The position numbers and the translations under genes were made by a program. Positions 1-64,000 of a stretch of DNA of 64,000 bases are shown here, one piece after another. The notes under the pieces are model-generated. The model was given only the letters and a program-made list of their open reading frames with translations, did no database searches and was not told the origin of the DNA. This stretch comes from an uncultured Clostridia bacterium (GTDB lineage: Bacteria > Bacillota > Clostridia > Christensenellales > CAG-917), in assembly GCA_949283145.1 (NCBI GenBank), contig CASDRL010000068.1, forward strand, positions 1,445 to 65,444, written 5' to 3'. Within the stretch, counting starts at the first letter, position 1; every line of letters starts with the position of its first letter.

Positions 1-1
1 C

Positions 2-397
2 AACGGGGGCAGGAACGGCGGAGACCGCGGCTCCCTTGTCGTGGAGATCACCGTAAAGCCCCACAAACTCTTCAAGCGTGTGGGGAGCGATCTGCAGCTC
101 GAGATACCCGTCACGATCTCCGAGGTGGCGCTCGGGTGCACTCTTTCCGTGCCGACGCTGAAGGGCGCGAAGGAGCTCAAAGTCCCGGAAGGGACGCAGT
201 CCGGCACGGTGTTCAGGATGAAGGGCTGCGGGATCAAGAAACTGCGCGGCTCCGACAACGGCGACCTCTTTGTCAAGGTGACGGTGGAGGTGCCGAAGAA
301 TGTCACACGCGAGCAGAAAGACCTGCTGCGCAGGTTGGACGCGGCGTTTGAAGTCAAACAGTTCCCGAAGAGGAAAGAGTACAGAGAAAAACTGTAA
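2..397 (+). CDS. dnaJ: Chaperone DnaJ, C-terminal part (5' end outside window)
   Basis: The frame is open from the window edge. The sequence ...GDRGSLVVEITVKPHKLFKRVGSDLQLEIPV...DLFVKVTVEVPK... is typical of the DnaJ C-terminal domains. It is followed by prmA-rsmE-mtaB, as in Firmicutes. Confidence 0.85.
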   Translation, partial: NGGRNGGDRGSLVVEITVKPHKLFKRVGSDLQLEIPVTISEVALGCTLSVPTLKGAKELKVPEGTQSGTVFRMKGCGIKKLRGSDNGDLFVKVTVEVPKNVTREQKDLLRRLDAAFEVKQFPKRKEYREKL

Positions 398-401
398 TGA
401 G

Positions 402-444
402 CGGTTTATCGGCTGAAATGAGCCGATAAACCGTCTTTTTTTTG
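402..444 (+). terminator. Rho-independent terminator after dnaJ
   Basis: Hairpin cggtttatcggct / agccgataaaccg with a 6-nt loop, followed by a T-run (tcttttttttt). Confidence 0.8.
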
Positions 445-448
445 CGAG

Positions 449-1348
449 ATGAGATATAACCTTATCACAGTCATCACCGATCACGAAAACGCAGACCTGG
501 TCGCTTCCGCGATGTTTGACGCGGGCGCGGAAGGGGTGGACATCGCCGACAGGCAGGATTTTGCCGACCTGCTCAGGAGCGACGTCATCTGGGATTACGT
601 CGACGACGACGCGCTGCTCTCGGGCGACGAAGTCAAGGTCTCCACGGTGACCGACGAGGGCGACCGCGAGTTTCTCCCGAGGCTCGAGAGTGTGCTTTCC
701 GCAATGGCGGGGAACGGCGTGAGATACGGCGAGATATCCTCACGTCTCATCGACGAGGCGGATTGGGCGAACGAGTGGAAGAAGTATTACAACCCGATCG
801 TCACACATTCCGTCACCGTCGTCCCCACCTGGATAGATTATCCCGCTGCCGAGGATGAGACAGTCCTGCGTCTCGATCCCGGCATGGCGTTCGGCACGGG
901 CGAGCACGCAACCACAAGGATGTGTCTCGAAATGGCGGACGCGCGGGGGAAGAGCGTCATCGACGTGGGCTGCGGCAGCGGCATCCTCGGCATCGCGGCG
1001 GCGCTTACGGGCGCGAAGTCCGTATACATGTGCGACATCGATCCTCAAGCCGTGGAAGCGGCGAGGGCGAATGCGGCGCTCAACGGCGTGGACTGCACCA
1101 TCGAGAGGGCGGATCTCATCGAATGGAAGGAGAAGGCGGATCTCATCCTCGCCAATCTCACCGCGGACATCCTTTCCCGTCTCGCGCCCTCCGTCGGAGG
1201 GCATCTGAACGGGGGCGGGGAGATCGTGGCATCCGGGATCATTGCGGAAAGGCTCGGCGAGGTGAAGGAGGTCTTTGCCGCGCACGGGTTCCGCGTCATC
1301 GAAGAGAGGGCGGACGGCGACTGGCGCGCGCTGCGCCTCGGGAGGTGA
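449..1348 (+). CDS. prmA: Ribosomal protein L11 methyltransferase
   Basis: 299 aa with SAM-binding motif DVGCGSGILGIAA. Its position directly after dnaJ is conserved. Confidence 0.9.
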   Translation: MRYNLITVITDHENADLVASAMFDAGAEGVDIADRQDFADLLRSDVIWDYVDDDALLSGDEVKVSTVTDEGDREFLPRLESVLSAMAGNGVRYGEISSRLIDEADWANEWKKYYNPIVTHSVTVVPTWIDYPAAEDETVLRLDPGMAFGTGEHATTRMCLEMADARGKSVIDVGCGSGILGIAAALTGAKSVYMCDIDPQAVEAARANAALNGVDCTIERADLIEWKEKADLILANLTADILSRLAPSVGGHLNGGGEIVASGIIAERLGEVKEVFAAHGFRVIEERADGDWRALRLGR

Positions 1349-1349
1349 C

Positions 1350-2078
1350 ATGGAACTCAGGCGCTTTTTTGTGAAGGCAGAAGACATATCGGGGAGCAGC
1401 GTCACGGTGCGCGGCGATGAGTTCGAGCACATGACCAGGGTGCTCCGTATGAAGCCGGGCTACAAGGTCATCGTGTGCGCGAACGACGGCACGGAACGCG
1501 ACTGCATCATCCGCACCGTAGACCGCGCGGAAGCGGTGCTCGATGTAGAGCGCGTGAGAGAGGTCGACCGCAAGAGCGTAAAATTCACGCTGTATGCGGG
1601 GCTGCTCAAAAACGCGAAGCTGGACATTGTCGTGCAAAAGGCTGTGGAACTCGGCGTGGATGCAGTCGTGCCATTTGTTTCCGAAAACACCGTCGAGAAG
1701 AAGTTTAACCCGGACCGCGCCCGCCGCATAGCGCTCGAAGCCGCCAAACAGTGCGGTTCTCCGTGGTTGAGCGAGGCGGAAGAGGCGGTCTCTTTTGCCG
1801 ATGTGCTCGCGCGGGTGAAAGATCACGACGTTGTGTATTTTGCCTATGAGAAGGAGAGGGAACACGCTTTTTCGGATGTCGTTTCCCGCGGGGTGAAGAA
1901 TGTCGCGCTCATCGTGGGCAGCGAGGGCGGTTTCACTCCCGAGGAGGCGGACGCCGCGCGCGCAGCGGGGACTGTCCCCGTCACCCTCGGCAGACGCATA
2001 TTGCGTGCGGAAACAGCCGGGATCGTCGGCTCCGCTCTGTTGTTGAACGCTTTGGGGGAACTTGATTATGACAGATAG
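1350..2078 (+). CDS. rsmE: 16S rRNA (uracil1498-N3)-methyltransferase RsmE
   Basis: The internal ATG at 1350 lies 1 nt after the prmA stop and is preceded by GGAGG. The N-terminus is MELRRFFV... and a GSEGGFTPEE motif lies near the C-terminus. It follows the yqeU-like order after prmA. The track ORF start at 1275 overlaps prmA and was rejected. Confidence 0.85.
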   Translation: MELRRFFVKAEDISGSSVTVRGDEFEHMTRVLRMKPGYKVIVCANDGTERDCIIRTVDRAEAVLDVERVREVDRKSVKFTLYAGLLKNAKLDIVVQKAVELGVDAVVPFVSENTVEKKFNPDRARRIALEAAKQCGSPWLSEAEEAVSFADVLARVKDHDVVYFAYEKEREHAFSDVVSRGVKNVALIVGSEGGFTPEEADAARAAGTVPVTLGRRILRAETAGIVGSALLLNALGELDYDR

Positions 2079-3348
2079 ACCCACCGTCGCTTTTCTCACG
2101 CTCGGGTGCAAAGTCAATCAATACGACTCCGACGCCATGCGCGCCGTGCTGGACTACGGCGGATTCAACGTCTGCGAAGCGCAGGAACACGCCGATGTCT
2201 ACATAATCAACACCTGCGCCGTGACCGCGGAGGCGGAGCGCAAATCCCGCCAAGCCGTTACCCGCATCCTCAAGATCAATCCCGAGGCGGAGATCTACAT
2301 CTGCGGCTGCGCGTCGCAGAACAATTTCAGCCAGTTCGCAAGGGACGGCGTAAAATTCATCTCGGGCACCAAGGGCAAGCTTGCCCTCGCCGAGGAGCTC
2401 GTCAAAAAGTACGGGGAGGGCAGCGACGACGGTTTTTTCGACAAGATCGTCACCGCCGATTTCGATACCGCGACGAAGTATGAGGACTTCCGCGGCACGC
2501 TCACCATGCGCACCCGGCACTTTATCAAGGTGCAGGACGGGTGCAACAATTTCTGTTCCTATTGCATAGTGCCTTATCTCAGGGGCAGGAGCAGATCCAG
2601 GGCGGTGAGCAGCGTGCTGCGCGAGCTGGAGACGGCGGAAACTTCCTGCCGCGAAGTGGTGCTCACCGGCATCAATCTTTCGGCTTACGGCAGGGACATC
2701 GGAACCTCTCTTACGGCGCTCCTCACAGCCATTGAGAGCACCGATCTCAGAGTGCGGCTCGGGTCGCTCGAAGCGGGCGTGATAGACGAGGATTTTCTCG
2801 ACGCGGCGAAGCGCATCAAAAATTTCTGTCCGCACTTCCACCTTTCGTTGCAAAGCGGCGATGACGGAGTGCTCAAAAACATGAACCGCCACTATACCAC
2901 GCGCGAGTATGCCGAAAAAGTCGCGCTCATCCGCTCCCGTTTCCCGGATGCCGCCGTCACCACCGACGTCATCGTCGGCTATCCGACGGAGAGCGAAGAG
3001 GCGTTCGAGACGAGTTATGCTTTTTGCAAGGAGATAGGGTTTGCGGATATGCACGTCTTCCCCTATTCTTCCCGCAAGGGCACCGTAGCAGGAAAACTTC
3101 CCGTGCTGCCCGCCGCTCTTGTCACGGGAAGGCAAAAGAAAATGACCGCGCTCAAACACGAGCTTTCGTCAGAATTCAGACTTAAACAGCTCGGAAAGCC
3201 CGTTGAAGTGCTTTTTGAGACAAAAGAGGACGGGCTTTGGTGCGGGCACACCCCCAACTACGTCAAGGTCTATTCCATGCAGGGAGAGCGCAACACGGTG
3301 GCGTCCGTCACGCCCACCGCTCTCTTCGGCGACGGCGTCAGAGTGTGA
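2068..3348 (+). CDS. mtaB: tRNA methylthiotransferase MtaB-like (radical SAM MTTase)
   Basis: N-terminal MTTase motif LGCKVNQYDS and radical-SAM motif CNNFCSYCIVP. It sits in the yqeV-like position after rsmE. The ATG at 2068 is preceded by GGGGGA; TTG at 2062 is an alternative start. Confidence 0.8.
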   Translation: MTDRPTVAFLTLGCKVNQYDSDAMRAVLDYGGFNVCEAQEHADVYIINTCAVTAEAERKSRQAVTRILKINPEAEIYICGCASQNNFSQFARDGVKFISGTKGKLALAEELVKKYGEGSDDGFFDKIVTADFDTATKYEDFRGTLTMRTRHFIKVQDGCNNFCSYCIVPYLRGRSRSRAVSSVLRELETAETSCREVVLTGINLSAYGRDIGTSLTALLTAIESTDLRVRLGSLEAGVIDEDFLDAAKRIKNFCPHFHLSLQSGDDGVLKNMNRHYTTREYAEKVALIRSRFPDAAVTTDVIVGYPTESEEAFETSYAFCKEIGFADMHVFPYSSRKGTVAGKLPVLPAALVTGRQKKMTALKHELSSEFRLKQLGKPVEVLFETKEDGLWCGHTPNYVKVYSMQGERNTVASVTPTALFGDGVRV

Positions 3349-3382
3349 GAGCGTTTCCGCCTTTCCGGAGCGCTTTTCCCGC

Positions 3383-3411
3383 TTGCCCGCGCGCTCGCAT
3401 GGTGATATAAT
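3383..3411 (+). promoter_or_regulatory. Putative sigma70-type promoter for the HIT gene
   Basis: TTGCCC, 17-nt spacer, then TATAAT preceded by TGa (extended -10). It lies about 40 nt upstream of ATG 3452. Confidence 0.45.
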
Positions 3412-3451
3412 GTTTCGAGAATAACCGCGCGGCAGCGCATAGGAGAATGTC

Positions 3452-3793
3452 ATGAACGATTGTGTTTTCTGCAAGATCATAAAAGGGGAGATCCCTTCCG
3501 TCAAAGTGTATGAGGACGAGGATATGGTCATCGTCAAGGATATAGCGCCTCAGGCGCCGGTGCACCTTCTCCTGCTGCCCAAAGAGCACTACGCCAACAT
3601 AGTTGAAATGTCCGATGCGCAGGCGCAGACCCTCGGCCGCTGCCTCAAAAAGCTCTCCGGCATGGTGGACGAGCTCGGGCTCGCGGACGGTTTCCGCCTG
3701 GTGTCCAACAAGGGCAAAAACGCCTGCCAATCCGTGGAACATCTCCACATCCACATCCTCGGCGGGGCACAGCTCGCCGACAGAATGGCGTAA
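3452..3793 (+). CDS. HIT (histidine triad) family nucleotide hydrolase
   Basis: 113 aa with the histidine triad HLHIHILGG. AGGAG RBS. Confidence 0.9.
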   Translation: MNDCVFCKIIKGEIPSVKVYEDEDMVIVKDIAPQAPVHLLLLPKEHYANIVEMSDAQAQTLGRCLKKLSGMVDELGLADGFRLVSNKGKNACQSVEHLHIHILGGAQLADRMA

Positions 3794-3828
3794 TTTTGAA
3801 ATTCGCCGCCGCAAGCCCCGTCAATCCG

Positions 3829-3856
3829 TTGACAAATTCCTGCGGCCGTGTATAAT
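3829..3856 (+). promoter_or_regulatory. Putative sigma70-type promoter for rpsU
   Basis: Consensus TTGACA, 16-nt spacer, consensus TATAAT. It lies about 35 nt upstream of the rpsU start. Confidence 0.6.
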
Positions 3857-3889
3857 AAATATCACTTGCATCAAAAGGAGGTGAAGAAG

Positions 3890-4069
3890 ATGTCTACTGT
3901 CAGAGTCGGTGAAAACGAAAGTTTGGACAATGCGATCCGCCGCTTCAAAAGAAAGTGCGCGCGTGACGGCATCATCGGCGACCTCCGCAAGAGAGAAGCC
4001 TACGAGAAGCCCAGCGTCAAGCGTAAGAAGAAGGCCGAGGCAGCTCGCAAGAGAGCTTACAAAAACTAA
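3890..4069 (+). CDS. rpsU: 30S ribosomal protein S21
   Basis: 59 aa, [22 protein letters not shown]..., with a basic C-terminus. A GGAGG RBS precedes ATG 3890. The track start at 3848 was rejected. Confidence 0.9.
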
Positions 4070-4096
4070 ACAACACAAGGGAGTCATCTCCCTTAC

Positions 4097-4173
4097 GGGG
4101 GCATAGCCCAGTCGGTTAGAGCGCTTGTTTCACATACAAGAGGTCACAGGTTCGAGTCCTGTTGTCCCCACCA
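4097..4173 (+). tRNA. tRNA-Val (anticodon CAC), encoded CCA
   Basis: Manual cloverleaf. The acceptor stem is gggggca/tgtcccc with one G-U pair. The D arm is gccc..gagc with a C12-A23 mismatch. The anticodon stem is cttgt/acaag with loop ttCACat. The variable loop is aggtc, and the T arm is acagg-ttcgagt-cctgt. The discriminator is A, followed by CCA. Total 77 nt. Confidence 0.85.
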
Positions 4174-4201
4174 TTAGCAAACAAAATCGAACCAGATTTT
4201 G
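4165..4201 (+). repeat. Island-flanking direct repeat, left copy (attL-like)
   Basis: tccccaccattagcaaacaaaatcgaaccagattttg. This covers the last 9 nt of tRNA-Val including CCA, plus the first part of its terminator. It matches 19012-19048 at 33/37 positions. Confidence 0.7.
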
Positions 4202-4213
4202 TTTGCTTTTTTT
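4176..4213 (+). terminator. Rho-independent terminator of the tRNA gene
   Basis: 13-bp perfect hairpin agcaaacaaaatc / gattttgtttgct with loop gaacca, followed by tttttt. Confidence 0.8.
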
Positions 4214-4334
4214 GATTGAAAGTTTTTGGTGTGGCGAGACTTTTGGCTGCAGCATGTGATCCGTGTCGCAAAACGGGAATTAATTACAATCGAATGAGAT
4301 AAGCACACGCCACGGTGCCAAATTGTGACAATGC

Positions 4335-4363
4335 TTGTATTATGTGATGGTGCGTTGTATAAT
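4335..4363 (+). promoter_or_regulatory. Possible promoter of the antitoxin gene
   Basis: TTGTAT, 17-nt spacer, TATAAT. It lies about 40 nt upstream of ATG 4403. The -35 element is weak. Confidence 0.3.
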
Positions 4364-4402
4364 TTAGGCATAAATTTGCATACAGCAAGAATGAGGTACG
4401 AT

Positions 4403-4684
4403 ATGATACAGACTATTATACCGCTGAGAGATCTTTCGAATAAGACGAGTCAAGTGGTGGAGCAGTGCGAGCGGAGCGGCGAGCCTATCTTCGTGACACG
4501 GAACGGTTATGGTGCGTTGGTCGTCATGTCAATGGAAGCATATCAAACGAGGATGGCGCAGCTCGACCTATATCAGCATCTTCTCGCCGCGGAAAAGGAA
4601 CTTGCCGATGACAAGCTCGTGCCTGCCGAGAAAGTGTTCGATAGCATAAATGAGATGCTCGAAAATGCAAAAGTGCAAGATTGA
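4403..4684 (+). CDS. Phd/YefM family antitoxin
   Basis: 93 aa. MIQTIIPLRDLSNKTSQVVEQCERSGEPIFVTRNGYGALVVMSMEAY is a typical Phd/YefM N-terminal fold sequence. A GAGG RBS precedes ATG 4403. The track start at 4325 is probably too long. Confidence 0.75.
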   Translation: MIQTIIPLRDLSNKTSQVVEQCERSGEPIFVTRNGYGALVVMSMEAYQTRMAQLDLYQHLLAAEKELADDKLVPAEKVFDSINEMLENAKVQD

Positions 4685-4748
4685 GTTTGCCGAGCTTACG
4701 AACAGAGAAATGCGCAACACCTTCGGTTATATCATGGGGACACGGTGA
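4665..4748 (+). pseudogene. Truncated ParE/RelE-like toxin remnant (27 codons)
   Basis: ATG 4665 overlaps the antitoxin 3' end by 20 nt, which is the classic TA arrangement. MQKCKIEFAELTNREMRNTFGYIMGTR* resembles ParE/RelE N-termini (..IEF.E.A..DL..I..YI) but stops after 27 aa. Confidence 0.4.
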
Positions 4749-4772
4749 TGTGGGCGCTTTATGGTGCCGTGA

Positions 4773-5516
4773 ATGGGAAGTGATGCTTTGATGGCGGAAA
4801 TAAGGTCTCATGTTTTATTGCCCAAATTCATTCTTCAGCGTTTTACCAACGCGGACAATTTTTTCTTTGTATATGATCCTGTCGCGAATGTAATAAAACG
4901 GAGTGGGCCGAAGCAGTTTAATGTAGAGAGGGGTTATTCTGCCCCTGATTTTGAGAGGCATCTCAATAAGAACATTGAAAGCGCATTCTCTTCGACCTTG
5001 TGCAAAATCGAAATTTTCCTGAGTGAGAGGGCAGATGCCGTATTGATTAAGCGCAGCACCATAATGGAATATTTTTATTCGCTCTTTGGAAGGTCTCCCG
5101 ATTTGCACCGCCATCTGACAGAAGATCCGTTTTTAAGCTTGGTCTATTCGCAACAGGAGCTACACTATTTGGCGACCGAGGGCGGTATGCAGGAGGCAAA
5201 AAGAGATTTTAAGGATCTGCACAGCGACATTGCTATAATAAACAATACGACGACAATAGATTTTGTGTTGCCGGCATCAGGGATTTGTGCATTTCCTTCA
5301 GATGAGCAAGAAAGCTACTATCTGATCTTATCACCCAAGCTTGCAATAAGAATATGCTCGCCGGGAGAAGATAGAGTGGCTGTTGGAAGAATGTCTGCAG
5401 ACAATATAATGTGGATCAATAGAGTAAGCATCCAACACGAAAAATTGAAAAAAGGCAAGATCATCGTTGCAAATAAAAGCCTTTTGAACGAGTTGCGAAG
5501 AAAACAATATTGTTAG
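4773..5516 (+). CDS. DUF4238-like protein
   Basis: 247 aa. The N-terminal HVLLPKFILQRFTNADNFFFVYD resembles the DUF4238 signature (H.vPqfYLk.F... then short-strand y.yd). This assignment is from memory, not a search. An alternative start is at 4791. Confidence 0.5.
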   Translation: MGSDALMAEIRSHVLLPKFILQRFTNADNFFFVYDPVANVIKRSGPKQFNVERGYSAPDFERHLNKNIESAFSSTLCKIEIFLSERADAVLIKRSTIMEYFYSLFGRSPDLHRHLTEDPFLSLVYSQQELHYLATEGGMQEAKRDFKDLHSDIAIINNTTTIDFVLPASGICAFPSDEQESYYLILSPKLAIRICSPGEDRVAVGRMSADNIMWINRVSIQHEKLKKGKIIVANKSLLNELRRKQYC

Positions 5517-5531
5517 CAAGGAGTGTCGATT

Positions 5532-6467
5532 ATGTCAGAACAAATTACTGCCGAAGAATTTGATGTAAAAATGAGAAGATTTAGGTTATGTCACAATGCG
5601 AAATACGATTATTTTGAGTTTGTTGATTTGTTTTCCGATGTTGAAAATATCCCCGGCAATAATAAGTTGGAAAACAGCAAAGTCATGAAAGTGATGGATT
5701 TTGCGATCGCAAATGATAAGGAGTTGAGAAAACCGCTTTCGCCGGGCACGGTATTTTACAGGGCAAGGTTAGTAAGAAATTTTAAAACAGAACTTGGCTG
5801 TGTTTTGGAAGGGAAAGACTATTTGGATGGTTTTGATTACTTTGGATCAAAAGAACCGCATTGCCTTGCGGGTGCATCAGGAAGATGTAATGTGGGTGGA
5901 ACTTCATATTTATACGGAGCGGAGGATGAGGTGACCGCATGTGCAGAGGTAAAGCCTGAATATAGTGAGATCATATCGCTCGGGAAATTTGTCTTAAAAC
6001 ATCAAATGGTGATGATAGATTTTGCAGATGATAGGATGATCAAGGAGTTGCGAGCTTGCGAAAAGGAATATAATGTCAGCGTTGCTTCATTGATCACTTG
6101 GATCATGCTTCAGTATGCAAAAGATTATGGGTCAGCCGGATATCGTGTTTGCCAGTATATCACAGACTATTTTCGAAAAGCAGGTTATGATGGCATAATA
6201 TATCGTAGTTCTCAAACTAATCATAAATGCTATGTATTTTTCAAATCGCATAAAAAGTTCATAGATTTCATGGGGAGTGAATTGGTATATGCAGACAGGA
6301 AGAACTATGCTTTTGCGAAATTAAAAAATGTTGGCGAAGCGCGGCAAGACGGAAAGCAAACAAGCGAAGTGATGCATGTTTGGATCGAAAACAACGAGCC
6401 TCGGACATCATTAAAAAATTTACATAAAGTGGCAGATACAATAAAGATAGCAAGGCGCCCCAAGTAA
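5532..6467 (+). CDS. RES domain-containing protein (putative NAD+-targeting toxin family) with N-terminal extension
   Basis: 311 aa. The R-E-S signature residues sit in their usual contexts: VFYRARL, YLYGAEDEVTACAEV and GIIYRSSQ. An AAGGAG RBS lies 8 nt before ATG 5532. There is a 6-15 nt gap after the DUF4238-like gene. Confidence 0.7.
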   Translation: MSEQITAEEFDVKMRRFRLCHNAKYDYFEFVDLFSDVENIPGNNKLENSKVMKVMDFAIANDKELRKPLSPGTVFYRARLVRNFKTELGCVLEGKDYLDGFDYFGSKEPHCLAGASGRCNVGGTSYLYGAEDEVTACAEVKPEYSEIISLGKFVLKHQMVMIDFADDRMIKELRACEKEYNVSVASLITWIMLQYAKDYGSAGYRVCQYITDYFRKAGYDGIIYRSSQTNHKCYVFFKSHKKFIDFMGSELVYADRKNYAFAKLKNVGEARQDGKQTSEVMHVWIENNEPRTSLKNLHKVADTIKIARRPK

Positions 6468-6678
6468 GTTTAATTACTGCAAAAAGTGTCTCTGCCTAAT
6501 GGGCAGTTTTATGCGTTATTTTATTATAATAGATAACGCTTGAACTGCAATTCTAGCATGGATCAAACTACTATATAAACAGACCGCGTTATATTGGTCG
6601 CGTCCACGATCCAAGTGCCATCGTTTGTCACAAGCTAAAGCGAGGCGAAAGATTTTTTGGTGAACGATGGGGATACTC

Positions 6679-6707
6679 TTGCCAAAATAGCTTGTTTTTT
6701 ATAAAAT
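6679..6707 (+). promoter_or_regulatory. Possible promoter of the R-M operon
   Basis: TTGCCA, about 17-nt spacer, TAAAAT, in an AT-rich intergenic region upstream of the first methyltransferase. Confidence 0.3.
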
Positions 6708-6823
6708 AAGAGTGTGCGATATGCGCATAAAGAAAGCCAACGATCCGATGTTTGTCGGTGCTAACGATTTTAGGCTTTCGAAAAATAAGCGAGCTGACCT
6801 ATCAAGGTCAAAAGAGGGCTTTT

Positions 6824-8038
6824 ATGGAAAAGACTATTTGTGAATTGTTTGCAGGAGTCGGCGGTTTTCGCCTTGGCTTCGACCGTCTTGGATCAGGTTG
6901 GAAAACTGTGTGGTTCTCGCAATGGGAACCCGGTGCCGCTACTCAATGGGCGCATAAATGTTATGTTAGTCATTATGGCGACAGTTGCGACCTGAACGGC
7001 GAATATCATACGGACGAAGATATAGCGGCTGTTGATAAATCAACGATCCCGTCACATTCATTGTTGGTAGGCGGTTTCCCCTGTCAAGATTATAGTGTGG
7101 CGCACACTCTCTCATCATCACAAGGGATCGAGGGCAAAAAAGGTGTGCTGTGGTGGCAGATACGAGAGGTATTGATAGCTAAAAAGCCCCCATTTTGCCT
7201 GCTTGAAAATGTCGATCGCCTGCTCAAATCTCCCGCAAAACAGAGAGGTCGTGATTTCGGCGTGATGCTCGCGTGTTTTGCGGCACTTGGATACAGCGTA
7301 GAATGGCGTGTCGTGAATGCCGCTCAATATGGTGCAGCTCAGCGTCGTAGACGCACATTCATCTTCGCTTACAGCAATAACACGACATATGGCAAAAACA
7401 TGGCGGAAAAAGACGCGAGCAAGGTCATAGAAAAAGAAGGACTTATGGCGCGCTCTTTCCCTGTGCAAGATGTGGGCGACATTTGTCAAAGACATATCGA
7501 TACCGATGTCGTCGCAGTAAGCGATACATTCGCGTTTGCGTTCGGAAATTCGGGATACATGCATGACGGAGTCATCTATACGGCAAAAGTGGTTGAAAAA
7601 GAAGATCCTTCAACGATGTTAGGGACTATCTTGCAGCGAAATGTCGACGAGCAATATTATATAACGACCGACAAGATGGCGAAGTGGGTATATCTTAAAG
7701 GCGCAAAAAAGATCCCCCGTAAGACAAGTGAAGGTCATGAGTATGTTTTTTCCGAGGGACCTATCGCTTTCCCCGACCCATGGGATCGTCCTGCGAGGAC
7801 CATGCTCACGAGTGAGTCGACGCTGAACCGCTCCACGCATACAGTAGTCGATCCCGGTACCGGCAGGATACGCATATTGACACCTGTCGAGGCAGAGCGG
7901 ATCCAAGGATTCGATGATGACTGGACGGCAGGGATGCCTGATAGGATGAGATATTTTTGTATGGGAAATGCATTGGTCGTACCGATGATAACACGCATGG
8001 GAAAAGTGCTGGACGGTATCATAACGGCCGAGCAATGA
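6824..8038 (+). CDS. DNA (cytosine-5)-methyltransferase, copy 1 (M.Sau3AI-like architecture)
   Basis: 404 aa from ATG 6824, with RBS AAAGAGGG. C5-MTase motifs are present: ELFAGVGGFRLGF (I), GGFPCQDYS (IV), ENV (VI), QRRRR (VIII) and GNALVVP (X). Confidence 0.9.
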   Translation: MEKTICELFAGVGGFRLGFDRLGSGWKTVWFSQWEPGAATQWAHKCYVSHYGDSCDLNGEYHTDEDIAAVDKSTIPSHSLLVGGFPCQDYSVAHTLSSSQGIEGKKGVLWWQIREVLIAKKPPFCLLENVDRLLKSPAKQRGRDFGVMLACFAALGYSVEWRVVNAAQYGAAQRRRRTFIFAYSNNTTYGKNMAEKDASKVIEKEGLMARSFPVQDVGDICQRHIDTDVVAVSDTFAFAFGNSGYMHDGVIYTAKVVEKEDPSTMLGTILQRNVDEQYYITTDKMAKWVYLKGAKKIPRKTSEGHEYVFSEGPIAFPDPWDRPARTMLTSESTLNRSTHTVVDPGTGRIRILTPVEAERIQGFDDDWTAGMPDRMRYFCMGNALVVPMITRMGKVLDGIITAEQ

Positions 8039-8087
8039 TGCGATAGCGTTGAAATATACCGCTTTTGATGATAAGGAGGATGTTGCG

Positions 8088-9443
8088 ATGGAAGGCACGG
8101 CATATTTGACGAGAGGTGATGTTCTAAGACGAGCACAAGATATCATCGGCATCCCACTGAAGGACATCGACAAAACGGGGCGGCTTGCTTCCGGCAAGGG
8201 TGCGATAGGCACAGTCATCGAAGAAAATTGGTTCGGTTATTCTCCCAATTCAGAATCGGAGCCTGATTTCCCCGAGGCAGGGGTAGAGCTTAAGGTCACG
8301 CCCTATGTCCATGGGAAAGGTGGGATCCGAGCGAAAGAGAGATTGGTTTGCAATATCATCAATTACATGGAAGAATACGACCGCACTTTTCACACAAGCT
8401 CATTTTGGCATAAGTGCAGCACCATATTGCTGATGTCATATGAGCATCGTGATGATGTCCCCAAAGGCGATCTTAGCATAGATAAAGCCATCCTGTTCAG
8501 TTTTCCGGAAGAGGACCTGCGCATCATAGAACACGATTGGGAAACGATCATCACAAAAGTGCGCAAAGGTCTGGCTCACGAAATAACGGAAGGCGACACA
8601 TTATATTTGGCGGCTTGTACAAAAGGAGCAAATGCCGCAAGCGTGCGCAAGCAGCCATTTTCCGATATCCCGGCAAAGCAAAGAGCCTATTCGCTCAAAT
8701 CATCTTACATGACGCAGATATTACAAAGGTATATCTTTGGGATGGAAGAAAACGAACGGATAGTGAAAGATTGGCATGTGTTAGCAAGGACTTCATTTGA
8801 AGGATACTTGATCGCCAAGCTCTCTCCGTATTATGGAAAAACACAAGAAGAGTTGATGACATCATTTGGCGTGACAAAGAAGCCAAAAAACATAAATGAT
8901 ATCTTGTTGGGTAAGATGCTCGGCATCCATGGCAGGATCGCACAAACGGACGAATTCAAAAAAGCAAGCATCGTCCCTAAAACGATCCGCGTTCGTCGCG
9001 ACGGGACGATCAAGGAGTGCATGTCTTTTCCGCCATTTGACTTTATCAAGCTGAGTCAAGAAACGGAATGGGAGTCGTCGGAACTTTATAATTACCTTGC
9101 TCCTACCAAATTCTTGTTTGTGATATTTCAAGAAAACGAGGAAGGGAAATTAGTGTTCGACCGAGTCAGATTCTGGAATATCCCGAGTCGCGATCTTGAC
9201 GAAGTGGAGCGTGTTTGGCGCAAGACAAGAGATACGATCCAAAGAGGTGTCGTTTTGCAGGAAACGAAACAAGGGGTAAGGAACGATCTTCCGAAAGCAA
9301 GTGAAAGCCATGTCGCTCATGTCCGTCCGCACGCGAAAGATGGCAAGGATCGTGCGCCGTTACCCGATGGTCGTATGATGACGAAGCAATGCTTTTGGTT
9401 GAATAATTCATACATCGCCGAACAATTGAAAAGGCTCAACTGA
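8088..9443 (+). CDS. Type II restriction endonuclease, Sau3AI/MutH-like (probable GATC specificity)
   Basis: 451 aa. The N-terminal MutH/Sau3AI-type block is GKGAIGTVIEENWFG...EPDFPEAGVELKVTP...KERLVCNIINY. The blocks AKQRAYSLKSSYMTQILQRY and FWLNNSYIAEQL match my recollection of Sau3AI. AAGGAGGA RBS. Confidence 0.75.
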   Translation: MEGTAYLTRGDVLRRAQDIIGIPLKDIDKTGRLASGKGAIGTVIEENWFGYSPNSESEPDFPEAGVELKVTPYVHGKGGIRAKERLVCNIINYMEEYDRTFHTSSFWHKCSTILLMSYEHRDDVPKGDLSIDKAILFSFPEEDLRIIEHDWETIITKVRKGLAHEITEGDTLYLAACTKGANAASVRKQPFSDIPAKQRAYSLKSSYMTQILQRYIFGMEENERIVKDWHVLARTSFEGYLIAKLSPYYGKTQEELMTSFGVTKKPKNINDILLGKMLGIHGRIAQTDEFKKASIVPKTIRVRRDGTIKECMSFPPFDFIKLSQETEWESSELYNYLAPTKFLFVIFQENEEGKLVFDRVRFWNIPSRDLDEVERVWRKTRDTIQRGVVLQETKQGVRNDLPKASESHVAHVRPHAKDGKDRAPLPDGRMMTKQCFWLNNSYIAEQLKRLN

Positions 9444-9444
9444 T

Positions 9445-9876
9445 ATGCAACATCCAAGGTCATACGATTCGACGCCGGAGATCCGCGAGCGGATGTCTAA
9501 GGTGAGCTTAAAGAACGGCAAGGCGGAAACGCTTCTTGCGAAACGGCTTTGGGGCTTGGGATATCGATATCGTAAAAATTATAAAAAGCTTCCCGGCTCG
9601 CCTGATATCGCCATCACCAAGTTTAAGATAGTCATATTCGTGGACGGCGAGTTTTGGCATGGGAAGGACTGGGAAAATCGAAAAGCGCGTCTTAAACACA
9701 ACCGCGAGTATTGGATCGAGAAGATAGAAGAGAACATTGCCCGGGACAAGCGTGTCGATATGGCTCTTTCGCAAATGGGATGGACTCCCGTACACTTTTG
9801 GGAAAAGGATGTCCTTAAAAATACTGAAGAGTGCGTTCGGCTGATAGTTGATATGTTGGACGGAGGCAGGACATGA
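9445..9876 (+). CDS. vsr: Very short patch repair endonuclease
   Basis: 143 aa. TPEIRERMSKV...E..LAKRLWGLGYRYRKNYKKLPGSPDIA...IFVDGEFWHG is the Vsr signature. The start lies 1 nt after the REase stop. Confidence 0.9.
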   Translation: MQHPRSYDSTPEIRERMSKVSLKNGKAETLLAKRLWGLGYRYRKNYKKLPGSPDIAITKFKIVIFVDGEFWHGKDWENRKARLKHNREYWIEKIEENIARDKRVDMALSQMGWTPVHFWEKDVLKNTEECVRLIVDMLDGGRT

Positions 9877-11108
9877 ACGACATCCGAGTCGTAGAGTTGT
9901 TCGCAGGCGTCGGCGGTTTCAGGCTTGGATTAGAGGCTGCCTCCGAACACTTTAAGGTGATATGGGCGGATCAGTGGGAACCATATCAGAAGGAGCAATA
10001 TGCTTTTTCTTGCTATACCCAACATTTTGGGGCAGGCGCGGAGCATGTATGTGCCGACATAGCAAAGGCCAAGGATAAAGTGCCCGAGCACGACCTTTTG
10101 GTCGGAGGTTTTCCTTGTCAAGACTATTCCATTTTGAAAAAAGGCGCAAAGGGTATCGAGGGGCATAAAGGCAGGCTTTGGTGGGAAGTCGATGAGATAT
10201 TGCAGGAAAAGCGACCCAAATATGTCATCCTAGAAAATGTCGATCGCCTTATTCGCTCCCCGGCACAACAGAAAGGGAGAGATTTTTCTATTATACTGCG
10301 TTGTTTTTATGAAAAGGGTTATGCAGTAGAGTGGCGTGTCATAAATGCCGCCGAATATGGTTGCGCTCAGCGTCGTCGTCGCACATTTATCGTTGCATAC
10401 CACAATAGCACGCCGTTTTATCAAAAGCTGGCGGAAGAGGTGTGTAAACGATGGTTGAAGACCATGCACCGATATATCATAGCTGACGGCATTATGGCGC
10501 AGGCATTCCCGGTCGCAAGTTTTAGGGAAGAGTTCGTAGATCAGTGGATAGACGAGTTGATATTCACATCTGTTCAGGATGTTTCAGAAAGGCAGCGAGT
10601 CTATCTGTATGATGCCGGGATAATGATCAATGGCAGAGTTTATTCTGTCAGCGTTGAGCCAAAACGAACGCCATCCATACCGCTAAGAGATGTTTTAGAA
10701 AAGGTGGGGGTAGACGAACATCACTTTATCAAGGAAGACGAACTGCCGCTATGGACATATAAAAAGGGAGCGAAGTGCGAGCCGCGAAGACGAGCAGATG
10801 GCTCCGAATATATCTTTTCAGAGGGCGCGATGGCTTTTCCCGACTCCTTAAACAAGCCGTCACGAACGCTCATAACATCGGAAACGAAACTTTCGCGAAC
10901 ATCTCATGTCGTGCAAGACCATTTGACAGGACGGTTGCGCACTTTGACACCGATCGAATGCGAACGCTTGAATGGCTTCCCTGACGATTGGACTGTAGGC
11001 ATGCCCGAAAAAATGCGCTACTTTTGCATGGGCAACGCGCTTGTCGTCCCGTTGGTGACCATGATAGGCAACGCTTTGATCTCATGCATACGCCATGATC
11101 AGAAATAA
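9873..11108 (+). CDS. DNA (cytosine-5)-methyltransferase, copy 2 (paralog of copy 1)
   Basis: 411 aa with an ATGA overlap with vsr. Motifs present: VELFAGVGGFRLGL, GGFPCQDYS, ENV, QRRRR and GNALVVP. It is colinear with copy 1 through the variable region (YKKGAK..SEYIFSEGAMAFPD, RTLITSETKLSRTSHVV). Confidence 0.9.
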   Translation: MNDIRVVELFAGVGGFRLGLEAASEHFKVIWADQWEPYQKEQYAFSCYTQHFGAGAEHVCADIAKAKDKVPEHDLLVGGFPCQDYSILKKGAKGIEGHKGRLWWEVDEILQEKRPKYVILENVDRLIRSPAQQKGRDFSIILRCFYEKGYAVEWRVINAAEYGCAQRRRRTFIVAYHNSTPFYQKLAEEVCKRWLKTMHRYIIADGIMAQAFPVASFREEFVDQWIDELIFTSVQDVSERQRVYLYDAGIMINGRVYSVSVEPKRTPSIPLRDVLEKVGVDEHHFIKEDELPLWTYKKGAKCEPRRRADGSEYIFSEGAMAFPDSLNKPSRTLITSETKLSRTSHVVQDHLTGRLRTLTPIECERLNGFPDDWTVGMPEKMRYFCMGNALVVPLVTMIGNALISCIRHDQK

Positions 11109-11130
11109 CCAACGAAAGGGAGCGCGTTAG

Positions 11131-12249
11131 GTGGATAAAGTAAAATTGATTTTAGATACATCACTGATTTACGACTTGATAGGCTTTGGTGAGAAGTCTA
11201 TCATGAAACCATACATAAATTACGATGAAATACGAAAAGAGCCGCTTTTTATCCCGACATATGCGGTGTTTGAATTTTTAAACAATCAACGGTTTTGTCA
11301 GAATTTTTCATATAATTATAAGAAAGTGAAGACTCTTGGCAAGATAATAGACTCACTTGATCTTGATGAAACTATCAAAGATGAGGAGATCATATGTTTG
11401 GAAGAGTTGCAAGAAAAAGAGCGTGAACGAGTGAAAACAGAACTTATAAAAAGAATATCGAAGTTATATGCGCATTATTTGACAAGTATATTCGCCGCAT
11501 TTCTTGCTGAAGAAGCAGATTTACTATCACGCGCCGATAAGCAACAAGGGAAGGACAAATATAAACATGATATTAGCATGATGTGCAAAGGGCTTGTTGA
11601 AAAGCGAGAATCTTTGATCGCTGATTTCCTGCTTCAAAAAATCGGAGAGGGCAACACTAACAAAAAAGTGATATATGATTTGGCATATTCTTGTTTGGAA
11701 CAGGATATGATCATATCCTATTTTTGTCTTGCAACATTTACATCGGCACAAACTTCGCAGAGCGCACTGTGTTCTGATTTCTTACAAGCAGTACAAAAAC
11801 AGCTTAACAATTTTCCGCCGGGATCCAAAGCTACTCCGAATGGAGATAATAACTTTTTTAAAATATTATTCGATTCTGTTGTTGCTCAATTATATTCTTT
11901 TTCAAGGGAGATGGATTGCTCAATCACACTTGAAAAGTGCCAAGATATGGAGTTTCGTCGTTTATCTAGACGATTAGCTTATGTGGACGATCCTGGCATA
12001 ATTGCATCCTACCTGAATGATTGGCTGCAAACCGTTGTCGGATTGAACAATAGACCACAAAAATACACGAGCATTCGAAATGATATCATTGATATGGCAA
12101 TAGCAATGATGCAAGCTCCAGCGGAATATCCTGGCCGCTCACTTCCGCTTTCATCAGATAAAGGGTTCCTAAGGCGTGTTGTACCCTATGATCACAATTA
12201 TACAAGGTTCGTCAACATTGCATTACTTGATACAAAGTGGCACCCATAA
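11131..12249 (+). CDS. Uncharacterised protein, possible split PIN-like nuclease
   Basis: 372 aa with a GTG start 22 nt after MTase copy 2 and RBS AAAGGGAG. The N-terminal KLILDTSLIYDLIG resembles PIN strand 1, and the C-terminal RNDIIDMAIAMM resembles the late PIN acidic motif. I recognise no other family. Confidence 0.6.
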   Translation: MDKVKLILDTSLIYDLIGFGEKSIMKPYINYDEIRKEPLFIPTYAVFEFLNNQRFCQNFSYNYKKVKTLGKIIDSLDLDETIKDEEIICLEELQEKERERVKTELIKRISKLYAHYLTSIFAAFLAEEADLLSRADKQQGKDKYKHDISMMCKGLVEKRESLIADFLLQKIGEGNTNKKVIYDLAYSCLEQDMIISYFCLATFTSAQTSQSALCSDFLQAVQKQLNNFPPGSKATPNGDNNFFKILFDSVVAQLYSFSREMDCSITLEKCQDMEFRRLSRRLAYVDDPGIIASYLNDWLQTVVGLNNRPQKYTSIRNDIIDMAIAMMQAPAEYPGRSLPLSSDKGFLRRVVPYDHNYTRFVNIALLDTKWHP

Positions 12250-12372
12250 GCAGATACCTTATAACATTTTATCCCACAATTTTCTGATTCAGCATGCTAG
12301 CGAGGATGACTTATCAAAATATGTTCGACGGCGAGTAAATAAGGAAGATTGGGTTAAACTGTAAACAAGCGC

Positions 12373-12401
12373 TTGAAAGACTTTTCGGTGTATGCTATCA
12401 T
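12373..12401 (+). promoter_or_regulatory. Putative sigma70-type promoter of the 145/386-aa gene pair
   Basis: TTGAAA, 17-nt spacer, TATCAT. It lies about 40 nt upstream of ATG 12444. Confidence 0.45.
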
Positions 12402-12443
12402 AATTTTAAAGTCTACTGCGCCTGATGTGTGAGATGTATTGTT

Positions 12444-12881
12444 ATGAAAATTGGCGATATAATGACTCCGAAGTGTCACGATATACCAAAAGAATTTTGG
12501 TATCCTGTCAATTCAGAATCGCGTGAAGTGTTGGTTTATCGATTAACAAAATTGTCTAATGATATATCAGATGAGGACTTCCTATCAAATTACGAAATAG
12601 ATAAAAGCAGAGGAACTATTATGGCGGGAAACCTAGGTGATGATAGATATTATGGCCTTTCGGTTTTAGAGGATAAGTCAGATGCGGAAGTTCTGCTCAA
12701 AAAAATAGCTGCAAAAAGAAATCTGAAAGGGATCGCATGCGGCAAAACGCGTGTGACTGATGGGGTCATAAGGCAAACGCCCTCATTAACATTGCCGTCT
12801 CACATTACATGGTGGCTCTTTGAAGGCGCGGCACCTGAAACATATTTTACTTCGATACAGGATGGGGAAGACAATGAATGA
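12444..12881 (+). CDS. Uncharacterised protein (145 aa)
   Basis: An AT-rich ORF with coding-like composition. Its stop overlaps the start of the next gene by 8 nt. I recognise no family. The start is uncertain (GTG 12429, ATG 12444 or ATG 12462). Confidence 0.55.
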   Translation: MKIGDIMTPKCHDIPKEFWYPVNSESREVLVYRLTKLSNDISDEDFLSNYEIDKSRGTIMAGNLGDDRYYGLSVLEDKSDAEVLLKKIAAKRNLKGIACGKTRVTDGVIRQTPSLTLPSHITWWLFEGAAPETYFTSIQDGEDNE

Positions 12882-14034
12882 AAATTCTTTCGTGTGTAGC
12901 CCCAGATATGGGGAGCTATATTATGATGAAATCTTTTTGTATTATGACGGTCCATGCCTGTTTTCGCTACGAAACATTTTGGGCTATCGCTTTATAGCAA
13001 TTTTAGAACGCGAAGATTCGGCGCGTTCAAGGTATGTTATTGCCCCGGTATCGGTGGCAAGGTATAAAGCGTTTGTGGAAAATAGATATTCAATCAGGCA
13101 TGTTTTTACCAAATCAGAAATGGGGGGCGTTTTCGCGGCAGAATTCAATCAGCATGGAGCGCACTTGTATGATATCGCAGCTGATGAATTGGAGAATTTA
13201 AATTTACCAGATGATGCAGAAATGTTAGAATATAATGGTAGCTACTTAAGAAATGAAATTGTATACAATGCATCAGAATTTAATGTGCCTATCATTCAGA
13301 AATCGCTTGAAAAACATGGCGAACACAGACAGTATATTTTTGCAAGAGAATTTGCGAGAGAAAGCGAGGGATTCCAAAGGATATTTGATGGAATAGCAAA
13401 AGATGCTATACAGGCTATCCCTGAAGACAAATGCACACCGAAAATAAAAAAGCGAATAAAAGAATCTTGTCAGATCCCTTTAATGAAAACATATGCCGCT
13501 TCTTTTGGAGTTCAAATAGAAGGAATTGAGTTCGCATCATTAGGGGAGGATGAGTCGGATTTTTGTAAGCACATCGCGACATATTTTGCTCTGTTGGAGA
13601 TGGGAGATTCTGCAAATGATGACTTTTACGCCCAACACAAGCATGCAATCGTAGCTTTAAGAAAATACTATAAAACCTTGCTGTCATTGGGTTTCGATGT
13701 TAAATTGCAGGCGGCAACTCCAGCGCATAAATATTACAAGAGCTATTTACAAAAAGCCACAATACTTGAAAGGTATCAATATTTGAATGGCATTATCGGA
13801 ATCGATACCGAGCAATTAACATTGGTAGGAACTTGGTCGGAGATAAATATTGATAATAAAACATTTAAGTTCAAATGCAAATCAGGAGAAATGGTCGCGG
13901 GTTCTTTCGATGAGGATTTCGATGAATCCATATTTGATTTTGAAAGCGAGATAAGCGTCATCGTGGATAAGGCAATTTCAGTAGCGCGAGCAGGTGATGA
14001 ATCTGAGAAGTACACATTGTTGTCAATAGTTTAA
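12874..14034 (+). CDS. Uncharacterised protein (386 aa)
   Basis: ATG 12874 is preceded by GGGGAAG and overlaps the upstream gene, implying translational coupling. No recognisable catalytic motif or P-loop. The track start at 12820 was rejected. Confidence 0.65.
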   Translation: MNENSFVCSPRYGELYYDEIFLYYDGPCLFSLRNILGYRFIAILEREDSARSRYVIAPVSVARYKAFVENRYSIRHVFTKSEMGGVFAAEFNQHGAHLYDIAADELENLNLPDDAEMLEYNGSYLRNEIVYNASEFNVPIIQKSLEKHGEHRQYIFAREFARESEGFQRIFDGIAKDAIQAIPEDKCTPKIKKRIKESCQIPLMKTYAASFGVQIEGIEFASLGEDESDFCKHIATYFALLEMGDSANDDFYAQHKHAIVALRKYYKTLLSLGFDVKLQAATPAHKYYKSYLQKATILERYQYLNGIIGIDTEQLTLVGTWSEINIDNKTFKFKCKSGEMVAGSFDEDFDESIFDFESEISVIVDKAISVARAGDESEKYTLLSIV

Positions 14035-14162
14035 TATGGTGACAAGATTATAAATTCTGATGACATTCGCTATCGTATCAAATACAGCAAATGCAGAGAT
14101 GTTTCCATTTGGTCAATTTTAAATGCAATGATTGAGAATGCATTCGTTTTAGGTTATTGTCA

Positions 14163-14220
14163 TTCCCACAGCATAGCAAAAGGGACGGCGCTTGCCGTCC
14201 CTTTTGCTATGCTGTGGGAA
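14163..14220. repeat. Perfect 27-bp inverted repeat (hairpin, 4-nt loop)
   Basis: ttcccacagcatagcaaaagggacggc gctt gccgtcccttttgctatgctgtgggaa. It lies at the start of a GC-rich non-coding block inside the AT-rich island. No T-run follows. Confidence 0.85.
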
Positions 14221-14385
14221 CATCCGCTGGCGAGAACCTCGCGCGTCCGAGACATACGGGCGGGGCGCATGTTCTCATTCCATTGTGCGTGAAAGAGTTT
14301 CTTCGCGCACAGGTTCGGCGACTTGCAGACGGTAGCAGGGCAGAGGAAAAACATCCATGCAAGACGCTTTCGCAGTTGGGCGAAT

Positions 14386-14402
14386 GTCCTGTTGTCCCAC
14401 CA
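14386..14402 (+). repeat. Remnant copy of the tRNA-Val 3' end (internal att-like site)
   Basis: gtcctgttgtcccacca compared with tRNA 4156-4173 gtcctgttgtccccacca, a difference of one C deletion. The upstream sequence does not fold into a tRNA. Confidence 0.6.
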
Positions 14403-14403
14403 A

Positions 14404-14476
14404 ACGGGAACTATCCGGACACCACTATTACAGAACAGTGGGGGCGGGTAGTTTTTTTTATTGCCGCCGAAGGAAT
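14404..14476 (+). repeat. Imperfect direct repeat, copy 1 (IS200/IS605-type end remnant?)
   Basis: The first 40 nt match 16849-16888 at 36/40 positions (acgggaRctatccg..ccactattacNgaacagtgggg). Both copies end in cgccgaaggaat. Further patchy similarity downstream (cagtcctNgcgg). Confidence 0.7.
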
Positions 14477-14723
14477 AGGATTACCGTATAAAAGCCAAGC
14501 AAATCAAATTGTCCTAATCGCCCCTCAATTAATCTATGGTGATTATTTAAAAGCAAACAACAGTCCTGGCGGCAACCACAGCTTCCGAACACACTATTTT
14601 CGTTTATTATATCTCTATTGGAAAATCCGATCAACTATCGGAGATTTCAAATGATAAATCGTTAGTAATCTTTAACTCCCAAGTCAATCTTCTCATAATG
14701 ACGATCATATGTATTGCAGACTA

Positions 14724-14752
14724 TTGATTTCCTTACCAAAATGCAGTATAAT
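14724..14752 (+). promoter_or_regulatory. Putative sigma70-type promoter of the 658-aa gene
   Basis: TTGATT, 17-nt spacer, consensus TATAAT. It lies 40 nt upstream of ATG 14792. Confidence 0.55.
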
Positions 14753-14791
14753 ATATTCAAATAGCTATTAAGAAAAATTTGGTGAATACTA

Positions 14792-16768
14792 ATGAATAAA
14801 ACAGTCAAAAATTATTACATTCTTAAATCAAAATGGTTACCGCAAGATACTGTTAGTACATTTATGCCTTTTGTAATAAATTTAATACGTTCTGAAAAGA
14901 TAGAGTCTTGCACTATCGAAGAATTGTCTGAGCAATTCAAGTATAAATATGGATATAGATTGGAAATGTTTATTTTGCGTCCGATTTTAAATAATATGAA
15001 ACAGAATGGTTATGCGGATATAAAACACGGCAAATGGATTTTTTATAAAGACACAATGCCGAATGTTGACTTGGACTCAGAGGCAAATATTTTTGATGAG
15101 AAATATAATAAACTTATCAACGGGTTTGTAGATTTTTGTAATGCTCCCGATGAAATTAACTATAACGCAGCGGATAAAATCATTACCGATTTTATTTATG
15201 ACAACAACTTTGACACCAAAGTATATACAGGGCGTGGGACTCTATATGATGAGAGTGATACTTATAGGTATTTTTTGTCAGGATATATTCAACAATTGAA
15301 AGAAAAAAATGATCCCTTGTTTAATTTTATTGTTTCCTTATGCGAAAGTACTCTGATTAAGTCATATATGTTCAATGAAGGGCTAAAAAGTAGTGCTTTT
15401 ATAAATAAAACCCTATATATTGACACCCCTATCATTTTTAGATTGCTTGGATATTATGGCGATTTTTATGAGCAAGAATACAAGTTTTTAATCCAAAGCT
15501 TGCTTGAGAAGAACTGCAGAATTTATATTTTTAAGCGAAACTATGATGAGGTCTTAAAAGTTTTGCGTACAGCCGAAAAATATGTTGAAAGCGTTCAATA
15601 CGATATGGCTCGCTCTTCAGACGTTTGCAATTATTTTAGAAGTCAAAATATGCGTGCCGAAGATGTTGCCGAAGAAATAGAATTGTTGAATAGTCACTTG
15701 ACTAAATTGGGGATAGATTTGTTTAATACTGATGTTGATTGGGATGATAAACTTTTTGTGGAAAGCTATGATAGTATCCGTAATGGAATCATACAGGAAT
15801 ATTGTACATCTTCTAAAGATAAACGGTATTTACCGGAAGCCGCTATAAATATAGATACTGATAGTACGATGCATATCTATAGTTTGCGAAAGAATAACAA
15901 CATAATAAAATTGTCAGATGCTCCTTGTTTTTATATAAGCAGTAATTTTGGCTTTGTTAATGCAATAAGAAAATATAATAACGAACATTATAAAGAAACC
16001 ATATCACCGGTAATAAGTGATGCGTTTATAGGAATGATAATAAGCGGTGAAAACTCACAAAAGGCACAACAGGTTGCAACAAATAAAGTGTTGTCATTCT
16101 GTTATAGCGCATATAAGCCGTCTAGAGCTATGTTAAGCAAATTTGTAGAATTGGTGGAACAAGAAAAAGAAGCGTCAAGGATAACGGAAAATGACTATAT
16201 AGCAATACGAAACCATACAATGGTTAATGACTTTTTGGTTCGCAGTACACAAAATAATATTGAAGAATTGTCTCAAAACACGGTGTATGAAGTATTGGAT
16301 CTTATAAAAGCCGATCATATTTTTGACGCACAGAAATCTTTTGATAGACAAACACAAGAAAGAGAAGATCATCACAAAACAGAAATTGCATCTTTGACAA
16401 AAATAAAAGACGAAGAAATTGAAAAATTACGACACAAGAATTATTTATTAAGAGCACAACAAGCACAAAAACAGTTCAATGTATATAAATTAAAGGTTAA
16501 AATTGGCTTTGGAATTATACTATCACTAATTGCTGTGCTTTTATTGGGTGGAACCATTACGCAAATAGCGTTGGTGTGTTTAGACAAAATTACCAAATTA
16601 GCGATAATATCAACAATTATAACGGGATTGGGCTCTTTGTTGACAATCACGTTTGAAATTATTTCATATAAAAATGATTTTGATAAATGGTTTGTTAAAA
16701 AGTTGTTTGACAAACGAAAACTAAAGATTTGTCAAACAAATAGTCTATCAATTGAAGATATGGAATAA
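14792..16768 (+). CDS. Uncharacterised 658-aa protein with coiled-coil and two C-terminal transmembrane helices
   Basis: This is the most AT-rich gene in the window. The C-terminus has a K/E/Q-rich helix (EIASLTKIKDEEIEKLRHKNYLLRAQQAQ) followed by IGFGIILSLIAVLLLGGTITQIALVCL and LAIISTIITGLGSLLTITFEII. The central LYIDTPIIFRLLG and INIDTDS are weakly PIN-like. No P-loop. Confidence 0.75.
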   Translation: MNKTVKNYYILKSKWLPQDTVSTFMPFVINLIRSEKIESCTIEELSEQFKYKYGYRLEMFILRPILNNMKQNGYADIKHGKWIFYKDTMPNVDLDSEANIFDEKYNKLINGFVDFCNAPDEINYNAADKIITDFIYDNNFDTKVYTGRGTLYDESDTYRYFLSGYIQQLKEKNDPLFNFIVSLCESTLIKSYMFNEGLKSSAFINKTLYIDTPIIFRLLGYYGDFYEQEYKFLIQSLLEKNCRIYIFKRNYDEVLKVLRTAEKYVESVQYDMARSSDVCNYFRSQNMRAEDVAEEIELLNSHLTKLGIDLFNTDVDWDDKLFVESYDSIRNGIIQEYCTSSKDKRYLPEAAINIDTDSTMHIYSLRKNNNIIKLSDAPCFYISSNFGFVNAIRKYNNEHYKETISPVISDAFIGMIISGENSQKAQQVATNKVLSFCYSAYKPSRAMLSKFVELVEQEKEASRITENDYIAIRNHTMVNDFLVRSTQNNIEELSQNTVYEVLDLIKADHIFDAQKSFDRQTQEREDHHKTEIASLTKIKDEEIEKLRHKNYLLRAQQAQKQFNVYKLKVKIGFGIILSLIAVLLLGGTITQIALVCLDKITKLAIISTIITGLGSLLTITFEIISYKNDFDKWFVKKLFDKRKLKICQTNSLSIEDME

Positions 16769-16848
16769 ATTATATTATCGCGCTACAATAGCAATATCCC
16801 CAGTGTTTAGCTTTGTTAGGTTGCTTTAATTTGGCTTATATACATTAG

Positions 16849-16916
16849 ACGGGAGCTATCCGAATACCACTATTACCGAACAGTGGGGTCGGGGGGGGTA
16901 TTGACGCCGAAGGAAT
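16849..16916 (+). repeat. Imperfect direct repeat, copy 2, upstream of the IS200-like tnpA remnant
   Basis: See 14404-14476. It lies about 90-150 nt upstream of the tnpA pseudogene, consistent with an IS left end. Confidence 0.7.
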
Positions 16917-17004
16917 TATTTTCTGATTTTTTTGCCCTTCGTTGTGGCTATCGTAGCACAGTCCTCGCGGAAGTCAACGGGAAAAATTATCGCTGAAAAA
17001 TAAA

Positions 17005-17392
17005 ATAAGTCTATACACGGAAAGCCGTAAGCTGAAGAAAGAAGTCGGGGGAAATATTCAGAAAGTTATGCAAGTACAAGGACGTGGAAATATTGCAATC
17101 GGAAGCATGTCCGGAGGATCATATACGTATGCTTGTGTCCAGGCCGACTAAAATATCTGTGGCGAGTTTCATGGGGTATCTGAAGGGCAAAAGTTCAGTG
17201 ATGATATTCGAGAAACATGCAAACATGAGATACAAATATGGCAACAGGAAATTTTGGTGCAGGTGCTATTACGTAGACACGGTAGGGAAGAACACGACGA
17301 AGATAAAAGAATATATCGCCAACCAAATGAAAGAAGATAGGATGATGGAACAAATGACGATAACGGAACTGTTGGATCCGTTCAAACAATAG
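17005..17392 (+). pseudogene. tnpA: IS200/IS605-family Y1 transposase (TnpA) pseudogene
   Basis: The 17084-17392 frame gives ..EDHIRMLVS.PTKISVASFMGYLKGKSSVMIFEKHANMRYKYGNRKFWCRCYYVDTVG.., which is IS200 TnpA-like. The upstream part (..RKLKKEVGGNIQKVMQVQG) is in another frame, implying a frameshift near 17075-17085. The N-terminus and start codon are missing. The HUH motif reads HIR. Confidence 0.75.
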
Positions 17393-17629
17393 TGTTGGCG
17401 ATTCGCAAAAGGCGGACTACGGGTAAGCGATTTCGCTATGCTAGTATCAGAGGGCTATGCCCGCAAATTAAAAACCACTAGCTAAGCTGGTGGGTTTTAT
17501 TGTCATCTTTTCTTTTTCTTTCGCCATAATATAGTTGCCGTTATGCAGGGGAATTTGTGTTTGTCGTGATGCAGAAAACGGTCGGGGTGTTGTCATGGCG
17601 GTTTTGAGCTAGAGGTGTCAAATTTTGCC

Positions 17630-17676
17630 GTTAAAGGGCAATGTTTTATGAATTTTGCAAAATATTACCCTTTAAC
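17630..17676. repeat. Inverted repeat upstream of the ATPase gene (possible operator)
   Basis: gttaaagggcaat ... attaccctttaac, with 12/13 positions complementary and a 21-nt spacer. It lies about 60 nt upstream of ATG 17735. Confidence 0.4.
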
Positions 17677-17734
17677 TTGACTTTTAACGAGTGGGCGCGC
17701 TATCCTATCAATGTCTTGAACGGGAGGTCCGCAT

Positions 17735-18964
17735 ATGGAATTGTATGTTCGTGAAAAGTATCTCAAAAAGATGCGCGGGTTTTATCATGACACCGAGATC
17801 ATAAAAGTCATCACGGGCGTCAGGCGTTCGGGAAAGTCATGCCTGATGGAGATGGTGAAGGATGAGTTGCTCCGCGGCGGAGTGGATCCTGCGAACATCA
17901 TTTTTCTCGACCTTGAAAGCAAGGCGTACAGGAAGGTCAAGTCGGCAGATCGGTTGGAGGACCTTATAGATTCCTTGGGACAAGCCGAGGGGACGAAGTA
18001 CCTGTTCATAGACGAGATCCAAAATGTGAAGGACTTTGAAGAAGTCGTCAATGCTTACCGCGGCACGGGCGAGTATTCCGTGTTCATCACAGGCTCCAAT
18101 TCTTATCTTTTGAGCGGCGAGCTTGCCACAAAGCTCACGGGCAGGTATGTGGAGTTCGAGCTTTTCCCGTTGAGTTTTGACGAGTACCTCGATATGAAGG
18201 CGTTTCTCGGCAAAGAGGTGAATGCCAATTTGCTCATAGAGCTGAACAATTACTTGCAGGAAGGCGGTTTCCCCAAGGCGATCCAATACGACGATTTTGC
18301 CGACAAGCGCACCTATGTGCGCTCCGTCATCGACGAGATCTTCGAAAAGGACATCAAGAGGCGGGTGAAGGTGCGCAATGTCGAGACTTTCAACAATGTG
18401 CGCAATTTCATCATCAACAATTTCGGGGCTACCGTCAGCGTCAAGAGCTTGCAGGAGGCTTTGGCAAAAAACGGGATAGAGTTAAAACACGCGACTTTGT
18501 CGCGATATATCGAGGTGCTGCTCCAAAGCAAGATCCTTTATCAATGCGACCGCTTTGATATGAGATCCAAGCGCGCTCTCAGCGGAGAAAAGAAGTACTA
18601 TCTTGTGGACATCTCCTTCTATTTTGCGACGAACACCGACAACCGCATAAATTACGGTCCCGCATTGGAGAACATGGTGTATGTATATTCCAAAAGTCTT
18701 GACTACTCGGTGAGCGTCGGCAGGATAGGCAAGTTGGAGTGCGATTTCATTTTGCGGGATAATAAGCTCGACTATTGCTATGTGCAGGTCGCCTATACGA
18801 TCGGCGAAAGCAAAAGCACGGAGGACAGAGAATATGCGCCGCTTGAAAGCATTGCGGACAACTATCCGAAATATGTCCTCACCACCGATTACCTGCTGCA
18901 AAACCGCAACGGCATCAAGCATGTGAACTTGCTCGAATTCATGAAAAACCGTTCAAGCTTCTAA
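17735..18964 (+). CDS. AAA+ ATPase with DUF4143-type C-terminal domain (COG1373-like)
   Basis: 409 aa. Walker A is GVRRSGKS and Walker B is YLFIDEIQ. The layout is typical of AAA_14 + DUF4143 proteins. GGGAGG RBS. Confidence 0.8.
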   Translation: MELYVREKYLKKMRGFYHDTEIIKVITGVRRSGKSCLMEMVKDELLRGGVDPANIIFLDLESKAYRKVKSADRLEDLIDSLGQAEGTKYLFIDEIQNVKDFEEVVNAYRGTGEYSVFITGSNSYLLSGELATKLTGRYVEFELFPLSFDEYLDMKAFLGKEVNANLLIELNNYLQEGGFPKAIQYDDFADKRTYVRSVIDEIFEKDIKRRVKVRNVETFNNVRNFIINNFGATVSVKSLQEALAKNGIELKHATLSRYIEVLLQSKILYQCDRFDMRSKRALSGEKKYYLVDISFYFATNTDNRINYGPALENMVYVYSKSLDYSVSVGRIGKLECDFILRDNKLDYCYVQVAYTIGESKSTEDREYAPLESIADNYPKYVLTTDYLLQNRNGIKHVNLLEFMKNRSSF

Positions 18965-19011
18965 CCAACACATCCGAAGGTCCAAATCCGTTTGTAAACA
19001 TTCAGCCATGA

Positions 19012-19048
19012 TCTCCATCATAAGCAAACAAAATCGAACCTGATTTTG
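19012..19048 (+). repeat. Island-flanking direct repeat, right copy (attR-like)
   Basis: tctccatcataagcaaacaaaatcgaacctgattttg, 33/37 identical to 4165-4201. GC content rises immediately downstream. Confidence 0.7.
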
Positions 19049-19070
19049 CATGATTTTTCTTGTGGAATAA

Positions 19071-19098
19071 CAGAGCCGCGAGTTTGAGCGCGGCTCTG
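19071..19098. terminator. Hairpin between island end and rhaD 3' end (probable bidirectional terminator)
   Basis: cagagccgcg / cgcggctctg, a 10-bp stem flanked by short T/A runs on both strands. Confidence 0.5.
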
Positions 19099-19132
19099 TT
19101 TGGCGTAGAAACAAGGTCTGAGGAAAAGTCGG

Positions 19133-19990
19133 TTATCGTTGATGTTCTTCGTTGGGGGTGAGGATGCCGGGGCGGGGGGTGACGGAGAAGAAGTCGGCGA
19201 GCTTGAGGAGTTGCGCGTCCGTGATGGTGTTGGCGCGGGGGAGGGACGCGGTGAGCATATAGATCTCGGCGGCTTTTTCCGCGGTCTCGATGAGTCCGAA
19301 GGTCTCGTCGAGGGTTTTGCCCGCGCCGTAGATGCCGTGCATCGCCCACACGACGAGGCGGGCGGAGCGCATCTTTTCCGCGGTGGCGGCGCCTATCTCG
19401 TCCGTGCCGCACAGCATCCATGGCAGCACCTCGACGCCCTCGGGGAAGACGACGACGCATTCGGTGCCCATCTGCCAAAGGGTGTGGGTGAAGGCCGCGG
19501 TGTCGAGGGGGTGGACGTAGGTCATGGCGAGCAGGTGCGTGGGATGGGAGTGCATGACGACGCGGTTCTCCGGATCGACGGCAAGACGCGCCATATGGCT
19601 CATCATATGGGCGGGGAATTCCGAAGTCGGTCTGCCACTGCCCGTGAACCCCCAAAGGAGCTCTGCGCACTTTCCGTCCGAGGAGATGCGGACGATGCCG
19701 AGGTTCCCCTTGGGGTCGTCCTTGATGTTTTTGAAATACTTGCCCGTGCCCGTGACGAGGAAGATCCTGCCTGCAAGGGGAGAGGCGTCGAAGCTCGCTG
19801 CTTTCACGCCCATGAAGGGTATCTTGCGGATGACGCGCGTCGTGTCAAGATACTCGCGGACTTCGTTCTCATCGAGGAGCATACTGATGTTGCCGCCGTT
19901 TCGTTCATCCCAACCGAGGCGGTACATATTCGCCGCCGTGTCGCAGAAGGATGTGAGGAATTTTGCACTTTCGATGGTTTTCATAGTCAT
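19133..19990 (-). CDS. rhaD: Rhamnulose-1-phosphate aldolase
   Basis: 285 aa from MTMKTIES... The sequence ...MYRLGWDERNGGNISMLLD... matches the RhaD N-terminal signature (class II aldolase). It lies in a rha operon context. The track start at 20095 overlaps fucO and was rejected. Confidence 0.85.
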   Translation of the reverse strand: MTMKTIESAKFLTSFCDTAANMYRLGWDERNGGNISMLLDENEVREYLDTTRVIRKIPFMGVKAASFDASPLAGRIFLVTGTGKYFKNIKDDPKGNLGIVRISSDGKCAELLWGFTGSGRPTSEFPAHMMSHMARLAVDPENRVVMHSHPTHLLAMTYVHPLDTAAFTHTLWQMGTECVVVFPEGVEVLPWMLCGTDEIGAATAEKMRSARLVVWAMHGIYGAGKTLDETFGLIETAEKAAEIYMLTASLPRANTITDAQLLKLADFFSVTPRPGILTPNEEHQR

Positions 19991-20000
19991 TTCGATGCGA

Positions 20001-21149
20001 TCAATAGGCGATCTTGTAAAGTCCGAGGATATCCGCCTCGGTGATCTCGCGCGGATTGCCGCCCGTGCAGACGTCTGCGAAAGCGTCCTTTGCAAGCTGC
20101 GGGAGAGCGGTGTCGGGGATGCCGATCTCGCGTAGAGTCTGCGGGATGCCGAGGGAGACGGAGAGATCCTTCACCGCCTTGACGGCTGCCGCCGCCGCTT
20201 CGTCAGCGTCCATGGCGGAGACGTCCACGCCCATGGCTTTTGCGATCTCGGCATACTTGCCTTTTGCGGCGGGGAGATTGTACTCCATGACTATGGGGAG
20301 CAGGAGGGCGTTGGCGACGCCGTGCGCGATGTCGAAGCGTGCGCCGAGGGGGTGCGCCATGGAGTGCACGCAGCCGAGCCCGACGTTGGAGAACGCCATG
20401 CCGGCGACGTATTGCGCGAGCGCCATGCCTTCGCGCGCGGTCATGTCCTTGCCGTTCGCGGTGGCGGCGGGGAGATGTTTTGCGATGAGTTCGATGGCTT
20501 TGAGTTCAAACATATCCGAAAGCTCCCACGCGCCCTTGGTGATGTAGCCCTCGATGGCATGGGTGAGCGCGTCCATGCCCGTCGCGGCGGTGAGACCTTT
20601 GGGCATGGTCGCCATGAGTTCGGCGTCTATGATGGCGAGGGCGGGGATGTCGTTGGGGTCGACGCACACCATCTTTCTGCCCGTTTCCTCGTCGATGATG
20701 ACGTAGTTGATGGTGACTTCCGCGGCGGTGCCCGCCGTCGTCGGCAGAGCTATGATGGGTACGCACTTACTTGCCGTCTCCGCCGTGCCTTCGAGGGAGA
20801 CGACGTCCGCGAATTCGGGGTTGTTGGCGACGATGGCGATGCCCTTTGCCGTGTCGATGGAGGAGCCGCCGCCTATCGCGATGATGAAGTCCGCGCCGGA
20901 GAGATTGAAAGCCTCCACGCCCGCTTTGACGTTCTTCACGGTGGGGTTGGCTTTGAAGTCCGTGAAAGTCTCGTATGAGACGCCTTTGAGTTCTGCGGTG
21001 ACCATGTCGGCAACGCCGAATTTCACGAGGTCTTTGTCCACGACCACGAAGGCTTTTTTGAAGCCGCGGCGACGGATCTCGCCGCCGAGCTCCTTCCTCG
21101 CGCCTGCGCCGAAATAGGATGTTTCGTTGAGTATGAATCTGTTTGCCAT
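20001..21149 (-). CDS. fucO: Lactaldehyde reductase (Fe-dependent alcohol dehydrogenase)
   Basis: 382 aa. MANRFILNETSYFGAGARKELGGEIRRRGFKKAFVVVDKDLVKFGV closely parallels the FucO N-terminus. AAGGAG RBS. Confidence 0.85.
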   Translation of the reverse strand: MANRFILNETSYFGAGARKELGGEIRRRGFKKAFVVVDKDLVKFGVADMVTAELKGVSYETFTDFKANPTVKNVKAGVEAFNLSGADFIIAIGGGSSIDTAKGIAIVANNPEFADVVSLEGTAETASKCVPIIALPTTAGTAAEVTINYVIIDEETGRKMVCVDPNDIPALAIIDAELMATMPKGLTAATGMDALTHAIEGYITKGAWELSDMFELKAIELIAKHLPAATANGKDMTAREGMALAQYVAGMAFSNVGLGCVHSMAHPLGARFDIAHGVANALLLPIVMEYNLPAAKGKYAEIAKAMGVDVSAMDADEAAAAAVKAVKDLSVSLGIPQTLREIGIPDTALPQLAKDAFADVCTGGNPREITEADILGLYKIAY

Positions 21150-21170
21150 GATGTATGCTCCTTGATTATG

Positions 21171-22415
21171 TTATTTTCTTCGGGACAACACTTTGTCCTC
21201 ATATTCCTTCACTTTGCCGAGCCAATCTTCGCCGGGGACATTCTCGCGGCGGAGATATTCCTCCCACACGCCGCCGAAGGGGAGAGTCTTTATCTCCTCG
21301 CCGAGCGCCATAAGCTCGGTGAAACGGGCGCCGTCCTGCATCCCGCGCATGGCTTCGTGAGGTTGGAGAGCCGCCCACAGCAGGGCTTTTTGTACGCTCC
21401 TCACGCCCACCGCCCAGGCGGCGATGCGGTTTATGCTCGCGTCGAAGTAGTCCGTGGCGATGAGCACTTTCTTTTGCGCGTTGTTGCGGACGATCTCCTT
21501 TGCGATCTCGCGGATCTCGTCGTCGAAGAGGACGACGTGGTCGCTGTCCCAGCGCACTCCGCGGGTGACGTGGAGCGCCACTTTGTCGTAGAACGCGAGA
21601 AGTGCCGGGATCTTGTCGCTGACGTATTCCGTGGGATGATAGTGCCCGTTGTCCATGAGGCAGCAGATGCCGTTTTTTGCGGCGTAGTTCTGATAGAACT
21701 CATTGTCGCCCACGGTGTAACTTTCCACGCCGATGCCGAACACCTTGCTCTCGACGGCGACGATGACCTTTTCGCGGTCGAAGGGCTCGGAGAGTATCTC
21801 GTCCAGCGACTTTTTGAGCCTGAGGCGGGGAGAGAGCCTGTCGGCGGGGACGTCTTTGAAACCGTCCGGGATCCAGATGTTGACAAGGCAATGGTTGTTC
21901 ATCTCCGCTGCGAGATATTCCGCTATGTGCAGACACGCCTTGCAATGCCGCACCCAGAATGCACGGATGTCTTCGTCGGGGGAGGAGAGAGTGAGCCCGT
22001 TCTTCACGTTTGCGTGCGAAAAGAGGGTGGGGTTGAAGTCGATGCCGCTGAGCCCCTGCTCCCGCGCGAACTTCACCCACGGAGCGAAATGCTCGCTTCG
22101 GTAGGCGTCGCGGTCGACGTCCTCACCGTTCAGTATGGCATAGCTCGCGTGCAGGTTCAACCTCTTTTTGCCGGGCATGAGGGAGAACGCGAGGGCGAGG
22201 TCGGAGGTGAGTTCCTCGAAGTTCCGCGCCCGTCCCGGGTAGTTGCCCGTGGTCTGTATGCCGCCGGACGCCGCGCCTCCGCCGTCAAAACCGACGACGT
22301 CGTCGCCCTGCCAGCAATGCACGGAGACGGGGATGTCCGCAGTCTCGCGGATGGCTCTTTCGGTGTCGATGCCGTAGCATGCGTAACGTTCCTTTGCGAT
22401 GTCGTAATATTTCAT
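21171..22415 (-). CDS. rhaA: L-rhamnose isomerase
   Basis: About 414 aa. MKYYDIAKERYACYGIDTERAI...VHCWQGDDV is RhaA-like. Start 22415 is favoured by RBS spacing; 22421 is an alternative. Confidence 0.9.
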   Translation of the reverse strand: MKYYDIAKERYACYGIDTERAIRETADIPVSVHCWQGDDVVGFDGGGAASGGIQTTGNYPGRARNFEELTSDLALAFSLMPGKKRLNLHASYAILNGEDVDRDAYRSEHFAPWVKFAREQGLSGIDFNPTLFSHANVKNGLTLSSPDEDIRAFWVRHCKACLHIAEYLAAEMNNHCLVNIWIPDGFKDVPADRLSPRLRLKKSLDEILSEPFDREKVIVAVESKVFGIGVESYTVGDNEFYQNYAAKNGICCLMDNGHYHPTEYVSDKIPALLAFYDKVALHVTRGVRWDSDHVVLFDDEIREIAKEIVRNNAQKKVLIATDYFDASINRIAAWAVGVRSVQKALLWAALQPHEAMRGMQDGARFTELMALGEEIKTLPFGGVWEEYLRRENVPGEDWLGKVKEYEDKVLSRRK

Positions 22416-22417
22416 GA

Positions 22418-23725
22418 TCATTTTCTCCCGATCTGTGTTTTCAGGTTACCGATCGCGGTCGCTTCGATGGGCAGAGCGCGCACTTTCACGCCGCATACCT
22501 CTTCGGTGAGGCGGTTGAGCAGAGCGTTTTTCGCGCCGCCGCCCGTGATGGTGAGGGTGTCGAAGGTGCGCCCGCACGCGCGTTCCAGCTCGCCGAGAGC
22601 GCGCTTATAAGAATGCGCAAGGCTTGTGAATGCGCAGCGGAAAAGGTCGCCCTCCGTCTCCGGGCGCGCGCCCTCCGGGAAAGATGTGAGAAAGGTTTCC
22701 TTCATGCTCGCGGGGGAGAGGAATTTCTCCTCGTCCGCGTCGGCGTATCCCGCGAAGGTGCTTGCCTCCGCCTCTTTCACTATGTCGTCAAAGCTCTTTT
22801 CGGGGCACAGCTCGCGGCGCAGAGACTGCACGAGCCAAAGCCCCATGATGTTCTTCTGATAGCGGATGTAGCCCACACCGCCCTCGTTGGACCAGTTCGC
22901 CTCGCGGCTCGCCGCGTCCGTCATCGCCCTCTCGGACTTGATGCCGAAAAGAGACCATGTGCCGGAGGAGATGTAAGGCCCGTCCGTATCGAGCGCCTCC
23001 ACCGCGCTCGCGGTGTCGTGGGAGGGGGCAAGCACCACTTCCGTCTCGCCGCCCACTTCGGCTGCCACTTCGGGGAGCAGCGCGCCCACCCTCTCGCCGG
23101 GGCGGGAGAGGGGACAAAACAGTCTCTTGGGCAGCATATCCGACAATGCCCCCGCGATCTCGGTGTCGAACTCACCGGTGACGGCGTTCACCAGCCCCGT
23201 CGTGGTGGCGTTGGTGTACTCCTTCTTCTTCACGCCGGTGAGACGGAAGGAGAGATATTCGGGCAGCATCAGAAAGTCCGTGACGGCGATGAGCCTGCCT
23301 TCCGCCGCATCCCGCACAAGCTGATAGACCGTGTTGAAGGGCTGGAACTGTATGCCCGTGCGCGCGTATAAAAATTCGAAGGAAACGCGGGCATGCACAG
23401 TCTTCACCGCGCGCTCGGTCTTTGGATCGCGGTAGGCGCGGCAGGGGAGGAGAGGATCGTCTCCGCGCATCAGCACATAGTCCACTCCCCATGTGTCGAT
23501 GGCGAGGGAGCGGATGCGCCCGAAACGCGCGAAAGCACACTTTATCCCTTCTTTCACGTGGGATAAAAGTGCTTCAGTGTCCCATACAAGCCCGTCCGCG
23601 CTCTCTTTCACGCCGTTGGGGAAACGGTAGACTTCCTCGGTGACGAGGCGTCCCCGCTCCGTCCACCCGGCGATATGCCGCCCGCTCGACGCGCCTATGT
23701 CTATGGCAAGATAAACTTCCTTCAT
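22418..23725 (-). CDS. rhaB: Rhamnulokinase (FGGY family)
   Basis: 435 aa from MKEVYLAIDIGASSGR (FGGY N-terminal motif). It lies in the operon with rhaA, fucO and rhaD. Confidence 0.85.
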   Translation of the reverse strand: MKEVYLAIDIGASSGRHIAGWTERGRLVTEEVYRFPNGVKESADGLVWDTEALLSHVKEGIKCAFARFGRIRSLAIDTWGVDYVLMRGDDPLLPCRAYRDPKTERAVKTVHARVSFEFLYARTGIQFQPFNTVYQLVRDAAEGRLIAVTDFLMLPEYLSFRLTGVKKKEYTNATTTGLVNAVTGEFDTEIAGALSDMLPKRLFCPLSRPGERVGALLPEVAAEVGGETEVVLAPSHDTASAVEALDTDGPYISSGTWSLFGIKSERAMTDAASREANWSNEGGVGYIRYQKNIMGLWLVQSLRRELCPEKSFDDIVKEAEASTFAGYADADEEKFLSPASMKETFLTSFPEGARPETEGDLFRCAFTSLAHSYKRALGELERACGRTFDTLTITGGGAKNALLNRLTEEVCGVKVRALPIEATAIGNLKTQIGRK

Positions 23726-23784
23726 AGTCTTTTCGGTGTGCGGCGACGCGTTGCCGCGCCGCCGCAAAAATGTGATGTTGTATT

Positions 23785-24804
23785 TTACATAATGTCGCCG
23801 GTGTTCAGGGAACCTGTGAAGTCGAACGCCATCGAAATTGCGTCGGGGACGATATAGTCCACATGACAGGTATATGTGATGACGGAATAATCACTGTTGG
23901 GAGTGAGTGTCACCGTGATGTTGTTGCCGATGACGGCGGCACCGGTGGCATCCGGAGTCAGAGTGACGGGGGCGACGAAATTACCTGTTTCAGTGGACGC
24001 CCAAGTGCCCCCGAAGACTTTGCCGTCCATATAGGGAGCCAAGTAGACATTAAAGTTGAAGGTGCCGTCCATGAACAGCTCGATCTCGGCGGTCGCAGTT
24101 GTCGTGGCATCCGTCGCCGTCAAAGTGACGATTGGCTCGGTGGATACGATGGGCATGGTTTCGCCGCAGTTGTCGCACTTGCCGTCATTATTTGAGTCGA
24201 CATGTTCGGTGCAGGGCGGAGTGACTTCTCCCTGATCGTCGTTGTTGTCCTTATCCTCATCGACATTGCCGTTTCCGTCATTATCGGTCACTTCGCCGAC
24301 TTGATCGGCAACAGGATCGAGGGTGAATGTCACTTCGCCAAATGCGCCGCCGGGATAATTGACACCGATGTAGAATTTCCCGTCTTCGGCGGTGTAGATC
24401 TTTGCGACACCGCTCTCTGCGTCGCGCAGCTTGGTGGCATTGCCGTCACTTTCGTCCCAGGTCGCGGTGAGGGTGAGCTCGGTTTTATCCGCATTCATCT
24501 CCCAGGTGCCGGAGAGCCAGTCTTGCCATTCGCCGTCATTGAGTGCCCACACTTTGAAGACTTGCCCATACAGCTCACCTTCTACCGGTTCGGCGGGTTC
24601 GGGGATGTTTTCAAAGGTCATATAGCCGCTGCCGGTGTTCGCCCAGAAAGTCTCGGGTTCGGTCTGATAAATGACGCCTTCTTTTGCCGCGGGAGGTGCC
24701 TCCGGCTCGCGGGTGAAGATGACCGCGATGGCGATGACGGCGGCAAGCACGATGACGCCGACGACGCTCAGGATGATGATGAGTTTTTTCTTTTTGCTGT
24801 CCAT
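23785..24804 (-). CDS. Membrane-anchored extracytoplasmic protein of unknown function
   Basis: 339 aa from MDSKKKKLIIILSVVGVIVLAAVIAIAVIF (signal anchor), with a GGAGG RBS. It has an acidic stretch VDEDKDNNDDQGE and a Cys motif CTEHVDSNNDGKCDNCG. The track start at 25173 overlaps the GH78 gene and was rejected. Confidence 0.7.
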   Translation of the reverse strand: MDSKKKKLIIILSVVGVIVLAAVIAIAVIFTREPEAPPAAKEGVIYQTEPETFWANTGSGYMTFENIPEPAEPVEGELYGQVFKVWALNDGEWQDWLSGTWEMNADKTELTLTATWDESDGNATKLRDAESGVAKIYTAEDGKFYIGVNYPGGAFGEVTFTLDPVADQVGEVTDNDGNGNVDEDKDNNDDQGEVTPPCTEHVDSNNDGKCDNCGETMPIVSTEPIVTLTATDATTTATAEIELFMDGTFNFNVYLAPYMDGKVFGGTWASTETGNFVAPVTLTPDATGAAVIGNNITVTLTPNSDYSVITYTCHVDYIVPDAISMAFDFTGSLNTGDIM

Positions 24805-24827
24805 AATTTCCTCCTTAAGGTTTGCCC

Positions 24828-27398
24828 TTATTTGGTTTTTGTGAAAGTGTGTTCCCCCGCTCCCACGGTCATATGTTCCCCGCAGGGCAGAGTGACCTCG
24901 GCGGTGCAGCCCGCGGGGACGGTGAGGGTGAACCTGATCCCGTCCTCCGTCCTTTCCCAGCCGCCTTTGACCGTGCCGTACACGCTCTTGTAGCTTGCTC
25001 TCGCGAAGGTCAGCGTGCCGCCGGGGCGAGGCGCGAAGCGGAAAGCGTTCTCGCCCGCGACGGAGATGCCGCACATCGAGGAGAAGAACCACTCGCACAC
25101 CGCTCCCTTGGAGTAGTGGTTGAGGGATGCAAGTCCCTTCGCCTTGACGGTGTTGCCTTCCCACGCTTCCCATATGGTGGTCGCGCCGTTTTTGGGCATG
25201 GCGAGCCAGCCGGGAAGCTCCTCGTTTTCGAGGAGACGGTAGGCATATTCAATGTCAAGCTCCGCCAGCACGTCGAGGATGAAGGGGGTGGAAAGGAAGC
25301 CCGTCCCCAGCCGCCAGCCGTAGTTGTCGAGTGCCCTGATGAGCCGCTCTTTGGCAAAATCCGCCTGTTCATCTGTCAAAAGATGCATATAAAGCGGTCT
25401 TACGAGCTTTGCCTGCCTGTCCGTGTCCAAGGTGAAGCGAGGCAGAGTGACCAGCTCTTGATAGGCTCGTCTTGCGCCCTCGCTGTACTCCTCGATGCGT
25501 TTTAGACGCGCATCGCGGGGCTTTTTCAGGATGTCCGCCACTTCCAGCACACGGTGCAGGGTGAAGAAGGTGTAGGCGGTGGATTCCTCGGGATGAGGAG
25601 CGGCAAAGTCGTACCATTGGAAGGCGCACACGTCTTCGGGTTCCGCCCATTCGCCGTAGGATTGTCCGCAGTTGACGAAATACTTTCTGTTCTTCCTCGA
25701 GAGGCGGACGGGCTTGGCGTATGGCCCTCCCCACTTGCCCGCGCGGCTTATCATGAAATCCGCATAGCGCAGCATCCCTTCATAGTTCTCTTCGAGGATG
25801 CGCCTGTCGCCGTATTTACGGTACATATAAAGTGGGATATACACCCCCGCGCACGCCCAGCCCACCGAGCCGTTCATCACCCACATGAACCAGTCCTCAT
25901 TGGCGAAGGGTGCGATCTGCGGCAACCTGCCGCTCTTCCATTGTCTGTCATAGATGTCGCGGACGTGCTTGCGCGCGAAAGCCGCATAGTCCGTCATATA
26001 GGACGCGGTGTTGAAAAAGACCTCGCTGTCCCCTGTCCAGCCCATGCGTTCGCGGGTGGGGCAGTCCGTGGGGATGTCGGCGGAGTTGCTTTTCAGCGAC
26101 CACTTCGTGATCTCGTAGAACTTGTTGATGAGGGGGTGCGAGCACTCAAAGGCAGAGGTCTCCTCAAACGCGCTGTATACTGCGATGGCGGCAAAGTCAT
26201 TGTCCTCGAAGGGCACGTCCGTCACCACTTCCGCATATTGGAAACCGCCGAAGAAGAACTTGGGGGAGTATTCGTTGATGCCTTCTTTGCAGATGTAGTC
26301 GATTTCCTGCAATGGCGTCTTTTTACCCTTGTAGGTGCATTGGATGTTTTTGAGGGTGAGCTCTCCGTTTTCGTCCAACATCTCTCCGAGAGTGATGTGG
26401 ATCCTTTGCCCCGCGTGCGCCTTCACCTTGAAGTAGATATAGCCCGCGAGGTTTTGCGGGAAGCGCAGCACCGTCTTTCCGCTCGGCGTCACTATGCGCT
26501 CGGCTGGGGAGAAACGCTCCATTTCCTTCACCGCGACATTGTCGGACGCGGTGACTGCCGCCTTGAATTTCGCGAGTTTTGCGCGCCCCGAGTAGGAGGG
26601 CATCATGCGCGCGTCCGCCTTTTCGCCGTCTTTGAGGTCGGCAAAGCGGATGGGACCGTCGTTCGACCACGCCCAACTCTCGTCCGTGACGACGCGGGTG
26701 ACGCTGCCGTCCGCGGCGTAAAGTTCAAGTTGTGCGAGCAGTTTGGTCTCGGTGCCGTAGGTGTTCCGCCTGCCCTTTGCGCCGTTGGAGCCTCTGTACC
26801 ACCCGTCCGCAAGTTCCGCGGTGATGACGTTGCCGCCCTCACGCACGAGCGCGGTGACGTCGTAGGTCTGATATTGCACGCGCTTGCGGTAGTCCGTGGA
26901 GCCGGGCGCGAGGACGAAGTCTCCCGCCTTTTTGCCGTTCAGCTTCACTTCGTAAAGCCCGCATGCGGTGACGTAGAGGCGCGCCTTGACGACGGATTTT
27001 GCTTCGAAAGTCTTGCGGAAGCAGTCCACGGGATAGCGCATTTTCTTGCTTGCGCGGTAGTCTCCCGCGATCCACTTTGCCGTGAAGTCCTCGGGGGAGA
27101 GCAGTCCCGTCTCGAAGAATGCAGCATCCGAAGGCTCGCCTTCGCGGTCGTTTTCGTCCCAAAGGGTGACAGTCCATTCCACCCTCTCGCGGGAGGAGAG
27201 CGCTTTCGGGAACTCCGCCCGCATGGAGGACGATGTCACTTTGCCGCTGTCCCACACGGTTTTGCCATCAGCCTCTGCGACGATGCGGTATGCGGTCTGT
27301 TTCACCCCGCCCTCGCAGTTCCACATGAGGCGCGGCTTTTGAATGTCGATGCCGAGAGGGTTTTTCAGATATTCGGTTTTGAGGTTTATCGCTTTCAT
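24828..27398 (-). CDS. Alpha-L-rhamnosidase (GH78 family)
   Basis: 856 aa. MKAINLKTEYLKNPLGIDIQKPRLMWNCEGGVKQTAYRI is the characteristic GH78 N-terminal domain. It lies in the rhamnose locus. Confidence 0.85.
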   Translation of the reverse strand: MKAINLKTEYLKNPLGIDIQKPRLMWNCEGGVKQTAYRIVAEADGKTVWDSGKVTSSSMRAEFPKALSSRERVEWTVTLWDENDREGEPSDAAFFETGLLSPEDFTAKWIAGDYRASKKMRYPVDCFRKTFEAKSVVKARLYVTACGLYEVKLNGKKAGDFVLAPGSTDYRKRVQYQTYDVTALVREGGNVITAELADGWYRGSNGAKGRRNTYGTETKLLAQLELYAADGSVTRVVTDESWAWSNDGPIRFADLKDGEKADARMMPSYSGRAKLAKFKAAVTASDNVAVKEMERFSPAERIVTPSGKTVLRFPQNLAGYIYFKVKAHAGQRIHITLGEMLDENGELTLKNIQCTYKGKKTPLQEIDYICKEGINEYSPKFFFGGFQYAEVVTDVPFEDNDFAAIAVYSAFEETSAFECSHPLINKFYEITKWSLKSNSADIPTDCPTRERMGWTGDSEVFFNTASYMTDYAAFARKHVRDIYDRQWKSGRLPQIAPFANEDWFMWVMNGSVGWACAGVYIPLYMYRKYGDRRILEENYEGMLRYADFMISRAGKWGGPYAKPVRLSRKNRKYFVNCGQSYGEWAEPEDVCAFQWYDFAAPHPEESTAYTFFTLHRVLEVADILKKPRDARLKRIEEYSEGARRAYQELVTLPRFTLDTDRQAKLVRPLYMHLLTDEQADFAKERLIRALDNYGWRLGTGFLSTPFILDVLAELDIEYAYRLLENEELPGWLAMPKNGATTIWEAWEGNTVKAKGLASLNHYSKGAVCEWFFSSMCGISVAGENAFRFAPRPGGTLTFARASYKSVYGTVKGGWERTEDGIRFTLTVPAGCTAEVTLPCGEHMTVGAGEHTFTKTK

Positions 27399-27413
27399 AA
27401 TGTCACCCGGCGT

Positions 27414-29687
27414 TTATTCTTCCACACTGTCGCTCTCGTGTGTCGCGCTTTCCGTCTCGTGTGCGTCGGCTTCGGGCACGGCCGCTTCCGGTGCCGCGGC
27501 AGTGTCCTCCGCGGCGGCATCCGCGCCGTTTGCTCTCTCTTCGAGCAGCTTTGCAAAACGCTCTTGCAGCTCGGGCAGCGGGTTGCGGTCTCTGTACTCT
27601 TCGCGGAGAGCCTTGATGCTGCGCTTGCATTCCGTCTTTGCCTCTTTTATGGCGATGCGGCAGGCGATGACGATACCTTCGGCTTCCACGGCTTTCGTGG
27701 GATCCTCCTTCGCCATGGCTTTTGCCTCGGCGATCTCCTTCTTCTTTGCGATGACGATGTCCTGCGCCTTGTCGCGCACCTCGAATTCCGCCTGCGCTTT
27801 CACGTAATCGTACTCGCCGTACACCGTCTCTTTCAGCCACTCATATTCCGCGCGGAGGGCGGCTTTTTCCTGCTTCATGTCGTAAGCAAAACGCTCTTCG
27901 GGAGTCATCTTTGCAAGCTTTTCCGCGAGTTTTGCCTCCGCTTTCGCGGCTTTAGCGGCTGCCTTTTCCGCGGCTTTCTTTTCGTTTTCCGCCGATTTCA
28001 GTGCCTTTGCCTCGACTGCCGCCGTGTGCTTTGCGAGTTCCGCCTCATAGTCCGAGCCCTTCTTTTCGCAACGGGCTTTCAATTCTTCGCGGAAATGTTC
28101 CTCTGCCTCTGCGTCCAGCACCTTCTGTTCCTCCGCGGCGCGGATCTCGGGTTCCACCCAAGTCTCGCCTCTCGCTTCGCACGCTTTCCTCTGACGCAGC
28201 CTTATGACGCCCTGTTTGAGACCGACGGTGTTCTCGACGCGCACGAAGGTGAGCATGCCCGCAAACACCAGTCCCGCGATGGCTTCCAATCCCACGAAGA
28301 AGAAGGTGAAGATGGTGTTGATGGCTTCCGGCTGGTTGAAGATGACGGAGAACGTGCCGTCGGAGTTTTCGATGATCTTCTGTATGGCTTCGGTGAGGGC
28401 GGGCGCGGCGTTCACGGTCTCGGGCGCGATGTAGCCCGCTCCGGCAATGCCACTGTTGAATATTCCCGTGACAAGCCCCGCCGCGGCGGTGATGATGACG
28501 GAATAAGCGGACATCGCGATGCCGTCGCAGCGGAAGCCGTTTTTCCATTCGAGGTGGTCGAGCGCGTCCGCAAAGAGTGCCATAAAGACGTAGGCGCAAG
28601 GGAGACCGCCGATGTTTTTGATGAACTGTCCCACAAGGACGATGTAGATGTTGGTGGGTGCCATCCAGCATATCGCGCTGCCGAGGGCGTAGAGCAGGAA
28701 GCCTATCACGGTGATGTTCTTCTTGCCGAACTTCTTTGCCAGCGGCCACACCGCGAAGATGCCTATGCCCATCGGGATGCCGCCGAGAACGGACACGAGC
28801 GTCTGCGTAATGCCGTCGGAGTAAGTGCCGAGGACGTAGTTGCAGTAGTAAGGGAGGGAGAGGTTTTTGAGCTGACTGGTCAGCGTGTAGAGAAGGAAGT
28901 AGCCGAGGAGCAGCAGCATATATTTGTCGGTGAGCACCGCCTTGATCTGGGAGAGGAAGGGGACTTTCTTTTCCGCCTCGCCCGCACTTTCAAGCGTGAC
29001 GCGCTCCTTGGTGAAGTAGTATTCCACGAAGGTGAGGGGAAGTGTGATGCAGGAGAGCACGCACATGCACACGATCCACAGCCCTTTGCTCGTGCCGAGG
29101 GAGGGCATGATCGCCATCGGGAATATGAGGGCGACGATGATGCCGCTCATCATGATGGTGCTGATGTTGTTGAACACCGCCAGCACGCCTCTCTGCGCCG
29201 TGTTGCGGGTGGAGAGGGGCACCATCAGGTTGTGGCTCATGTTGTAGATGGTGTAGGCGACGGAATAATAGAGGTTATACGACAGCATCACCCACGCGAT
29301 CTGCAACGCCTCGTTGCCGCTCGGCACCACGAAGAGCAGGATGCCGCTCACCGCAAGCAAGGGCGCCGAAAGGAGCAGCCACGGACGCGCCTTGCCTTGT
29401 TTTGTGCGGGTGCGGTCGATGATGAAGCCCATCACCACGTTGGTTATGGCGTCGATTATCTTGGAGATGATGGGGAATATGATGAGGAACGCGCCTCCCC
29501 ACACCGTGCCCAAGCCGAGGACGTCCGTATAATAGACGTTGAGGTAGGTCGCCATGACGGCGTTGAAAAGGAGCGCGCCGCAGGGTCCCAAAAGGTAGCC
29601 CAGCCATTTCTCTTTGTTTCCGACATTCTGCGAGGTGAGCTTGGAGTTCCAGATGCGCCCCGAGAGGAAAGTGCCTGCGTTTGTCAT
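27414..29687 (-). CDS. GPH-family (MelB-like) glycoside:cation symporter with long C-terminal coiled-coil tail
   Basis: 757 aa from MTNAGTF... The first roughly 495 aa are polytopic, with a GPH-like N-terminus ([33 protein letters not shown]). The last roughly 262 aa (DNA 27417-28201) are A/E/K-rich helical sequence. Confidence 0.8.
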
Positions 29688-29856
29688 GATCTCTCCCTTG
29701 TCACGTGTTTTCGGGAGGGGAAAGCGGGTGCGATGCAAATCGGCAAAACTCGAATTTTCCCCTACGCTTGCATCTTATCACCCCAAAGAGTCAAGAATCT
29801 TGCATTATTGTTTCGATTTTGATATAATTGTTTCGACTTCACGAGGAGGCGGAGTT

Positions 29857-31065
29857 ATGGCACACATCGACTACAACTATATCTGCACTCTGATAGGCAA
29901 CCTCAGCGGCGTGCCGATAAGGCTTTACAACGGGGAGGAACTCGTGTTTTATCATTCCCTCGCCGTGCTGCCAAAAGATCCGCTCACCGCTTATGCGGAC
30001 GAGGTGTTGAAGATCGACGCGCACATAGGCTATTTCATAACCCCCACATTCCATTACTACGGGGTGGTATCCGACGCGACGCACAAGATCGTCATCGGGC
30101 CGACGATACAGGCGGAGAGCAACGAGCGGGACCTCAGAGAACTTGCTCTCAGGTGCGACGTCCCCCACGAGGAGACGGAGGCGTTCCTTTCCGGGATGAA
30201 GAGCATCATACACATGCCCCTCGACAGCATAATGCAGATGCTCTGCGCCCTCAATTACATCATGAATGGGGAGACGTTGAGCCTCGGCGAAATCACCATC
30301 TACGACTCCGAGCAGCAGGACCTGCGCGCACAGCTTCGGGAGGAGCAGGCGGCGATAGATATGACGGTGGACAACGAGACGCGCTATGAGACGGAGAAGG
30401 TGCACAACACTCTCGCCATCGAGCAGACCATAATGAACTTCGTCAGGCGGGGAGACACCGCGGCACTTCTCGAATGGACGAAGTCCGCCCCCGCGGTGAG
30501 GGGAGGGGTGATCGCGAGCAATCAACTCCGCCAGCTCAAAAACACTTTCATCGTCACAGCCACCCTCGTCGCGCGCGCGGCAATAAGAGGCGGTATGGAC
30601 GTCAACGACGCCCTTGCTTTAAGTGACTCTTACATCAGAAAGTGCGAGCTTATGAACAGCGAGGCTCGCATCACCAACCTGCAATTCCGCATGGTAATGG
30701 ACTACACCGAGCGCGTGGAAAAATTGCATGTGGGCAAAAATGACTCCAAATTCGTCCTCGACATCGCCAATTTCGTGCAGCACAACATTGCAAAGCCCAT
30801 CACCACGGAGGACATCGCCGCCGCAATGTATATGAGCAGATCCCGCCTTTCCACCCGCTTCAAGGAGGAGACGGGCGAGAACCTCTCGGACTACATCATG
30901 CGCGAGAAGATAGAGGAGGCAAAACACCTTCTCACTTATACAGACAAGCCCATCTCCGCCATCAGCGCCTACCTCTGCTTCTCCTCGCAAAGCCACTTCA
31001 CCCGCCAGTTTAAACACTTCACCGGCAGGACCCCCGGCGACTACCGCGACCGCATCCGCACCTGA
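29857..31065 (+). CDS. AraC-family transcriptional regulator (probable rhamnose-locus regulator)
   Basis: 402 aa from MAHIDYNY with a GGAGG RBS. The C-terminal AraC HTH is SDYIMREKIEEAKHLLTYTDKPISAISAYLCFSSQSHFTRQFKHFTGRTPGDYR. It is divergent from the transporter gene. Confidence 0.85.
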   Translation: MAHIDYNYICTLIGNLSGVPIRLYNGEELVFYHSLAVLPKDPLTAYADEVLKIDAHIGYFITPTFHYYGVVSDATHKIVIGPTIQAESNERDLRELALRCDVPHEETEAFLSGMKSIIHMPLDSIMQMLCALNYIMNGETLSLGEITIYDSEQQDLRAQLREEQAAIDMTVDNETRYETEKVHNTLAIEQTIMNFVRRGDTAALLEWTKSAPAVRGGVIASNQLRQLKNTFIVTATLVARAAIRGGMDVNDALALSDSYIRKCELMNSEARITNLQFRMVMDYTERVEKLHVGKNDSKFVLDIANFVQHNIAKPITTEDIAAAMYMSRSRLSTRFKEETGENLSDYIMREKIEEAKHLLTYTDKPISAISAYLCFSSQSHFTRQFKHFTGRTPGDYRDRIRT

Positions 31066-31307
31066 CGGAAGTTCGGTTTGTCCCGGCGCTTTCCATTGCG
31101 GACGATCCGTTCGGGCGATCCGCCGCCTGCCCGCCGCATCCCGGTTTTCCCAAACGACGGTTTTACGCATCTTTGGCGCAATGTGCCGAGGGGGGCGCAT
31201 ATTTTTTTCGGCAAAACGGTTGTGAGACATTTTTGGGACATTAGGTGAGATATAATTTATTTGCAAACGGGAAAAGTCCGTTTGACAACGATATTGCGGA
31301 GGAAATT

Positions 31308-31709
31308 ATGGACATCATCATCACCAAACATGCGGAGAGAAGGATCAAGGAGCGCGTGCCCGGCATGAAGAGCGAGAGCAAACGCGCGGCATTTGTCGAG
31401 AACGCCGTTGTTTACGGAATCAGGCCGGAGGGGAGCAGCGGCGCCGGCGCGGCTTATCTCAGGCACAAGCAGGCGCTTTCGGCGGAATATGCCGAGTATG
31501 CGGGCAGAGACCTGCTGCTTTACCGCGAATACATCTTTGTGATGGAAGCGGGCACTCTCATCACGGTGCTCCCGCGCAGCTGCGACTACGGGCGCAGGAT
31601 GGAGCGCGAGCGTGCAAAACACCGCAGAGTGCGGGAGAAACACGCGAACGAATGCGTCCGCAGAGGATCCGCGGACGCGGATGCCGCCATGTGCTGCGCA
31701 GCCTTCTGA
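31308..31709 (+). CDS. Hypothetical protein (DUF4258-like N-terminus?)
   Basis: 133 aa from MDIIITKHAERRIKERV, an N-terminus reminiscent of DUF4258-type small proteins. GGAGGA RBS. The C-terminus is basic and low-complexity. Confidence 0.45.
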   Translation: MDIIITKHAERRIKERVPGMKSESKRAAFVENAVVYGIRPEGSSGAGAAYLRHKQALSAEYAEYAGRDLLLYREYIFVMEAGTLITVLPRSCDYGRRMERERAKHRRVREKHANECVRRGSADADAAMCCAAF

Positions 31710-31927
31710 GAAGCCCATCAGAAGAAAGGGTATTTCCCGTCGCCCTTTCTTTCGGGATCCCCGCGCCTTTTCCGACAGTACGGCGCGGGGATTTTTCATG
31801 CAGAAACATCGCCGGAGCAAAATATGCCGTGCCGGGAGCATTAAAATGAGATCGGGCGGATTTTTAAAGCGGCAATTATCAATTTTTGATATAGCCGTAT
31901 GATATGATCTGACGCAGGAGGTGCGGA

Positions 31928-32254
31928 ATGGAATTTCACACTAAGATCGTAGGCGTCACTTTCGAAGGCAGACAAAGACTTATCGCCAAACTTGCAAGGA
32001 CGGGGAAACTGCAGCCCGGGACTCCGCTGGAGTTTATTGCCGACCATAACAATCAGTATGACAGATATGCCGTAAAAGTCATGACCGTGGACGGAGAACA
32101 ATTGGGGTATATTGCCAAAAAGGACGGGCTCAACAAGACGATCTCGGAAAATCTTCAGCGCGACATGGCATATCATGTGACCGTTTCCTCCGTCAGCGAA
32201 GCTGCATCCGACGATATGAACATCGGCGTGAATATCAAAGTGAGATGTAATTGA
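31928..32254 (+). CDS. HIRAN domain protein
   Basis: 108 aa. IVGVTFEGRQRLIAKL..G..LEFIADHNNQYDRYAVKVMTVDGEQLGYIAKK matches the HIRAN pattern. AGGAGG RBS. Its stop overlaps or abuts the helicase start. Confidence 0.75.
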   Translation: MEFHTKIVGVTFEGRQRLIAKLARTGKLQPGTPLEFIADHNNQYDRYAVKVMTVDGEQLGYIAKKDGLNKTISENLQRDMAYHVTVSSVSEAASDDMNIGVNIKVRCN

Positions 32255-32259
32255 CCGAT

Positions 32260-34302
32260 ATGGACATCAAGTATACCGCAGAACAACAACAAGTCATCGA
32301 TTCGAACGCCAAGCGCATGATGGTCGTCTCGTGCGCGGGTAGCGGCAAATCCACGACGATCGTGGGAAGAGTGGTCCGACTGATAGGCAGCGGCGTTCCC
32401 GCGGGCTCGATCGTATTGCTCACGTTCAGCAATAAGGCAGCGGCGGATCTGCGCTACAAATTCAACGATGCCGCCGGCTGCGACGGGCTCACCATAGCCA
32501 CATTCCACGCCTTCGGCTTGGACATCATCAAGAAAAACCTTGAAATATTGGGCTTCAAGGCGGGGATCGGCATCGTCAACGACGGAGAGCGCAAGAGCGC
32601 CGTGTCCGAGATCATAGAGAAATTCAAGGCGGCGGATAAGCTCGCGGGCAAGATCGAATGGTACAACGGCGCCGAGATGTACGTAAAATACATCGCAGAG
32701 AAAAAATGCGGCGAACGGGACGTTGAGAGCCGCTTCGGCGAACTGAGCAGGCGGCAGGAGCTGTTCGCACTTTATAACGACGAACTGAAAAACAGAAATA
32801 TGCTGGATATGGAAGACCTCATCTATCTTCCGCTGCGGCTGTTCGAGGAAAATGCGAACATAAAGACGAGCGTCCGCGACAGCATCAGATATCTGTTCGT
32901 TGACGAATATCAGGACACCAACACCGTACAGAACGAATTTATTGACGCTCTGACGGCGAAGGACACAAATGTGTGTCTGGTCGGAGACGACGATCAGGCG
33001 ATATACGAATGGCGGGGCGCGAAGCCGGAATACATCCGCGAAAAGGCGGCGTCGTCTGCTTACAAAGTGTTCAAGCTGCAGGAGAACTTCCGTTCGCAGA
33101 AGGGCATAATCGAGATCGCGAACAGACTCATCGGCAACAATAAGATCCGCGTCAAAAAGGAAGTGCGCCCGATGCGCGCCGCCGAGCCGGGTCCGTATTT
33201 CAAGCGGTTTATGTCGGAGGCGGATGAGGCAAAATATATCGCCGCGACGATAAGCAAACTGGTGCGGTCCAAAAAATTCAACTATAAGGACATTGCCGTT
33301 CTGGTGCGGAAGTCGGCGCAGCTCGACGCGATCAAGGATGCGTTGGAAAAAGAGGATATCCATTATGAGGAGAACTTGCTGCACACGGGATATGAATACA
33401 GCAAATTCGTGGCGGTGCTCAAAGCCATAGCGGAATGGAATGCGTATGAGAAGATCGTTGCGGCGGCGAATTTCCCCGACCGCTGTTTCGACAAGTATGT
33501 CCTGGAAGACGCAAAAGACGCCTACAATGCCGCAACGGGGAACACGACCGAATTCTCGAACATGGAATGGCTCGACCGCATTTTCATGTCCGAAGGAGTG
33601 GAGTACGACGAGTTTTGCGAAAAATTCAGAGAGAGATACGAAGTGCTGATAAAACTGCGCATGGCAAAAGGGCTGAGCGCAAAACAGATCATCGCTTTCC
33701 TCATCGAAAAGTATTATCCGAATTACGCGGAATTGATGAACAAGAGCAAGCAGACGGAAGAGTTTCAATATGTGATGCAGACTTTCGAGATCGCGAGCAT
33801 GTTCGAAAGCGCCATGGGGCCGCAGTCTCTCGGGGATTTCCTCATCCAGCTGGGGCAGGCGGTCGGCAGCGAGGAATATAACGTGACGAGCGGCGCCAAC
33901 TCCGTAAAACTGATGACCATCCACAGGTCAAAAGGGCTTGAATACAAAGTCGTGTTTGTTGTGGGCGTGCAGGTCGGCGTGTTCCCGAACGATTATTTCA
34001 TAAAAAAAGAAGAGGATGTGGAGGCGGAGAGGCGCTTGTTTTACGTGGCGATCACGCGAGCGAAAAATCTGCTTTTCCTTTCCTCCACCGACGATCCGTG
34101 CGCGGGCTCGAACGACAACAAGAAAAGAGCGCTGGTGCCGCACGGATTCATTGCGGAGATCCCGACCGTGCTGAATGCGTCAAAAGCGTTTTCGCTTGCG
34201 GACCTCAATGGATATCCGGAGTGCGAGAGCCCGGACAGCGCAAATGAGATCGCGGAGCGCGTCCGCAGTTCCGTCCCGGATTCGATGTGCGCAATCATCT
34301 GA
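32260..34302 (+). CDS. UvrD/Rep-family superfamily 1 helicase
   Basis: About 680 aa. Walker A is CAGSGKST and motif II is FVDEYQDTN. Also present: ENFRS, TIHRSKGLEYKVVFVVG and LFYVAITRAKNLLFLS. TTG at 32251 is an alternative start. Confidence 0.9.
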   Translation: MDIKYTAEQQQVIDSNAKRMMVVSCAGSGKSTTIVGRVVRLIGSGVPAGSIVLLTFSNKAAADLRYKFNDAAGCDGLTIATFHAFGLDIIKKNLEILGFKAGIGIVNDGERKSAVSEIIEKFKAADKLAGKIEWYNGAEMYVKYIAEKKCGERDVESRFGELSRRQELFALYNDELKNRNMLDMEDLIYLPLRLFEENANIKTSVRDSIRYLFVDEYQDTNTVQNEFIDALTAKDTNVCLVGDDDQAIYEWRGAKPEYIREKAASSAYKVFKLQENFRSQKGIIEIANRLIGNNKIRVKKEVRPMRAAEPGPYFKRFMSEADEAKYIAATISKLVRSKKFNYKDIAVLVRKSAQLDAIKDALEKEDIHYEENLLHTGYEYSKFVAVLKAIAEWNAYEKIVAAANFPDRCFDKYVLEDAKDAYNAATGNTTEFSNMEWLDRIFMSEGVEYDEFCEKFRERYEVLIKLRMAKGLSAKQIIAFLIEKYYPNYAELMNKSKQTEEFQYVMQTFEIASMFESAMGPQSLGDFLIQLGQAVGSEEYNVTSGANSVKLMTIHRSKGLEYKVVFVVGVQVGVFPNDYFIKKEEDVEAERRLFYVAITRAKNLLFLSSTDDPCAGSNDNKKRALVPHGFIAEIPTVLNASKAFSLADLNGYPECESPDSANEIAERVRSSVPDSMCAII

Positions 34303-34568
34303 ACAACGAAAAATGCGCCGGCATCGTGATCTGTCCCGTGGATGAGTCCCGTCTCGGAATAGGGCGTCCGCTGCTCCGGGAACTGTCCGAAAACGGCTTT
34401 CCGCAAGTCGTAGATCTGCGCGGAGGGGAAATAAACGCGGAAACCGTCGGCGCGGCGCTGACAAAGATCAAACGGAGCTATTTCAAAGAGCGAGAGCGCG
34501 CGGGCGCATTCTGCGCCAAATGCGCCGACGCTTTCCGCCGCCACGTTTAACGCGTCCCGAGTTTGTTC

Positions 34569-34595
34569 GCCCCCGACGCGGTTGCCGTCGGGGGC
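34569..34595. terminator. GC-rich hairpin between convergent helicase and integrase genes
   Basis: gcccccgacg cggttgc cgtcgggggc, a 10-bp stem. The T-run after it is weak (gttcgggtttt). Confidence 0.4.
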
Positions 34596-34612
34596 GTTCG
34601 GGTTTTAGGGCG

Positions 34613-35605
34613 TCAGTCGCGGTCGAGGAGGCGGACGGCGTTGATGCGGTCGCTTTCGTACATGTGTCCGTAGGTGTTGGTGACTTGTTCGAAGGAATCG
34701 CCGATGAGGGACGCGATGACGGCGAGATTTGCACCCTTGTGGATGAGCAGCGAGACATAGGAGTGCCTGAGGTCGTGGATCTTTATGCGCGGCACGCCTG
34801 CTGCGCGAGTGTAGACGTCGAAACGGCGGCGTATCGTGCTGTGCGGCAGATGCCCGCCGTCCTTGCCGCAGAAGAGGAAGTCGGCGGGGAGACCTCGTTC
34901 GCGCTTCCACGATATATATTCGTTGAGCGTTTTTTGCAGCGAGACGGGGAGGGGTACGGAGCGGCGCTTGCCCGTTTTGGTGGATTTTATCTCGAAGAAA
35001 GCGTCGGTGAGAGTCTGCTTGGAAAGGCTCTTGTCGATGTTGACCGCGCACCCGGTGTAGTCCTTTTCCTGCAATGCGAGCGTTTCGCCGATGCGGCAGC
35101 CCGTGTAATATTGGAAGGTGAAGAAGGCGCGCCACGTCATGTCGTCGACATGGGCTATGAATTTGCGGAACTCGGACACCTCCCAAAACGTCATGTTGCG
35201 TTCCGCGGCGCGGGTGCGGGGCATTTTGAGGGTGTACATGGGGTTTTCGACGGGATAGCGGGTGCTGCACCATGAAAAAAACGTGTAGAGCTGTCCCCAG
35301 ATGGAGCGCAGTGTGCGCGGGGCGTAGCCGCTCTTGCCGTCCCGGCGTTTTGCGACGAGCACTCCGTCGAACCACAGATAGATGTCGGACGGGCAGATCC
35401 CCGCAAGGTCTCTTTCGGCAAAAGCGGTATTGTAGAATTGCGCAAAGTAGCGCATCCTTTTGACGACAGTTTCTGCGGACGTGACGGCTTTGGAATATTC
35501 GATGTAAAGCGCCGCCGCGTCGCCGAACGACACGGTTTTTGCCGCGGATCTGCGTGTGCGTCGCGGCGATCTGATGTGTTCCGGAAACTTTCTCTGTTGT
35601 TTCAT
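34613..35605 (-). CDS. Tyrosine recombinase / phage-type integrase
   Basis: 330 aa. The C-terminal catalytic region is HDLRHSYVSLLIHKGANLAVIASLIGDSFEQVTNTYGHMY (R..HxxR..Y pattern). A strong GAAAGGAGAA RBS is present. Confidence 0.85.
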   Translation of the reverse strand: MKQQRKFPEHIRSPRRTRRSAAKTVSFGDAAALYIEYSKAVTSAETVVKRMRYFAQFYNTAFAERDLAGICPSDIYLWFDGVLVAKRRDGKSGYAPRTLRSIWGQLYTFFSWCSTRYPVENPMYTLKMPRTRAAERNMTFWEVSEFRKFIAHVDDMTWRAFFTFQYYTGCRIGETLALQEKDYTGCAVNIDKSLSKQTLTDAFFEIKSTKTGKRRSVPLPVSLQKTLNEYISWKRERGLPADFLFCGKDGGHLPHSTIRRRFDVYTRAAGVPRIKIHDLRHSYVSLLIHKGANLAVIASLIGDSFEQVTNTYGHMYESDRINAVRLLDRD

Positions 35606-35876
35606 TTTTTTTCTCCTTTCCCTTTAAGAATGCGAAAGATCGCGTAAGCACCGTAATTGTAAGGTAAAACGCGGGGTATTTCAACAAAAGTGAAAACCGT
35701 CCGGTTTTCTTCGCCGAAATGCCGTTTGGCAGCAAAGTCCGGCACAATATAGGGGAAGGGCGGAGAAGAGCGGCGCCGGGGGAGCCGGGGCAGTTTGCCG
35801 CATGAGCGGGCAGGGCGGGTTTTGATGAGAAACTGCGGGAAGGGACGGAGAGGCGGCGCGGCATCTTCCGGGCGGC

Positions 35877-35905
35877 AAAAAAAACCGCTCCCCGAAGGGA
35901 GCGGT
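35877..35905 (-). terminator. Rho-independent terminator of the GH18/lipoprotein operon
   Basis: On the minus strand: accgctccc ttcg gggagcggt followed by tttttttt. It lies 22 nt after the stop at 35928. Confidence 0.85.
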
Positions 35906-35927
35906 CATGTGGGAGATGTCGGCGGCG

Positions 35928-36896
35928 TCAGCCGAGGACGCTCTCCATCGTGGCGTCGTCGGGGAGGATGGTGTATTCCGCAGATGTCGAGACATTGCCC
36001 TCGATGCGGATCCCGTCCGTGATGACTTCTCTGAGATCCAGAGTGAGCTTGTTGCCAAGGACAGTGAAGCTGACCACTTTGTCGTCAAAGAGCTGTTTCA
36101 GCGTCATAGGGAAGAACTCGAGGTTGTAGACGAAGAAGAGGGCGTCTTCTATTGGCATGAACCCCGCGATGTCCTGCGAGGTGGTCATTGTCGAGAAGTT
36201 GCCGTCGTCGAATGTCACGGTGCCTGTGACGTCGCCGAAATCCACCCAGTCGTAGATCATGGGCATGATGTCGTATCCCGCGCCGTAGGCGAGGATGGGC
36301 GCGACCTGATCCAGGATCCACCTGAGGGAGTTGCCGCCGGGGATGAGATAGTCCTCGCCGTTCGCGCTCATCTCTTCGGGATCGTAGAAGGTGTTGGCGG
36401 CAAGGTCGAGCACGGGGATGGTCTCGTGCATGTCTTCCTCCGTGAAAGAGGAGGAGAGATTGAGGATGATGCCGAGCAGCCCGTTGCCGGAGAGAGAGAA
36501 GTCGATGATGCCGTCCTCTCCCTTTTCCGCGGTGAGGGTGATGCCGACGCCCTCTTTGAGCAAGTTCGCGATGTTGAGGGTGGAGTCTTCCGTCTGTATC
36601 TTGTCCGCATCGGGGACGACTACCGTCGCTTCATAATATATGCTGAAAGTGTCGCCGATGTAGACGCGCCAACCCGTGAGGTCGAGGTTCAGGTGCAGCG
36701 CGCCTTCCCCCGTACCGACGGTGGCGGTGATGGTGCCGGAGTCCATGCTCATCTTGTTGGCGGCGTTGTCCCACGCCTCTTTTGCGGAGACATAATTCGA
36801 CGCGACGTCGTTGCACGCGGTGAATGCAAAGAGGGAGACTAGGAGGCTTGCGAGCAATACTATTGCGATAATTGCCGTTTTAAGTGTGCGTTTCAT
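35928..36896 (-). CDS. Lipoprotein of unknown function (paralog of 38824-39798)
   Basis: 322 aa from MKRTLKTAIIAIVLLASLLVSLFAFTAC (lipobox), with a GGGAGG RBS. It is colinear with the other copy, for example DGNFSTMTTSQDI against DGNFKHMTTSQDI. Confidence 0.8.
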   Translation of the reverse strand: MKRTLKTAIIAIVLLASLLVSLFAFTACNDVASNYVSAKEAWDNAANKMSMDSGTITATVGTGEGALHLNLDLTGWRVYIGDTFSIYYEATVVVPDADKIQTEDSTLNIANLLKEGVGITLTAEKGEDGIIDFSLSGNGLLGIILNLSSSFTEEDMHETIPVLDLAANTFYDPEEMSANGEDYLIPGGNSLRWILDQVAPILAYGAGYDIMPMIYDWVDFGDVTGTVTFDDGNFSTMTTSQDIAGFMPIEDALFFVYNLEFFPMTLKQLFDDKVVSFTVLGNKLTLDLREVITDGIRIEGNVSTSAEYTILPDDATMESVLG

Positions 36897-36912
36897 ATCG
36901 TTTAACCTCCCG

Positions 36913-38580
36913 TTATGCTTTTTCACCGTATCCGGCGATCCTGTCGCAGGCGGTGTTGTAGATGGATCTCAATGCACTGAGCGGCATCCCGTTCCCGTCC
37001 ACGGCGTCCCAGGCGTAGTCCGTGCTCTCGCGCCAGAGCATGACCCCCGCAAAGCTCTGTTCGATGACGTAGGCGGTCTTGTCCGCGATGAGCGCCGCGC
37101 CGTTCACCCACACCTGCATGAACTCGTTGTCGTATTCTATGCTCCCGTCGAGGTTGGTGCCGTCGTAGTAGAGCCATTGGACATTGTCCCAATAGGTGTA
37201 GGGGGCTTTGTCCTGCGTCGAATAGACGGTGTCGCCGTAGCCGTAGTTCGTCCACACGGTGTCCCAGCTCGTCGGTCTGCCGTAGAGGGGGATGCCGAGA
37301 ACCAGCTGCGAGGGCTTGAAGCCGATGTTGACGAAGTAGCGCATGGAAGAGTACGCTCCGCTGCGGAAGGAGGAGTGGTTGCCGTCCACGATGTCGAAGC
37401 GGTCGTAAGCCATCATCTGCACGAAGTCCACCGCGTCGATGTGCTCCTGCGTGAGGGTGACGCTGCTTGCGGACAGTGCGAGAGAAATGTATTTTTCTTT
37501 GTTTGCGGCATCGAGAGCTTCATCAACACGCAGGATCAAGTCGCCGTAATATTGCCACTCCGCGGCGTTCGAAGGGTATTCCCAGTCGAAATCTATGCCG
37601 TCTATGCGGTCGTCCTGCGCTACGAACGAAGTGATGTTTTCCATCAGCGCATCCATGTTTCCTGGCAGCCCGTGATCGAAATTGCCGTCTTTATCTTTGA
37701 TCGGGAAGAGGTCGAGGCAGACGTTGATGCCGTACTTTTCGGCTATGGCGTGCACTCGAGAGACGATGCTTTCGTAATAGGCTGGATCTTCCGTGTATTG
37801 ATCCATATAGTTGGAGTTGTCCGGCTTTATCTCATATGTCGCGGGATCGGCGGCAAAAATGAGACTTCCGTCAGGCTCCCAAAATGCGAGGGATATGAGG
37901 ATGACATCCGTTATTACGCCACGCGCGAGTTCTGCATCAAGAGCTTCATCGGACAATGCCGCAAGATCGCTTGCGGCGTAATAATTGAAGACACGGAACT
38001 CTTGTTCGTACTCTTTCTCTGCGATGTCGTAGACTTCCACTTCCGCGATCGAAAGCGTTTTGCCCGCGTCCGTCCCGCCGAACCAGATGCGGAACTCGGT
38101 GACGCCCGTCTGCCTCTCGAAGGTGCAGTAGCGGTAGCGTTCTATCCTGTCCTGCTGGCGGTAGAAGGAGGCGGCTCTCATGTCGGCGGGGTAGTCACCG
38201 TTTTCGTCCGGAAGGACAAAGCCGAAGCCCGAGATGTAGTTGCCGTTCTCGCGCAGGACGACGGTGTTGAAAGAGACGGGCTCAGAGAACGTGATCTCGA
38301 GGAATTGCCCCGAGGTGTTCTCCGCAGTCCAAGCGGTCTCCGTGCTGCCGTCCAGGACGTTTGCCGCGGTCTCCGCCGCGCTCGACGCGGTGATCTGCGC
38401 ACCCGCGGTGAGGTCTTCGGCGTCCACGGTGTCGAGGTCGTTCGTGAACTTGTCGGGGTAGGGCTCGACGCCCATCGAACCGACGCCGACATTCTTGTTG
38501 CAGGCGACAAAAAGCACTCCCGCGACAAGCAGGAGAACGAGCGTCGCCGCGATCATTGCGACCGGTCTTTTCTTCTTCAT
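36913..38580 (-). CDS. GH18-family glycoside hydrolase lipoprotein with N-terminal discoidin-like domain
   Basis: 555 aa. The lipobox is LFVAC and the GH18 catalytic motif is DGIDFDWEYP. The N-terminal ...VLDGSTETAWTAENTSGQFLEITF... is F5/8 type C-like. Confidence 0.8.
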   Translation of the reverse strand: MKKKRPVAMIAATLVLLLVAGVLFVACNKNVGVGSMGVEPYPDKFTNDLDTVDAEDLTAGAQITASSAAETAANVLDGSTETAWTAENTSGQFLEITFSEPVSFNTVVLRENGNYISGFGFVLPDENGDYPADMRAASFYRQQDRIERYRYCTFERQTGVTEFRIWFGGTDAGKTLSIAEVEVYDIAEKEYEQEFRVFNYYAASDLAALSDEALDAELARGVITDVILISLAFWEPDGSLIFAADPATYEIKPDNSNYMDQYTEDPAYYESIVSRVHAIAEKYGINVCLDLFPIKDKDGNFDHGLPGNMDALMENITSFVAQDDRIDGIDFDWEYPSNAAEWQYYGDLILRVDEALDAANKEKYISLALSASSVTLTQEHIDAVDFVQMMAYDRFDIVDGNHSSFRSGAYSSMRYFVNIGFKPSQLVLGIPLYGRPTSWDTVWTNYGYGDTVYSTQDKAPYTYWDNVQWLYYDGTNLDGSIEYDNEFMQVWVNGAALIADKTAYVIEQSFAGVMLWRESTDYAWDAVDGNGMPLSALRSIYNTACDRIAGYGEKA

Positions 38581-38823
38581 AGACTGCTCCCAAAAGCGTA
38601 CCGCCTCGGCGGTACAACTTATGATAACACGGGAAAGGGCGCGTTTTCAATAACTAATTTCTTTATTAGGATGATTAAAAACGAAAGGAATACTCTTGCT
38701 AGCGGAAACGGAAAAAATGCGGGGGCGCATGGCACCCGCGCGGGAGCAAACCGCCGTGAATGAAGAGCGGAAAAAGGAAAGCGCGCACCCGAAGGTGCGC
38801 GCATGATGTCGTTTGAGAGTGCC

Positions 38824-39798
38824 TTAGACTACAACGATTCCGACATGATCGGCGTAGTCCTCCGCGATCTGCTCGAAGGTCGCGTCCGAGGAGAGCAGAG
38901 AATAGTCCGCCTCCGAGCTCACCGTCGCGGTGAGACCGATGCCTTCCGCAAATTCGTCCACGGCGTCTATGGTGAGCGTGATCGTGAGACCGCCGGCGTT
39001 GATGGGGATGGCGAGCTTGTGGCTCTCGAAGAACTCGATCACGAGGTCGGGGAAATTGTCCACATTATAGGCGAGAAAATCCGCGTCCTCGTCGGGGATC
39101 AGCAGCTCGATGTCCTGCGAAGTGGTCATATGCTTGAAGTTGCCGTCCTCGATGCTCACGCTGCCCTTGACATCCCCGAGGGTGAGCCAGCTTTCCAGCA
39201 TGGGCAGCACGTCGAATCCGAAGTTGAGAGAGAGGATGGGTGCTATCTGATAGAGGATGTACCCCAGAGAATCCGCCGCGGGAATGGTGAAGTCGTCCGC
39301 ACTGCCGGAGATGCTGCCCGCATCGTAGAAGGTGTTGTCCGCGAAGTCAAAGACGGGCAGATAATCGGCGATGACGCTTTCCGCAACGGAAGTTGAGAGC
39401 AGGTCCATCCCTAAGGCACTGAGCGAGATGCCGATCGTGCCGTCCGCGGTGCGGCGCACTTCTATCTCCGCGCCGGAGATCAGGCTGCCGAGGGCGACGA
39501 CGGAATCGAGCCCGCTTGCGTTAAGTTGATAATGCATCACCCATTCATCGCCGAGATAAGCGCGGTAGCCGGAGAGCGCAAGCGTCACGGGAGAGGCGCC
39601 CTCGCCAAATCCTATCTTGCCGTCGATGACGACGGAATCGGTGACGATCTTGTTTTCGGCAGAATACCAATTTTGCTGCGCTTTTGCGTAAGAAGCCTCG
39701 ACGGCTTTGTTGCAGGCGGTGAAGAGCAGGGCGGAGACCGCAAGGCAGACAAGCAGCATTGTTGCGACGATCAGAAGTTTAACGTTGCGTTTTTTCAT
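38824..39798 (-). CDS. Lipoprotein of unknown function (paralog of 35928-36896)
   Basis: 324 aa, MKKRNVKLLIVATMLLVCLAVSALLFTAC (lipobox). It is colinear with the other copy. Confidence 0.8.
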   Translation of the reverse strand: MKKRNVKLLIVATMLLVCLAVSALLFTACNKAVEASYAKAQQNWYSAENKIVTDSVVIDGKIGFGEGASPVTLALSGYRAYLGDEWVMHYQLNASGLDSVVALGSLISGAEIEVRRTADGTIGISLSALGMDLLSTSVAESVIADYLPVFDFADNTFYDAGSISGSADDFTIPAADSLGYILYQIAPILSLNFGFDVLPMLESWLTLGDVKGSVSIEDGNFKHMTTSQDIELLIPDEDADFLAYNVDNFPDLVIEFFESHKLAIPINAGGLTITLTIDAVDEFAEGIGLTATVSSEADYSLLSSDATFEQIAEDYADHVGIVVV

Positions 39799-39810
39799 GA
39801 TAAACCCTCC

Positions 39811-41340
39811 TTATTGCGCAATGCGCTCCTCAATGGCTTTGCCGATGGCGCCCATGACGCTGCGGTCGTCGTCAAAGGGATAGTCGATGAGATTGCGGAA
39901 GACCATGACGCCCGCGAAGTCCTGTTCGATGGCGTATGCCGTCTTGTCGTAAGCCATCGCTCCGCCCGTGACGTACACCTTCATGTCGGTGCCGCCGTAG
40001 GTGAGATACTGCACATTGTCCCACTTGGTGAACTCCTGCGTCCTGTCCTCGTTTGCCCAGACATTGCCGCCGTCGTGATAATAGTTTGTCCAATATTCAC
40101 CCACGGTCTCGTTGTCCGGTCTGCCGTAGGCGGGCATTCCCGCGACGAGCTGTGAGGGCTTGAAGCCGAGGTTGATGAAGTAGCGCATGGGCAGGTACGC
40201 TCCGCTGCGGAATGAGGCGTTGTTGCCGTCCGGGTCGAAGCGGTCGTAACCCATGATCTGCACATAGTCGATGCCCGCGATCTGCTCCTCGGTGAAGCCG
40301 ACGTTGAAGTTGGAGAGCGCGACGGAGACATATCTGCCTTCCCCGCCGATCTCTTCTTTGAGGGCGAGCATCATATCGCCGTAAGCCACCCATTCCGCGG
40401 TGTTGGTGGGATACTCCCAGTCGAATTCCACGCCGTCGATGCCGAGGTCTCTCACGAGCTCCGCGATGTTTGCGACGAGGTTTTCGGTGCAGCCGGGCAG
40501 CCCGTGTTCCGCCTTATTGCCGGGGAGGATGTCCAGGCAGATCCTGACATCGGGGTTGATCCCCTCGATGAATTCGATGACGCTTTCGAGATACGCGGTG
40601 GAAGTGGGGTCGTAGTCCTCGGCGTTCTTGTCCTCCTGCGTGAAGGTGAGGTTGCCGTCCTTGTCCCAGTAGACGTACTCAAAGAGGATGAGGTCGGTGA
40701 TGACGCCGAGTTGTTTGGCAAGCTCGGTCTTGTCGAGCGCGGGAGACTTGAAGTCGTTCACGTTGTAGTAGGCGAACACTCTGAACTCTTCCGCGTAAGT
40801 CTTGGGCGCGACATTGTACACTTCCACTTCCGCGACGGAGATCTCTCTGCCTTCGTTCACGCCGTCGATGACGATGCGGATGCTGTCCGTTTCAACGGCG
40901 TCGAAGGTGCAGTAGCGGTAGCGCTCCATCCTGTCCTGACGGTAGATCTCTTTCCAGCCGTCGCCGTCCGGCACCTCGAAGCGGAAACCGGTGATGTAGT
41001 TGCCGTTCTCGCGCAGCACTACGGTGTTGACGGTCACCGTTTTGCCGAAGGAGAGCAGGATGCTTTCTCCCGTCGCGTTTTCCGCCGTCCACGCGGTGTC
41101 CTTGTCCCCGTCGATGAGTGCGGACGCATTCTCTTCCGCGCTTGTGACGGTGACCTGCGCTTCCGCGGCGAGGTTGTCGGAGTCCACGGTGTCGATGTCG
41201 TCGGTGAAGATATTCTCCGGTCTTTCGACGCCTTTGCCCGTGACGCCCGCTTTGTCGTTGCATGCGACGAGCACGGGAAGAACCGCCGTGATGAGCAGCG
41301 CCGCCATCACGAGCAGAGCGATGATTTTCTTTTTGGCCAT
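39811..41340 (-). CDS. GH18-family glycoside hydrolase lipoprotein (paralog of 36913-38580)
   Basis: 509 aa. The lipobox is VLVAC and the catalytic motif is DGVEFDWEYP. It has the same N-terminal discoidin-like block (LIDGDKDTAWTAENATGESILLSF). Confidence 0.8.
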   Translation of the reverse strand: MAKKKIIALLVMAALLITAVLPVLVACNDKAGVTGKGVERPENIFTDDIDTVDSDNLAAEAQVTVTSAEENASALIDGDKDTAWTAENATGESILLSFGKTVTVNTVVLRENGNYITGFRFEVPDGDGWKEIYRQDRMERYRYCTFDAVETDSIRIVIDGVNEGREISVAEVEVYNVAPKTYAEEFRVFAYYNVNDFKSPALDKTELAKQLGVITDLILFEYVYWDKDGNLTFTQEDKNAEDYDPTSTAYLESVIEFIEGINPDVRICLDILPGNKAEHGLPGCTENLVANIAELVRDLGIDGVEFDWEYPTNTAEWVAYGDMMLALKEEIGGEGRYVSVALSNFNVGFTEEQIAGIDYVQIMGYDRFDPDGNNASFRSGAYLPMRYFINLGFKPSQLVAGMPAYGRPDNETVGEYWTNYYHDGGNVWANEDRTQEFTKWDNVQYLTYGGTDMKVYVTGGAMAYDKTAYAIEQDFAGVMVFRNLIDYPFDDDRSVMGAIGKAIEERIAQ

Positions 41341-41622
41341 ATAAGCCCCCTTAAAATTGATAAAAGGACAAAGGCCCTCTTAAGCCTTTGTCCCCGCCGA
41401 TACTATAACATCGGGAGGCGGAAGTGTCAACCGTGCGCTCTCCAACCTTAAAATCCGCATAAAAATTATAAATGTTTTATTCGTGTGCGCAGCGTGCGCG
41501 GAGCGCGGGCGCAAATTTTTTGAAATGCTTGCGCTCGGCGGCGGGTGTAGTATAATTGAGTTGAGCGCGGCGGGCGTTCCTGCGGGAGATATCCGCGACG
41601 CCTTCGCGCGGCAGAGGAAGAT

Positions 41623-42936
41623 ATGAAAAAGTACGCAAAGACGGTATATGCAAACTGCACCCTGGTCGACGTCAAGTCCGACTGCGCGCTTGTCAAGAAC
41701 ACGGACATCTTCGTCGAGGACGGCAAGATCGTGAAGATCGCGCCCGCGGGCGGCGACAGGACGGGATGGGAAGTCTATGACGCGTCCGGCAAATTCGCGA
41801 TGCCCGGTCTCGTCAACGCGCACGCGCACCTCTTCGGGACGGGCTTGCCCAGCAAGGTCATCTCGGGCGGCGGCGCGCAGAAGCTGGTGCTGAAACTGGT
41901 GCACAGTCCTCTCGGGATGGCTGTCCTGAAAATGCTGGTCGCTTCCGCCTGCGCGCAGGAGCTGAACTCCGGCGTGACCACGCTGAGGGGACTCGGAGAT
42001 TTCCGCGGTTCGGACATCGCGGTGCGCGACGCGCTGAAAAAGGGCAAAGGAAAGGCGGCGGGACTTGACCTCATCGTGTCGGGGCCTGCCATCACCGCTC
42101 CCGGCGGACACGGGGACGGGACTTTCGCGCTCACCGCGTCCACTCCGGAGGAATTTGCGGCGCTCGCGGCGCAGAACGCGGAGAACGGCGCCGACCTCAT
42201 CAAGATTTGCATCACGGGCGGCGTGACGGACGCCAAGAAGAAGGGCGAGCCCGGCGAAGTCAAGATGACGGCGGAGCAGATCAAAGCCGCCTGCGACAAA
42301 GCGCACGCTCTCGGCAAGAGGGTGGCGGCGCACATCCAGAGCCCGAAAGGTGTGGAACTTGCGGCGTTGAACGGCGTCGACACCGTGGAACACGGAGCGC
42401 ACATGAGCGAGGAGGCGGCTGCCGCCCTGAAAGCCCGCGGCGGCGCGGTGGTGGCGACTTACACTCCCGCTTATCCCTATTACAAACTCCCTCCCGAGGT
42501 CACCAAGCTCGACGAGGTGCGCAGGTTCAACTCCGGCATAGTGCTGGACGCGATGACGCAATGCGTCCGCGACGCCTACGCCCACGGCATCACGGTGGCG
42601 ATGGGCACGGACGCTTCCTGCCCCTTCTCCACGCAGACTGGGATGTGGCGCGAGGTGATCTATTTCGCGAAGCTGGGCGGTTTCGGCGCGAAAGCGGCGC
42701 TCTATGCGGCGACGATGGGCGGCGCGGCGGCGGTCGGGCAGAGCGACAAAGTGGGCTCTCTCGAAGAGGGCAAACGCGCGGACATCCTCATCCTTTCCGA
42801 GAACCCCGTCGAACATCTCGAGACTTTGCGCGACCCCGTTGCGGTCGTTGCGGGAGGCAGGCTCATCGCCCGTCCCGCGCCCAAGCGCAACGAGAAGATA
42901 GAATCCGTCCTTGACGGACTGATGAAGGAGATCTGA
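41623..42936 (+). CDS. Amidohydrolase-family metal-dependent hydrolase
   Basis: 437 aa. HxH metal motif GLVNAHAHLF, then later VAAH.. and VEHGAH, and ..GTDAS. The overall pattern matches the amidohydrolase superfamily. Confidence 0.75.
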   Translation: MKKYAKTVYANCTLVDVKSDCALVKNTDIFVEDGKIVKIAPAGGDRTGWEVYDASGKFAMPGLVNAHAHLFGTGLPSKVISGGGAQKLVLKLVHSPLGMAVLKMLVASACAQELNSGVTTLRGLGDFRGSDIAVRDALKKGKGKAAGLDLIVSGPAITAPGGHGDGTFALTASTPEEFAALAAQNAENGADLIKICITGGVTDAKKKGEPGEVKMTAEQIKAACDKAHALGKRVAAHIQSPKGVELAALNGVDTVEHGAHMSEEAAAALKARGGAVVATYTPAYPYYKLPPEVTKLDEVRRFNSGIVLDAMTQCVRDAYAHGITVAMGTDASCPFSTQTGMWREVIYFAKLGGFGAKAALYAATMGGAAAVGQSDKVGSLEEGKRADILILSENPVEHLETLRDPVAVVAGGRLIARPAPKRNEKIESVLDGLMKEI

Positions 42937-43899
42937 ATGACTTATGCCATCGACACGGAAGAATTTATCGAGATCAACGGTGACAGACAGAACATCCGCA
43001 TCCGCGCGGCGAAGGAGGGCTTGCCCGTCGTGCTCTTCGTGCACGGCGGACCCGGCGTGTGCGACAGGCACAACGTGCTTGGCTATCACTCCGACCTTGC
43101 CGAAAAGTTCACCCTCGTGTGCTGGGATCAGCGCGGGAGCGGCAAAAGCTACACCCCCGCCATCCGCAAGCGCACCCCGAAGGTGTCTGAGTATGTGGAC
43201 GACATCCTCTTCCTCGCGGAGTATCTCGCGGGACGCTTCCGCGTGCGCAGGATCGCCCTCGTCGGGCACAGTTGGGGCTCCATCATCGGCGTGCTCGCAG
43301 TGAGCAAACGCCCCGATCTCTTCTTCGCTTATGTCGGAGAAGGGCAGTTCGTGGACGGCGACCGCAATGAGGAAGGCTCCTACCGCTTCTGCCTGGAAGA
43401 GGCAAAAAAGCGCGGGGACAAGAAAGCGCTCGCGGCGCTCGAAAAGGGCGCGCCCGTGGACGGAGTCTATCCCGACAACAAGAGCATGATGACCCAGCGC
43501 GACTGTCTTTCCCGCTACGGCGGCGCCATCTACCGCGGCAAACAGGGGCTGGTCAAAGGGCTGCTGATGCCCCTCCTTAAAACGAAGGAATACACCCTCG
43601 CGGACATCGTGAAATACGCGCAGGGCGCGACCTATCTCTCCGATGTCATGTGGTCGGACGTGGTGGGACAGCGGCTGAGCGCGATAAAGCGCCTCGACGT
43701 CCCCGTCGTCATCACGCAGGGCAGACATGACTACAACACCCCGTCTGCCATCGCGCGGGAATGGTTCGACGCCCTTGAAGCCCCGTCCAAGACCTGGGTA
43801 TGGTTTGAAGACTCCGCCCATTCCCCCGACATCGAAGAACCCGAAAAATGGAGCGCCGTGCTCTCAGCGGAACTTTCTAAGCTATCCGAACGGAATTAA
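42937..43899 (+). CDS. Alpha/beta hydrolase, proline iminopeptidase-like
   Basis: 320 aa. The oxyanion motif is FVHGGPG and the nucleophile elbow is GHSWGS. The start is adjacent to the amidohydrolase stop. Confidence 0.75.
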   Translation: MTYAIDTEEFIEINGDRQNIRIRAAKEGLPVVLFVHGGPGVCDRHNVLGYHSDLAEKFTLVCWDQRGSGKSYTPAIRKRTPKVSEYVDDILFLAEYLAGRFRVRRIALVGHSWGSIIGVLAVSKRPDLFFAYVGEGQFVDGDRNEEGSYRFCLEEAKKRGDKKALAALEKGAPVDGVYPDNKSMMTQRDCLSRYGGAIYRGKQGLVKGLLMPLLKTKEYTLADIVKYAQGATYLSDVMWSDVVGQRLSAIKRLDVPVVITQGRHDYNTPSAIAREWFDALEAPSKTWVWFEDSAHSPDIEEPEKWSAVLSAELSKLSERN

Positions 43900-43900
43900 A

Positions 43901-43996
43901 AAACATCCTGCCCGTGCAGCTTGCACGGGCAGGATGTTTATAAAAGCGCGGAGGGGCGCTCCGCGCTTTTGCGGCGCGCTTTGCGCGCCTTTTTTT
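43901..43996. terminator. Cluster of three hairpins between convergent genes (bidirectional termination)
   Basis: An 18-bp hairpin (aaacatcctgcccgtgca/tgcacgggcaggatgttt) is flanked by A6 on the left, which gives a T-run for the minus strand. A second hairpin is aaaagcgcgga/tccgcgctttt. The third, ggcgcgc/gcgcgcc followed by ttttttt, serves the plus strand. Confidence 0.8.
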
Positions 43997-44007
43997 AGAT
44001 ATCACAA

Positions 44008-45147
44008 TTATCTGAAAATGTTCTGCACGAAGGTTTTGAGTGCGCCGCGCCAGACGGAGGGGGAGTGCATCCCGAAGACGCTCTCGAATGTATATTCCAC
44101 GCCTATCGCGTCCAGCTTGTCACAAATGCCGCTGCTGACGGGGGCGAGGGTGTCCAGGTTGCCCACCGTGATCTGTACATAGCGGAAGCCGTCCGAGCCC
44201 TCGTCGAGGGTGAAATCGGGGACATAGGTCGAAGATGAGACCACGTCTTCGCCGAAAGAGGCGGAGGAGAACGCGCCCACCCATCCGAAGACGTCCTGAT
44301 AGTCGAACGCGGTGAGCATCGCCTCTCTGCCGCCCATGGAATAGCCCGCGATGGCGGTGTTGTCCTTGTCGGTCAGAGTGGAGTAGTGCGAGTTGATGTA
44401 GGGCATGAGGCATTCCACGATGTCCCTGCCCGTGAGGTCATAGGTCTCGGCGAGTTCGGGCGGAGCGGAGGGCGGGAGCATGCTCCATTCGGGCTCCGTT
44501 TCCGTGGCGTTGACGAGGCTGTTGACGCACACCACGATCATCTCCGGCGTGCCGTCGAAATAGCAGGCGTTCTGCACGATGTACTGCGCGCCCATGGGGA
44601 GACCGTATACGCCGTCCAGCCAGGAATATTCGTCGCTCATCAGCCCGTGCAGCAGATAGAGCACGGGATAGCGCTTGGCGGGGTCGTAGTCGGGAGGGAG
44701 GACGACATTGGCGTGCTTGTCCGCGCCCGCGACGGAAGAGTAGTAGGTGATGTGCTCGATCTCTTCGCCTTCGGTGTAATCGTATCCCGCGACGGCTGTA
44801 TTGTAGGAGAGGGGCTTGAAAACCGCATCCGTCTCATAGAGCACGGTGCCGTCGAGCTTGACGGTGATGCCGAACTCTCCCTCAAGAGAGAAGCAATTTA
44901 TCCTGCCGTCCTCGTCGGGAGACAGGGTCACGGTCTCGCCCGTCCGCCCCGTAAACTCGGCGGTGAGTGAAGACGCGGTCGCTCCGCAGGAGCAGGAATA
45001 GGTCAAAAGCACCTCGCGGTCATCTTCGGACACGGTGCATACGATGTCCGTCTCGTGGGTGTGTTTCTCGTTGCAGGCGGAAAGCAGAGCCGCCGTGAGA
45101 GCGAGGGTCAGGATCAAAATGAAAATAACGACGCACGGTCTTTTCAT
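44008..45147 (-). CDS. Secreted esterase-family lipoprotein
   Basis: 379 aa from MKRPCVVIFILILTLALTAALLSAC (lipobox), with a GGAGG RBS. YPVLYLLHG and GYSMGG (GxSxG) are typical of the putative-esterase/CE1-like family. Confidence 0.75.
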   Translation of the reverse strand: MKRPCVVIFILILTLALTAALLSACNEKHTHETDIVCTVSEDDREVLLTYSCSCGATASSLTAEFTGRTGETVTLSPDEDGRINCFSLEGEFGITVKLDGTVLYETDAVFKPLSYNTAVAGYDYTEGEEIEHITYYSSVAGADKHANVVLPPDYDPAKRYPVLYLLHGLMSDEYSWLDGVYGLPMGAQYIVQNACYFDGTPEMIVVCVNSLVNATETEPEWSMLPPSAPPELAETYDLTGRDIVECLMPYINSHYSTLTDKDNTAIAGYSMGGREAMLTAFDYQDVFGWVGAFSSASFGEDVVSSSTYVPDFTLDEGSDGFRYVQITVGNLDTLAPVSSGICDKLDAIGVEYTFESVFGMHSPSVWRGALKTFVQNIFR

Positions 45148-45246
45148 ATATGCCTCCGTCCGCCGATCCCTTAAGCAGTTAAAATTATAATACTTGTCGT
45201 CCGAGAATGCAACAATGTGCAAAAATAAACACACAAAAACGATACA

Positions 45247-45480
45247 TCAGTAGTCTTTTCTGCCCACCAGATAGTCGATGTCGACGTTGAAGTAGTCCGC
45301 GAGCAGCCACAGGCTCCTTATGCTCGGTTCCTTTTTGCCGAGCAGCCACGCGCTGATCGTGTTCTGCCTGAGCCCCACTTTTTCGGCGAGCGCGACCTGA
45401 GTGAGACTGTTCTCCCTCATGAGCTCCTTTATGCGCGCCGCCACTTGGATGGGGACGCTTTTGTTCTCTTCGGTGTACAT
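45247..45480 (-). CDS. XRE-family HTH transcriptional regulator
   Basis: 77 aa. The HTH is LTQVALAEKVGLRQNTISAWLLGKKEPSIRSLWLLADYF. Confidence 0.85.
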   Translation of the reverse strand: MYTEENKSVPIQVAARIKELMRENSLTQVALAEKVGLRQNTISAWLLGKKEPSIRSLWLLADYFNVDIDYLVGRKDY

Positions 45481-45727
45481 AACATCCTCATTATAGCACC
45501 ATGGGAGTAGAAAAGCAACGGAAACATTTTATGCCAGCCCGGCATTCCGGTTTGGCATTCCGGACCGAAACAAGACAAACGTAACAAGATCAACGGACAT
45601 AAAGTGATCCTTACCGGGGTTTTTCGGACGGACAAGGGAAACGGAGCGGCGATTTTATGCGGCGCCCTCCCTCGGTTGGTGTTGCGAAACGCTCCGCCGT
45701 GTGCTAAGATAAAAATAAGGAGCGCTT

Positions 45728-46366
45728 ATGCAGATCAACATCAAGAGTACGACGGGTCCCGTCGGAGCAGTCACAAAATGCGGAAACGTGCGGGTGAGAA
45801 AGACCGTCTTCTCGATCGTGCTCATCTTCGGAGCGCTGGTCATCCTCGCGGCATTCATCTCCTTCATCGCCCTCAGTGCGACCGCGGGCAGGGGATTCGG
45901 CTCCCGTATGCAATACATCTTCATCCCCTTTGCGGTGTTCGGCGCGTGCGCCGTGACCATGCCTTTCCTCTTCACCATGCGTGCGCGCTATTCACAGCTC
46001 GTTGCGCTCGCGGACAGGATCGCGGCAAAGGACGCCACGGTAATTGCATCTCTTGCACCGGTGCAGACCGTCACCGCCTTCGAGGCAATGAAGATCACTG
46101 TAGGAGCGCTCATTGCGGGCGGGTCGCTCCCCGGCTATGAGATCGTCGGCGAAGTGGTGGCAAAGAGCTCGCTCTCACTCTCGGAGGAGAAGGCGAAGGA
46201 AATGTACGACGAGTTCATCGCGCTCGCGCTCCCGTCCGCCGCTGCGCTCAATATGGCAAAGGAGCAGGCGTCGCCGCTTCCGCGCTATTGCCCCTCATGC
46301 GGAGCGCCCGTGACAGACGAGGGGGCTAAGTTCTGCGAATCCTGCGGGGTGAAGCTCCGGGACTGA
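45728..46366 (+). CDS. Membrane protein with C-terminal zinc-ribbon
   Basis: 212 aa with two predicted TM helices (VFSIVLIFGALVILAAFISFIAL; IFIPFAVFGACAVTMPFLF). The C-terminus is CPSCGAPVTDEGAKFCESCG. AAGGAG RBS. Confidence 0.7.
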   Translation: MQINIKSTTGPVGAVTKCGNVRVRKTVFSIVLIFGALVILAAFISFIALSATAGRGFGSRMQYIFIPFAVFGACAVTMPFLFTMRARYSQLVALADRIAAKDATVIASLAPVQTVTAFEAMKITVGALIAGGSLPGYEIVGEVVAKSSLSLSEEKAKEMYDEFIALALPSAAALNMAKEQASPLPRYCPSCGAPVTDEGAKFCESCGVKLRD

Positions 46367-46568
46367 ACGTATTCCGGTCCGGTATGCCCTCGGCGCGGAT
46401 GAACAAATGGTCCGCCCATACGAGACCTGACAAGCGTCTCCGCTTGTGAGGTAAAACCGATATTTGACAAGCGTAATACGAGGGTACACCATGTTGTGCC
46501 CTCGCGCGCGTGATATACAATATGTTCAAAATGTATGCTCAAAACTTTGAAAAAGGGCATTCAACTTT

Positions 46569-46597
46569 TTGACATCGCATTCCCGATAGTGTATCAT
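46569..46597 (+). promoter_or_regulatory. Putative sigma70-type promoter of the purine operon
   Basis: Consensus TTGACA, 17-nt spacer, TATCAT. It lies about 180 nt upstream of the purE ATG. Confidence 0.6.
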
Positions 46598-46614
46598 AAG
46601 ACCATGCAAATTTT

Positions 46615-46741
46615 GTACGGCGCGGTTTTCGTAAGAGGATGCATCCTGTCCCGCTCCCAGCGGGGGCAGGCATTCGCGGGGATTTTGCGTCCGTACGCAG
46701 TGTGACATTCGGCAGTTTTGCGTGAGCAGGCTGCCTTTTTT
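46615..46741 (+). promoter_or_regulatory. Structured pur-operon leader: three-way-junction-like element plus intrinsic terminator (unclassified riboswitch or attenuator candidate)
   Basis: A closing helix gtacggcgc (46615-23) / gcg-t-ccgtac (46687-96) encloses the hairpins aggatgcatcct and cctgtcccgc-tccca-gcgggggcagg. A terminator hairpin follows at 46711-46735 (GTGA loop) with a T6 run. The segment acgcag (46695-700) can alternatively pair with ttgcgt in the terminator 5' arm. Confidence 0.5.
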
Positions 46742-46775
46742 GAAAGTTTCCGCACCCTATGCGGAGGAGGGATCT

Positions 46776-47279
46776 ATGAAGAAAATTGCGGTCATCATGG
46801 GCAGCGACAGCGATCTTCCCGTCGTGGGCAAAGCCATCGACACGGTGAAGTCATTCGGAGTGGAGTGCGAGGCGCACGTCTTTTCCGCGCACCGCACACC
46901 CGCGGAGGCTAAGGCTTTTGCCGAGAGCGCAGAGGAGAACGGCTTCGGCGTCATCATCGCGGCGGCGGGCATGGCGGCGCACCTTGCGGGTGCGATCGCG
47001 GCGTCCACCACGCTTCCCGTCATCGGCATCCCCGTGCGCGGCGGCATGCTGGATGGTTTGGACGCGCTGCTTTCCACGGTGCAGATGCCTCCCGGCATCC
47101 CCGTCGCGACCGTCGGAGTGGACGGCGCGGTGAACGCGGGTCTCCTTGCGGTGGAGATCCTCGCCGTTTCGGAGCCCGAACTCAAAGAAAAACTCAAAGC
47201 CAAGCGCGCCGCCGACAAGGCGAAAGTGCTGGCGAAGGACGCCGCTCTTGAAGAAAAACTCGCGGCGATGAGAGGCTGA
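46776..47279 (+). CDS. purE: N5-carboxyaminoimidazole ribonucleotide mutase
   Basis: 167 aa from MKKIAVIMGSDSDLPV. The class I-type SAHRTP motif is present. GGAGGAGGG RBS. The track start at 46722 lies inside the leader terminator and was rejected. Confidence 0.9.
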   Translation: MKKIAVIMGSDSDLPVVGKAIDTVKSFGVECEAHVFSAHRTPAEAKAFAESAEENGFGVIIAAAGMAAHLAGAIAASTTLPVIGIPVRGGMLDGLDALLSTVQMPPGIPVATVGVDGAVNAGLLAVEILAVSEPELKEKLKAKRAADKAKVLAKDAALEEKLAAMRG

Positions 47280-47280
47280 T

Positions 47281-48315
47281 ATGGAAAAATCTTACAGCGA
47301 GAGCTACAAGCAGGCGGGCGTGGACATCACCGCGGGTTATAAGGCGGTGGAGCTCATGAAGAAGCACATCGCGCGCACCGTCACGGCGGGAGCGGCGAGC
47401 GACATCGGCGGGTTCGGCGGGCTGTTCGAGCTCGACCTTACGGGCATGACCCGTCCCGTCCTCGTCAGCGGCACGGACGGTGTGGGCACCAAGCTCAAAT
47501 ATGCTTTCATGCTGCAAAAGCACGACACCATCGGCATCGACTGCGTGGCAATGTGCGTCAACGACGTCATCTGCTGCGGTGCGAAGCCCCTCTTTTTCCT
47601 GGACTACATCGCGTGCGGCAAGAATGTGCCGGAGCGCATCGCGTCCATCGTCGCCGGTGTGGCGGAAGGCTGCGTGCAGGCGGGAGCGGCGCTCATAGGC
47701 GGCGAGACCGCGGAGATGCCGGGCTTCTATCCCGAGGACGAATACGATCTTGCGGGGTTTGCCGTGGGCGTGGTCGACCGCGCCAAAGTGCTGGACAATT
47801 CCACTGTGAAGGCGGGGGACGCCGTCATCGCGCTGCCGTCCTCCGGAGTGCATTCCAACGGGTTCTCGCTGGTGAGGAAGATCTTTGACGGCAGAGAACT
47901 GATGCTGCCCGTTGCGGAGCTCGGTGGTAAGAGCCTGGGAGAAGCTCTGCTCACCCCCACCAAGATATACGTCAAACCTATGCTCGCGCTCTTCGAGGCG
48001 GTGAAAGTGAAGGCGGTCTCCCACATCACGGGCGGCGGCTTTTACGAGAACATCCCGAGGAGCATCCCCAAGGGCTTCGGCGCCAAGATCGACAAGTCCG
48101 CACTGCGCATACTGCCCGTGTTCGACATCATCAAAAGAGAAGGGAACGTCCCGGAGCGCGATATGTTCAACACCTTCAACATGGGCGTCGGCATGAGCGT
48201 CGTGGTCGCGGCGGAGGACGCGGAAAAGGCGCTCTCCGTGCTGAGAGCGGCGGGTGAGGACGCCTACGTCATCGGCGAGGTGGTCGCATCGGAAGACGGA
48301 GTGATCATCAAATGA
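47281..48315 (+). CDS. purM: Phosphoribosylformylglycinamidine cyclo-ligase (AIR synthetase)
   Basis: 344 aa. SYKQAGVDITAGYKAVELMK... and GGFGGLF are the PurM signature. Confidence 0.9.
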   Translation: MEKSYSESYKQAGVDITAGYKAVELMKKHIARTVTAGAASDIGGFGGLFELDLTGMTRPVLVSGTDGVGTKLKYAFMLQKHDTIGIDCVAMCVNDVICCGAKPLFFLDYIACGKNVPERIASIVAGVAEGCVQAGAALIGGETAEMPGFYPEDEYDLAGFAVGVVDRAKVLDNSTVKAGDAVIALPSSGVHSNGFSLVRKIFDGRELMLPVAELGGKSLGEALLTPTKIYVKPMLALFEAVKVKAVSHITGGGFYENIPRSIPKGFGAKIDKSALRILPVFDIIKREGNVPERDMFNTFNMGVGMSVVVAAEDAEKALSVLRAAGEDAYVIGEVVASEDGVIIK

Positions 48316-48929
48316 GCGGGAAGAAGATCGCGGTCGCCGTGCTCGTCTCGGGCGGCGGCACCAATCTGCAAGCCATCCTCGACGCGGAAAAGAGGGGAGA
48401 GCTCCCTCACGCCGAGGTGAAAGCCGTGGTCTCTTCGCGGGCGGACGCCTACGCGCTCGAACGCGCAGCAAAAGCCGGCGTCGCGGCTTTCGTCGCCGAA
48501 CGCAAGAGCTGCGCCTCGCAGGAAGAGTTCGAGAGGAAGATCGAGGACGCCATCGCGAGCGTGGGGGCGGAGATCATCGTGCTCGCGGGGTTCATGAGCA
48601 TACTGTCCGCGGATTTCACCTCGCGCTATCCCGAGCGCATCATCAACGTGCACCCCTCCCTCATCCCGAAGTTCTGCGGGAAAGGCTTTTACGGGCTCAA
48701 AGTGCACGAGGCGGTGCTCGCCGCGGGCGAGAAGGTGACGGGCGCGACCGTGCACTACGTCAACGAGATCCCCGACGGCGGCAGGATCATTTTTCAGAAG
48801 GAAGTGGCGGTGAAGGAGGGCGACACCCCCGAGACGCTGCAAAGAAGAGTTATGGAAGAGGCGGAGTGGAAGCTGCTCCCGCGCGCGGTGGAGCTCACCG
48901 CGGAGAGGATCGCGGCGGAACGCGCCTAA
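48312..48929 (+). CDS. purN: Phosphoribosylglycinamide formyltransferase
   Basis: 205 aa. IAVLVSGGGTNLQAILD and NVHPSLIP motifs. It overlaps the purM stop. Confidence 0.9.
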   Translation: MSGKKIAVAVLVSGGGTNLQAILDAEKRGELPHAEVKAVVSSRADAYALERAAKAGVAAFVAERKSCASQEEFERKIEDAIASVGAEIIVLAGFMSILSADFTSRYPERIINVHPSLIPKFCGKGFYGLKVHEAVLAAGEKVTGATVHYVNEIPDGGRIIFQKEVAVKEGDTPETLQRRVMEEAEWKLLPRAVELTAERIAAERA

Positions 48930-48945
48930 TGTACAGGAGACAACA

Positions 48946-49677
48946 ATGAGCATCTACGACATCAACGATCTTAACGCCCTTCTCGCGGGCAACGCATATC
49001 CCGGCAGGGGCATCGTCATCGGCAAGTCCGCGGACGGAAAACACGCCGTGTTCGCCTATTTCATCATGGGCAGGAGCGAGAACAGCCGCAACCGCGTCTT
49101 CGTGGAGAGGGAGAACGAACTCACCATCTATCCCTACGACGAGAGCAAGGTGGAGGATCCTTCCCTCATCATCTATTCCCCCGTCAAGCGTGTGTGGAAC
49201 AAGTGGATCGTCACCAACGGCGATCAGACGGACACCGTCGAGGCGGCGCTGCTTGCGGGCGACAGCTTTGAGAGCGCTCTCGAAAGGCGGGAGTTTGAGC
49301 CCGACGCGCCCAATTTCACCCCCCGCATAAGCGGGCTCATCGACCTTGAAAGCAAGTTCCGCTACAAGCTCTCCATCTTAAAGAGCGCGGACGCGGAGGG
49401 GAGCGCATGCAACCGCTTCTCCTTCTCCTACGAGCCGCTGAACGGACTGGGACATTTCATCCACACCTACAACTCGGACGGGAACCCCATCCCCACTTTT
49501 ACGGGGGAGCCCGAGCGCGTCGCGATAGGCTCCGACCTTACGGAGTTCGCAAACGGCGTCTGGGAGAACCTGAACGCCGCGAACAAGATCGCGCTCTATG
49601 TCGGTTTCATCGATCTCAAAACATTCAGAGTGAAGACGGCGCTCTTCAACAAGCACGTCAAAGAGGAGAAAAAATGA
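48946..49677 (+). CDS. IMP cyclohydrolase (stand-alone, PurO-like)
   Basis: 243 aa. NAYPGRGIVIGKSADGKHAVFAYFIMGRSENSRNRVF is typical of the stand-alone IMP cyclohydrolase family found in Clostridia. It precedes the AICARFT-only gene. Confidence 0.75.
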   Translation: MSIYDINDLNALLAGNAYPGRGIVIGKSADGKHAVFAYFIMGRSENSRNRVFVERENELTIYPYDESKVEDPSLIIYSPVKRVWNKWIVTNGDQTDTVEAALLAGDSFESALERREFEPDAPNFTPRISGLIDLESKFRYKLSILKSADAEGSACNRFSFSYEPLNGLGHFIHTYNSDGNPIPTFTGEPERVAIGSDLTEFANGVWENLNAANKIALYVGFIDLKTFRVKTALFNKHVKEEKK

Positions 49678-50855
49678 AGGAATTCGAGCTCAAATACGGC
49701 TGCAACCCCAATCAGAAGCCCGCACGCATCTTCATGCACGACGGCAGGGAACTCCCCGTGGAGATCCTGAACGGCAGACCCGGATATATCAACTTCCTGG
49801 ACGCTTTCAACAGCTGGCAGCTGGTGAAGGAGCTCAAAGAGGCGACGGGAGAGTGCTGCGCCACTTCCTTCAAGCACGTGAGCCCCACCTCCGCGGCGCT
49901 GGGCAGACCCCTCGGCGACAGGCTGAAAAAGGCGTGCTTCGTGGATGACATCGAGGGCTTGGACGAGAGCCCCGTCGCCTGCGCATACGCAAGAGCGCGC
50001 GGCACGGACAGGATGTCCTCTTTCGGCGATTGGATCGCCCTCTCCGACGAGTGCGACGCCACCTGCGCAAAGATTATATCGCGCGAAGTGTCCGACGGCA
50101 TCATCGCTCCCGCTTATACCCCCGAGGCTCTCGACATCCTGCGCGCAAAGCGCAAGGGCGCATACAACATCGTGAAGGTGGACCCCCTCTACGTCCCCGA
50201 CCCCGTGGAGCGCAAGCAGGTGTTCGGTGTGACTTTCGAGCAGGGCAGGAATGATTTCAGGATCGACCGCGAACTACTGAAGAACGTCGTCACCGAAAAG
50301 CCACTCCCGCACGACGCGGAGACAGACCTCATCGTCGCGCTCATCACCCTCAAATATACGCAGTCCAATTCCGTGGCGTTCGCCGAAGACGGACAGGCGA
50401 TCGGCGTGGGCGCAGGACAGCAGTCCCGCATCCATTGCACCCGTCTTGCCGGACAGAAAGCGGACCTCTGGCACCTCAGACAGCACGATAAAGTGCTTTC
50501 TCTGCAATTTGCCGAGGGTGTGGGCAGACCGGAAAAGAACAACATCATCGACATCTATCTCTCCGATGAAAGCGAGGACGTCATCGGCGAGGACGTGTGG
50601 AGGAAGTATTTCGCCGTCCGTCCCGAGGAGTTTACAAGGGAGGAGAAGAGGGCATATCTCGACACCCTCACCGGAGTCTCCCTCGGCTCCGACGCATTCT
50701 TCCCCTTTGACGACAACATCGTCCGCGCGAGGAAGAGCGGCGTGTCCTATGTCGCGGAGCCCGGCGGATCCGTGCGCGACGACATCGTCATCGACACCTG
50801 CAACAAGCTCGGCATCGCGATGGCGTTCACCGGGATGCGTCTCTTCCATCATTGA
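49674..50855 (+). CDS. purH: AICAR formyltransferase (PurH-like, transformylase-only)
   Basis: 393 aa from MKEFELKYGCNPNQKPARIF, with an ATGA overlap with the upstream gene. The C-terminal part is AICARFT-like (GSDAFFPF, GGSVRD). The track start at 49407 was rejected. Confidence 0.8.
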   Translation: MKEFELKYGCNPNQKPARIFMHDGRELPVEILNGRPGYINFLDAFNSWQLVKELKEATGECCATSFKHVSPTSAALGRPLGDRLKKACFVDDIEGLDESPVACAYARARGTDRMSSFGDWIALSDECDATCAKIISREVSDGIIAPAYTPEALDILRAKRKGAYNIVKVDPLYVPDPVERKQVFGVTFEQGRNDFRIDRELLKNVVTEKPLPHDAETDLIVALITLKYTQSNSVAFAEDGQAIGVGAGQQSRIHCTRLAGQKADLWHLRQHDKVLSLQFAEGVGRPEKNNIIDIYLSDESEDVIGEDVWRKYFAVRPEEFTREEKRAYLDTLTGVSLGSDAFFPFDDNIVRARKSGVSYVAEPGGSVRDDIVIDTCNKLGIAMAFTGMRLFHH

Positions 50856-50863
50856 GGTGTAAA

Positions 50864-52135
50864 ATGAAGATCCTTGTGGTCGGCTCCGGCGGCAGAGAGC
50901 ACGCCGTCATCAAAGCCCTGAAACGCAGCCCCGAGGCGGAGGAGATCTTCATCCTTCCCGGCAACGGAGGCATTGCCGCGGACGCCGTTTGCGTCAACAT
51001 CGGCGCAAAGGACATCGAGGGCATCGCGAAGTTTGCAAAAGAGAACGGCATAGATTACGCCGTCGTCACCCCGGACGATCCCCTCGTGCTCGGCGCCGTG
51101 GACGCGCTGGAAGGCGTGGGCGTGCCCTGTTTCGGTCCCCGTGCGAACGCCGCCATCATAGAAGGCAGCAAGGCGTTTTCCAAGGAACTCATGAAAAAGT
51201 ACGGCATCCCCACCGCGCGTTATGAGACCTTTGAGGACGAAAGCGCGGCGGAGAGATATATCGACGCTCTTCCCGATGGCAACATCGTCGTCAAGGCGGA
51301 CGGTCTCGCTCTCGGCAAGGGCGTCATCATCGCGGAGAGCAGGGAAGAGGCGAAAGCCGCCGTTCGCTCCATGATGCTGGACGGCAAGTTCGGCGCGAGC
51401 GGCAGCCGCGTGGTCATCGAAGAATTCCTGACCGGTCCCGAGGTCTCCGTCCTCTCCTTTACGGACGGCGAGACGGTGGTGCCCATGGTGTCATCTATGG
51501 ACCACAAGCGCGCCCTCGACGGCGACAAGGGGCTGAACACGGGCGGTATGGGCGTCGTCGCGCCCAACCCCTACTATACGGACGAGATCGCGGCGGAGTG
51601 CATGGAAAAGATCTTTCTCCCCACCGTCCGCGCAATGAAAGCGGAGGGGCGCACCTTCCGCGGCTGTCTCTATTTCGGGCTGATGATCACCCCGGACGGA
51701 CCCAAGGTGATCGAATACAACTGCCGTTTCGGCGACCCCGAGACGCAGGCGGTGCTGCCCCTTCTTGAAAGCGACCTGCTCACCGTCATGCGCGCCTGCA
51801 CGGACGGCACCCTGAGCGATGTCGAAGTGCGCTTCTCGAAAAAGGCGTCCTGCTGCCTGGTCAAGGCGTCCGCAGGCTATCCGGAAAAGTACGAGACGGG
51901 TTTCCCGATCACGGTCGAAAGCGGGCTCGACGCCGAGCTCTACATCGCGGGCGCGAAACTCTCGGACGGCGCATTGCTGACTGCGGGCGGCAGAGTGCTG
52001 GGCGTCACTGCCGTCGCCGACACGCTCCCCGAGGCGGTGGAGAAAGCGTACCGCGAAGGGGAGAAGGTGCACTTTCTCAACGAGTTCTTCCGCCACGATA
52101 TCGGGGCGAGGGCGCTTGCCGCAAAACGCGGTTGA
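50864..52135 (+). CDS. purD: Phosphoribosylamine-glycine ligase
   Basis: 423 aa. MKILVVGSGGREHAVIKAL is the PurD signature, on an ATP-grasp core. Confidence 0.9.
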   Translation: MKILVVGSGGREHAVIKALKRSPEAEEIFILPGNGGIAADAVCVNIGAKDIEGIAKFAKENGIDYAVVTPDDPLVLGAVDALEGVGVPCFGPRANAAIIEGSKAFSKELMKKYGIPTARYETFEDESAAERYIDALPDGNIVVKADGLALGKGVIIAESREEAKAAVRSMMLDGKFGASGSRVVIEEFLTGPEVSVLSFTDGETVVPMVSSMDHKRALDGDKGLNTGGMGVVAPNPYYTDEIAAECMEKIFLPTVRAMKAEGRTFRGCLYFGLMITPDGPKVIEYNCRFGDPETQAVLPLLESDLLTVMRACTDGTLSDVEVRFSKKASCCLVKASAGYPEKYETGFPITVESGLDAELYIAGAKLSDGALLTAGGRVLGVTAVADTLPEAVEKAYREGEKVHFLNEFFRHDIGARALAAKRG

Positions 52136-52193
52136 GCGTGTAAATTCATGCGATAAACATCCTTTTGGCGTGCAGACGCCGTACGGAGGAGAT

Positions 52194-55100
52194 ATGGTAA
52201 ACAGATTGTTCGTCGAAAAGAAAGAGGCGCTCGCGGCTGAAGCACGGGCACTCTTTTCCGAGGCGCGCGGGATGCTCGGAGTCAAGGGGCTCACCCGCGT
52301 CAGAGTGGTCAACCGTTACGACGTGGAAGGCGCGGACGGAGAGCTTTTGGAATATGCCAAACGCAACATTTTCTCCGAGCCGCAGCTTGACACCGTGACC
52401 CTCGCGATAGAGACGGAGGGCGCCGCTGCCGTCTTCGGGGTGGAACCTCTCCCCGGGCAGTTCGACCAGCGTGCGGACTCCGCGGCGCAATGCATACAGC
52501 TTGTCTCCCAGGGCGAGAAACCCGTCGTACGCACGGCGAAATTCTATGTCCTCTACGGCGACCTCACGGCGGGCGATGTCGAAAAGATAAAGAAATTCGT
52601 CATCAACCCCGTGGAGTGCCGCGAGGCGGACACCGCGCTCCCCGACACTCTGAAAACGGAATATCCCGCGCCTCATGACGTCGAGACCCTGCACGGTTTC
52701 ATCAAGATGGGCGAGGACGAGCTCGCCGCATTCGTAAGGAAGTACGGGCTCGCGATGGACGCGGACGATGTCAGGTTCTGCCGCGACTATTTCGCTTCCG
52801 AGCACCGCGATCCCACCCTCACGGAAGTGAGGATGATCGACACCTATTGGTCTGACCATTGCCGTCACACCACCTTCCTCACCACCATAGACAAGGCGGA
52901 GTTCGAGGACGCGGAAGTGCAGGCGGCTTGGGAGGATTATCTTGCCGTGCGCGAGAAGCTGGGCAGGACGGAGAAGCCCGTCAATCTCATGGACATCGCC
53001 ACAATAGCGGCGAAGATGCTGCGCAAGGAAGGCAAGCTCGAGAACCTCGACGTCTCCGACGAGATCAACGCCTGCACGGTGAAGATCAAGGTGGACGTCG
53101 ACGGCAAGGAGGAGGACTGGCTGCTGCTGTTCAAGAACGAGACGCACAACCATCCCACCGAGATAGAGCCTTTCGGCGGCGCGGCGACCTGCATCGGCGG
53201 CGCCATCCGCGACCCGCTCTCCGGGAGAGCCTATGTCTATTCCGCCATGCGCGTCACGGGCGCGGGCGATCCTCTCACTCCCATCGAGGACACGCTGCCC
53301 GGCAAACTGCCGCAGAAAAAGATCGTCACCACGGCTGCCGCGGGTTACAGCTCCTACGGCAACCAGATCGGGCTCGCCACGGGCATCGTGGACGAGATAT
53401 ATCACCCCGGCTATGTCGCAAAGCGCCTCGAGATAGGCGCGGTGACGGGCGCCGTTCCCGCGCGCAATGTCGTGAGGGAGACTCCCGCTCCCGGCGATGT
53501 GGTCATCCTGCTCGGCGGCAGGACGGGGAGAGACGGCTGCGGCGGAGCGACGGGCTCGTCAAAGGCGCACAGCGCCGAGTCTCTTTCCACCTGCGGGGCG
53601 GAAGTGCAGAAGGGCAACGCTCCCGAGGAGCGCAAATTGCAGCGTCTCTTCCGCAACCCCGAGGCGTCTCTTCTCATCAAGAGGTGCAACGACTTCGGCG
53701 CGGGCGGCGTTTCCGTGGCGATAGGGGAGCTCGCGGACGGGCTCTTCATCGACCTCAATGCCGTGCCAAAGAAATACGAAGGGCTGGACGGCACCGAGCT
53801 TGCCATCAGCGAATCGCAGGAGAGGATGGCGGTGGTGGTAGCCCCCGAGAACGCGGAGAAATTCCGCGCGCTCGCGAATGCGGAGAACCTCGAGGCTACC
53901 GTCGTCGCGAAAGTCACCGAAGAGCCCCGTCTCAGGATGCAATGGAACGGGAAGATCATCGTGGACATCTCCCGCGAGTTCCTCAACTCCAACGGCGCAG
54001 AGAAGCACGCCACGGCAAGACAGGTGAAGGCGGGCAGTCTCCTTAAAAACATCCCCGCGGATTTTGCGGAGGGCATGAAAGCGCTGGTCTCCGAGCTCAA
54101 CGTCTGCTCCAAGCGCGGGCTTTCGGAGAGGTTCGACAGCACCATCGGCGCGGGCACCGTTATGATGCCATTCGGCGGCAAAAACCAGCTCACCCCCATA
54201 CAGTGTATGGTCAACAAGGTCTCCGTCGAAAATGGCGAAACAGACACTTGTTCGCTCATGTCCTGGGGGTTTAACCCCTTTATCAGCGAAAAGAGCCCCT
54301 TCCACGGCGCCTATCTCGCCGTCATCGAAAGCGTCGCGAAACTGGTCGCGGCGGGGGCGAGCACAAGGGAAGTGTATCTCACTTTCCAAGAGTATTTCGA
54401 AAAGCCCATGGGCAAGGCGGAGCGCTGGGGCAAGCCCCTTGCGGCGCTGCTCGGCGCGTACCGTGCGCAGCGCGACCTCGGCATGGGAGCTATCGGCGGC
54501 AAGGACAGCATGAGCGGCACTTTCGAGCACATCGACGTGCCCCCCACCCTCGTCTCGTTCGCCGTCACGACGGAGAAGTGCGAGGAGGCGGTCTCGCCCG
54601 AGTTCAAGCGTGCGGGGAGCGAGGTGCGCCTTGTGGAGTGCGCCTACGGTGCGGACGGTCTGCCCGTGGCGGAGAGCTTCCTGCAAACGGCGGAAGAAGT
54701 GCACGCGCTCATGCGCGAAGGCAAAGTGATCTCCGCATACACACCCGCATACGGCGGCGTTGCGGAGGCGGTGTTCAAGTGCGCTCTCGGCAACGGGTTA
54801 GGTTTCGCGTTCGCGGACGGCGTAAGCCTTCAGGACGTCTTCGGATATAAATACGGCGCGTTCGTCATCGAGTGTGCGGAGGGCGTGACTCTTGGCAGGG
54901 CGCTCGGCAGGGTGACGGAGGAGCGCACGTTCGTCTTCGGCGGCGAGAGCGTGACGCTTTCGGAGCTCTCCGAGGCATACGAAAACAAGCTGGAGAGCGT
55001 CTATTCCTGCAACATAAAGCAGGACGGCGGCGACATCCCCAAGGTGAGTTATACGGGCGGCGCCGCGGCAAAGAGCGGCAGGAAGTTCGCATCTCCCAAG

Positions 55101-55889
55101 ATGCTCATCCCCGTGTTCCCCGGCACCAACTGCGAGTACGACACCGCAAAGGCGGCGCGGCGCGCCGGCATCGACGCGGAGATCTTCGTCATCAACAATC
55201 TCACTCCCGCGGCGGTGGCGGAGTCCGCCGACGAGTTCGCAAGAAAGGTGCGCGAGGCTGAGATCGTCTTCATCCCGGGCGGATTCTCGGGCGGCGACGA
55301 ACCGGACGGCAGCGGCAAGTTCATCACCTCCTTCTTCCGCGGCGCCAAGGTGACGGACGCTGTGCGCGATCTGCTCAAACACCGCGACGGTCTGATGGCG
55401 GGCATATGCAACGGCTTCCAGGCGCTCATCAAGCTCGGTCTCGTGACCGTGGGCGACATCGTGGACGCGGACGAGAACGCGCCCACCCTCACCTATAACA
55501 CCATCGCGCGCCACCAGTCCAAGATCGTGAGGACGCGCGTCTGCTCGGATCTCTCTCCCTGGCTCACTCTGAAGAGCGTGGGCGACATCGTGAACGTCCC
55601 CATATCCCACGGTGAGGGCAGGTTCATGGCGTCTCCCGAGTGGCTGGAGAGACTCGCGAAAAACGGGCAGATCGCGACGCAGTACGTCGATCTTTCGGGC
55701 GAGCCGACCTACGACATCGCCTTCAACCCCAACGGCAGCGACATGGCGGTGGAGGGCATCACCTCTCCGGACGGCAGGGTGCTGGGCAAGATGGGACACA
55801 GCGAGCGCGTGGACGCGGGGCTCTACCTCAACGTCCCCGGCGACTACGACATGGCGCTCTTCCGCTCGGCGGCGGCATATTTCGCTTAA
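52194..55889 (+). CDS. purL: Phosphoribosylformylglycinamidine synthase (single-chain large PurL)
   Basis: 1231 aa from [10 protein letters not shown] with a GGAGGAG RBS. It has FGAM synthase core repeats and a C-terminal glutaminase domain with GICNGFQAL. Confidence 0.9.
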
Positions 55890-55951
55890 ACTGCGGGAAA
55901 GTCACAAACCAAAACAATAAGGAAAAAAGATTAATCTTCGGAGATAAGACC

Positions 55952-57460
55952 ATGGCAAAGTATTTTGAAGAACCGTCAAGAACTTTCAGCGAGTATCTTC
56001 TCATCCCCGGCTACACGGACGAGAACTGCATCCCCGCGAACGTCAGCCTGCGCACCCCGCTCGTCAAATACGCGAGGGGAGAGGAACCCGCCATCTCGCT
56101 CAACATCCCTCTCGTTTCCGCCATCATGCAGTCGGTGAGCAACGACACGCTCGCCATCGCTTTGGCGCGCGAGGGCGGCATCTCCTTCATCTACGGCTCG
56201 CAGTCGGTGGAGGACGAGGCGGCAATGGTCAGGCGCGTCAAGAACTACAAGGCGGGCTTCGTGGTGTCGGACTCCAACCTCACCCCGGACAGCACCCTCG
56301 CGGACGTGCTGGAACTCGTGCGCCGCAAGGGACACAACACCATCGCCGTCACGCACGACGGCACCAGCTTCGGCAAGCTGCTCGGCATCGTGACTTCGCG
56401 TGATTACCGCGTCAGCCGTATGGCGCCCGAGACCCCCGTCAAGGAGTTCATGACCCCGCTTGAAAAGCTGGTCACGGCGCCCGCTTCCACGGGGCTCGCG
56501 GAGGCGAATGACATCATCTGGGAGCACAAGCTCAACTCCATCCCCATCGTGTCCGATGAGGGCAACCTGATGTACATGGTCTTCCGCAAGGACTATGCTC
56601 AGCACAAGGAGAATCCGCTTGAGCTGCTTGACGACCACAAGAGATATATGGTGGGCGCTGGCATCAACACGCTGGACTACGAGAAGCGCGTCCCCGCACT
56701 CATCGACGCGGGCGTGGACGTGCTGTGTATCGACTCTTCGGAGGGTTACAGCGTATGGCAGAAGCGCACTCTCGAGTTCATCCGCAAAAATTACGGCGAC
56801 AGCGTCAAGGTGGGCGCGGGCAACGTCGTGGACCGTGACGGATTCTTCTTCCTTGCCGAGTGCGGTGCGGATTTCATCAAGGTGGGCATCGGCGGCGGCT
56901 CCATCTGCATCACCCGCGAACAGAAGGGCATCGGCCGCGGACAGGCGAGCGCGCTCATCGAAGTGGCGGAAGCCAGGAACGAATATTACGAGAAGACAGG
57001 CATCTACATCCCCATCTGCTCGGACGGCGGCATCGTGCACGACTATCACATGACCCTCGCACTTGCCATGGGCGCGGACTTCCTCATGCTGGGCAGATAT
57101 TTCGCCCGCTTCGACGAGAGCCCCACCGCCAAGCTCAACATCAATGGCAACTACGTCAAGGAGTATTGGGGGGAGGGCAGCAACCGCGCGCGCAACTGGC
57201 AGCGTTACGACCTCGGCGGCAAGTCCGGTCTCTCCTTTGAAGAAGGCGTGGACAGCTACGTCCCCTACGCCGGCAGCCTCAAAGACAATGTGGAAAAGAG
57301 CCTTTATAAGGTGCGTTCCACCATGTGCAACTGCGGCGCGATCACCATAAAGCAGCTTCAGCAGACCGCAAAGATGACCGTGGTCTCCGCCACCAGCATC
57401 ACCGAGGGCGGCGCGCACGACGTCATCCAGAAGAACACCGGCTACACCGGCAACAGATAA
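55952..57460 (+). CDS. guaB: IMP dehydrogenase
   Basis: 502 aa from [22 protein letters not shown]. The catalytic loop is [20 protein letters not shown], and a CBS-pair insert is present. The track start at 55640 overlaps purL and was rejected. Confidence 0.85.
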
Positions 57461-57469
57461 GGAGAGCAT

Positions 57470-58327
57470 ATGCAGGTCATAGACGGAAAACTCGTTGCAA
57501 AACTCACGCGCGAAGACATCGCCAAGCAGGTCGCGGCGCTGCCGCAGGACACCCTCGGTAAGATAGGGCTTGCGGTCATCCTCGTCGGCGACGACCCCGC
57601 AAGCCAGGTGTATGTGCGCAACAAGATCAACGGCTGCGCGGAGGTGGGCATCACGTCCACTCTCGTAAAAATGCCCGCGGACTCGACTCAGGAGGAGGTG
57701 GCGGAGAAGATAAAAGCCCTCAACGCCGATCCTGCCGTCAACGGCATCCTTTTGCAGCTTCCCGTCCCGAAGCACCTCGACGAGGCGGCGCTCCTGCACC
57801 TCATCGACCCCGCAAAGGACGTGGACGGATGCCATTACGTGCAGAAGGGCAAGCTGTGGACGGGCGAGCCCGAGCTCATCCCCTGCACCCCTTACGGCGT
57901 CATCAAGCTGCTCGACCACTATTCCATCCCCATCGAGGGTAAAAGCGCCGTCGTCGTCGGACGCTCCAATCTGGTGGGCAAGCCGCTCGCGCAGCTCCTT
58001 CTCGACCGCAACGCCACCGTCACGATATGCCACAGCCGCACTAAGGATCTCGGCGAGGTCACTTCCCGCGCGGACATCGTGTGCGTCGCCATCGGCAAAG
58101 CCAAGTTCCTGAAAGCGGATATGGTGAAAGAGGGTGCCGTCGTCATCGACGTCGGCATGGACCGCGACGAAAACGGCAAGCTCTGCGGCGACGTGGATTA
58201 CGTCGAAGTCGCGCCCAAGTGCGCCTACATCACCCCCGTTCCCGGCGGCGTGGGACCAATGACGGTGACCATGCTGCTGCAAAACACCGTCAAGGCGTAC
58301 CGCCTGCAAAAGGGGCTGGACAAATGA
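57470..58327 (+). CDS. folD: Bifunctional methylenetetrahydrofolate dehydrogenase/cyclohydrolase
   Basis: 285 aa. VILVGDDPASQVYVRNK, GILLQLPVPKH and VVVGRSNLVGKPLAQLL motifs. Confidence 0.9.
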   Translation: MQVIDGKLVAKLTREDIAKQVAALPQDTLGKIGLAVILVGDDPASQVYVRNKINGCAEVGITSTLVKMPADSTQEEVAEKIKALNADPAVNGILLQLPVPKHLDEAALLHLIDPAKDVDGCHYVQKGKLWTGEPELIPCTPYGVIKLLDHYSIPIEGKSAVVVGRSNLVGKPLAQLLLDRNATVTICHSRTKDLGEVTSRADIVCVAIGKAKFLKADMVKEGAVVIDVGMDRDENGKLCGDVDYVEVAPKCAYITPVPGGVGPMTVTMLLQNTVKAYRLQKGLDK

Positions 58328-58329
58328 CC

Positions 58330-58396
58330 TTGCGGGACTTCCCGCAAAGCACGATATAACGTTAAGAGAGCGGAGCCTATGGCTCCGCTTTATCGT
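58330..58396 (+). terminator. Two hairpins after folD (probable operon terminator)
   Basis: ttgcggg actt cccgcaa, then agcggagcc tat ggctccgct followed by ttatcgtt (a weak T-run). Confidence 0.5.
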
Positions 58397-58450
58397 TACA
58401 GAACGCGGAAATTGTCGATTTTCTTATGGAGAAAAATTATCCCTATTCGC

Positions 58451-58479
58451 TTGAAAGCGCGCGCGTGTGAGGATATAAT
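58451..58479 (+). promoter_or_regulatory. Putative sigma70-type promoter of the CooC-like/activase/HAD-like operon
   Basis: TTGAAA, 17-nt spacer, consensus TATAAT. It lies 22 nt upstream of the RBS GCGGAGGG and ATG 58501. Confidence 0.6.
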
Positions 58480-58500
58480 TTTCTGCGGAGGGCTTTTTCA

Positions 58501-59265
58501 ATGAAAGACACCGCAAAACTCATTGCCGTTGCGGGCAAGGGCGGCGTGGGCAAGACGTCCGTTGCCGCCGCCATGGTCAAGATCATCTCCGAGACGCATC
58601 CCGAAAGCAGGCTGCTCGCCATCGACGCGGACCCCGCGACGGGGCTTTCCACCGCGCTCGGCGTAGAGGTGAAGGAGACCATCGACGACATCCGCAAGAG
58701 CATCGTCGAGAGCTTGGACGAGGGGGACACCCGCACTGCCATAGAATTGCTCGGCGACGCGAGGTATAAGATCTTCGACGCTATGACGGAGACGGACAGG
58801 TTCGCGTTCATCGCCGTGGGCAGACCGGAGTCCGCGGGCTGCTATTGCAAGATCAACAGCTATCTCAAAGAAGTCATATCCCTCCTTTCCGCCGATTTCG
58901 ATTACGTCGTCATCGACGGCGAGGCGGGCGTGGAGCAGATCAACCGCCGCGTGATGGAGAAGGTGACCCACCTCGTGCTCGTCACCGACCCGAGCAAGAA
59001 GGGCAGACAGGTCATCGCATCCGTGAAGGAAGTGGCGGACAGGCTGATGTCTCCGGAGCGCACCGGCGTCATCGTCAACAGGATCCTGGACGAGAGCCAG
59101 AAAGAATTCATCGACCTTGGTGACCTCACGCCGTACGCGTACATCGCGAGCGACCCCGATGTGGCGAGGTTCGACACCGAGGGCAGGAGCCTCATGGAGC
59201 TGCCCGAAGAGAGCAAGATCGTCGAGGGAGTGCGGACTGCGCTCCTTGCGGCGGGGATAATATAG
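58501..59265 (+). CDS. MinD/ParA-superfamily ATPase, CooC/AcsF-like (CxC motif)
   Basis: 254 aa. The deviant Walker A is AGKGGVGKTS and a DADP motif is present. The Cys-x-Cys motif in GRPESAGCYCKINSYL is as in CooC-type metallocentre maturation ATPases. Confidence 0.7.
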   Translation: MKDTAKLIAVAGKGGVGKTSVAAAMVKIISETHPESRLLAIDADPATGLSTALGVEVKETIDDIRKSIVESLDEGDTRTAIELLGDARYKIFDAMTETDRFAFIAVGRPESAGCYCKINSYLKEVISLLSADFDYVVIDGEAGVEQINRRVMEKVTHLVLVTDPSKKGRQVIASVKEVADRLMSPERTGVIVNRILDESQKEFIDLGDLTPYAYIASDPDVARFDTEGRSLMELPEESKIVEGVRTALLAAGII

Positions 59266-59274
59266 GAGGAAGAA

Positions 59275-60075
59275 ATGAAATACTTCGGCGGATGCGACGT
59301 AGGTTCCACCTACACAAAGTGCGTGATCCTCGACGAAAACGGCAAGATCGCCGCTGACTGCACCCTGCGCAGCAAGATCAATCCCACCGAGAGTGCGGAG
59401 CTCGCGCTCCAGACCGCGGTGGAGAAGGTGCCGGGGCTCAAGTCCGGCAAGGATCTTGCCTATCTCATCGGCACGGGCTACGGGCGCAACAAGGTGCCTT
59501 TTGCGGACGAGAACATCTCGGAGATAAGCTGTCACGCGATGGGCGTGCACGTCACCGATCCCACCGTCAAAGCCATCATCGACATCGGCGGACAGGACGT
59601 CAAGGGCATCGCCATCGCCCCCGACGGCACGGTGAAAAACTTCGCGATGAACGACAAGTGCGCGGCGGGCACGGGCAGATTCTATGAGGCTATGGCACAC
59701 GCCTTCGAGATGACTTTGCCCGAGTTTTCCGCACTCTCGCTCACCGCAAAGAATACCATCCCCATCACCGCGCAGTGCACGGTGTTCGCAGAGAGCGAGG
59801 TCATCTCCCTCGTCGGCGAAGGGAAGCCGATGGACGAGATCGCGGCGGGCATCCAGATGGCTGTCGCCAAGCGCTGCTTCGTCATGGCGAAGAAGGCGGG
59901 CGCGACGGACAGCATCACCCTCACGGGCGGCTGCGCCAAGAACCAGGGGCTGAAAAAGGCGATCGAGCACGTGCTCAAGCTCAAGGTCATCGAGCTCAAG
60001 ACCGACCCGCAGCTCATGGGTGCGCTCGGCGCCGCCGAATACGCCAGACAAAAGGGTCTCGCGGAGGTGAAATGA
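59275..60075 (+). CDS. BcrAD/BadFG-family ATPase: 2-hydroxyacyl-CoA dehydratase-type activase (HgdC-like)
   Basis: 266 aa. It has GCDVGSTYTKCVILD (ASKHA phosphate-1) and the cluster-bridging Cys contexts NDKCAAGTGRF and AQCTVFAESEV. Confidence 0.85.
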   Translation: MKYFGGCDVGSTYTKCVILDENGKIAADCTLRSKINPTESAELALQTAVEKVPGLKSGKDLAYLIGTGYGRNKVPFADENISEISCHAMGVHVTDPTVKAIIDIGGQDVKGIAIAPDGTVKNFAMNDKCAAGTGRFYEAMAHAFEMTLPEFSALSLTAKNTIPITAQCTVFAESEVISLVGEGKPMDEIAAGIQMAVAKRCFVMAKKAGATDSITLTGGCAKNQGLKKAIEHVLKLKVIELKTDPQLMGALGAAEYARQKGLAEVK

Positions 60076-60242
60076 TGGAATGGTGGGCGATCCTTCTCAT
60101 AGTGCTTGCCTGTGTGATCGTGGGCGGTTTTCTGCTGCTCTTTGCGGTCTACTTCTTCAACCTCGACATGAAGCTCATCTCCGTGGTGTATAAGCTGCTC
60201 GGCAAACACTACGACAAGATGAAGAGGGACAACAGGCTCTGA
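60072..60242 (+). CDS. Small membrane protein (56 aa)
   Basis: MMEWWAILLIVLACVIVGGFLLLFAVYFFNL... has one TM helix. A GGAGG RBS is present. It overlaps the activase stop (ATGA) and its stop overlaps the next start (TGATG). Confidence 0.55.
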   Translation: MMEWWAILLIVLACVIVGGFLLLFAVYFFNLDMKLISVVYKLLGKHYDKMKRDNRL

Positions 60243-60976
60243 TGAAACTCTTTGACGACCTCATCGCCGAAACGCAGCGCATCCTCGCGCCCTTTGCCCC
60301 GATAAGGCGCGCGGCGTCCGAAATAACGCCGTGGCGGGACGCGGGGGAGAACGAGCTCGTCCTTTCGAAGGAGAGCGCGTTTGAGCTGGGTGCGGGCGGC
60401 AGCGGCTGCGGCGCCTGTCTCGTCACCGGAGACCGGTCTTTGGTGGGAGATGGCGGCGTCGACGTCTACGGCAGCGACCTTCCCGACATCCGCGGCGACG
60501 CTCCCTATGCGCGCATCGCGCTCGTATATGCCGAGGGCATGGACGAGAGCGACGACGCGGCGTACAAGAGCGTGCAGCGGGTGGATTTCGTGAAATATCA
60601 CGTCTTCCCGGAAGGGTTCATGCTCCGCATCTCCTCCGAGGGTTCCAAGGAGCAGGTGAGGGTGTCCGAGAGGGCGTTGAAGCAGGGTATAAACTTCGCC
60701 GCCGTCGGCGGGCTTTACGCCGCGAAGTATCTCGAAAATCCTGCCGTTAAGGCGGTGAGGATAATCTTTGTGACAGTGCCCGAGGCGGTGAGCGCTCTCA
60801 AAAAGGTGGCGGAAGAGGCGAAACGCCGCACCGCCGCGCTCAACAAAATTCTGCAAAGCGTGATGCTCGATTGCAGCGTCTGCGCCCTCAAACCCGTCTG
60901 TGACGAGGTGGAGGAGCTCAAAGAGCTCCATTTCGGGAGGAGCGCCGCCGCAAGCGGGCAAGGGGAGAAAAAGTGA
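60242..60976 (+). CDS. Cys-motif protein of unknown function (possible CdhC/AcsB-middle-domain-like)
   Basis: 244 aa. Cys motifs are GSGCGAC and DCSVCALKPVCDE near the C-terminus. It is translationally coupled on both sides. The family assignment rests only on recalled similarity and is unverified. Confidence 0.6.
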   Translation: MKLFDDLIAETQRILAPFAPIRRAASEITPWRDAGENELVLSKESAFELGAGGSGCGACLVTGDRSLVGDGGVDVYGSDLPDIRGDAPYARIALVYAEGMDESDDAAYKSVQRVDFVKYHVFPEGFMLRISSEGSKEQVRVSERALKQGINFAAVGGLYAAKYLENPAVKAVRIIFVTVPEAVSALKKVAEEAKRRTAALNKILQSVMLDCSVCALKPVCDEVEELKELHFGRSAAASGQGEKK

Positions 60977-62178
60977 AAGACTTAAAGCATCTCATCTACT
61001 TTGAAAATCTGCTGCAATCGGCGCACAACGACGCCGTCAAGGCAGCCATCGACAAGGGCGGCATCGCGGTGGGCTACACCTGCTATTTCATGCCCGAAGT
61101 GCTCCTCAACGTGGACAACTGCTTCTCGGTGAGGTTGCGCGCGCCCCGCACGGGATCGATGGACATCGCGACCTACTACATGTCCAGCTTCCTCTGCGGG
61201 TTCAGCAAGGCGCTGCTCGAGCGCGGCATCGAGGGGGGGTACAACTTCCTCTCCTGCCTCATGGGCTCGGAGACGTGCAGCGAGATGAACCGCACGCTCG
61301 AACATTTCGAGATCCTGAAACTCGTGCCCAACGACAAGTTTTTCGTCACCATCATCGACGCGCCTTTCAAGATCACGGAGCACGGGCTCAAACATTATAC
61401 CAACCAGATCCGCATCAAGGTGCTGGACAGGCTGCACGAGGTCTACGGCGTCGACGTCAGCGACGAGGCACTGAGAAAGGCGGTGGAAGAGCACAACAGG
61501 GTGGCTCGCGTCATGCGTGCCATCGGGGAATACCGCAAAGAGGACAACCCCCGCATCACGGGATATGAATATCACGTCCTCTCCGTTGCGTCCTACTGCT
61601 GCCCGAAGGCGGAGATCATCGACAAGCTGGAAGAGACCCTCGAGGAGCTGAAGACCCGCGTCCCCGACGAGAAGAAGAAGTACCGCGCCAAGGTCGTGGT
61701 GGTGGGCAGCGAGATGGACGACCCCGAGTTCACCAAGCAGATCGAGGAGGCGGGCGCGCTCGTCGTCGCGGACAGATATTGCTTCGGCACCATGCCGGGG
61801 CGCGACGTCATCGAGCTCAACGACACCGACGACGTTCTCACACAGATCTGCCTGCATTATCTCAAGACCAGCCAGTGCCCGCGCTTCATGAGCAAGGAGA
61901 AGGTGCAGGGCAGACGCGATTTCGTTGCGGGGCTCGTCAGGGACTATCACGCCGAGGGCGTCATCTACGAACAGCTCAAATTCTGCGAGTATTGGGGCTA
62001 TGAGCGCGCGCTCGCCAGCCACATCATGCAGAGCGACTACGGCATCCCCGCGGTGTCCATAGACAGACAATATACCGCAAGCGGCTCCGGTCAGCTCCGC
62101 ACCAGGGTGCAGGCGTTCGTCGAGAGCCTCGAGATCAAGCGCATACAGAAAGCGAAAGCCGAAAGGGAGGGCAAGTGA
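60973..62178 (+). CDS. 2-hydroxyacyl-CoA dehydratase family (HGD-D) subunit
   Basis: 401 aa with a GTGA overlap with the upstream gene. The N-terminal ...GGIAVGYTCYFMPEVLL... and later ..ADRYCFG.. and ..KFCEYWGYE.. are typical of HgdA/B and BcrB/C-type D-components. Confidence 0.75.
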   Translation: MKDLKHLIYFENLLQSAHNDAVKAAIDKGGIAVGYTCYFMPEVLLNVDNCFSVRLRAPRTGSMDIATYYMSSFLCGFSKALLERGIEGGYNFLSCLMGSETCSEMNRTLEHFEILKLVPNDKFFVTIIDAPFKITEHGLKHYTNQIRIKVLDRLHEVYGVDVSDEALRKAVEEHNRVARVMRAIGEYRKEDNPRITGYEYHVLSVASYCCPKAEIIDKLEETLEELKTRVPDEKKKYRAKVVVVGSEMDDPEFTKQIEEAGALVVADRYCFGTMPGRDVIELNDTDDVLTQICLHYLKTSQCPRFMSKEKVQGRRDFVAGLVRDYHAEGVIYEQLKFCEYWGYERALASHIMQSDYGIPAVSIDRQYTASGSGQLRTRVQAFVESLEIKRIQKAKAEREGK

Positions 62179-63707
62179 TGGCAGGGCTCGGAAAACTTTA
62201 CCGCGATAAGGACGCGGTGCTCAAACACAGAGAATGGCGTGGTTTCAGAGACACCATGTACGACTTCTACCGTTGGCTCGTCAACTGGAAGGACATCCTG
62301 AAATTCGTCTTCCGTCAGCCCGTCTCGGTGGTGAAAGGGCTTTGGCGTTACCGTTGGATGGCGTCCTATCTCACCGTGCCCGCCTTCGTGGACAGGCATT
62401 TGCAGGGGCTCAGGGGACCGCAGCTGCGTATGGCGCACCTGCACTTCAACATGATCGTCAAGCACGCCACCGTCATCATAGGGACGAGTTTCCGCGCGGA
62501 CGAGAAACTGCACGGCAAAAACAAGCTCTCGGACAGGATCGTCTGCATGGACGAGCTCATCCCGATGGAGATCATGGCGGGCTTCCCCAACCTCATCGGC
62601 ATCCCGGTGCAGACCATGCCCATCTTCCTCTCCTCCATGGTGGACCAGCAGATCGTCCCGCCCTATCTCGACGTGGTGGAGAACTACGGCGTGCCCGCGG
62701 ACGTCTGTCCGCTGCCCTCGGGTGAGGCGGGCGTCGCCATCTGCGACGACTTCCCCAAGTTCGGCAAATGCTTCATCACCTGCAACATGCCCTGCGACGG
62801 GAGCATCATGACCACCTCCTTCCAGGACAGGCGTTTCAACCTGCCGTCGTATTGCCTGAACATCCCTCTCCGCTACACCGAAGAGGAGGTCCAGGAGTAC
62901 GCCCTCGAGGAGATAAAAGGGTGCATAAAGTTCATCGAAGAGCAGACGGGCGAGAAGTTCGATTGGGACGCCTATTTCGCAGCAATGAAGGTTTACAACC
63001 GCGAAACGGAGTATGAACTGCAGAAATGGGAGATAAACAAGACCAAGTACCCTCAGCTCACCGGCGCGAATTTCTGGCTCTATCGTCTCTATTATTTCCA
63101 CCTCAGCGGCGGCTTCGACAAGCGCTTCGGCAAGGTGGACAAGAAGGTCAACAAGATCATGCTCAAAGCGTATGAGAAAAAGACGCCCGTCTCCAAGGCG
63201 ATGCGTCACCGCGCCATAGTGTGGTCCTGTCCCGCAAACTACTACACCAACTTCGCCGCGTGGTTGGAGAACTGCTGGGGCATCAACGTCGTCATGGATA
63301 TGGAGACGATGATCTCCTACCTCATGTTCGATACCACGGACAAGGAGCAGTCCCTGCACGACCTCGCCAAGACCTATCAGCGCGTCACCATGCGCAAGCA
63401 CACCAAGGGCGGATACCGCAACGTCGTGGACGAGCTGTGGCGCATAGTCGAGGAGTTCGACGCAGACATGGTCATCATGTACGATCAGATCTCCTGCAAG
63501 GGTATGGCGGGCTTGCTCGGCGTCTTCGACGACCAAGCGAGAGAGCGTGACATCAACTTCATCTGGGTGCAGCAGGACCTCATGGACTGCCGCACCATCT
63601 CCCGCCGCGACATGCGCGAGCAAGTCAACAAATATATGACCTCCGTGTTGCAGGAAGAGCCCGTCGATCCCACCCTCGTGGACTTCGACGACACTCAAGC
63701 CTGGTGA
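62178..63707 (+). CDS. 2-hydroxyacyl-CoA dehydratase family (HGD-D) subunit, larger
   Basis: 509 aa. Contains DELIPMEIMAGFPNLIGIP, a Cys-rich stretch VCPLPSGEAGVAICDDFPKFGKCFITCNMPCDGS, and ..MYDQISCKGMAG.. It overlaps the upstream stop. GTG at 62175 is an alternative start. Confidence 0.75.
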   Translation: MAGLGKLYRDKDAVLKHREWRGFRDTMYDFYRWLVNWKDILKFVFRQPVSVVKGLWRYRWMASYLTVPAFVDRHLQGLRGPQLRMAHLHFNMIVKHATVIIGTSFRADEKLHGKNKLSDRIVCMDELIPMEIMAGFPNLIGIPVQTMPIFLSSMVDQQIVPPYLDVVENYGVPADVCPLPSGEAGVAICDDFPKFGKCFITCNMPCDGSIMTTSFQDRRFNLPSYCLNIPLRYTEEEVQEYALEEIKGCIKFIEEQTGEKFDWDAYFAAMKVYNRETEYELQKWEINKTKYPQLTGANFWLYRLYYFHLSGGFDKRFGKVDKKVNKIMLKAYEKKTPVSKAMRHRAIVWSCPANYYTNFAAWLENCWGINVVMDMETMISYLMFDTTDKEQSLHDLAKTYQRVTMRKHTKGGYRNVVDELWRIVEEFDADMVIMYDQISCKGMAGLLGVFDDQARERDINFIWVQQDLMDCRTISRRDMREQVNKYMTSVLQEEPVDPTLVDFDDTQAW

Positions 63708-63848
63708 CCGTTTCCGCCCGCGGAGCGCACCTTTCCGCGGCGACGGGCGCGGCATTGTGACAAGTTCCGCTTTCGACAATTCGCGGCGGAGTGAACGCCG
63801 CATGAACAGACAAGCGGATATCACCGACAGCGCACAAAACCACAAAAG

Positions 63849-63875
63849 AAAACGACCGGCTCAGCCGGTCGTTTT
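63849..63875. terminator. Bidirectional rho-independent terminator
   Basis: aaaacgaccggc tca gccggtcgtttt, a 12-bp stem including A/T runs on both sides. It lies between convergent genes. Confidence 0.8.
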
Positions 63876-63902
63876 GATTACAAGGGTGCGTTAAACGGTC
63901 TT

Positions 63903-64000
63903 TCAGTAGCCTTTGGAGCAGTCCACTTCGTTGCCCGTCGGTTTACCGTCCAGCCAGAGCAGTATGCGCTCGGTGATGTCCTCGACATAGCGGGAGTGTC
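63903..64000 (-). CDS. 3' end of an unidentified gene (5' part outside window)
   Basis: The minus-strand frame reads ...HSRYVEDITERILLWLDGKPTGNEVDCSKGY* and is open to the window edge. It is too short to assign. Confidence 0.4.
   Translation of the reverse strand, partial: HSRYVEDITERILLWLDGKPTGNEVDCSKGY

Follow-up and report, generated by a model that had tools for sequence, protein, structure and literature searches.

SNIPE is a membrane-bound nuclease that acts on phage DNA as it enters the cell, and Shield uses an RmuC domain. DS-3 and DS-5 are validated PIN-containing anti-phage systems of Escherichia coli, in which the catalytic residues are needed for defence, and DS-3 consists of one protein only, which has a PIN ribonuclease domain and no accompanying antitoxin (PMC13092281). 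The defence hotspots of mobile elements include the cos-proximal and Z/fun loci of P2 and the P4 hotspot. The Z/fun locus has been cited as a defence locus, and genes of unknown function at such sites usually turn out to be defensive, as did six of the eight tested in P4 (PMC9122126, PMC13586616).

The locus described here, a gene for a 658-aa protein, lies in an island within a window of 64,000 nucleotides from a contig of an uncultured Clostridia bacterium (CASDRL010000068.1). A Type II restriction-modification (R-M) system, Vsr, DUF6575 and PDC-S01 are found in the same window. On balance, this gene probably encodes a stand-alone anti-phage or anti-mobile-element immunity protein, belonging to an uncharacterised but widespread family. 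It is a credible single-gene defence candidate, whose phenotype we infer from the evidence below. Its expression signals and coding sequence are as follows.

14724 to 14752, forward strand: sigma-70-type promoter, TTGATT (14724-14729), 17 nt, TATAAT (14747-14752), matching at 10/12 positions and kept in L011-L013
14781 to 14785, forward strand: Shine-Dalgarno sequence GGTGA, 6 nt upstream of the ATG, read from the sequence
14792 to 16768, forward strand: coding sequence, 658 aa, from the ORF call and full-length homologues

A run of 658 open codons has a probability of ~1e-26, because one stop is expected per ~11 codons at the composition of this ORF. Full-length homologues are known, and therefore the ORF represents a real gene, as the preliminary description had proposed. 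The start given there, 14724, is instead the first base of the -35 hexamer, and the ATG lies at 14792. The near-consensus promoter also claimed for the gene holds up: it is the joint-best match (10/12) within 14000-17800, the only 10/12 match on the forward strand upstream of the gene, and nearly invariant in three further genomes carrying the gene (L011, L012 and L013). The gene is rightly called the most AT-rich, having the lowest GC content of all 13 island ORFs, but this is 31.1% rather than the ~35% first reported. The island has a GC content of 41.9%, versus 58.9% in the remainder of the window, and the gene lies 28 points under the GC content of its host.

The family comprises 3,280 representatives of 50%-identity clusters at E<=1e-3, nearly all 620-700 aa long, all labelled hypothetical, and mostly in singleton clusters. 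These are spread across Bacillota, Pseudomonadota, Bacteroidota-type lineages, Chloroflexota and others, some members being carried by plasmids of Enterococcus faecium and Klebsiella or by P2 prophages. Their distribution is patchy, with two of 5,426 E. coli genomes carrying a member. No Pfam, NCBIfam, PHROG or PADLOC model represents the 658-aa protein; its sole C-terminal Pfam match, to DUF2207_C, is below threshold (E 0.088), and it had no match at E<=0.1 among the 5,027 defence-protein HMMs of PADLOC-DB v2.0. When 74 relatives were compared with PADLOC, the matches were sporadic, with E-values of at least 2e-4, and fell on the coiled-coil and transmembrane (TM) regions. Nor was there any match in 50,697 phage records, such that neither these nor the four model collections linked the protein to a membrane protein known from phages or conjugation. 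PDB sequences searched with profiles from alignments of 18 and of 146 members yielded a weak N-terminal helical match to 4trb only, TM matches to GPCR-BRIL chimeras being discarded as spurious. Repeating the annotated-database search with a wide profile found no further relatives, and the RefSeq accessions of the family were absent from the main text of the literature searched. The family is large but uncharacterised, having been passed over by current annotation tools. The preliminary description had overlooked both the large size of the family and the discrete 2.6-kb cassette described below.

The predicted order of the protein is a winged helix, a helical linker, a ~230-aa PIN-like domain, a coiled-coil helix, a TM hairpin and a basic tail.

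14849 to 15043, forward strand: winged-helix-like unit (H-H-H-beta-beta), residues 20-84, presumed to bind nucleic acid (AlphaFold pLDDT 78-91)
15071 to 15376, forward strand: helical linker, residues 94-195, modelled at low confidence (AlphaFold pLDDT 41-64)
15389 to 16087, forward strand: candidate PIN-like alpha/beta nuclease domain, residues 200-432, including ~110 residues of helical insertions (domain model, Foldseek)
16274 to 16501, forward strand: K/E/Q-rich long helix, a putative coiled-coil stalk, residues 495-570, running into TM1 (model, composition)
16502 to 16666, forward strand: predicted membrane hairpin, residues 571-625, N-in/C-in (hydropathy)
16667 to 16765, forward strand: basic amphipathic tail, residues 626-658, predicted to be cytoplasmic (model, sequence)

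Residues 20-84 matched wHTH regulators in Foldseek (2g7u, 2co5, 6sbs and the MCM WH), and their weak profile match to 4trb fell on the helical appendage at its C-terminus (E 1e-4). The soluble N-terminus, K/E/Q-rich coiled coil and two C-terminal hydrophobic helices noted previously are borne out by the AlphaFold model, in which a single ~100-residue helix spans 495-596, and by hydropathy, which places TM1 at ~571-593 and TM2 at ~601-625, separated by a 7-residue loop. No hydrophobic segment was present in the first 60 residues, and nothing ahead of residue 571 reached the TM threshold. Exactly two C-terminal TM helices were found in 226 of 255 full-length relatives, in which the hairpin flanks are basic (3.7 and 3.2 K+R per 15 aa) and the loop is short and uncharged (0.8 K+R, median 10 aa). 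The N-in/C-in hairpin topology is accordingly predicted to be conserved family-wide.

The central domain contains the candidate catalytic residues.

15422 to 15424, forward strand: candidate catalytic D211, an invariant column
15548 to 15550, forward strand: candidate catalytic E253, an invariant column
15854 to 15856, forward strand: candidate catalytic D355, an invariant column
15938 to 15946, forward strand: candidate catalytic S383-S384-N385, family consensus T-x-N, from conservation in relatives

Across 146 relatives sharing ~20% identity, the columns of D211, E253 and D355 alone are invariant, and the same is true across the 74 relatives, while the G220, S358, R366, T383 and N385 columns are conserved in at least 90% of relatives. 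Because the many domains of the full-length protein diluted its fold search, a model of the central domain alone took its place (pLDDT 85, pTM 0.82, five beta-alpha units). This predicts the Rossmann-like alpha/beta/alpha sandwich with a parallel beta-sheet expected of the PIN fold, and the AlphaFold model places D211, E253 and D355 at strand ends or helix starts of the beta-alpha-beta domain. Conservation supplies three of the three to four strictly conserved acidic residues with which PIN domains bind the catalytic metal, the fourth canonical acidic position being a conserved Asn (N385) instead of Asp. Foldseek matches to the domain were almost exclusively PIN-fold nucleases, including VapC2 (3zvk, prob 0.99), PAE2754 (TM up to 0.63), HARP, FEN1/Exo1 and a viral "PIN like domain" protein (prob 0.99, E 0.0098). 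The top matches had probabilities of 0.8-0.99 and TM-scores on the target of 0.5-0.63, but E-values of only 0.01-0.5, the best being a modest 0.0098-0.03 and none reaching 1e-3. At the level of sequence, no Pfam PIN family (PF01850, PF13470 PIN_3, PIN_8-type or others) matched the 658-aa protein, scans of the domain alone found none at E<=10, and PIN_3 touched one of 74 relatives below threshold (E 2e-3). Aligning the 146-member domain profile to two genuine PF01850 proteins (L022) with hhalign recovered motif I only and was not significant (prob <=1.4%). The predicted fold of the central domain is PIN-type, and the protein is most likely a membrane-tethered metal-dependent nuclease. The PIN-like acidic pattern suspected earlier in three central segments is upheld, as these hold exactly D211, E253 and D355, in agreement with the fold search; no P-loop was found in the 658-aa protein, also as first stated.

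The same architecture could be read as a pore-forming Abi effector, in which the coiled coil and TM hairpin form an oligomeric, MCU- or SLATT-like channel that causes depolarisation, with the PIN-like domain serving mainly to sense phage nucleic acid or gate the channel, and not to kill. The hairpin is kept family-wide, and Pfam signals recur in the family on the C-terminal region only, where 19 of 74 members match DUF2207_C and three match MCU (best E 9e-8); MCU (PF04678) is also precomputed on about seven relatives, and the SLATT model touches one of the 74. Furthermore, Rousset et al. report a belief that where known anti-phage systems include transmembrane proteins, these act as suicide effectors. 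However, the 658-aa protein itself lacks an MCU or SLATT match, having only the marginal one to DUF2207_C, and the MCU matches may reflect just a generic CC-TM-TM-CC composition. The TM and loop sequences are also poorly conserved, whereas every invariant or near-invariant column is inside the PIN-like domain, and none is in the hairpin. Therefore catalysis can be argued to be the selected function, and a pore is rather unlikely.

The proposal of a stand-alone immunity protein draws on genomic context. By raw tally, R-M, Abi, TIR, Mrr, NERD or toxin-antitoxin neighbours were present in 9-10 of 12 sampled loci, with two of the 12 contexts being without defence genes, and one relative closes a type I R-M operon. 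Each of the two E. coli copies belongs to a P2-like prophage: one occupies the Z/fun locus, and the other is in a P2 remnant. The copy of E. coli FDAARGOS_1337 is flanked by the genes for the P2-type tail sheath and for tail-fibre assembly, which we take to be the Z/fun position of the P2 map. Close relatives, P0015 among them, fill the tRNA-proximal cargo slot of a DUF7222-PcfK-PcfJ integrative element, which is elsewhere occupied by Gabija (5e-171 / 4e-92), CBASS (3e-135), Cas3 (3e-190), PDC-S06 (1e-220), a PARIS-like ATPase, SIR2-STAND or a caspase-like protease. Plasmid copies are found among IS and resistance genes, not defence genes. Homologues are hence found in defence islands, P2 loci and a cargo slot shared with defence systems, and by guilt by association the family appears to fall within the operational definition of a defence island or hotspot gene.

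No conserved partner gene was found in more than 20 contexts, nor was any VapBC-type adjacent antitoxin gene conserved across them, and therefore the description as a single gene holds. AAA_14-DUF4143 was rejected as an obligatory partner, as it adjoins the gene in only two contexts, and the neighbouring 372-aa protein (11131-12249, N-terminus ...LILDTSLIYDLIG) was rejected both as a paralogue and as a partner (hhalign prob 1.6%). The original suggestion of a single-gene defence or Abi-like effector is thus supported, as a candidate, by its context, the lack of a known phage match and the lack of a partner. That it was "undescribed" is nearly but not entirely right: an E. coli homologue, WP_096936374.1 (hhalign 99.9%, E 3e-35), was predicted to be defensive by DefensePredictor, with a mean log-odds of 8.9 against a stringent cut-off of 4, and the E. 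coli member is already listed in a supplement among 1,041 predicted, untested defence clusters (PMC13092281).

The gene might alternatively function in the competition or maintenance of mobile elements, either as a nuclease directed against conjugative or transforming DNA, in a form of entry exclusion, or as an addiction-type toxin that keeps its carrier element stable. It is carried by mobilisable and conjugative plasmids, the cargo ends of ICEs, and prophages, and a nuclease on the cytoplasmic side of the inner membrane would encounter whatever DNA comes in. This reading overlaps heavily with that of defence, the target being the main difference. Yet the absence of a conserved antitoxin-like partner, and the classical anti-phage systems that fill the same slot elsewhere, make a dedicated role of this kind quite improbable.

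The gene is also the only ORF of a discrete cassette.

14377 to 14402, forward strand: degenerate tRNA-like 3' end (TGGGCGAATGTCCTGTTGTCCCACCA) adjoining the cassette, from comparison of the L013 and L011 junctions
14398 to 17007, forward strand: 2.6-kb one-gene cassette, comprising hairpin, leader, promoter, gene, hairpin and ~115-nt tail, delimited by nucleotide identity
14404 to 14476, forward strand: left copy of a ~73-nt direct repeat (repeat families D2 and D14)
16849 to 16916, forward strand: right copy of the direct repeat, decayed, with 89% and 94% identity to the left copy
16917 to 17030, forward strand: ~115-nt conserved tail, also found after the hairpin in other loci

The cassette is 89-91% identical in nucleotide sequence to those of L011 (Ca. 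Gallimonas), L012 (Ca. Scatousia) and L013 (Christensenellaceae), and similarity to these loci stops at its limits. In L013, it constitutes the entire insertion between tRNA-Glu and ilvN, and the junction that is degenerate here is, in both L013 and L011, the CCA end of an intact tRNA-Glu. Identity of ~90% across unrelated gut lineages, namely Clostridia, Christensenellaceae and Gastranaerophilales, indicates horizontal transfer. The left repeat consists of a ~17-bp interrupted hairpin (14408-14451) followed by a T8 run (14452-14459), in the shape of an intrinsic terminator, and folds at -25.3 kcal/mol (z = -3.2, against -4.0 and -5.0 for the intact L013 copies). The right copy has a G-run instead of the T-run, and no stable fold (z = +0.8, where the intact L013 right copy has z = -5.0). 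The core motif of the repeat occurs twice in the window, relative to 0.00 expected; across metagenomes, a tRNA 3' end or tRNA remnant precedes 43 of 45 hairpin copies. At ~19 other loci, the ~115-nt tail is likewise found 3' of the hairpin, at the left end of the PcfJ/PcfK-type element. Rfam searches found nothing in the hairpin and leader, the only real match being the tRNA-Val of the island. A truncated IS200 tnpA (17084-17392) was rejected as part of the cassette, as it is missing at the L012 and L013 junction.

Since this gene is alone in the cassette, which lies between direct hairpin repeats, invariably adjoins ...CACCA and has crossed phyla, the protein could conceivably be its mobility enzyme, with the winged helix binding the hairpin repeats and the D-E-D residues cutting and joining at tRNA 3' ends. 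But L075 has an identical frame, with the same hairpins and a 77%-identical leader, that carries a SIR2-STAND gene instead, and therefore the frame is mobile irrespective of what it carries. A gene of this kind is missing from the vicinity of most hairpin copies, and most family members, in P2 prophages, plasmids and R-M operons, have no repeats. The fold is also PIN, rather than RNase-H/DDE or HUH, a membrane anchor would be unusual for a transposase, and serine recombinases are present in related elements. An IS200/IS605 or other transposase was rejected on these grounds of fold, repeats and alternative cargo, and a mobility role of any kind is very improbable. A housekeeping, membrane-associated RNA-processing enzyme is scarcely credible: RNase Y likewise consists of a membrane anchor, a coiled coil and a nuclease domain, but this family is patchily spread (two of 5,426 E. 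coli genomes, mostly singleton clusters), 28 GC points under its host here, situated in islands, prophages and plasmids, and ~90% identical across phyla.

Returning to the stand-alone immunity protein, we infer a mechanism that extends to the nuclease activity, its substrate and trigger, the oligomeric state and the defence phenotype. Firstly, the C-terminal two-helix hairpin would anchor the protein in the inner membrane, leaving the remainder cytoplasmic. Secondly, the ~75-residue coiled-coil stalk would probably drive oligomerisation. Thirdly, the N-terminal winged helix may bind nucleic acid, which the PIN-like domain would cleave using a metal site formed by D211, E253, D355 and S/T-x-N385. 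The two likeliest modes are that invading nucleic acid would be cut near the membrane at entry, or that the membrane-bound protein would be kept inactive up to the moment of infection, and then cut cellular or phage RNA in the style of VapC, aborting the infection. The gene itself is exchangeable cargo of mobile elements, namely the hairpin-flanked cassette at tRNA 3' ends, integrative and conjugative elements, P2-like prophages and plasmids.

Were the phenotype confirmed, this would be a new single-gene immune family, with thousands of members invisible to current annotation, and PIN nucleases would reach beyond toxin-antitoxin modules to membrane-anchored, stand-alone immunity. With one gene, three candidate catalytic residues and a removable anchor, it would also be a compact test case of the control that localisation at the membrane exerts over a potentially self-toxic nuclease. 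The tRNA-adjoining cargo slot, with its almost invariant hairpin and alternating occupants, offers a practical handle for mining additional, unknown defence genes in gut Firmicutes. More tentatively, it is possible that these proteins represent a new, widespread class, in which a membrane-tethered oligomeric PIN nuclease destroys entering nucleic acid, or its head gates an MCU-like pore, and which is inserted as a minimal cassette into tRNA-proximal slots; if true, the entry-nuclease logic of membrane-bound enzymes would be found in an unrelated fold.

Among described proteins, the best structural matches to the central domain are VapC-type PIN domains (PF01850; Rickettsia VapC2 3zvk, Pyrobaculum PAE2754 1v8o and the M. 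tuberculosis VapCs). These share the acidic order, with D after beta1, E in the next helix and D before the helix after beta3, as well as T/S-x-polar after beta4. However, the domain here is ~230 aa rather than ~130 aa, owing to helical insertions; it has no sequence-level match, an Asn in place of the fourth acidic residue and no antitoxin gene, and it shares its polypeptide with a winged helix, a coiled coil and a membrane hairpin. HARP, the minimal protein-only RNase P, and FEN1/Exo1 were recurrent Foldseek matches (7og5, 8ssg, 8kd9, 3q8m), and illustrate that a PIN-like fold can serve as an enlarged, oligomeric nuclease specific to RNA or DNA structures, although their TM-scores are low (0.15-0.54), and they have housekeeping roles and no membrane anchor. 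MCU (PF04678) and other 2TM pore effectors have the same layout of coiled coil, TM, short loop, TM and helix, but the pore-loop motif is not conserved here and the 658-aa protein is itself unmatched, such that the resemblance is probably architectural convergence.

The P2/P4 hotspot papers (PMC9122126, PMC13586616) neither name nor test a system of this family, and the P4 systems Bandua, Aernus, Toga and Reve have architectures unlike that of the 658-aa protein. A review of lactococcal Abi systems contained no Abi combining a PIN domain with TM helices. The concept of a stand-alone PIN immunity protein is shared with DS-3, which is set apart by its description: its PIN domain is split between the N and C termini, rather than central, no TM or coiled coil is named, and the present family is not among the cloned systems (PMC13092281). 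AbiP of lactococci, ShdA of Shield (RmuC) and SNIPE differ from the 658-aa protein in fold and topology, with the anchor of AbiP being N-terminal rather than a C-terminal hairpin, and have no sequence relation to it (no PADLOC match). Rather, what they have in common with it is that, in a defence context, a single protein combines a membrane anchor with a nucleic acid-binding or nuclease module.

The 658-aa protein is encoded by a single open reading frame on the forward strand (14792-16768). The preliminary description gave its end correctly, although the start it gave, 14724, is where the -35 hexamer begins. The near-consensus promoter it proposed is borne out: TTGATT-17-TATAAT matches 10 of 12 positions, the joint-best score within 14000-17800, and is the only match of this quality upstream of the gene on the forward strand in that interval, with a Shine-Dalgarno sequence (GGTGA) 6 nt 5' of the ATG. 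The gene was also said to be the most AT-rich, and it has the lowest GC content of the 13 island ORFs, at 31.1% rather than the proposed 35% or so, against 41.9% for the island and 58.9% for the remaining window. The chance of 658 uninterrupted sense codons at such a base composition is approximately 1e-26, and full-length homologues confirm that this is a real gene.

These homologues belong to a family missed by annotation tools. The protein has no match among the models of Pfam, NCBIfam, PHROGs or PADLOC, and a word-indexed search retrieved only 21 clusters. When a profile was searched exhaustively, the count rose to 3,280 representatives (50%-identity clusters) at E<=1e-3, of which 1,152 reach E<=1e-30; nearly all are 620-700 aa and alignable from end to end, and their source names were all 'hypothetical protein' or obvious mislabels. 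Hence the family is large, fixed in architecture and unannotated. D211, E253 and D355 are the only columns without variation in alignments of 146 and 74 members, each approximately 20% identical to the query, with at least 90% conservation at G220, Y337, S358, R366, T383 (Ser in the 658-aa protein), N385, G414 and P443. The three segments originally singled out as PIN-like hold these residues, and the reported absence of a P-loop stands, as no Walker A motif was found in the protein.

A full-length AlphaFold model (pLDDT 72) divides the protein as follows:

Residues 20-84: winged-helix-like unit
Residues 94-195: poorly defined helical region
Residues 207-420: beta-alpha-beta domain
C-terminal to this domain: additional helices
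Residues 495-596: a single helix of about 100 residues running into the membrane
C-terminal to this helix: second TM helix and amphipathic tail

The domain-only model (residues 198-445) was a confident one, with a pLDDT of 85 and a pTM of 0.82, and PIN-fold proteins formed the majority of its Foldseek matches in the PDB with probability >0.5, giving substance to the earlier hint from the acidic pattern. These included VapC2 (3zvk; probability 0.99, TM 0.54), PAE2754 (TM up to 0.63), PAE0151, AF1683, M. tuberculosis VapCs, the HARP minimal RNase P and FEN1/Exo1, while the best viral model was a 'PIN like domain' protein (probability 0.99, E 0.0098), followed by FEN/XPG nucleases. The E-values of these fold searches are modest, none reaching 1e-3, as expected from the approximately 110 residues of insertions in the PIN core. 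The acidic residues come in the canonical order: one behind beta1, one in the helix that beta2 leads into and one ahead of the helix that beta3 leads into. A conserved S/T-x-Asn following beta4 takes the fourth position. However, scans of the 658-aa protein, 74 relatives and the domain alone found no sequence-level match to Pfam PIN families, and hhalign against two genuine PF01850 proteins aligned motif I alone. Hence the modelled domain is best called PIN-like at the fold level, outside every described PIN family.

The C-terminus was correctly described as two hydrophobic helices (approximately 571-593 and 601-625) following a K/E/Q-rich helix, with the preceding part soluble, no segment reaching the TM threshold before residue 571. 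Exactly two C-terminal TM helices were found in 226 of 255 full-length relatives. Their flanks are basic (3.7 K+R in the 15 residues before TM1, 3.2 in the 15 after TM2), and the intervening loop is short (median 10 residues) and almost uncharged (0.8 K+R). Hence, by the positive-inside rule, the hairpin is predicted to be N-in/C-in, placing the winged helix and PIN-like nuclease domain in the cytoplasm. Within the family, Pfam signals recur only in the coiled-coil/TM region, and weakly: 19 of 74 members match DUF2207_C and three of 74 match MCU (best 9e-8), with precomputed MCU matches on several others. We read these as probable architectural resemblance, but they keep alive the less likely alternative that the protein is a pore-forming effector, with the nuclease-like head as its gate.

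The individual relatives of the protein (P-numbers) are repeatedly found among defence genes:

P0006 (77% identical): immediately 3' of a type I R-M system with an hsdS shufflon
P0007 (76%): final gene of hsdR-hsdS-DUF6414-hsdM-KilA-N
P0010 (66%): Eco57I-type methylase, TIR_2, Abi_alpha and AAA_14-DUF4143, then Rep and a serine recombinase by tRNA-Ala
P0015 (53%): Mrr and type I R-M
P0016 (53%): WYL, AbiH, AAA_13 and Abi_2
P0172 (main clade, ~20%): flanked by Mrr, DUF559, Mrr_N-Mrr and NERD
P0090 (main clade, ~20%): between MazE-Fic, GIY-YIG, DUF3800 and MazG-like, SLFN-type helicase, HNH
P0187 (main clade, ~20%): adjoins a caspase-like protease and a series of TA modules
P0266 (main clade, ~20%): cargo end of a prophage- or satellite-like element

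No defence association was found among the neighbours of P0021 (23%) or P0224 (main clade). Across the contexts examined, no neighbour is conserved; hence the gene stands alone, as first described, with no partner kept among its relatives. The family has spread horizontally. Plasmid copies are solo ORFs amid IS elements, recombinases and resistance genes, with carriers including Enterococcus faecium (six records), Klebsiella quasipneumoniae, Pantoea, Sporosarcina, Hymenobacter and Arthrobacter. Two lie on clinical multiresistance plasmids (E. faecium pNY2032-2, L028; K. quasipneumoniae pKA1-2, L029), between IS1216/IS26 copies and beside cat, erm(T), aac(3)-IVa and aph(4)-Ia. No member occurs in 50,697 phage records, and the two E. 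coli carriers among 5,426 complete genomes both have the gene within P2-like prophages. In MEI7BO1-21 it is flanked by ogr and gpD, with hok/gef alongside, and in FDAARGOS_1337 it lies between the tail sheath and tail-fibre-assembly genes, a position we take to be the Z/fun locus on the P2 map (Christie and Calendar 2016). Z/fun has been named as a defence locus (PMC13586616). That the protein instead serves element competition or addiction is unlikely.

In the window, a tRNA-Val(CAC) gene (4097-4173) and a 56-nt direct repeat of its 3' end and terminator (4165-4220 and 19012-19067, 80% identical) enclose a low-GC island of approximately 14.85 kb:

4325-4684: Phd/YefM-type antitoxin
6752-8038 and 9873-11108: two Dcm methyltransferases
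8049-9443: type II restriction enzyme, MutH/Sau3AI-like (PADLOC REase_II, 4e-118)
9445-9876: Vsr mismatch endonuclease
11131-12249: 372-aa protein, no family match
12429-12881: 150-aa ORF of unknown function, overlapping the start of the DUF6575 gene
12820-14034: DUF6575 protein, 404 aa (weak PADLOC PD-T4-10_B match, 4.5e-6)
14792-16768, forward strand: 658-aa gene (ORF, homologues)
17084-17392: IS200 tnpA, 5'-truncated
17735-18964: AAA_14-DUF4143 ATPase (PADLOC PDC-S01, 2e-135)

With R-M, Vsr, PDC-S01 and a Phd-type antitoxin alongside the gene, this is the defence island originally proposed. No integrase lies between its att-like borders, hence it is probably decayed or mobilised in trans. 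Two proteins of 247 and 314 aa without family matches, 3' of the antitoxin (4325-6467), could be its unusual toxin partner. In the type II R-M cluster (6752-11108), the endonuclease and Vsr lie between the methyltransferase genes, which share a 41-nt stretch at 80% identity. The N-terminus of the 372-aa protein, MDKVKLILDTSLIYDLIG, is similar to PIN motif I; hhalign rejected it as a relative of the 658-aa protein's domain (probability 1.6%), leaving it a further unknown in the island. The 150-aa ORF and DUF6575 protein (12429-14034) are possibly a two-gene candidate system, followed by a 27-nt inverted repeat, free of mismatches, around a 4-nt loop (14163-14220) and a GC-richer, foreign- or remnant-looking stretch (14220-14400) that ends in a tRNA-like fragment. 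The IS200-type tnpA remnant, truncated 5' exactly at the end of the cassette's conserved tail, is probably inactive, as its HUH motif reads H-I-R; the stretch around it (17020-17500) also has a terminator-like hairpin (17475-17493). The AAA_14-DUF4143 ATPase adjoins the family both here and directly upstream of P0010 (L005 8459-9775), and in no further context, so this is probably a coincidence of island content.

Copies at 91-93% identity occur in species-representative genomes of Ca. Gallimonas (Clostridia; L011), a Christensenellaceae chromosome (L013) and Ca. Scatousia (Gastranaerophilales; L012), with DNA similarity (89-91%) limited to a cassette at 14398-17007. In L013 this cassette alone makes up the insertion that separates Ppx/GppA-tRNA-Glu from ilvN-ilvB. 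The tRNA-type CACCA end at which the cassette starts belongs to an intact tRNA-Glu in L013 and L011; the window has a degenerate remnant in its place. In L011 (~9540-9645) the tRNA-Glu 3' part is tandemly duplicated right before the cassette (…GGTTCGATTCCCGGCAAGGTCACCA twice), the pattern that repeated integration at one tRNA site would leave. A direct repeat of ~73 nt bracketing the cassette (14404-14476, 16849-16916) folds, in intact copies, into a ~17-bp hairpin with a U-run (z = -4 to -5). In the window the right copy is decayed: a G-run (GGGGTCGGGGGGGGTATTG, 16890-16900) stands where the T-run should be and the hairpin is no longer predicted to fold (z = +0.8; L013, -5.0), hence the gene may be without its terminator here.

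A metagenome scan found 45 loci with the hairpin core, which lies immediately 3' of a tRNA 3' end or tRNA-like remnant in 43, with varying upstream T-arms. The hairpin and T-run unit, ~45 nt and almost invariant, follows many different tRNA genes (L033-L077), and ~19 loci share another ~115 nt identical to window 16917-17030. Beyond this tail is a variable slot, then a conserved DUF7222, PcfK/MutS_I protein and PcfJ, the mark of an integrative/conjugative element. The hairpin is the left-end mark of this element family, whose first slot is a defence hotspot:

L038: Gabija (GajA 5e-171, GajB 4e-92)
L060, L066: CBASS (cyclase 3e-135 and SAVED-nuclease)
L037: Cas3 (3e-190)
L046: PDC-S06/AAA_13 (1e-220)
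L049: PARIS/PD-T4-4-like ATPase
L042: caspase-like protease
L057: AbiEii-like ATPase
L075: SIR2_2 and STAND NTPase
L051: 658-aa gene

L075 (1-2800) has the doubled-hairpin frame of the 658-aa cassette and a ~300-nt leader at 77% identity, but its cargo is a 765-aa SIR2-STAND protein, not the PIN-like protein. Two cargo genes in one frame suggest cassette exchange at the hairpin/tRNA-3'-end junction, and make it highly improbable that the 658-aa protein is the cassette's own recombinase. P0015 lies directly upstream of DUF7222...PcfK-PcfJ, which with the L075 frame ties the gene to the slot. Hence the gene is one of the cargoes that replace each other in a defence hotspot, and no other contextual evidence obtained is as strong. 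The hairpin itself could serve in mining gut Firmicutes for new defence genes.

The best-supported reading is therefore a membrane-tethered, probably oligomeric, metal-dependent PIN-type nuclease, which would act as a one-gene immune system directed at phages or other invaders; a housekeeping RNase is the least credible of the alternatives. Of this reading, the analysis shows the overall architecture, the membrane topology, the invariant acidic triad, the fold as predicted, the residence in a hotspot and the spread between lineages. Catalysis would be directed at RNA, as for VapC/HARP, or at DNA, as for FEN, and, whatever its trigger may be, the anchor would either place the enzyme at the entry site or sequester it until infection. 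The proposal of a single-gene defence system is upheld at candidate level by the defence neighbours, the shared slot and the DefensePredictor score of an E. coli homologue. This protein, WP_096936374.1, is among 1,041 uncharacterised predicted defence clusters (Table S10), with mean log-odds of 8.9 against a stringent cut-off of 4, and is absent from the tables of cloned systems (PMC13092281). It is a family member by hhalign (99.9% probability, E 3e-35, 530 columns), with aligned candidate catalytic motifs. The 658-aa protein is a well-founded, readily testable candidate, at a time when new defence genes are often found. A literature search returned no description of a winged helix, PIN-like domain and membrane hairpin together: each is known, and it is their combined architecture that has not been described before. 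Single-protein PIN systems have themselves been validated by DefensePredictor, in DS-3 and DS-5, whose catalytic residues are essential (PMC13092281).
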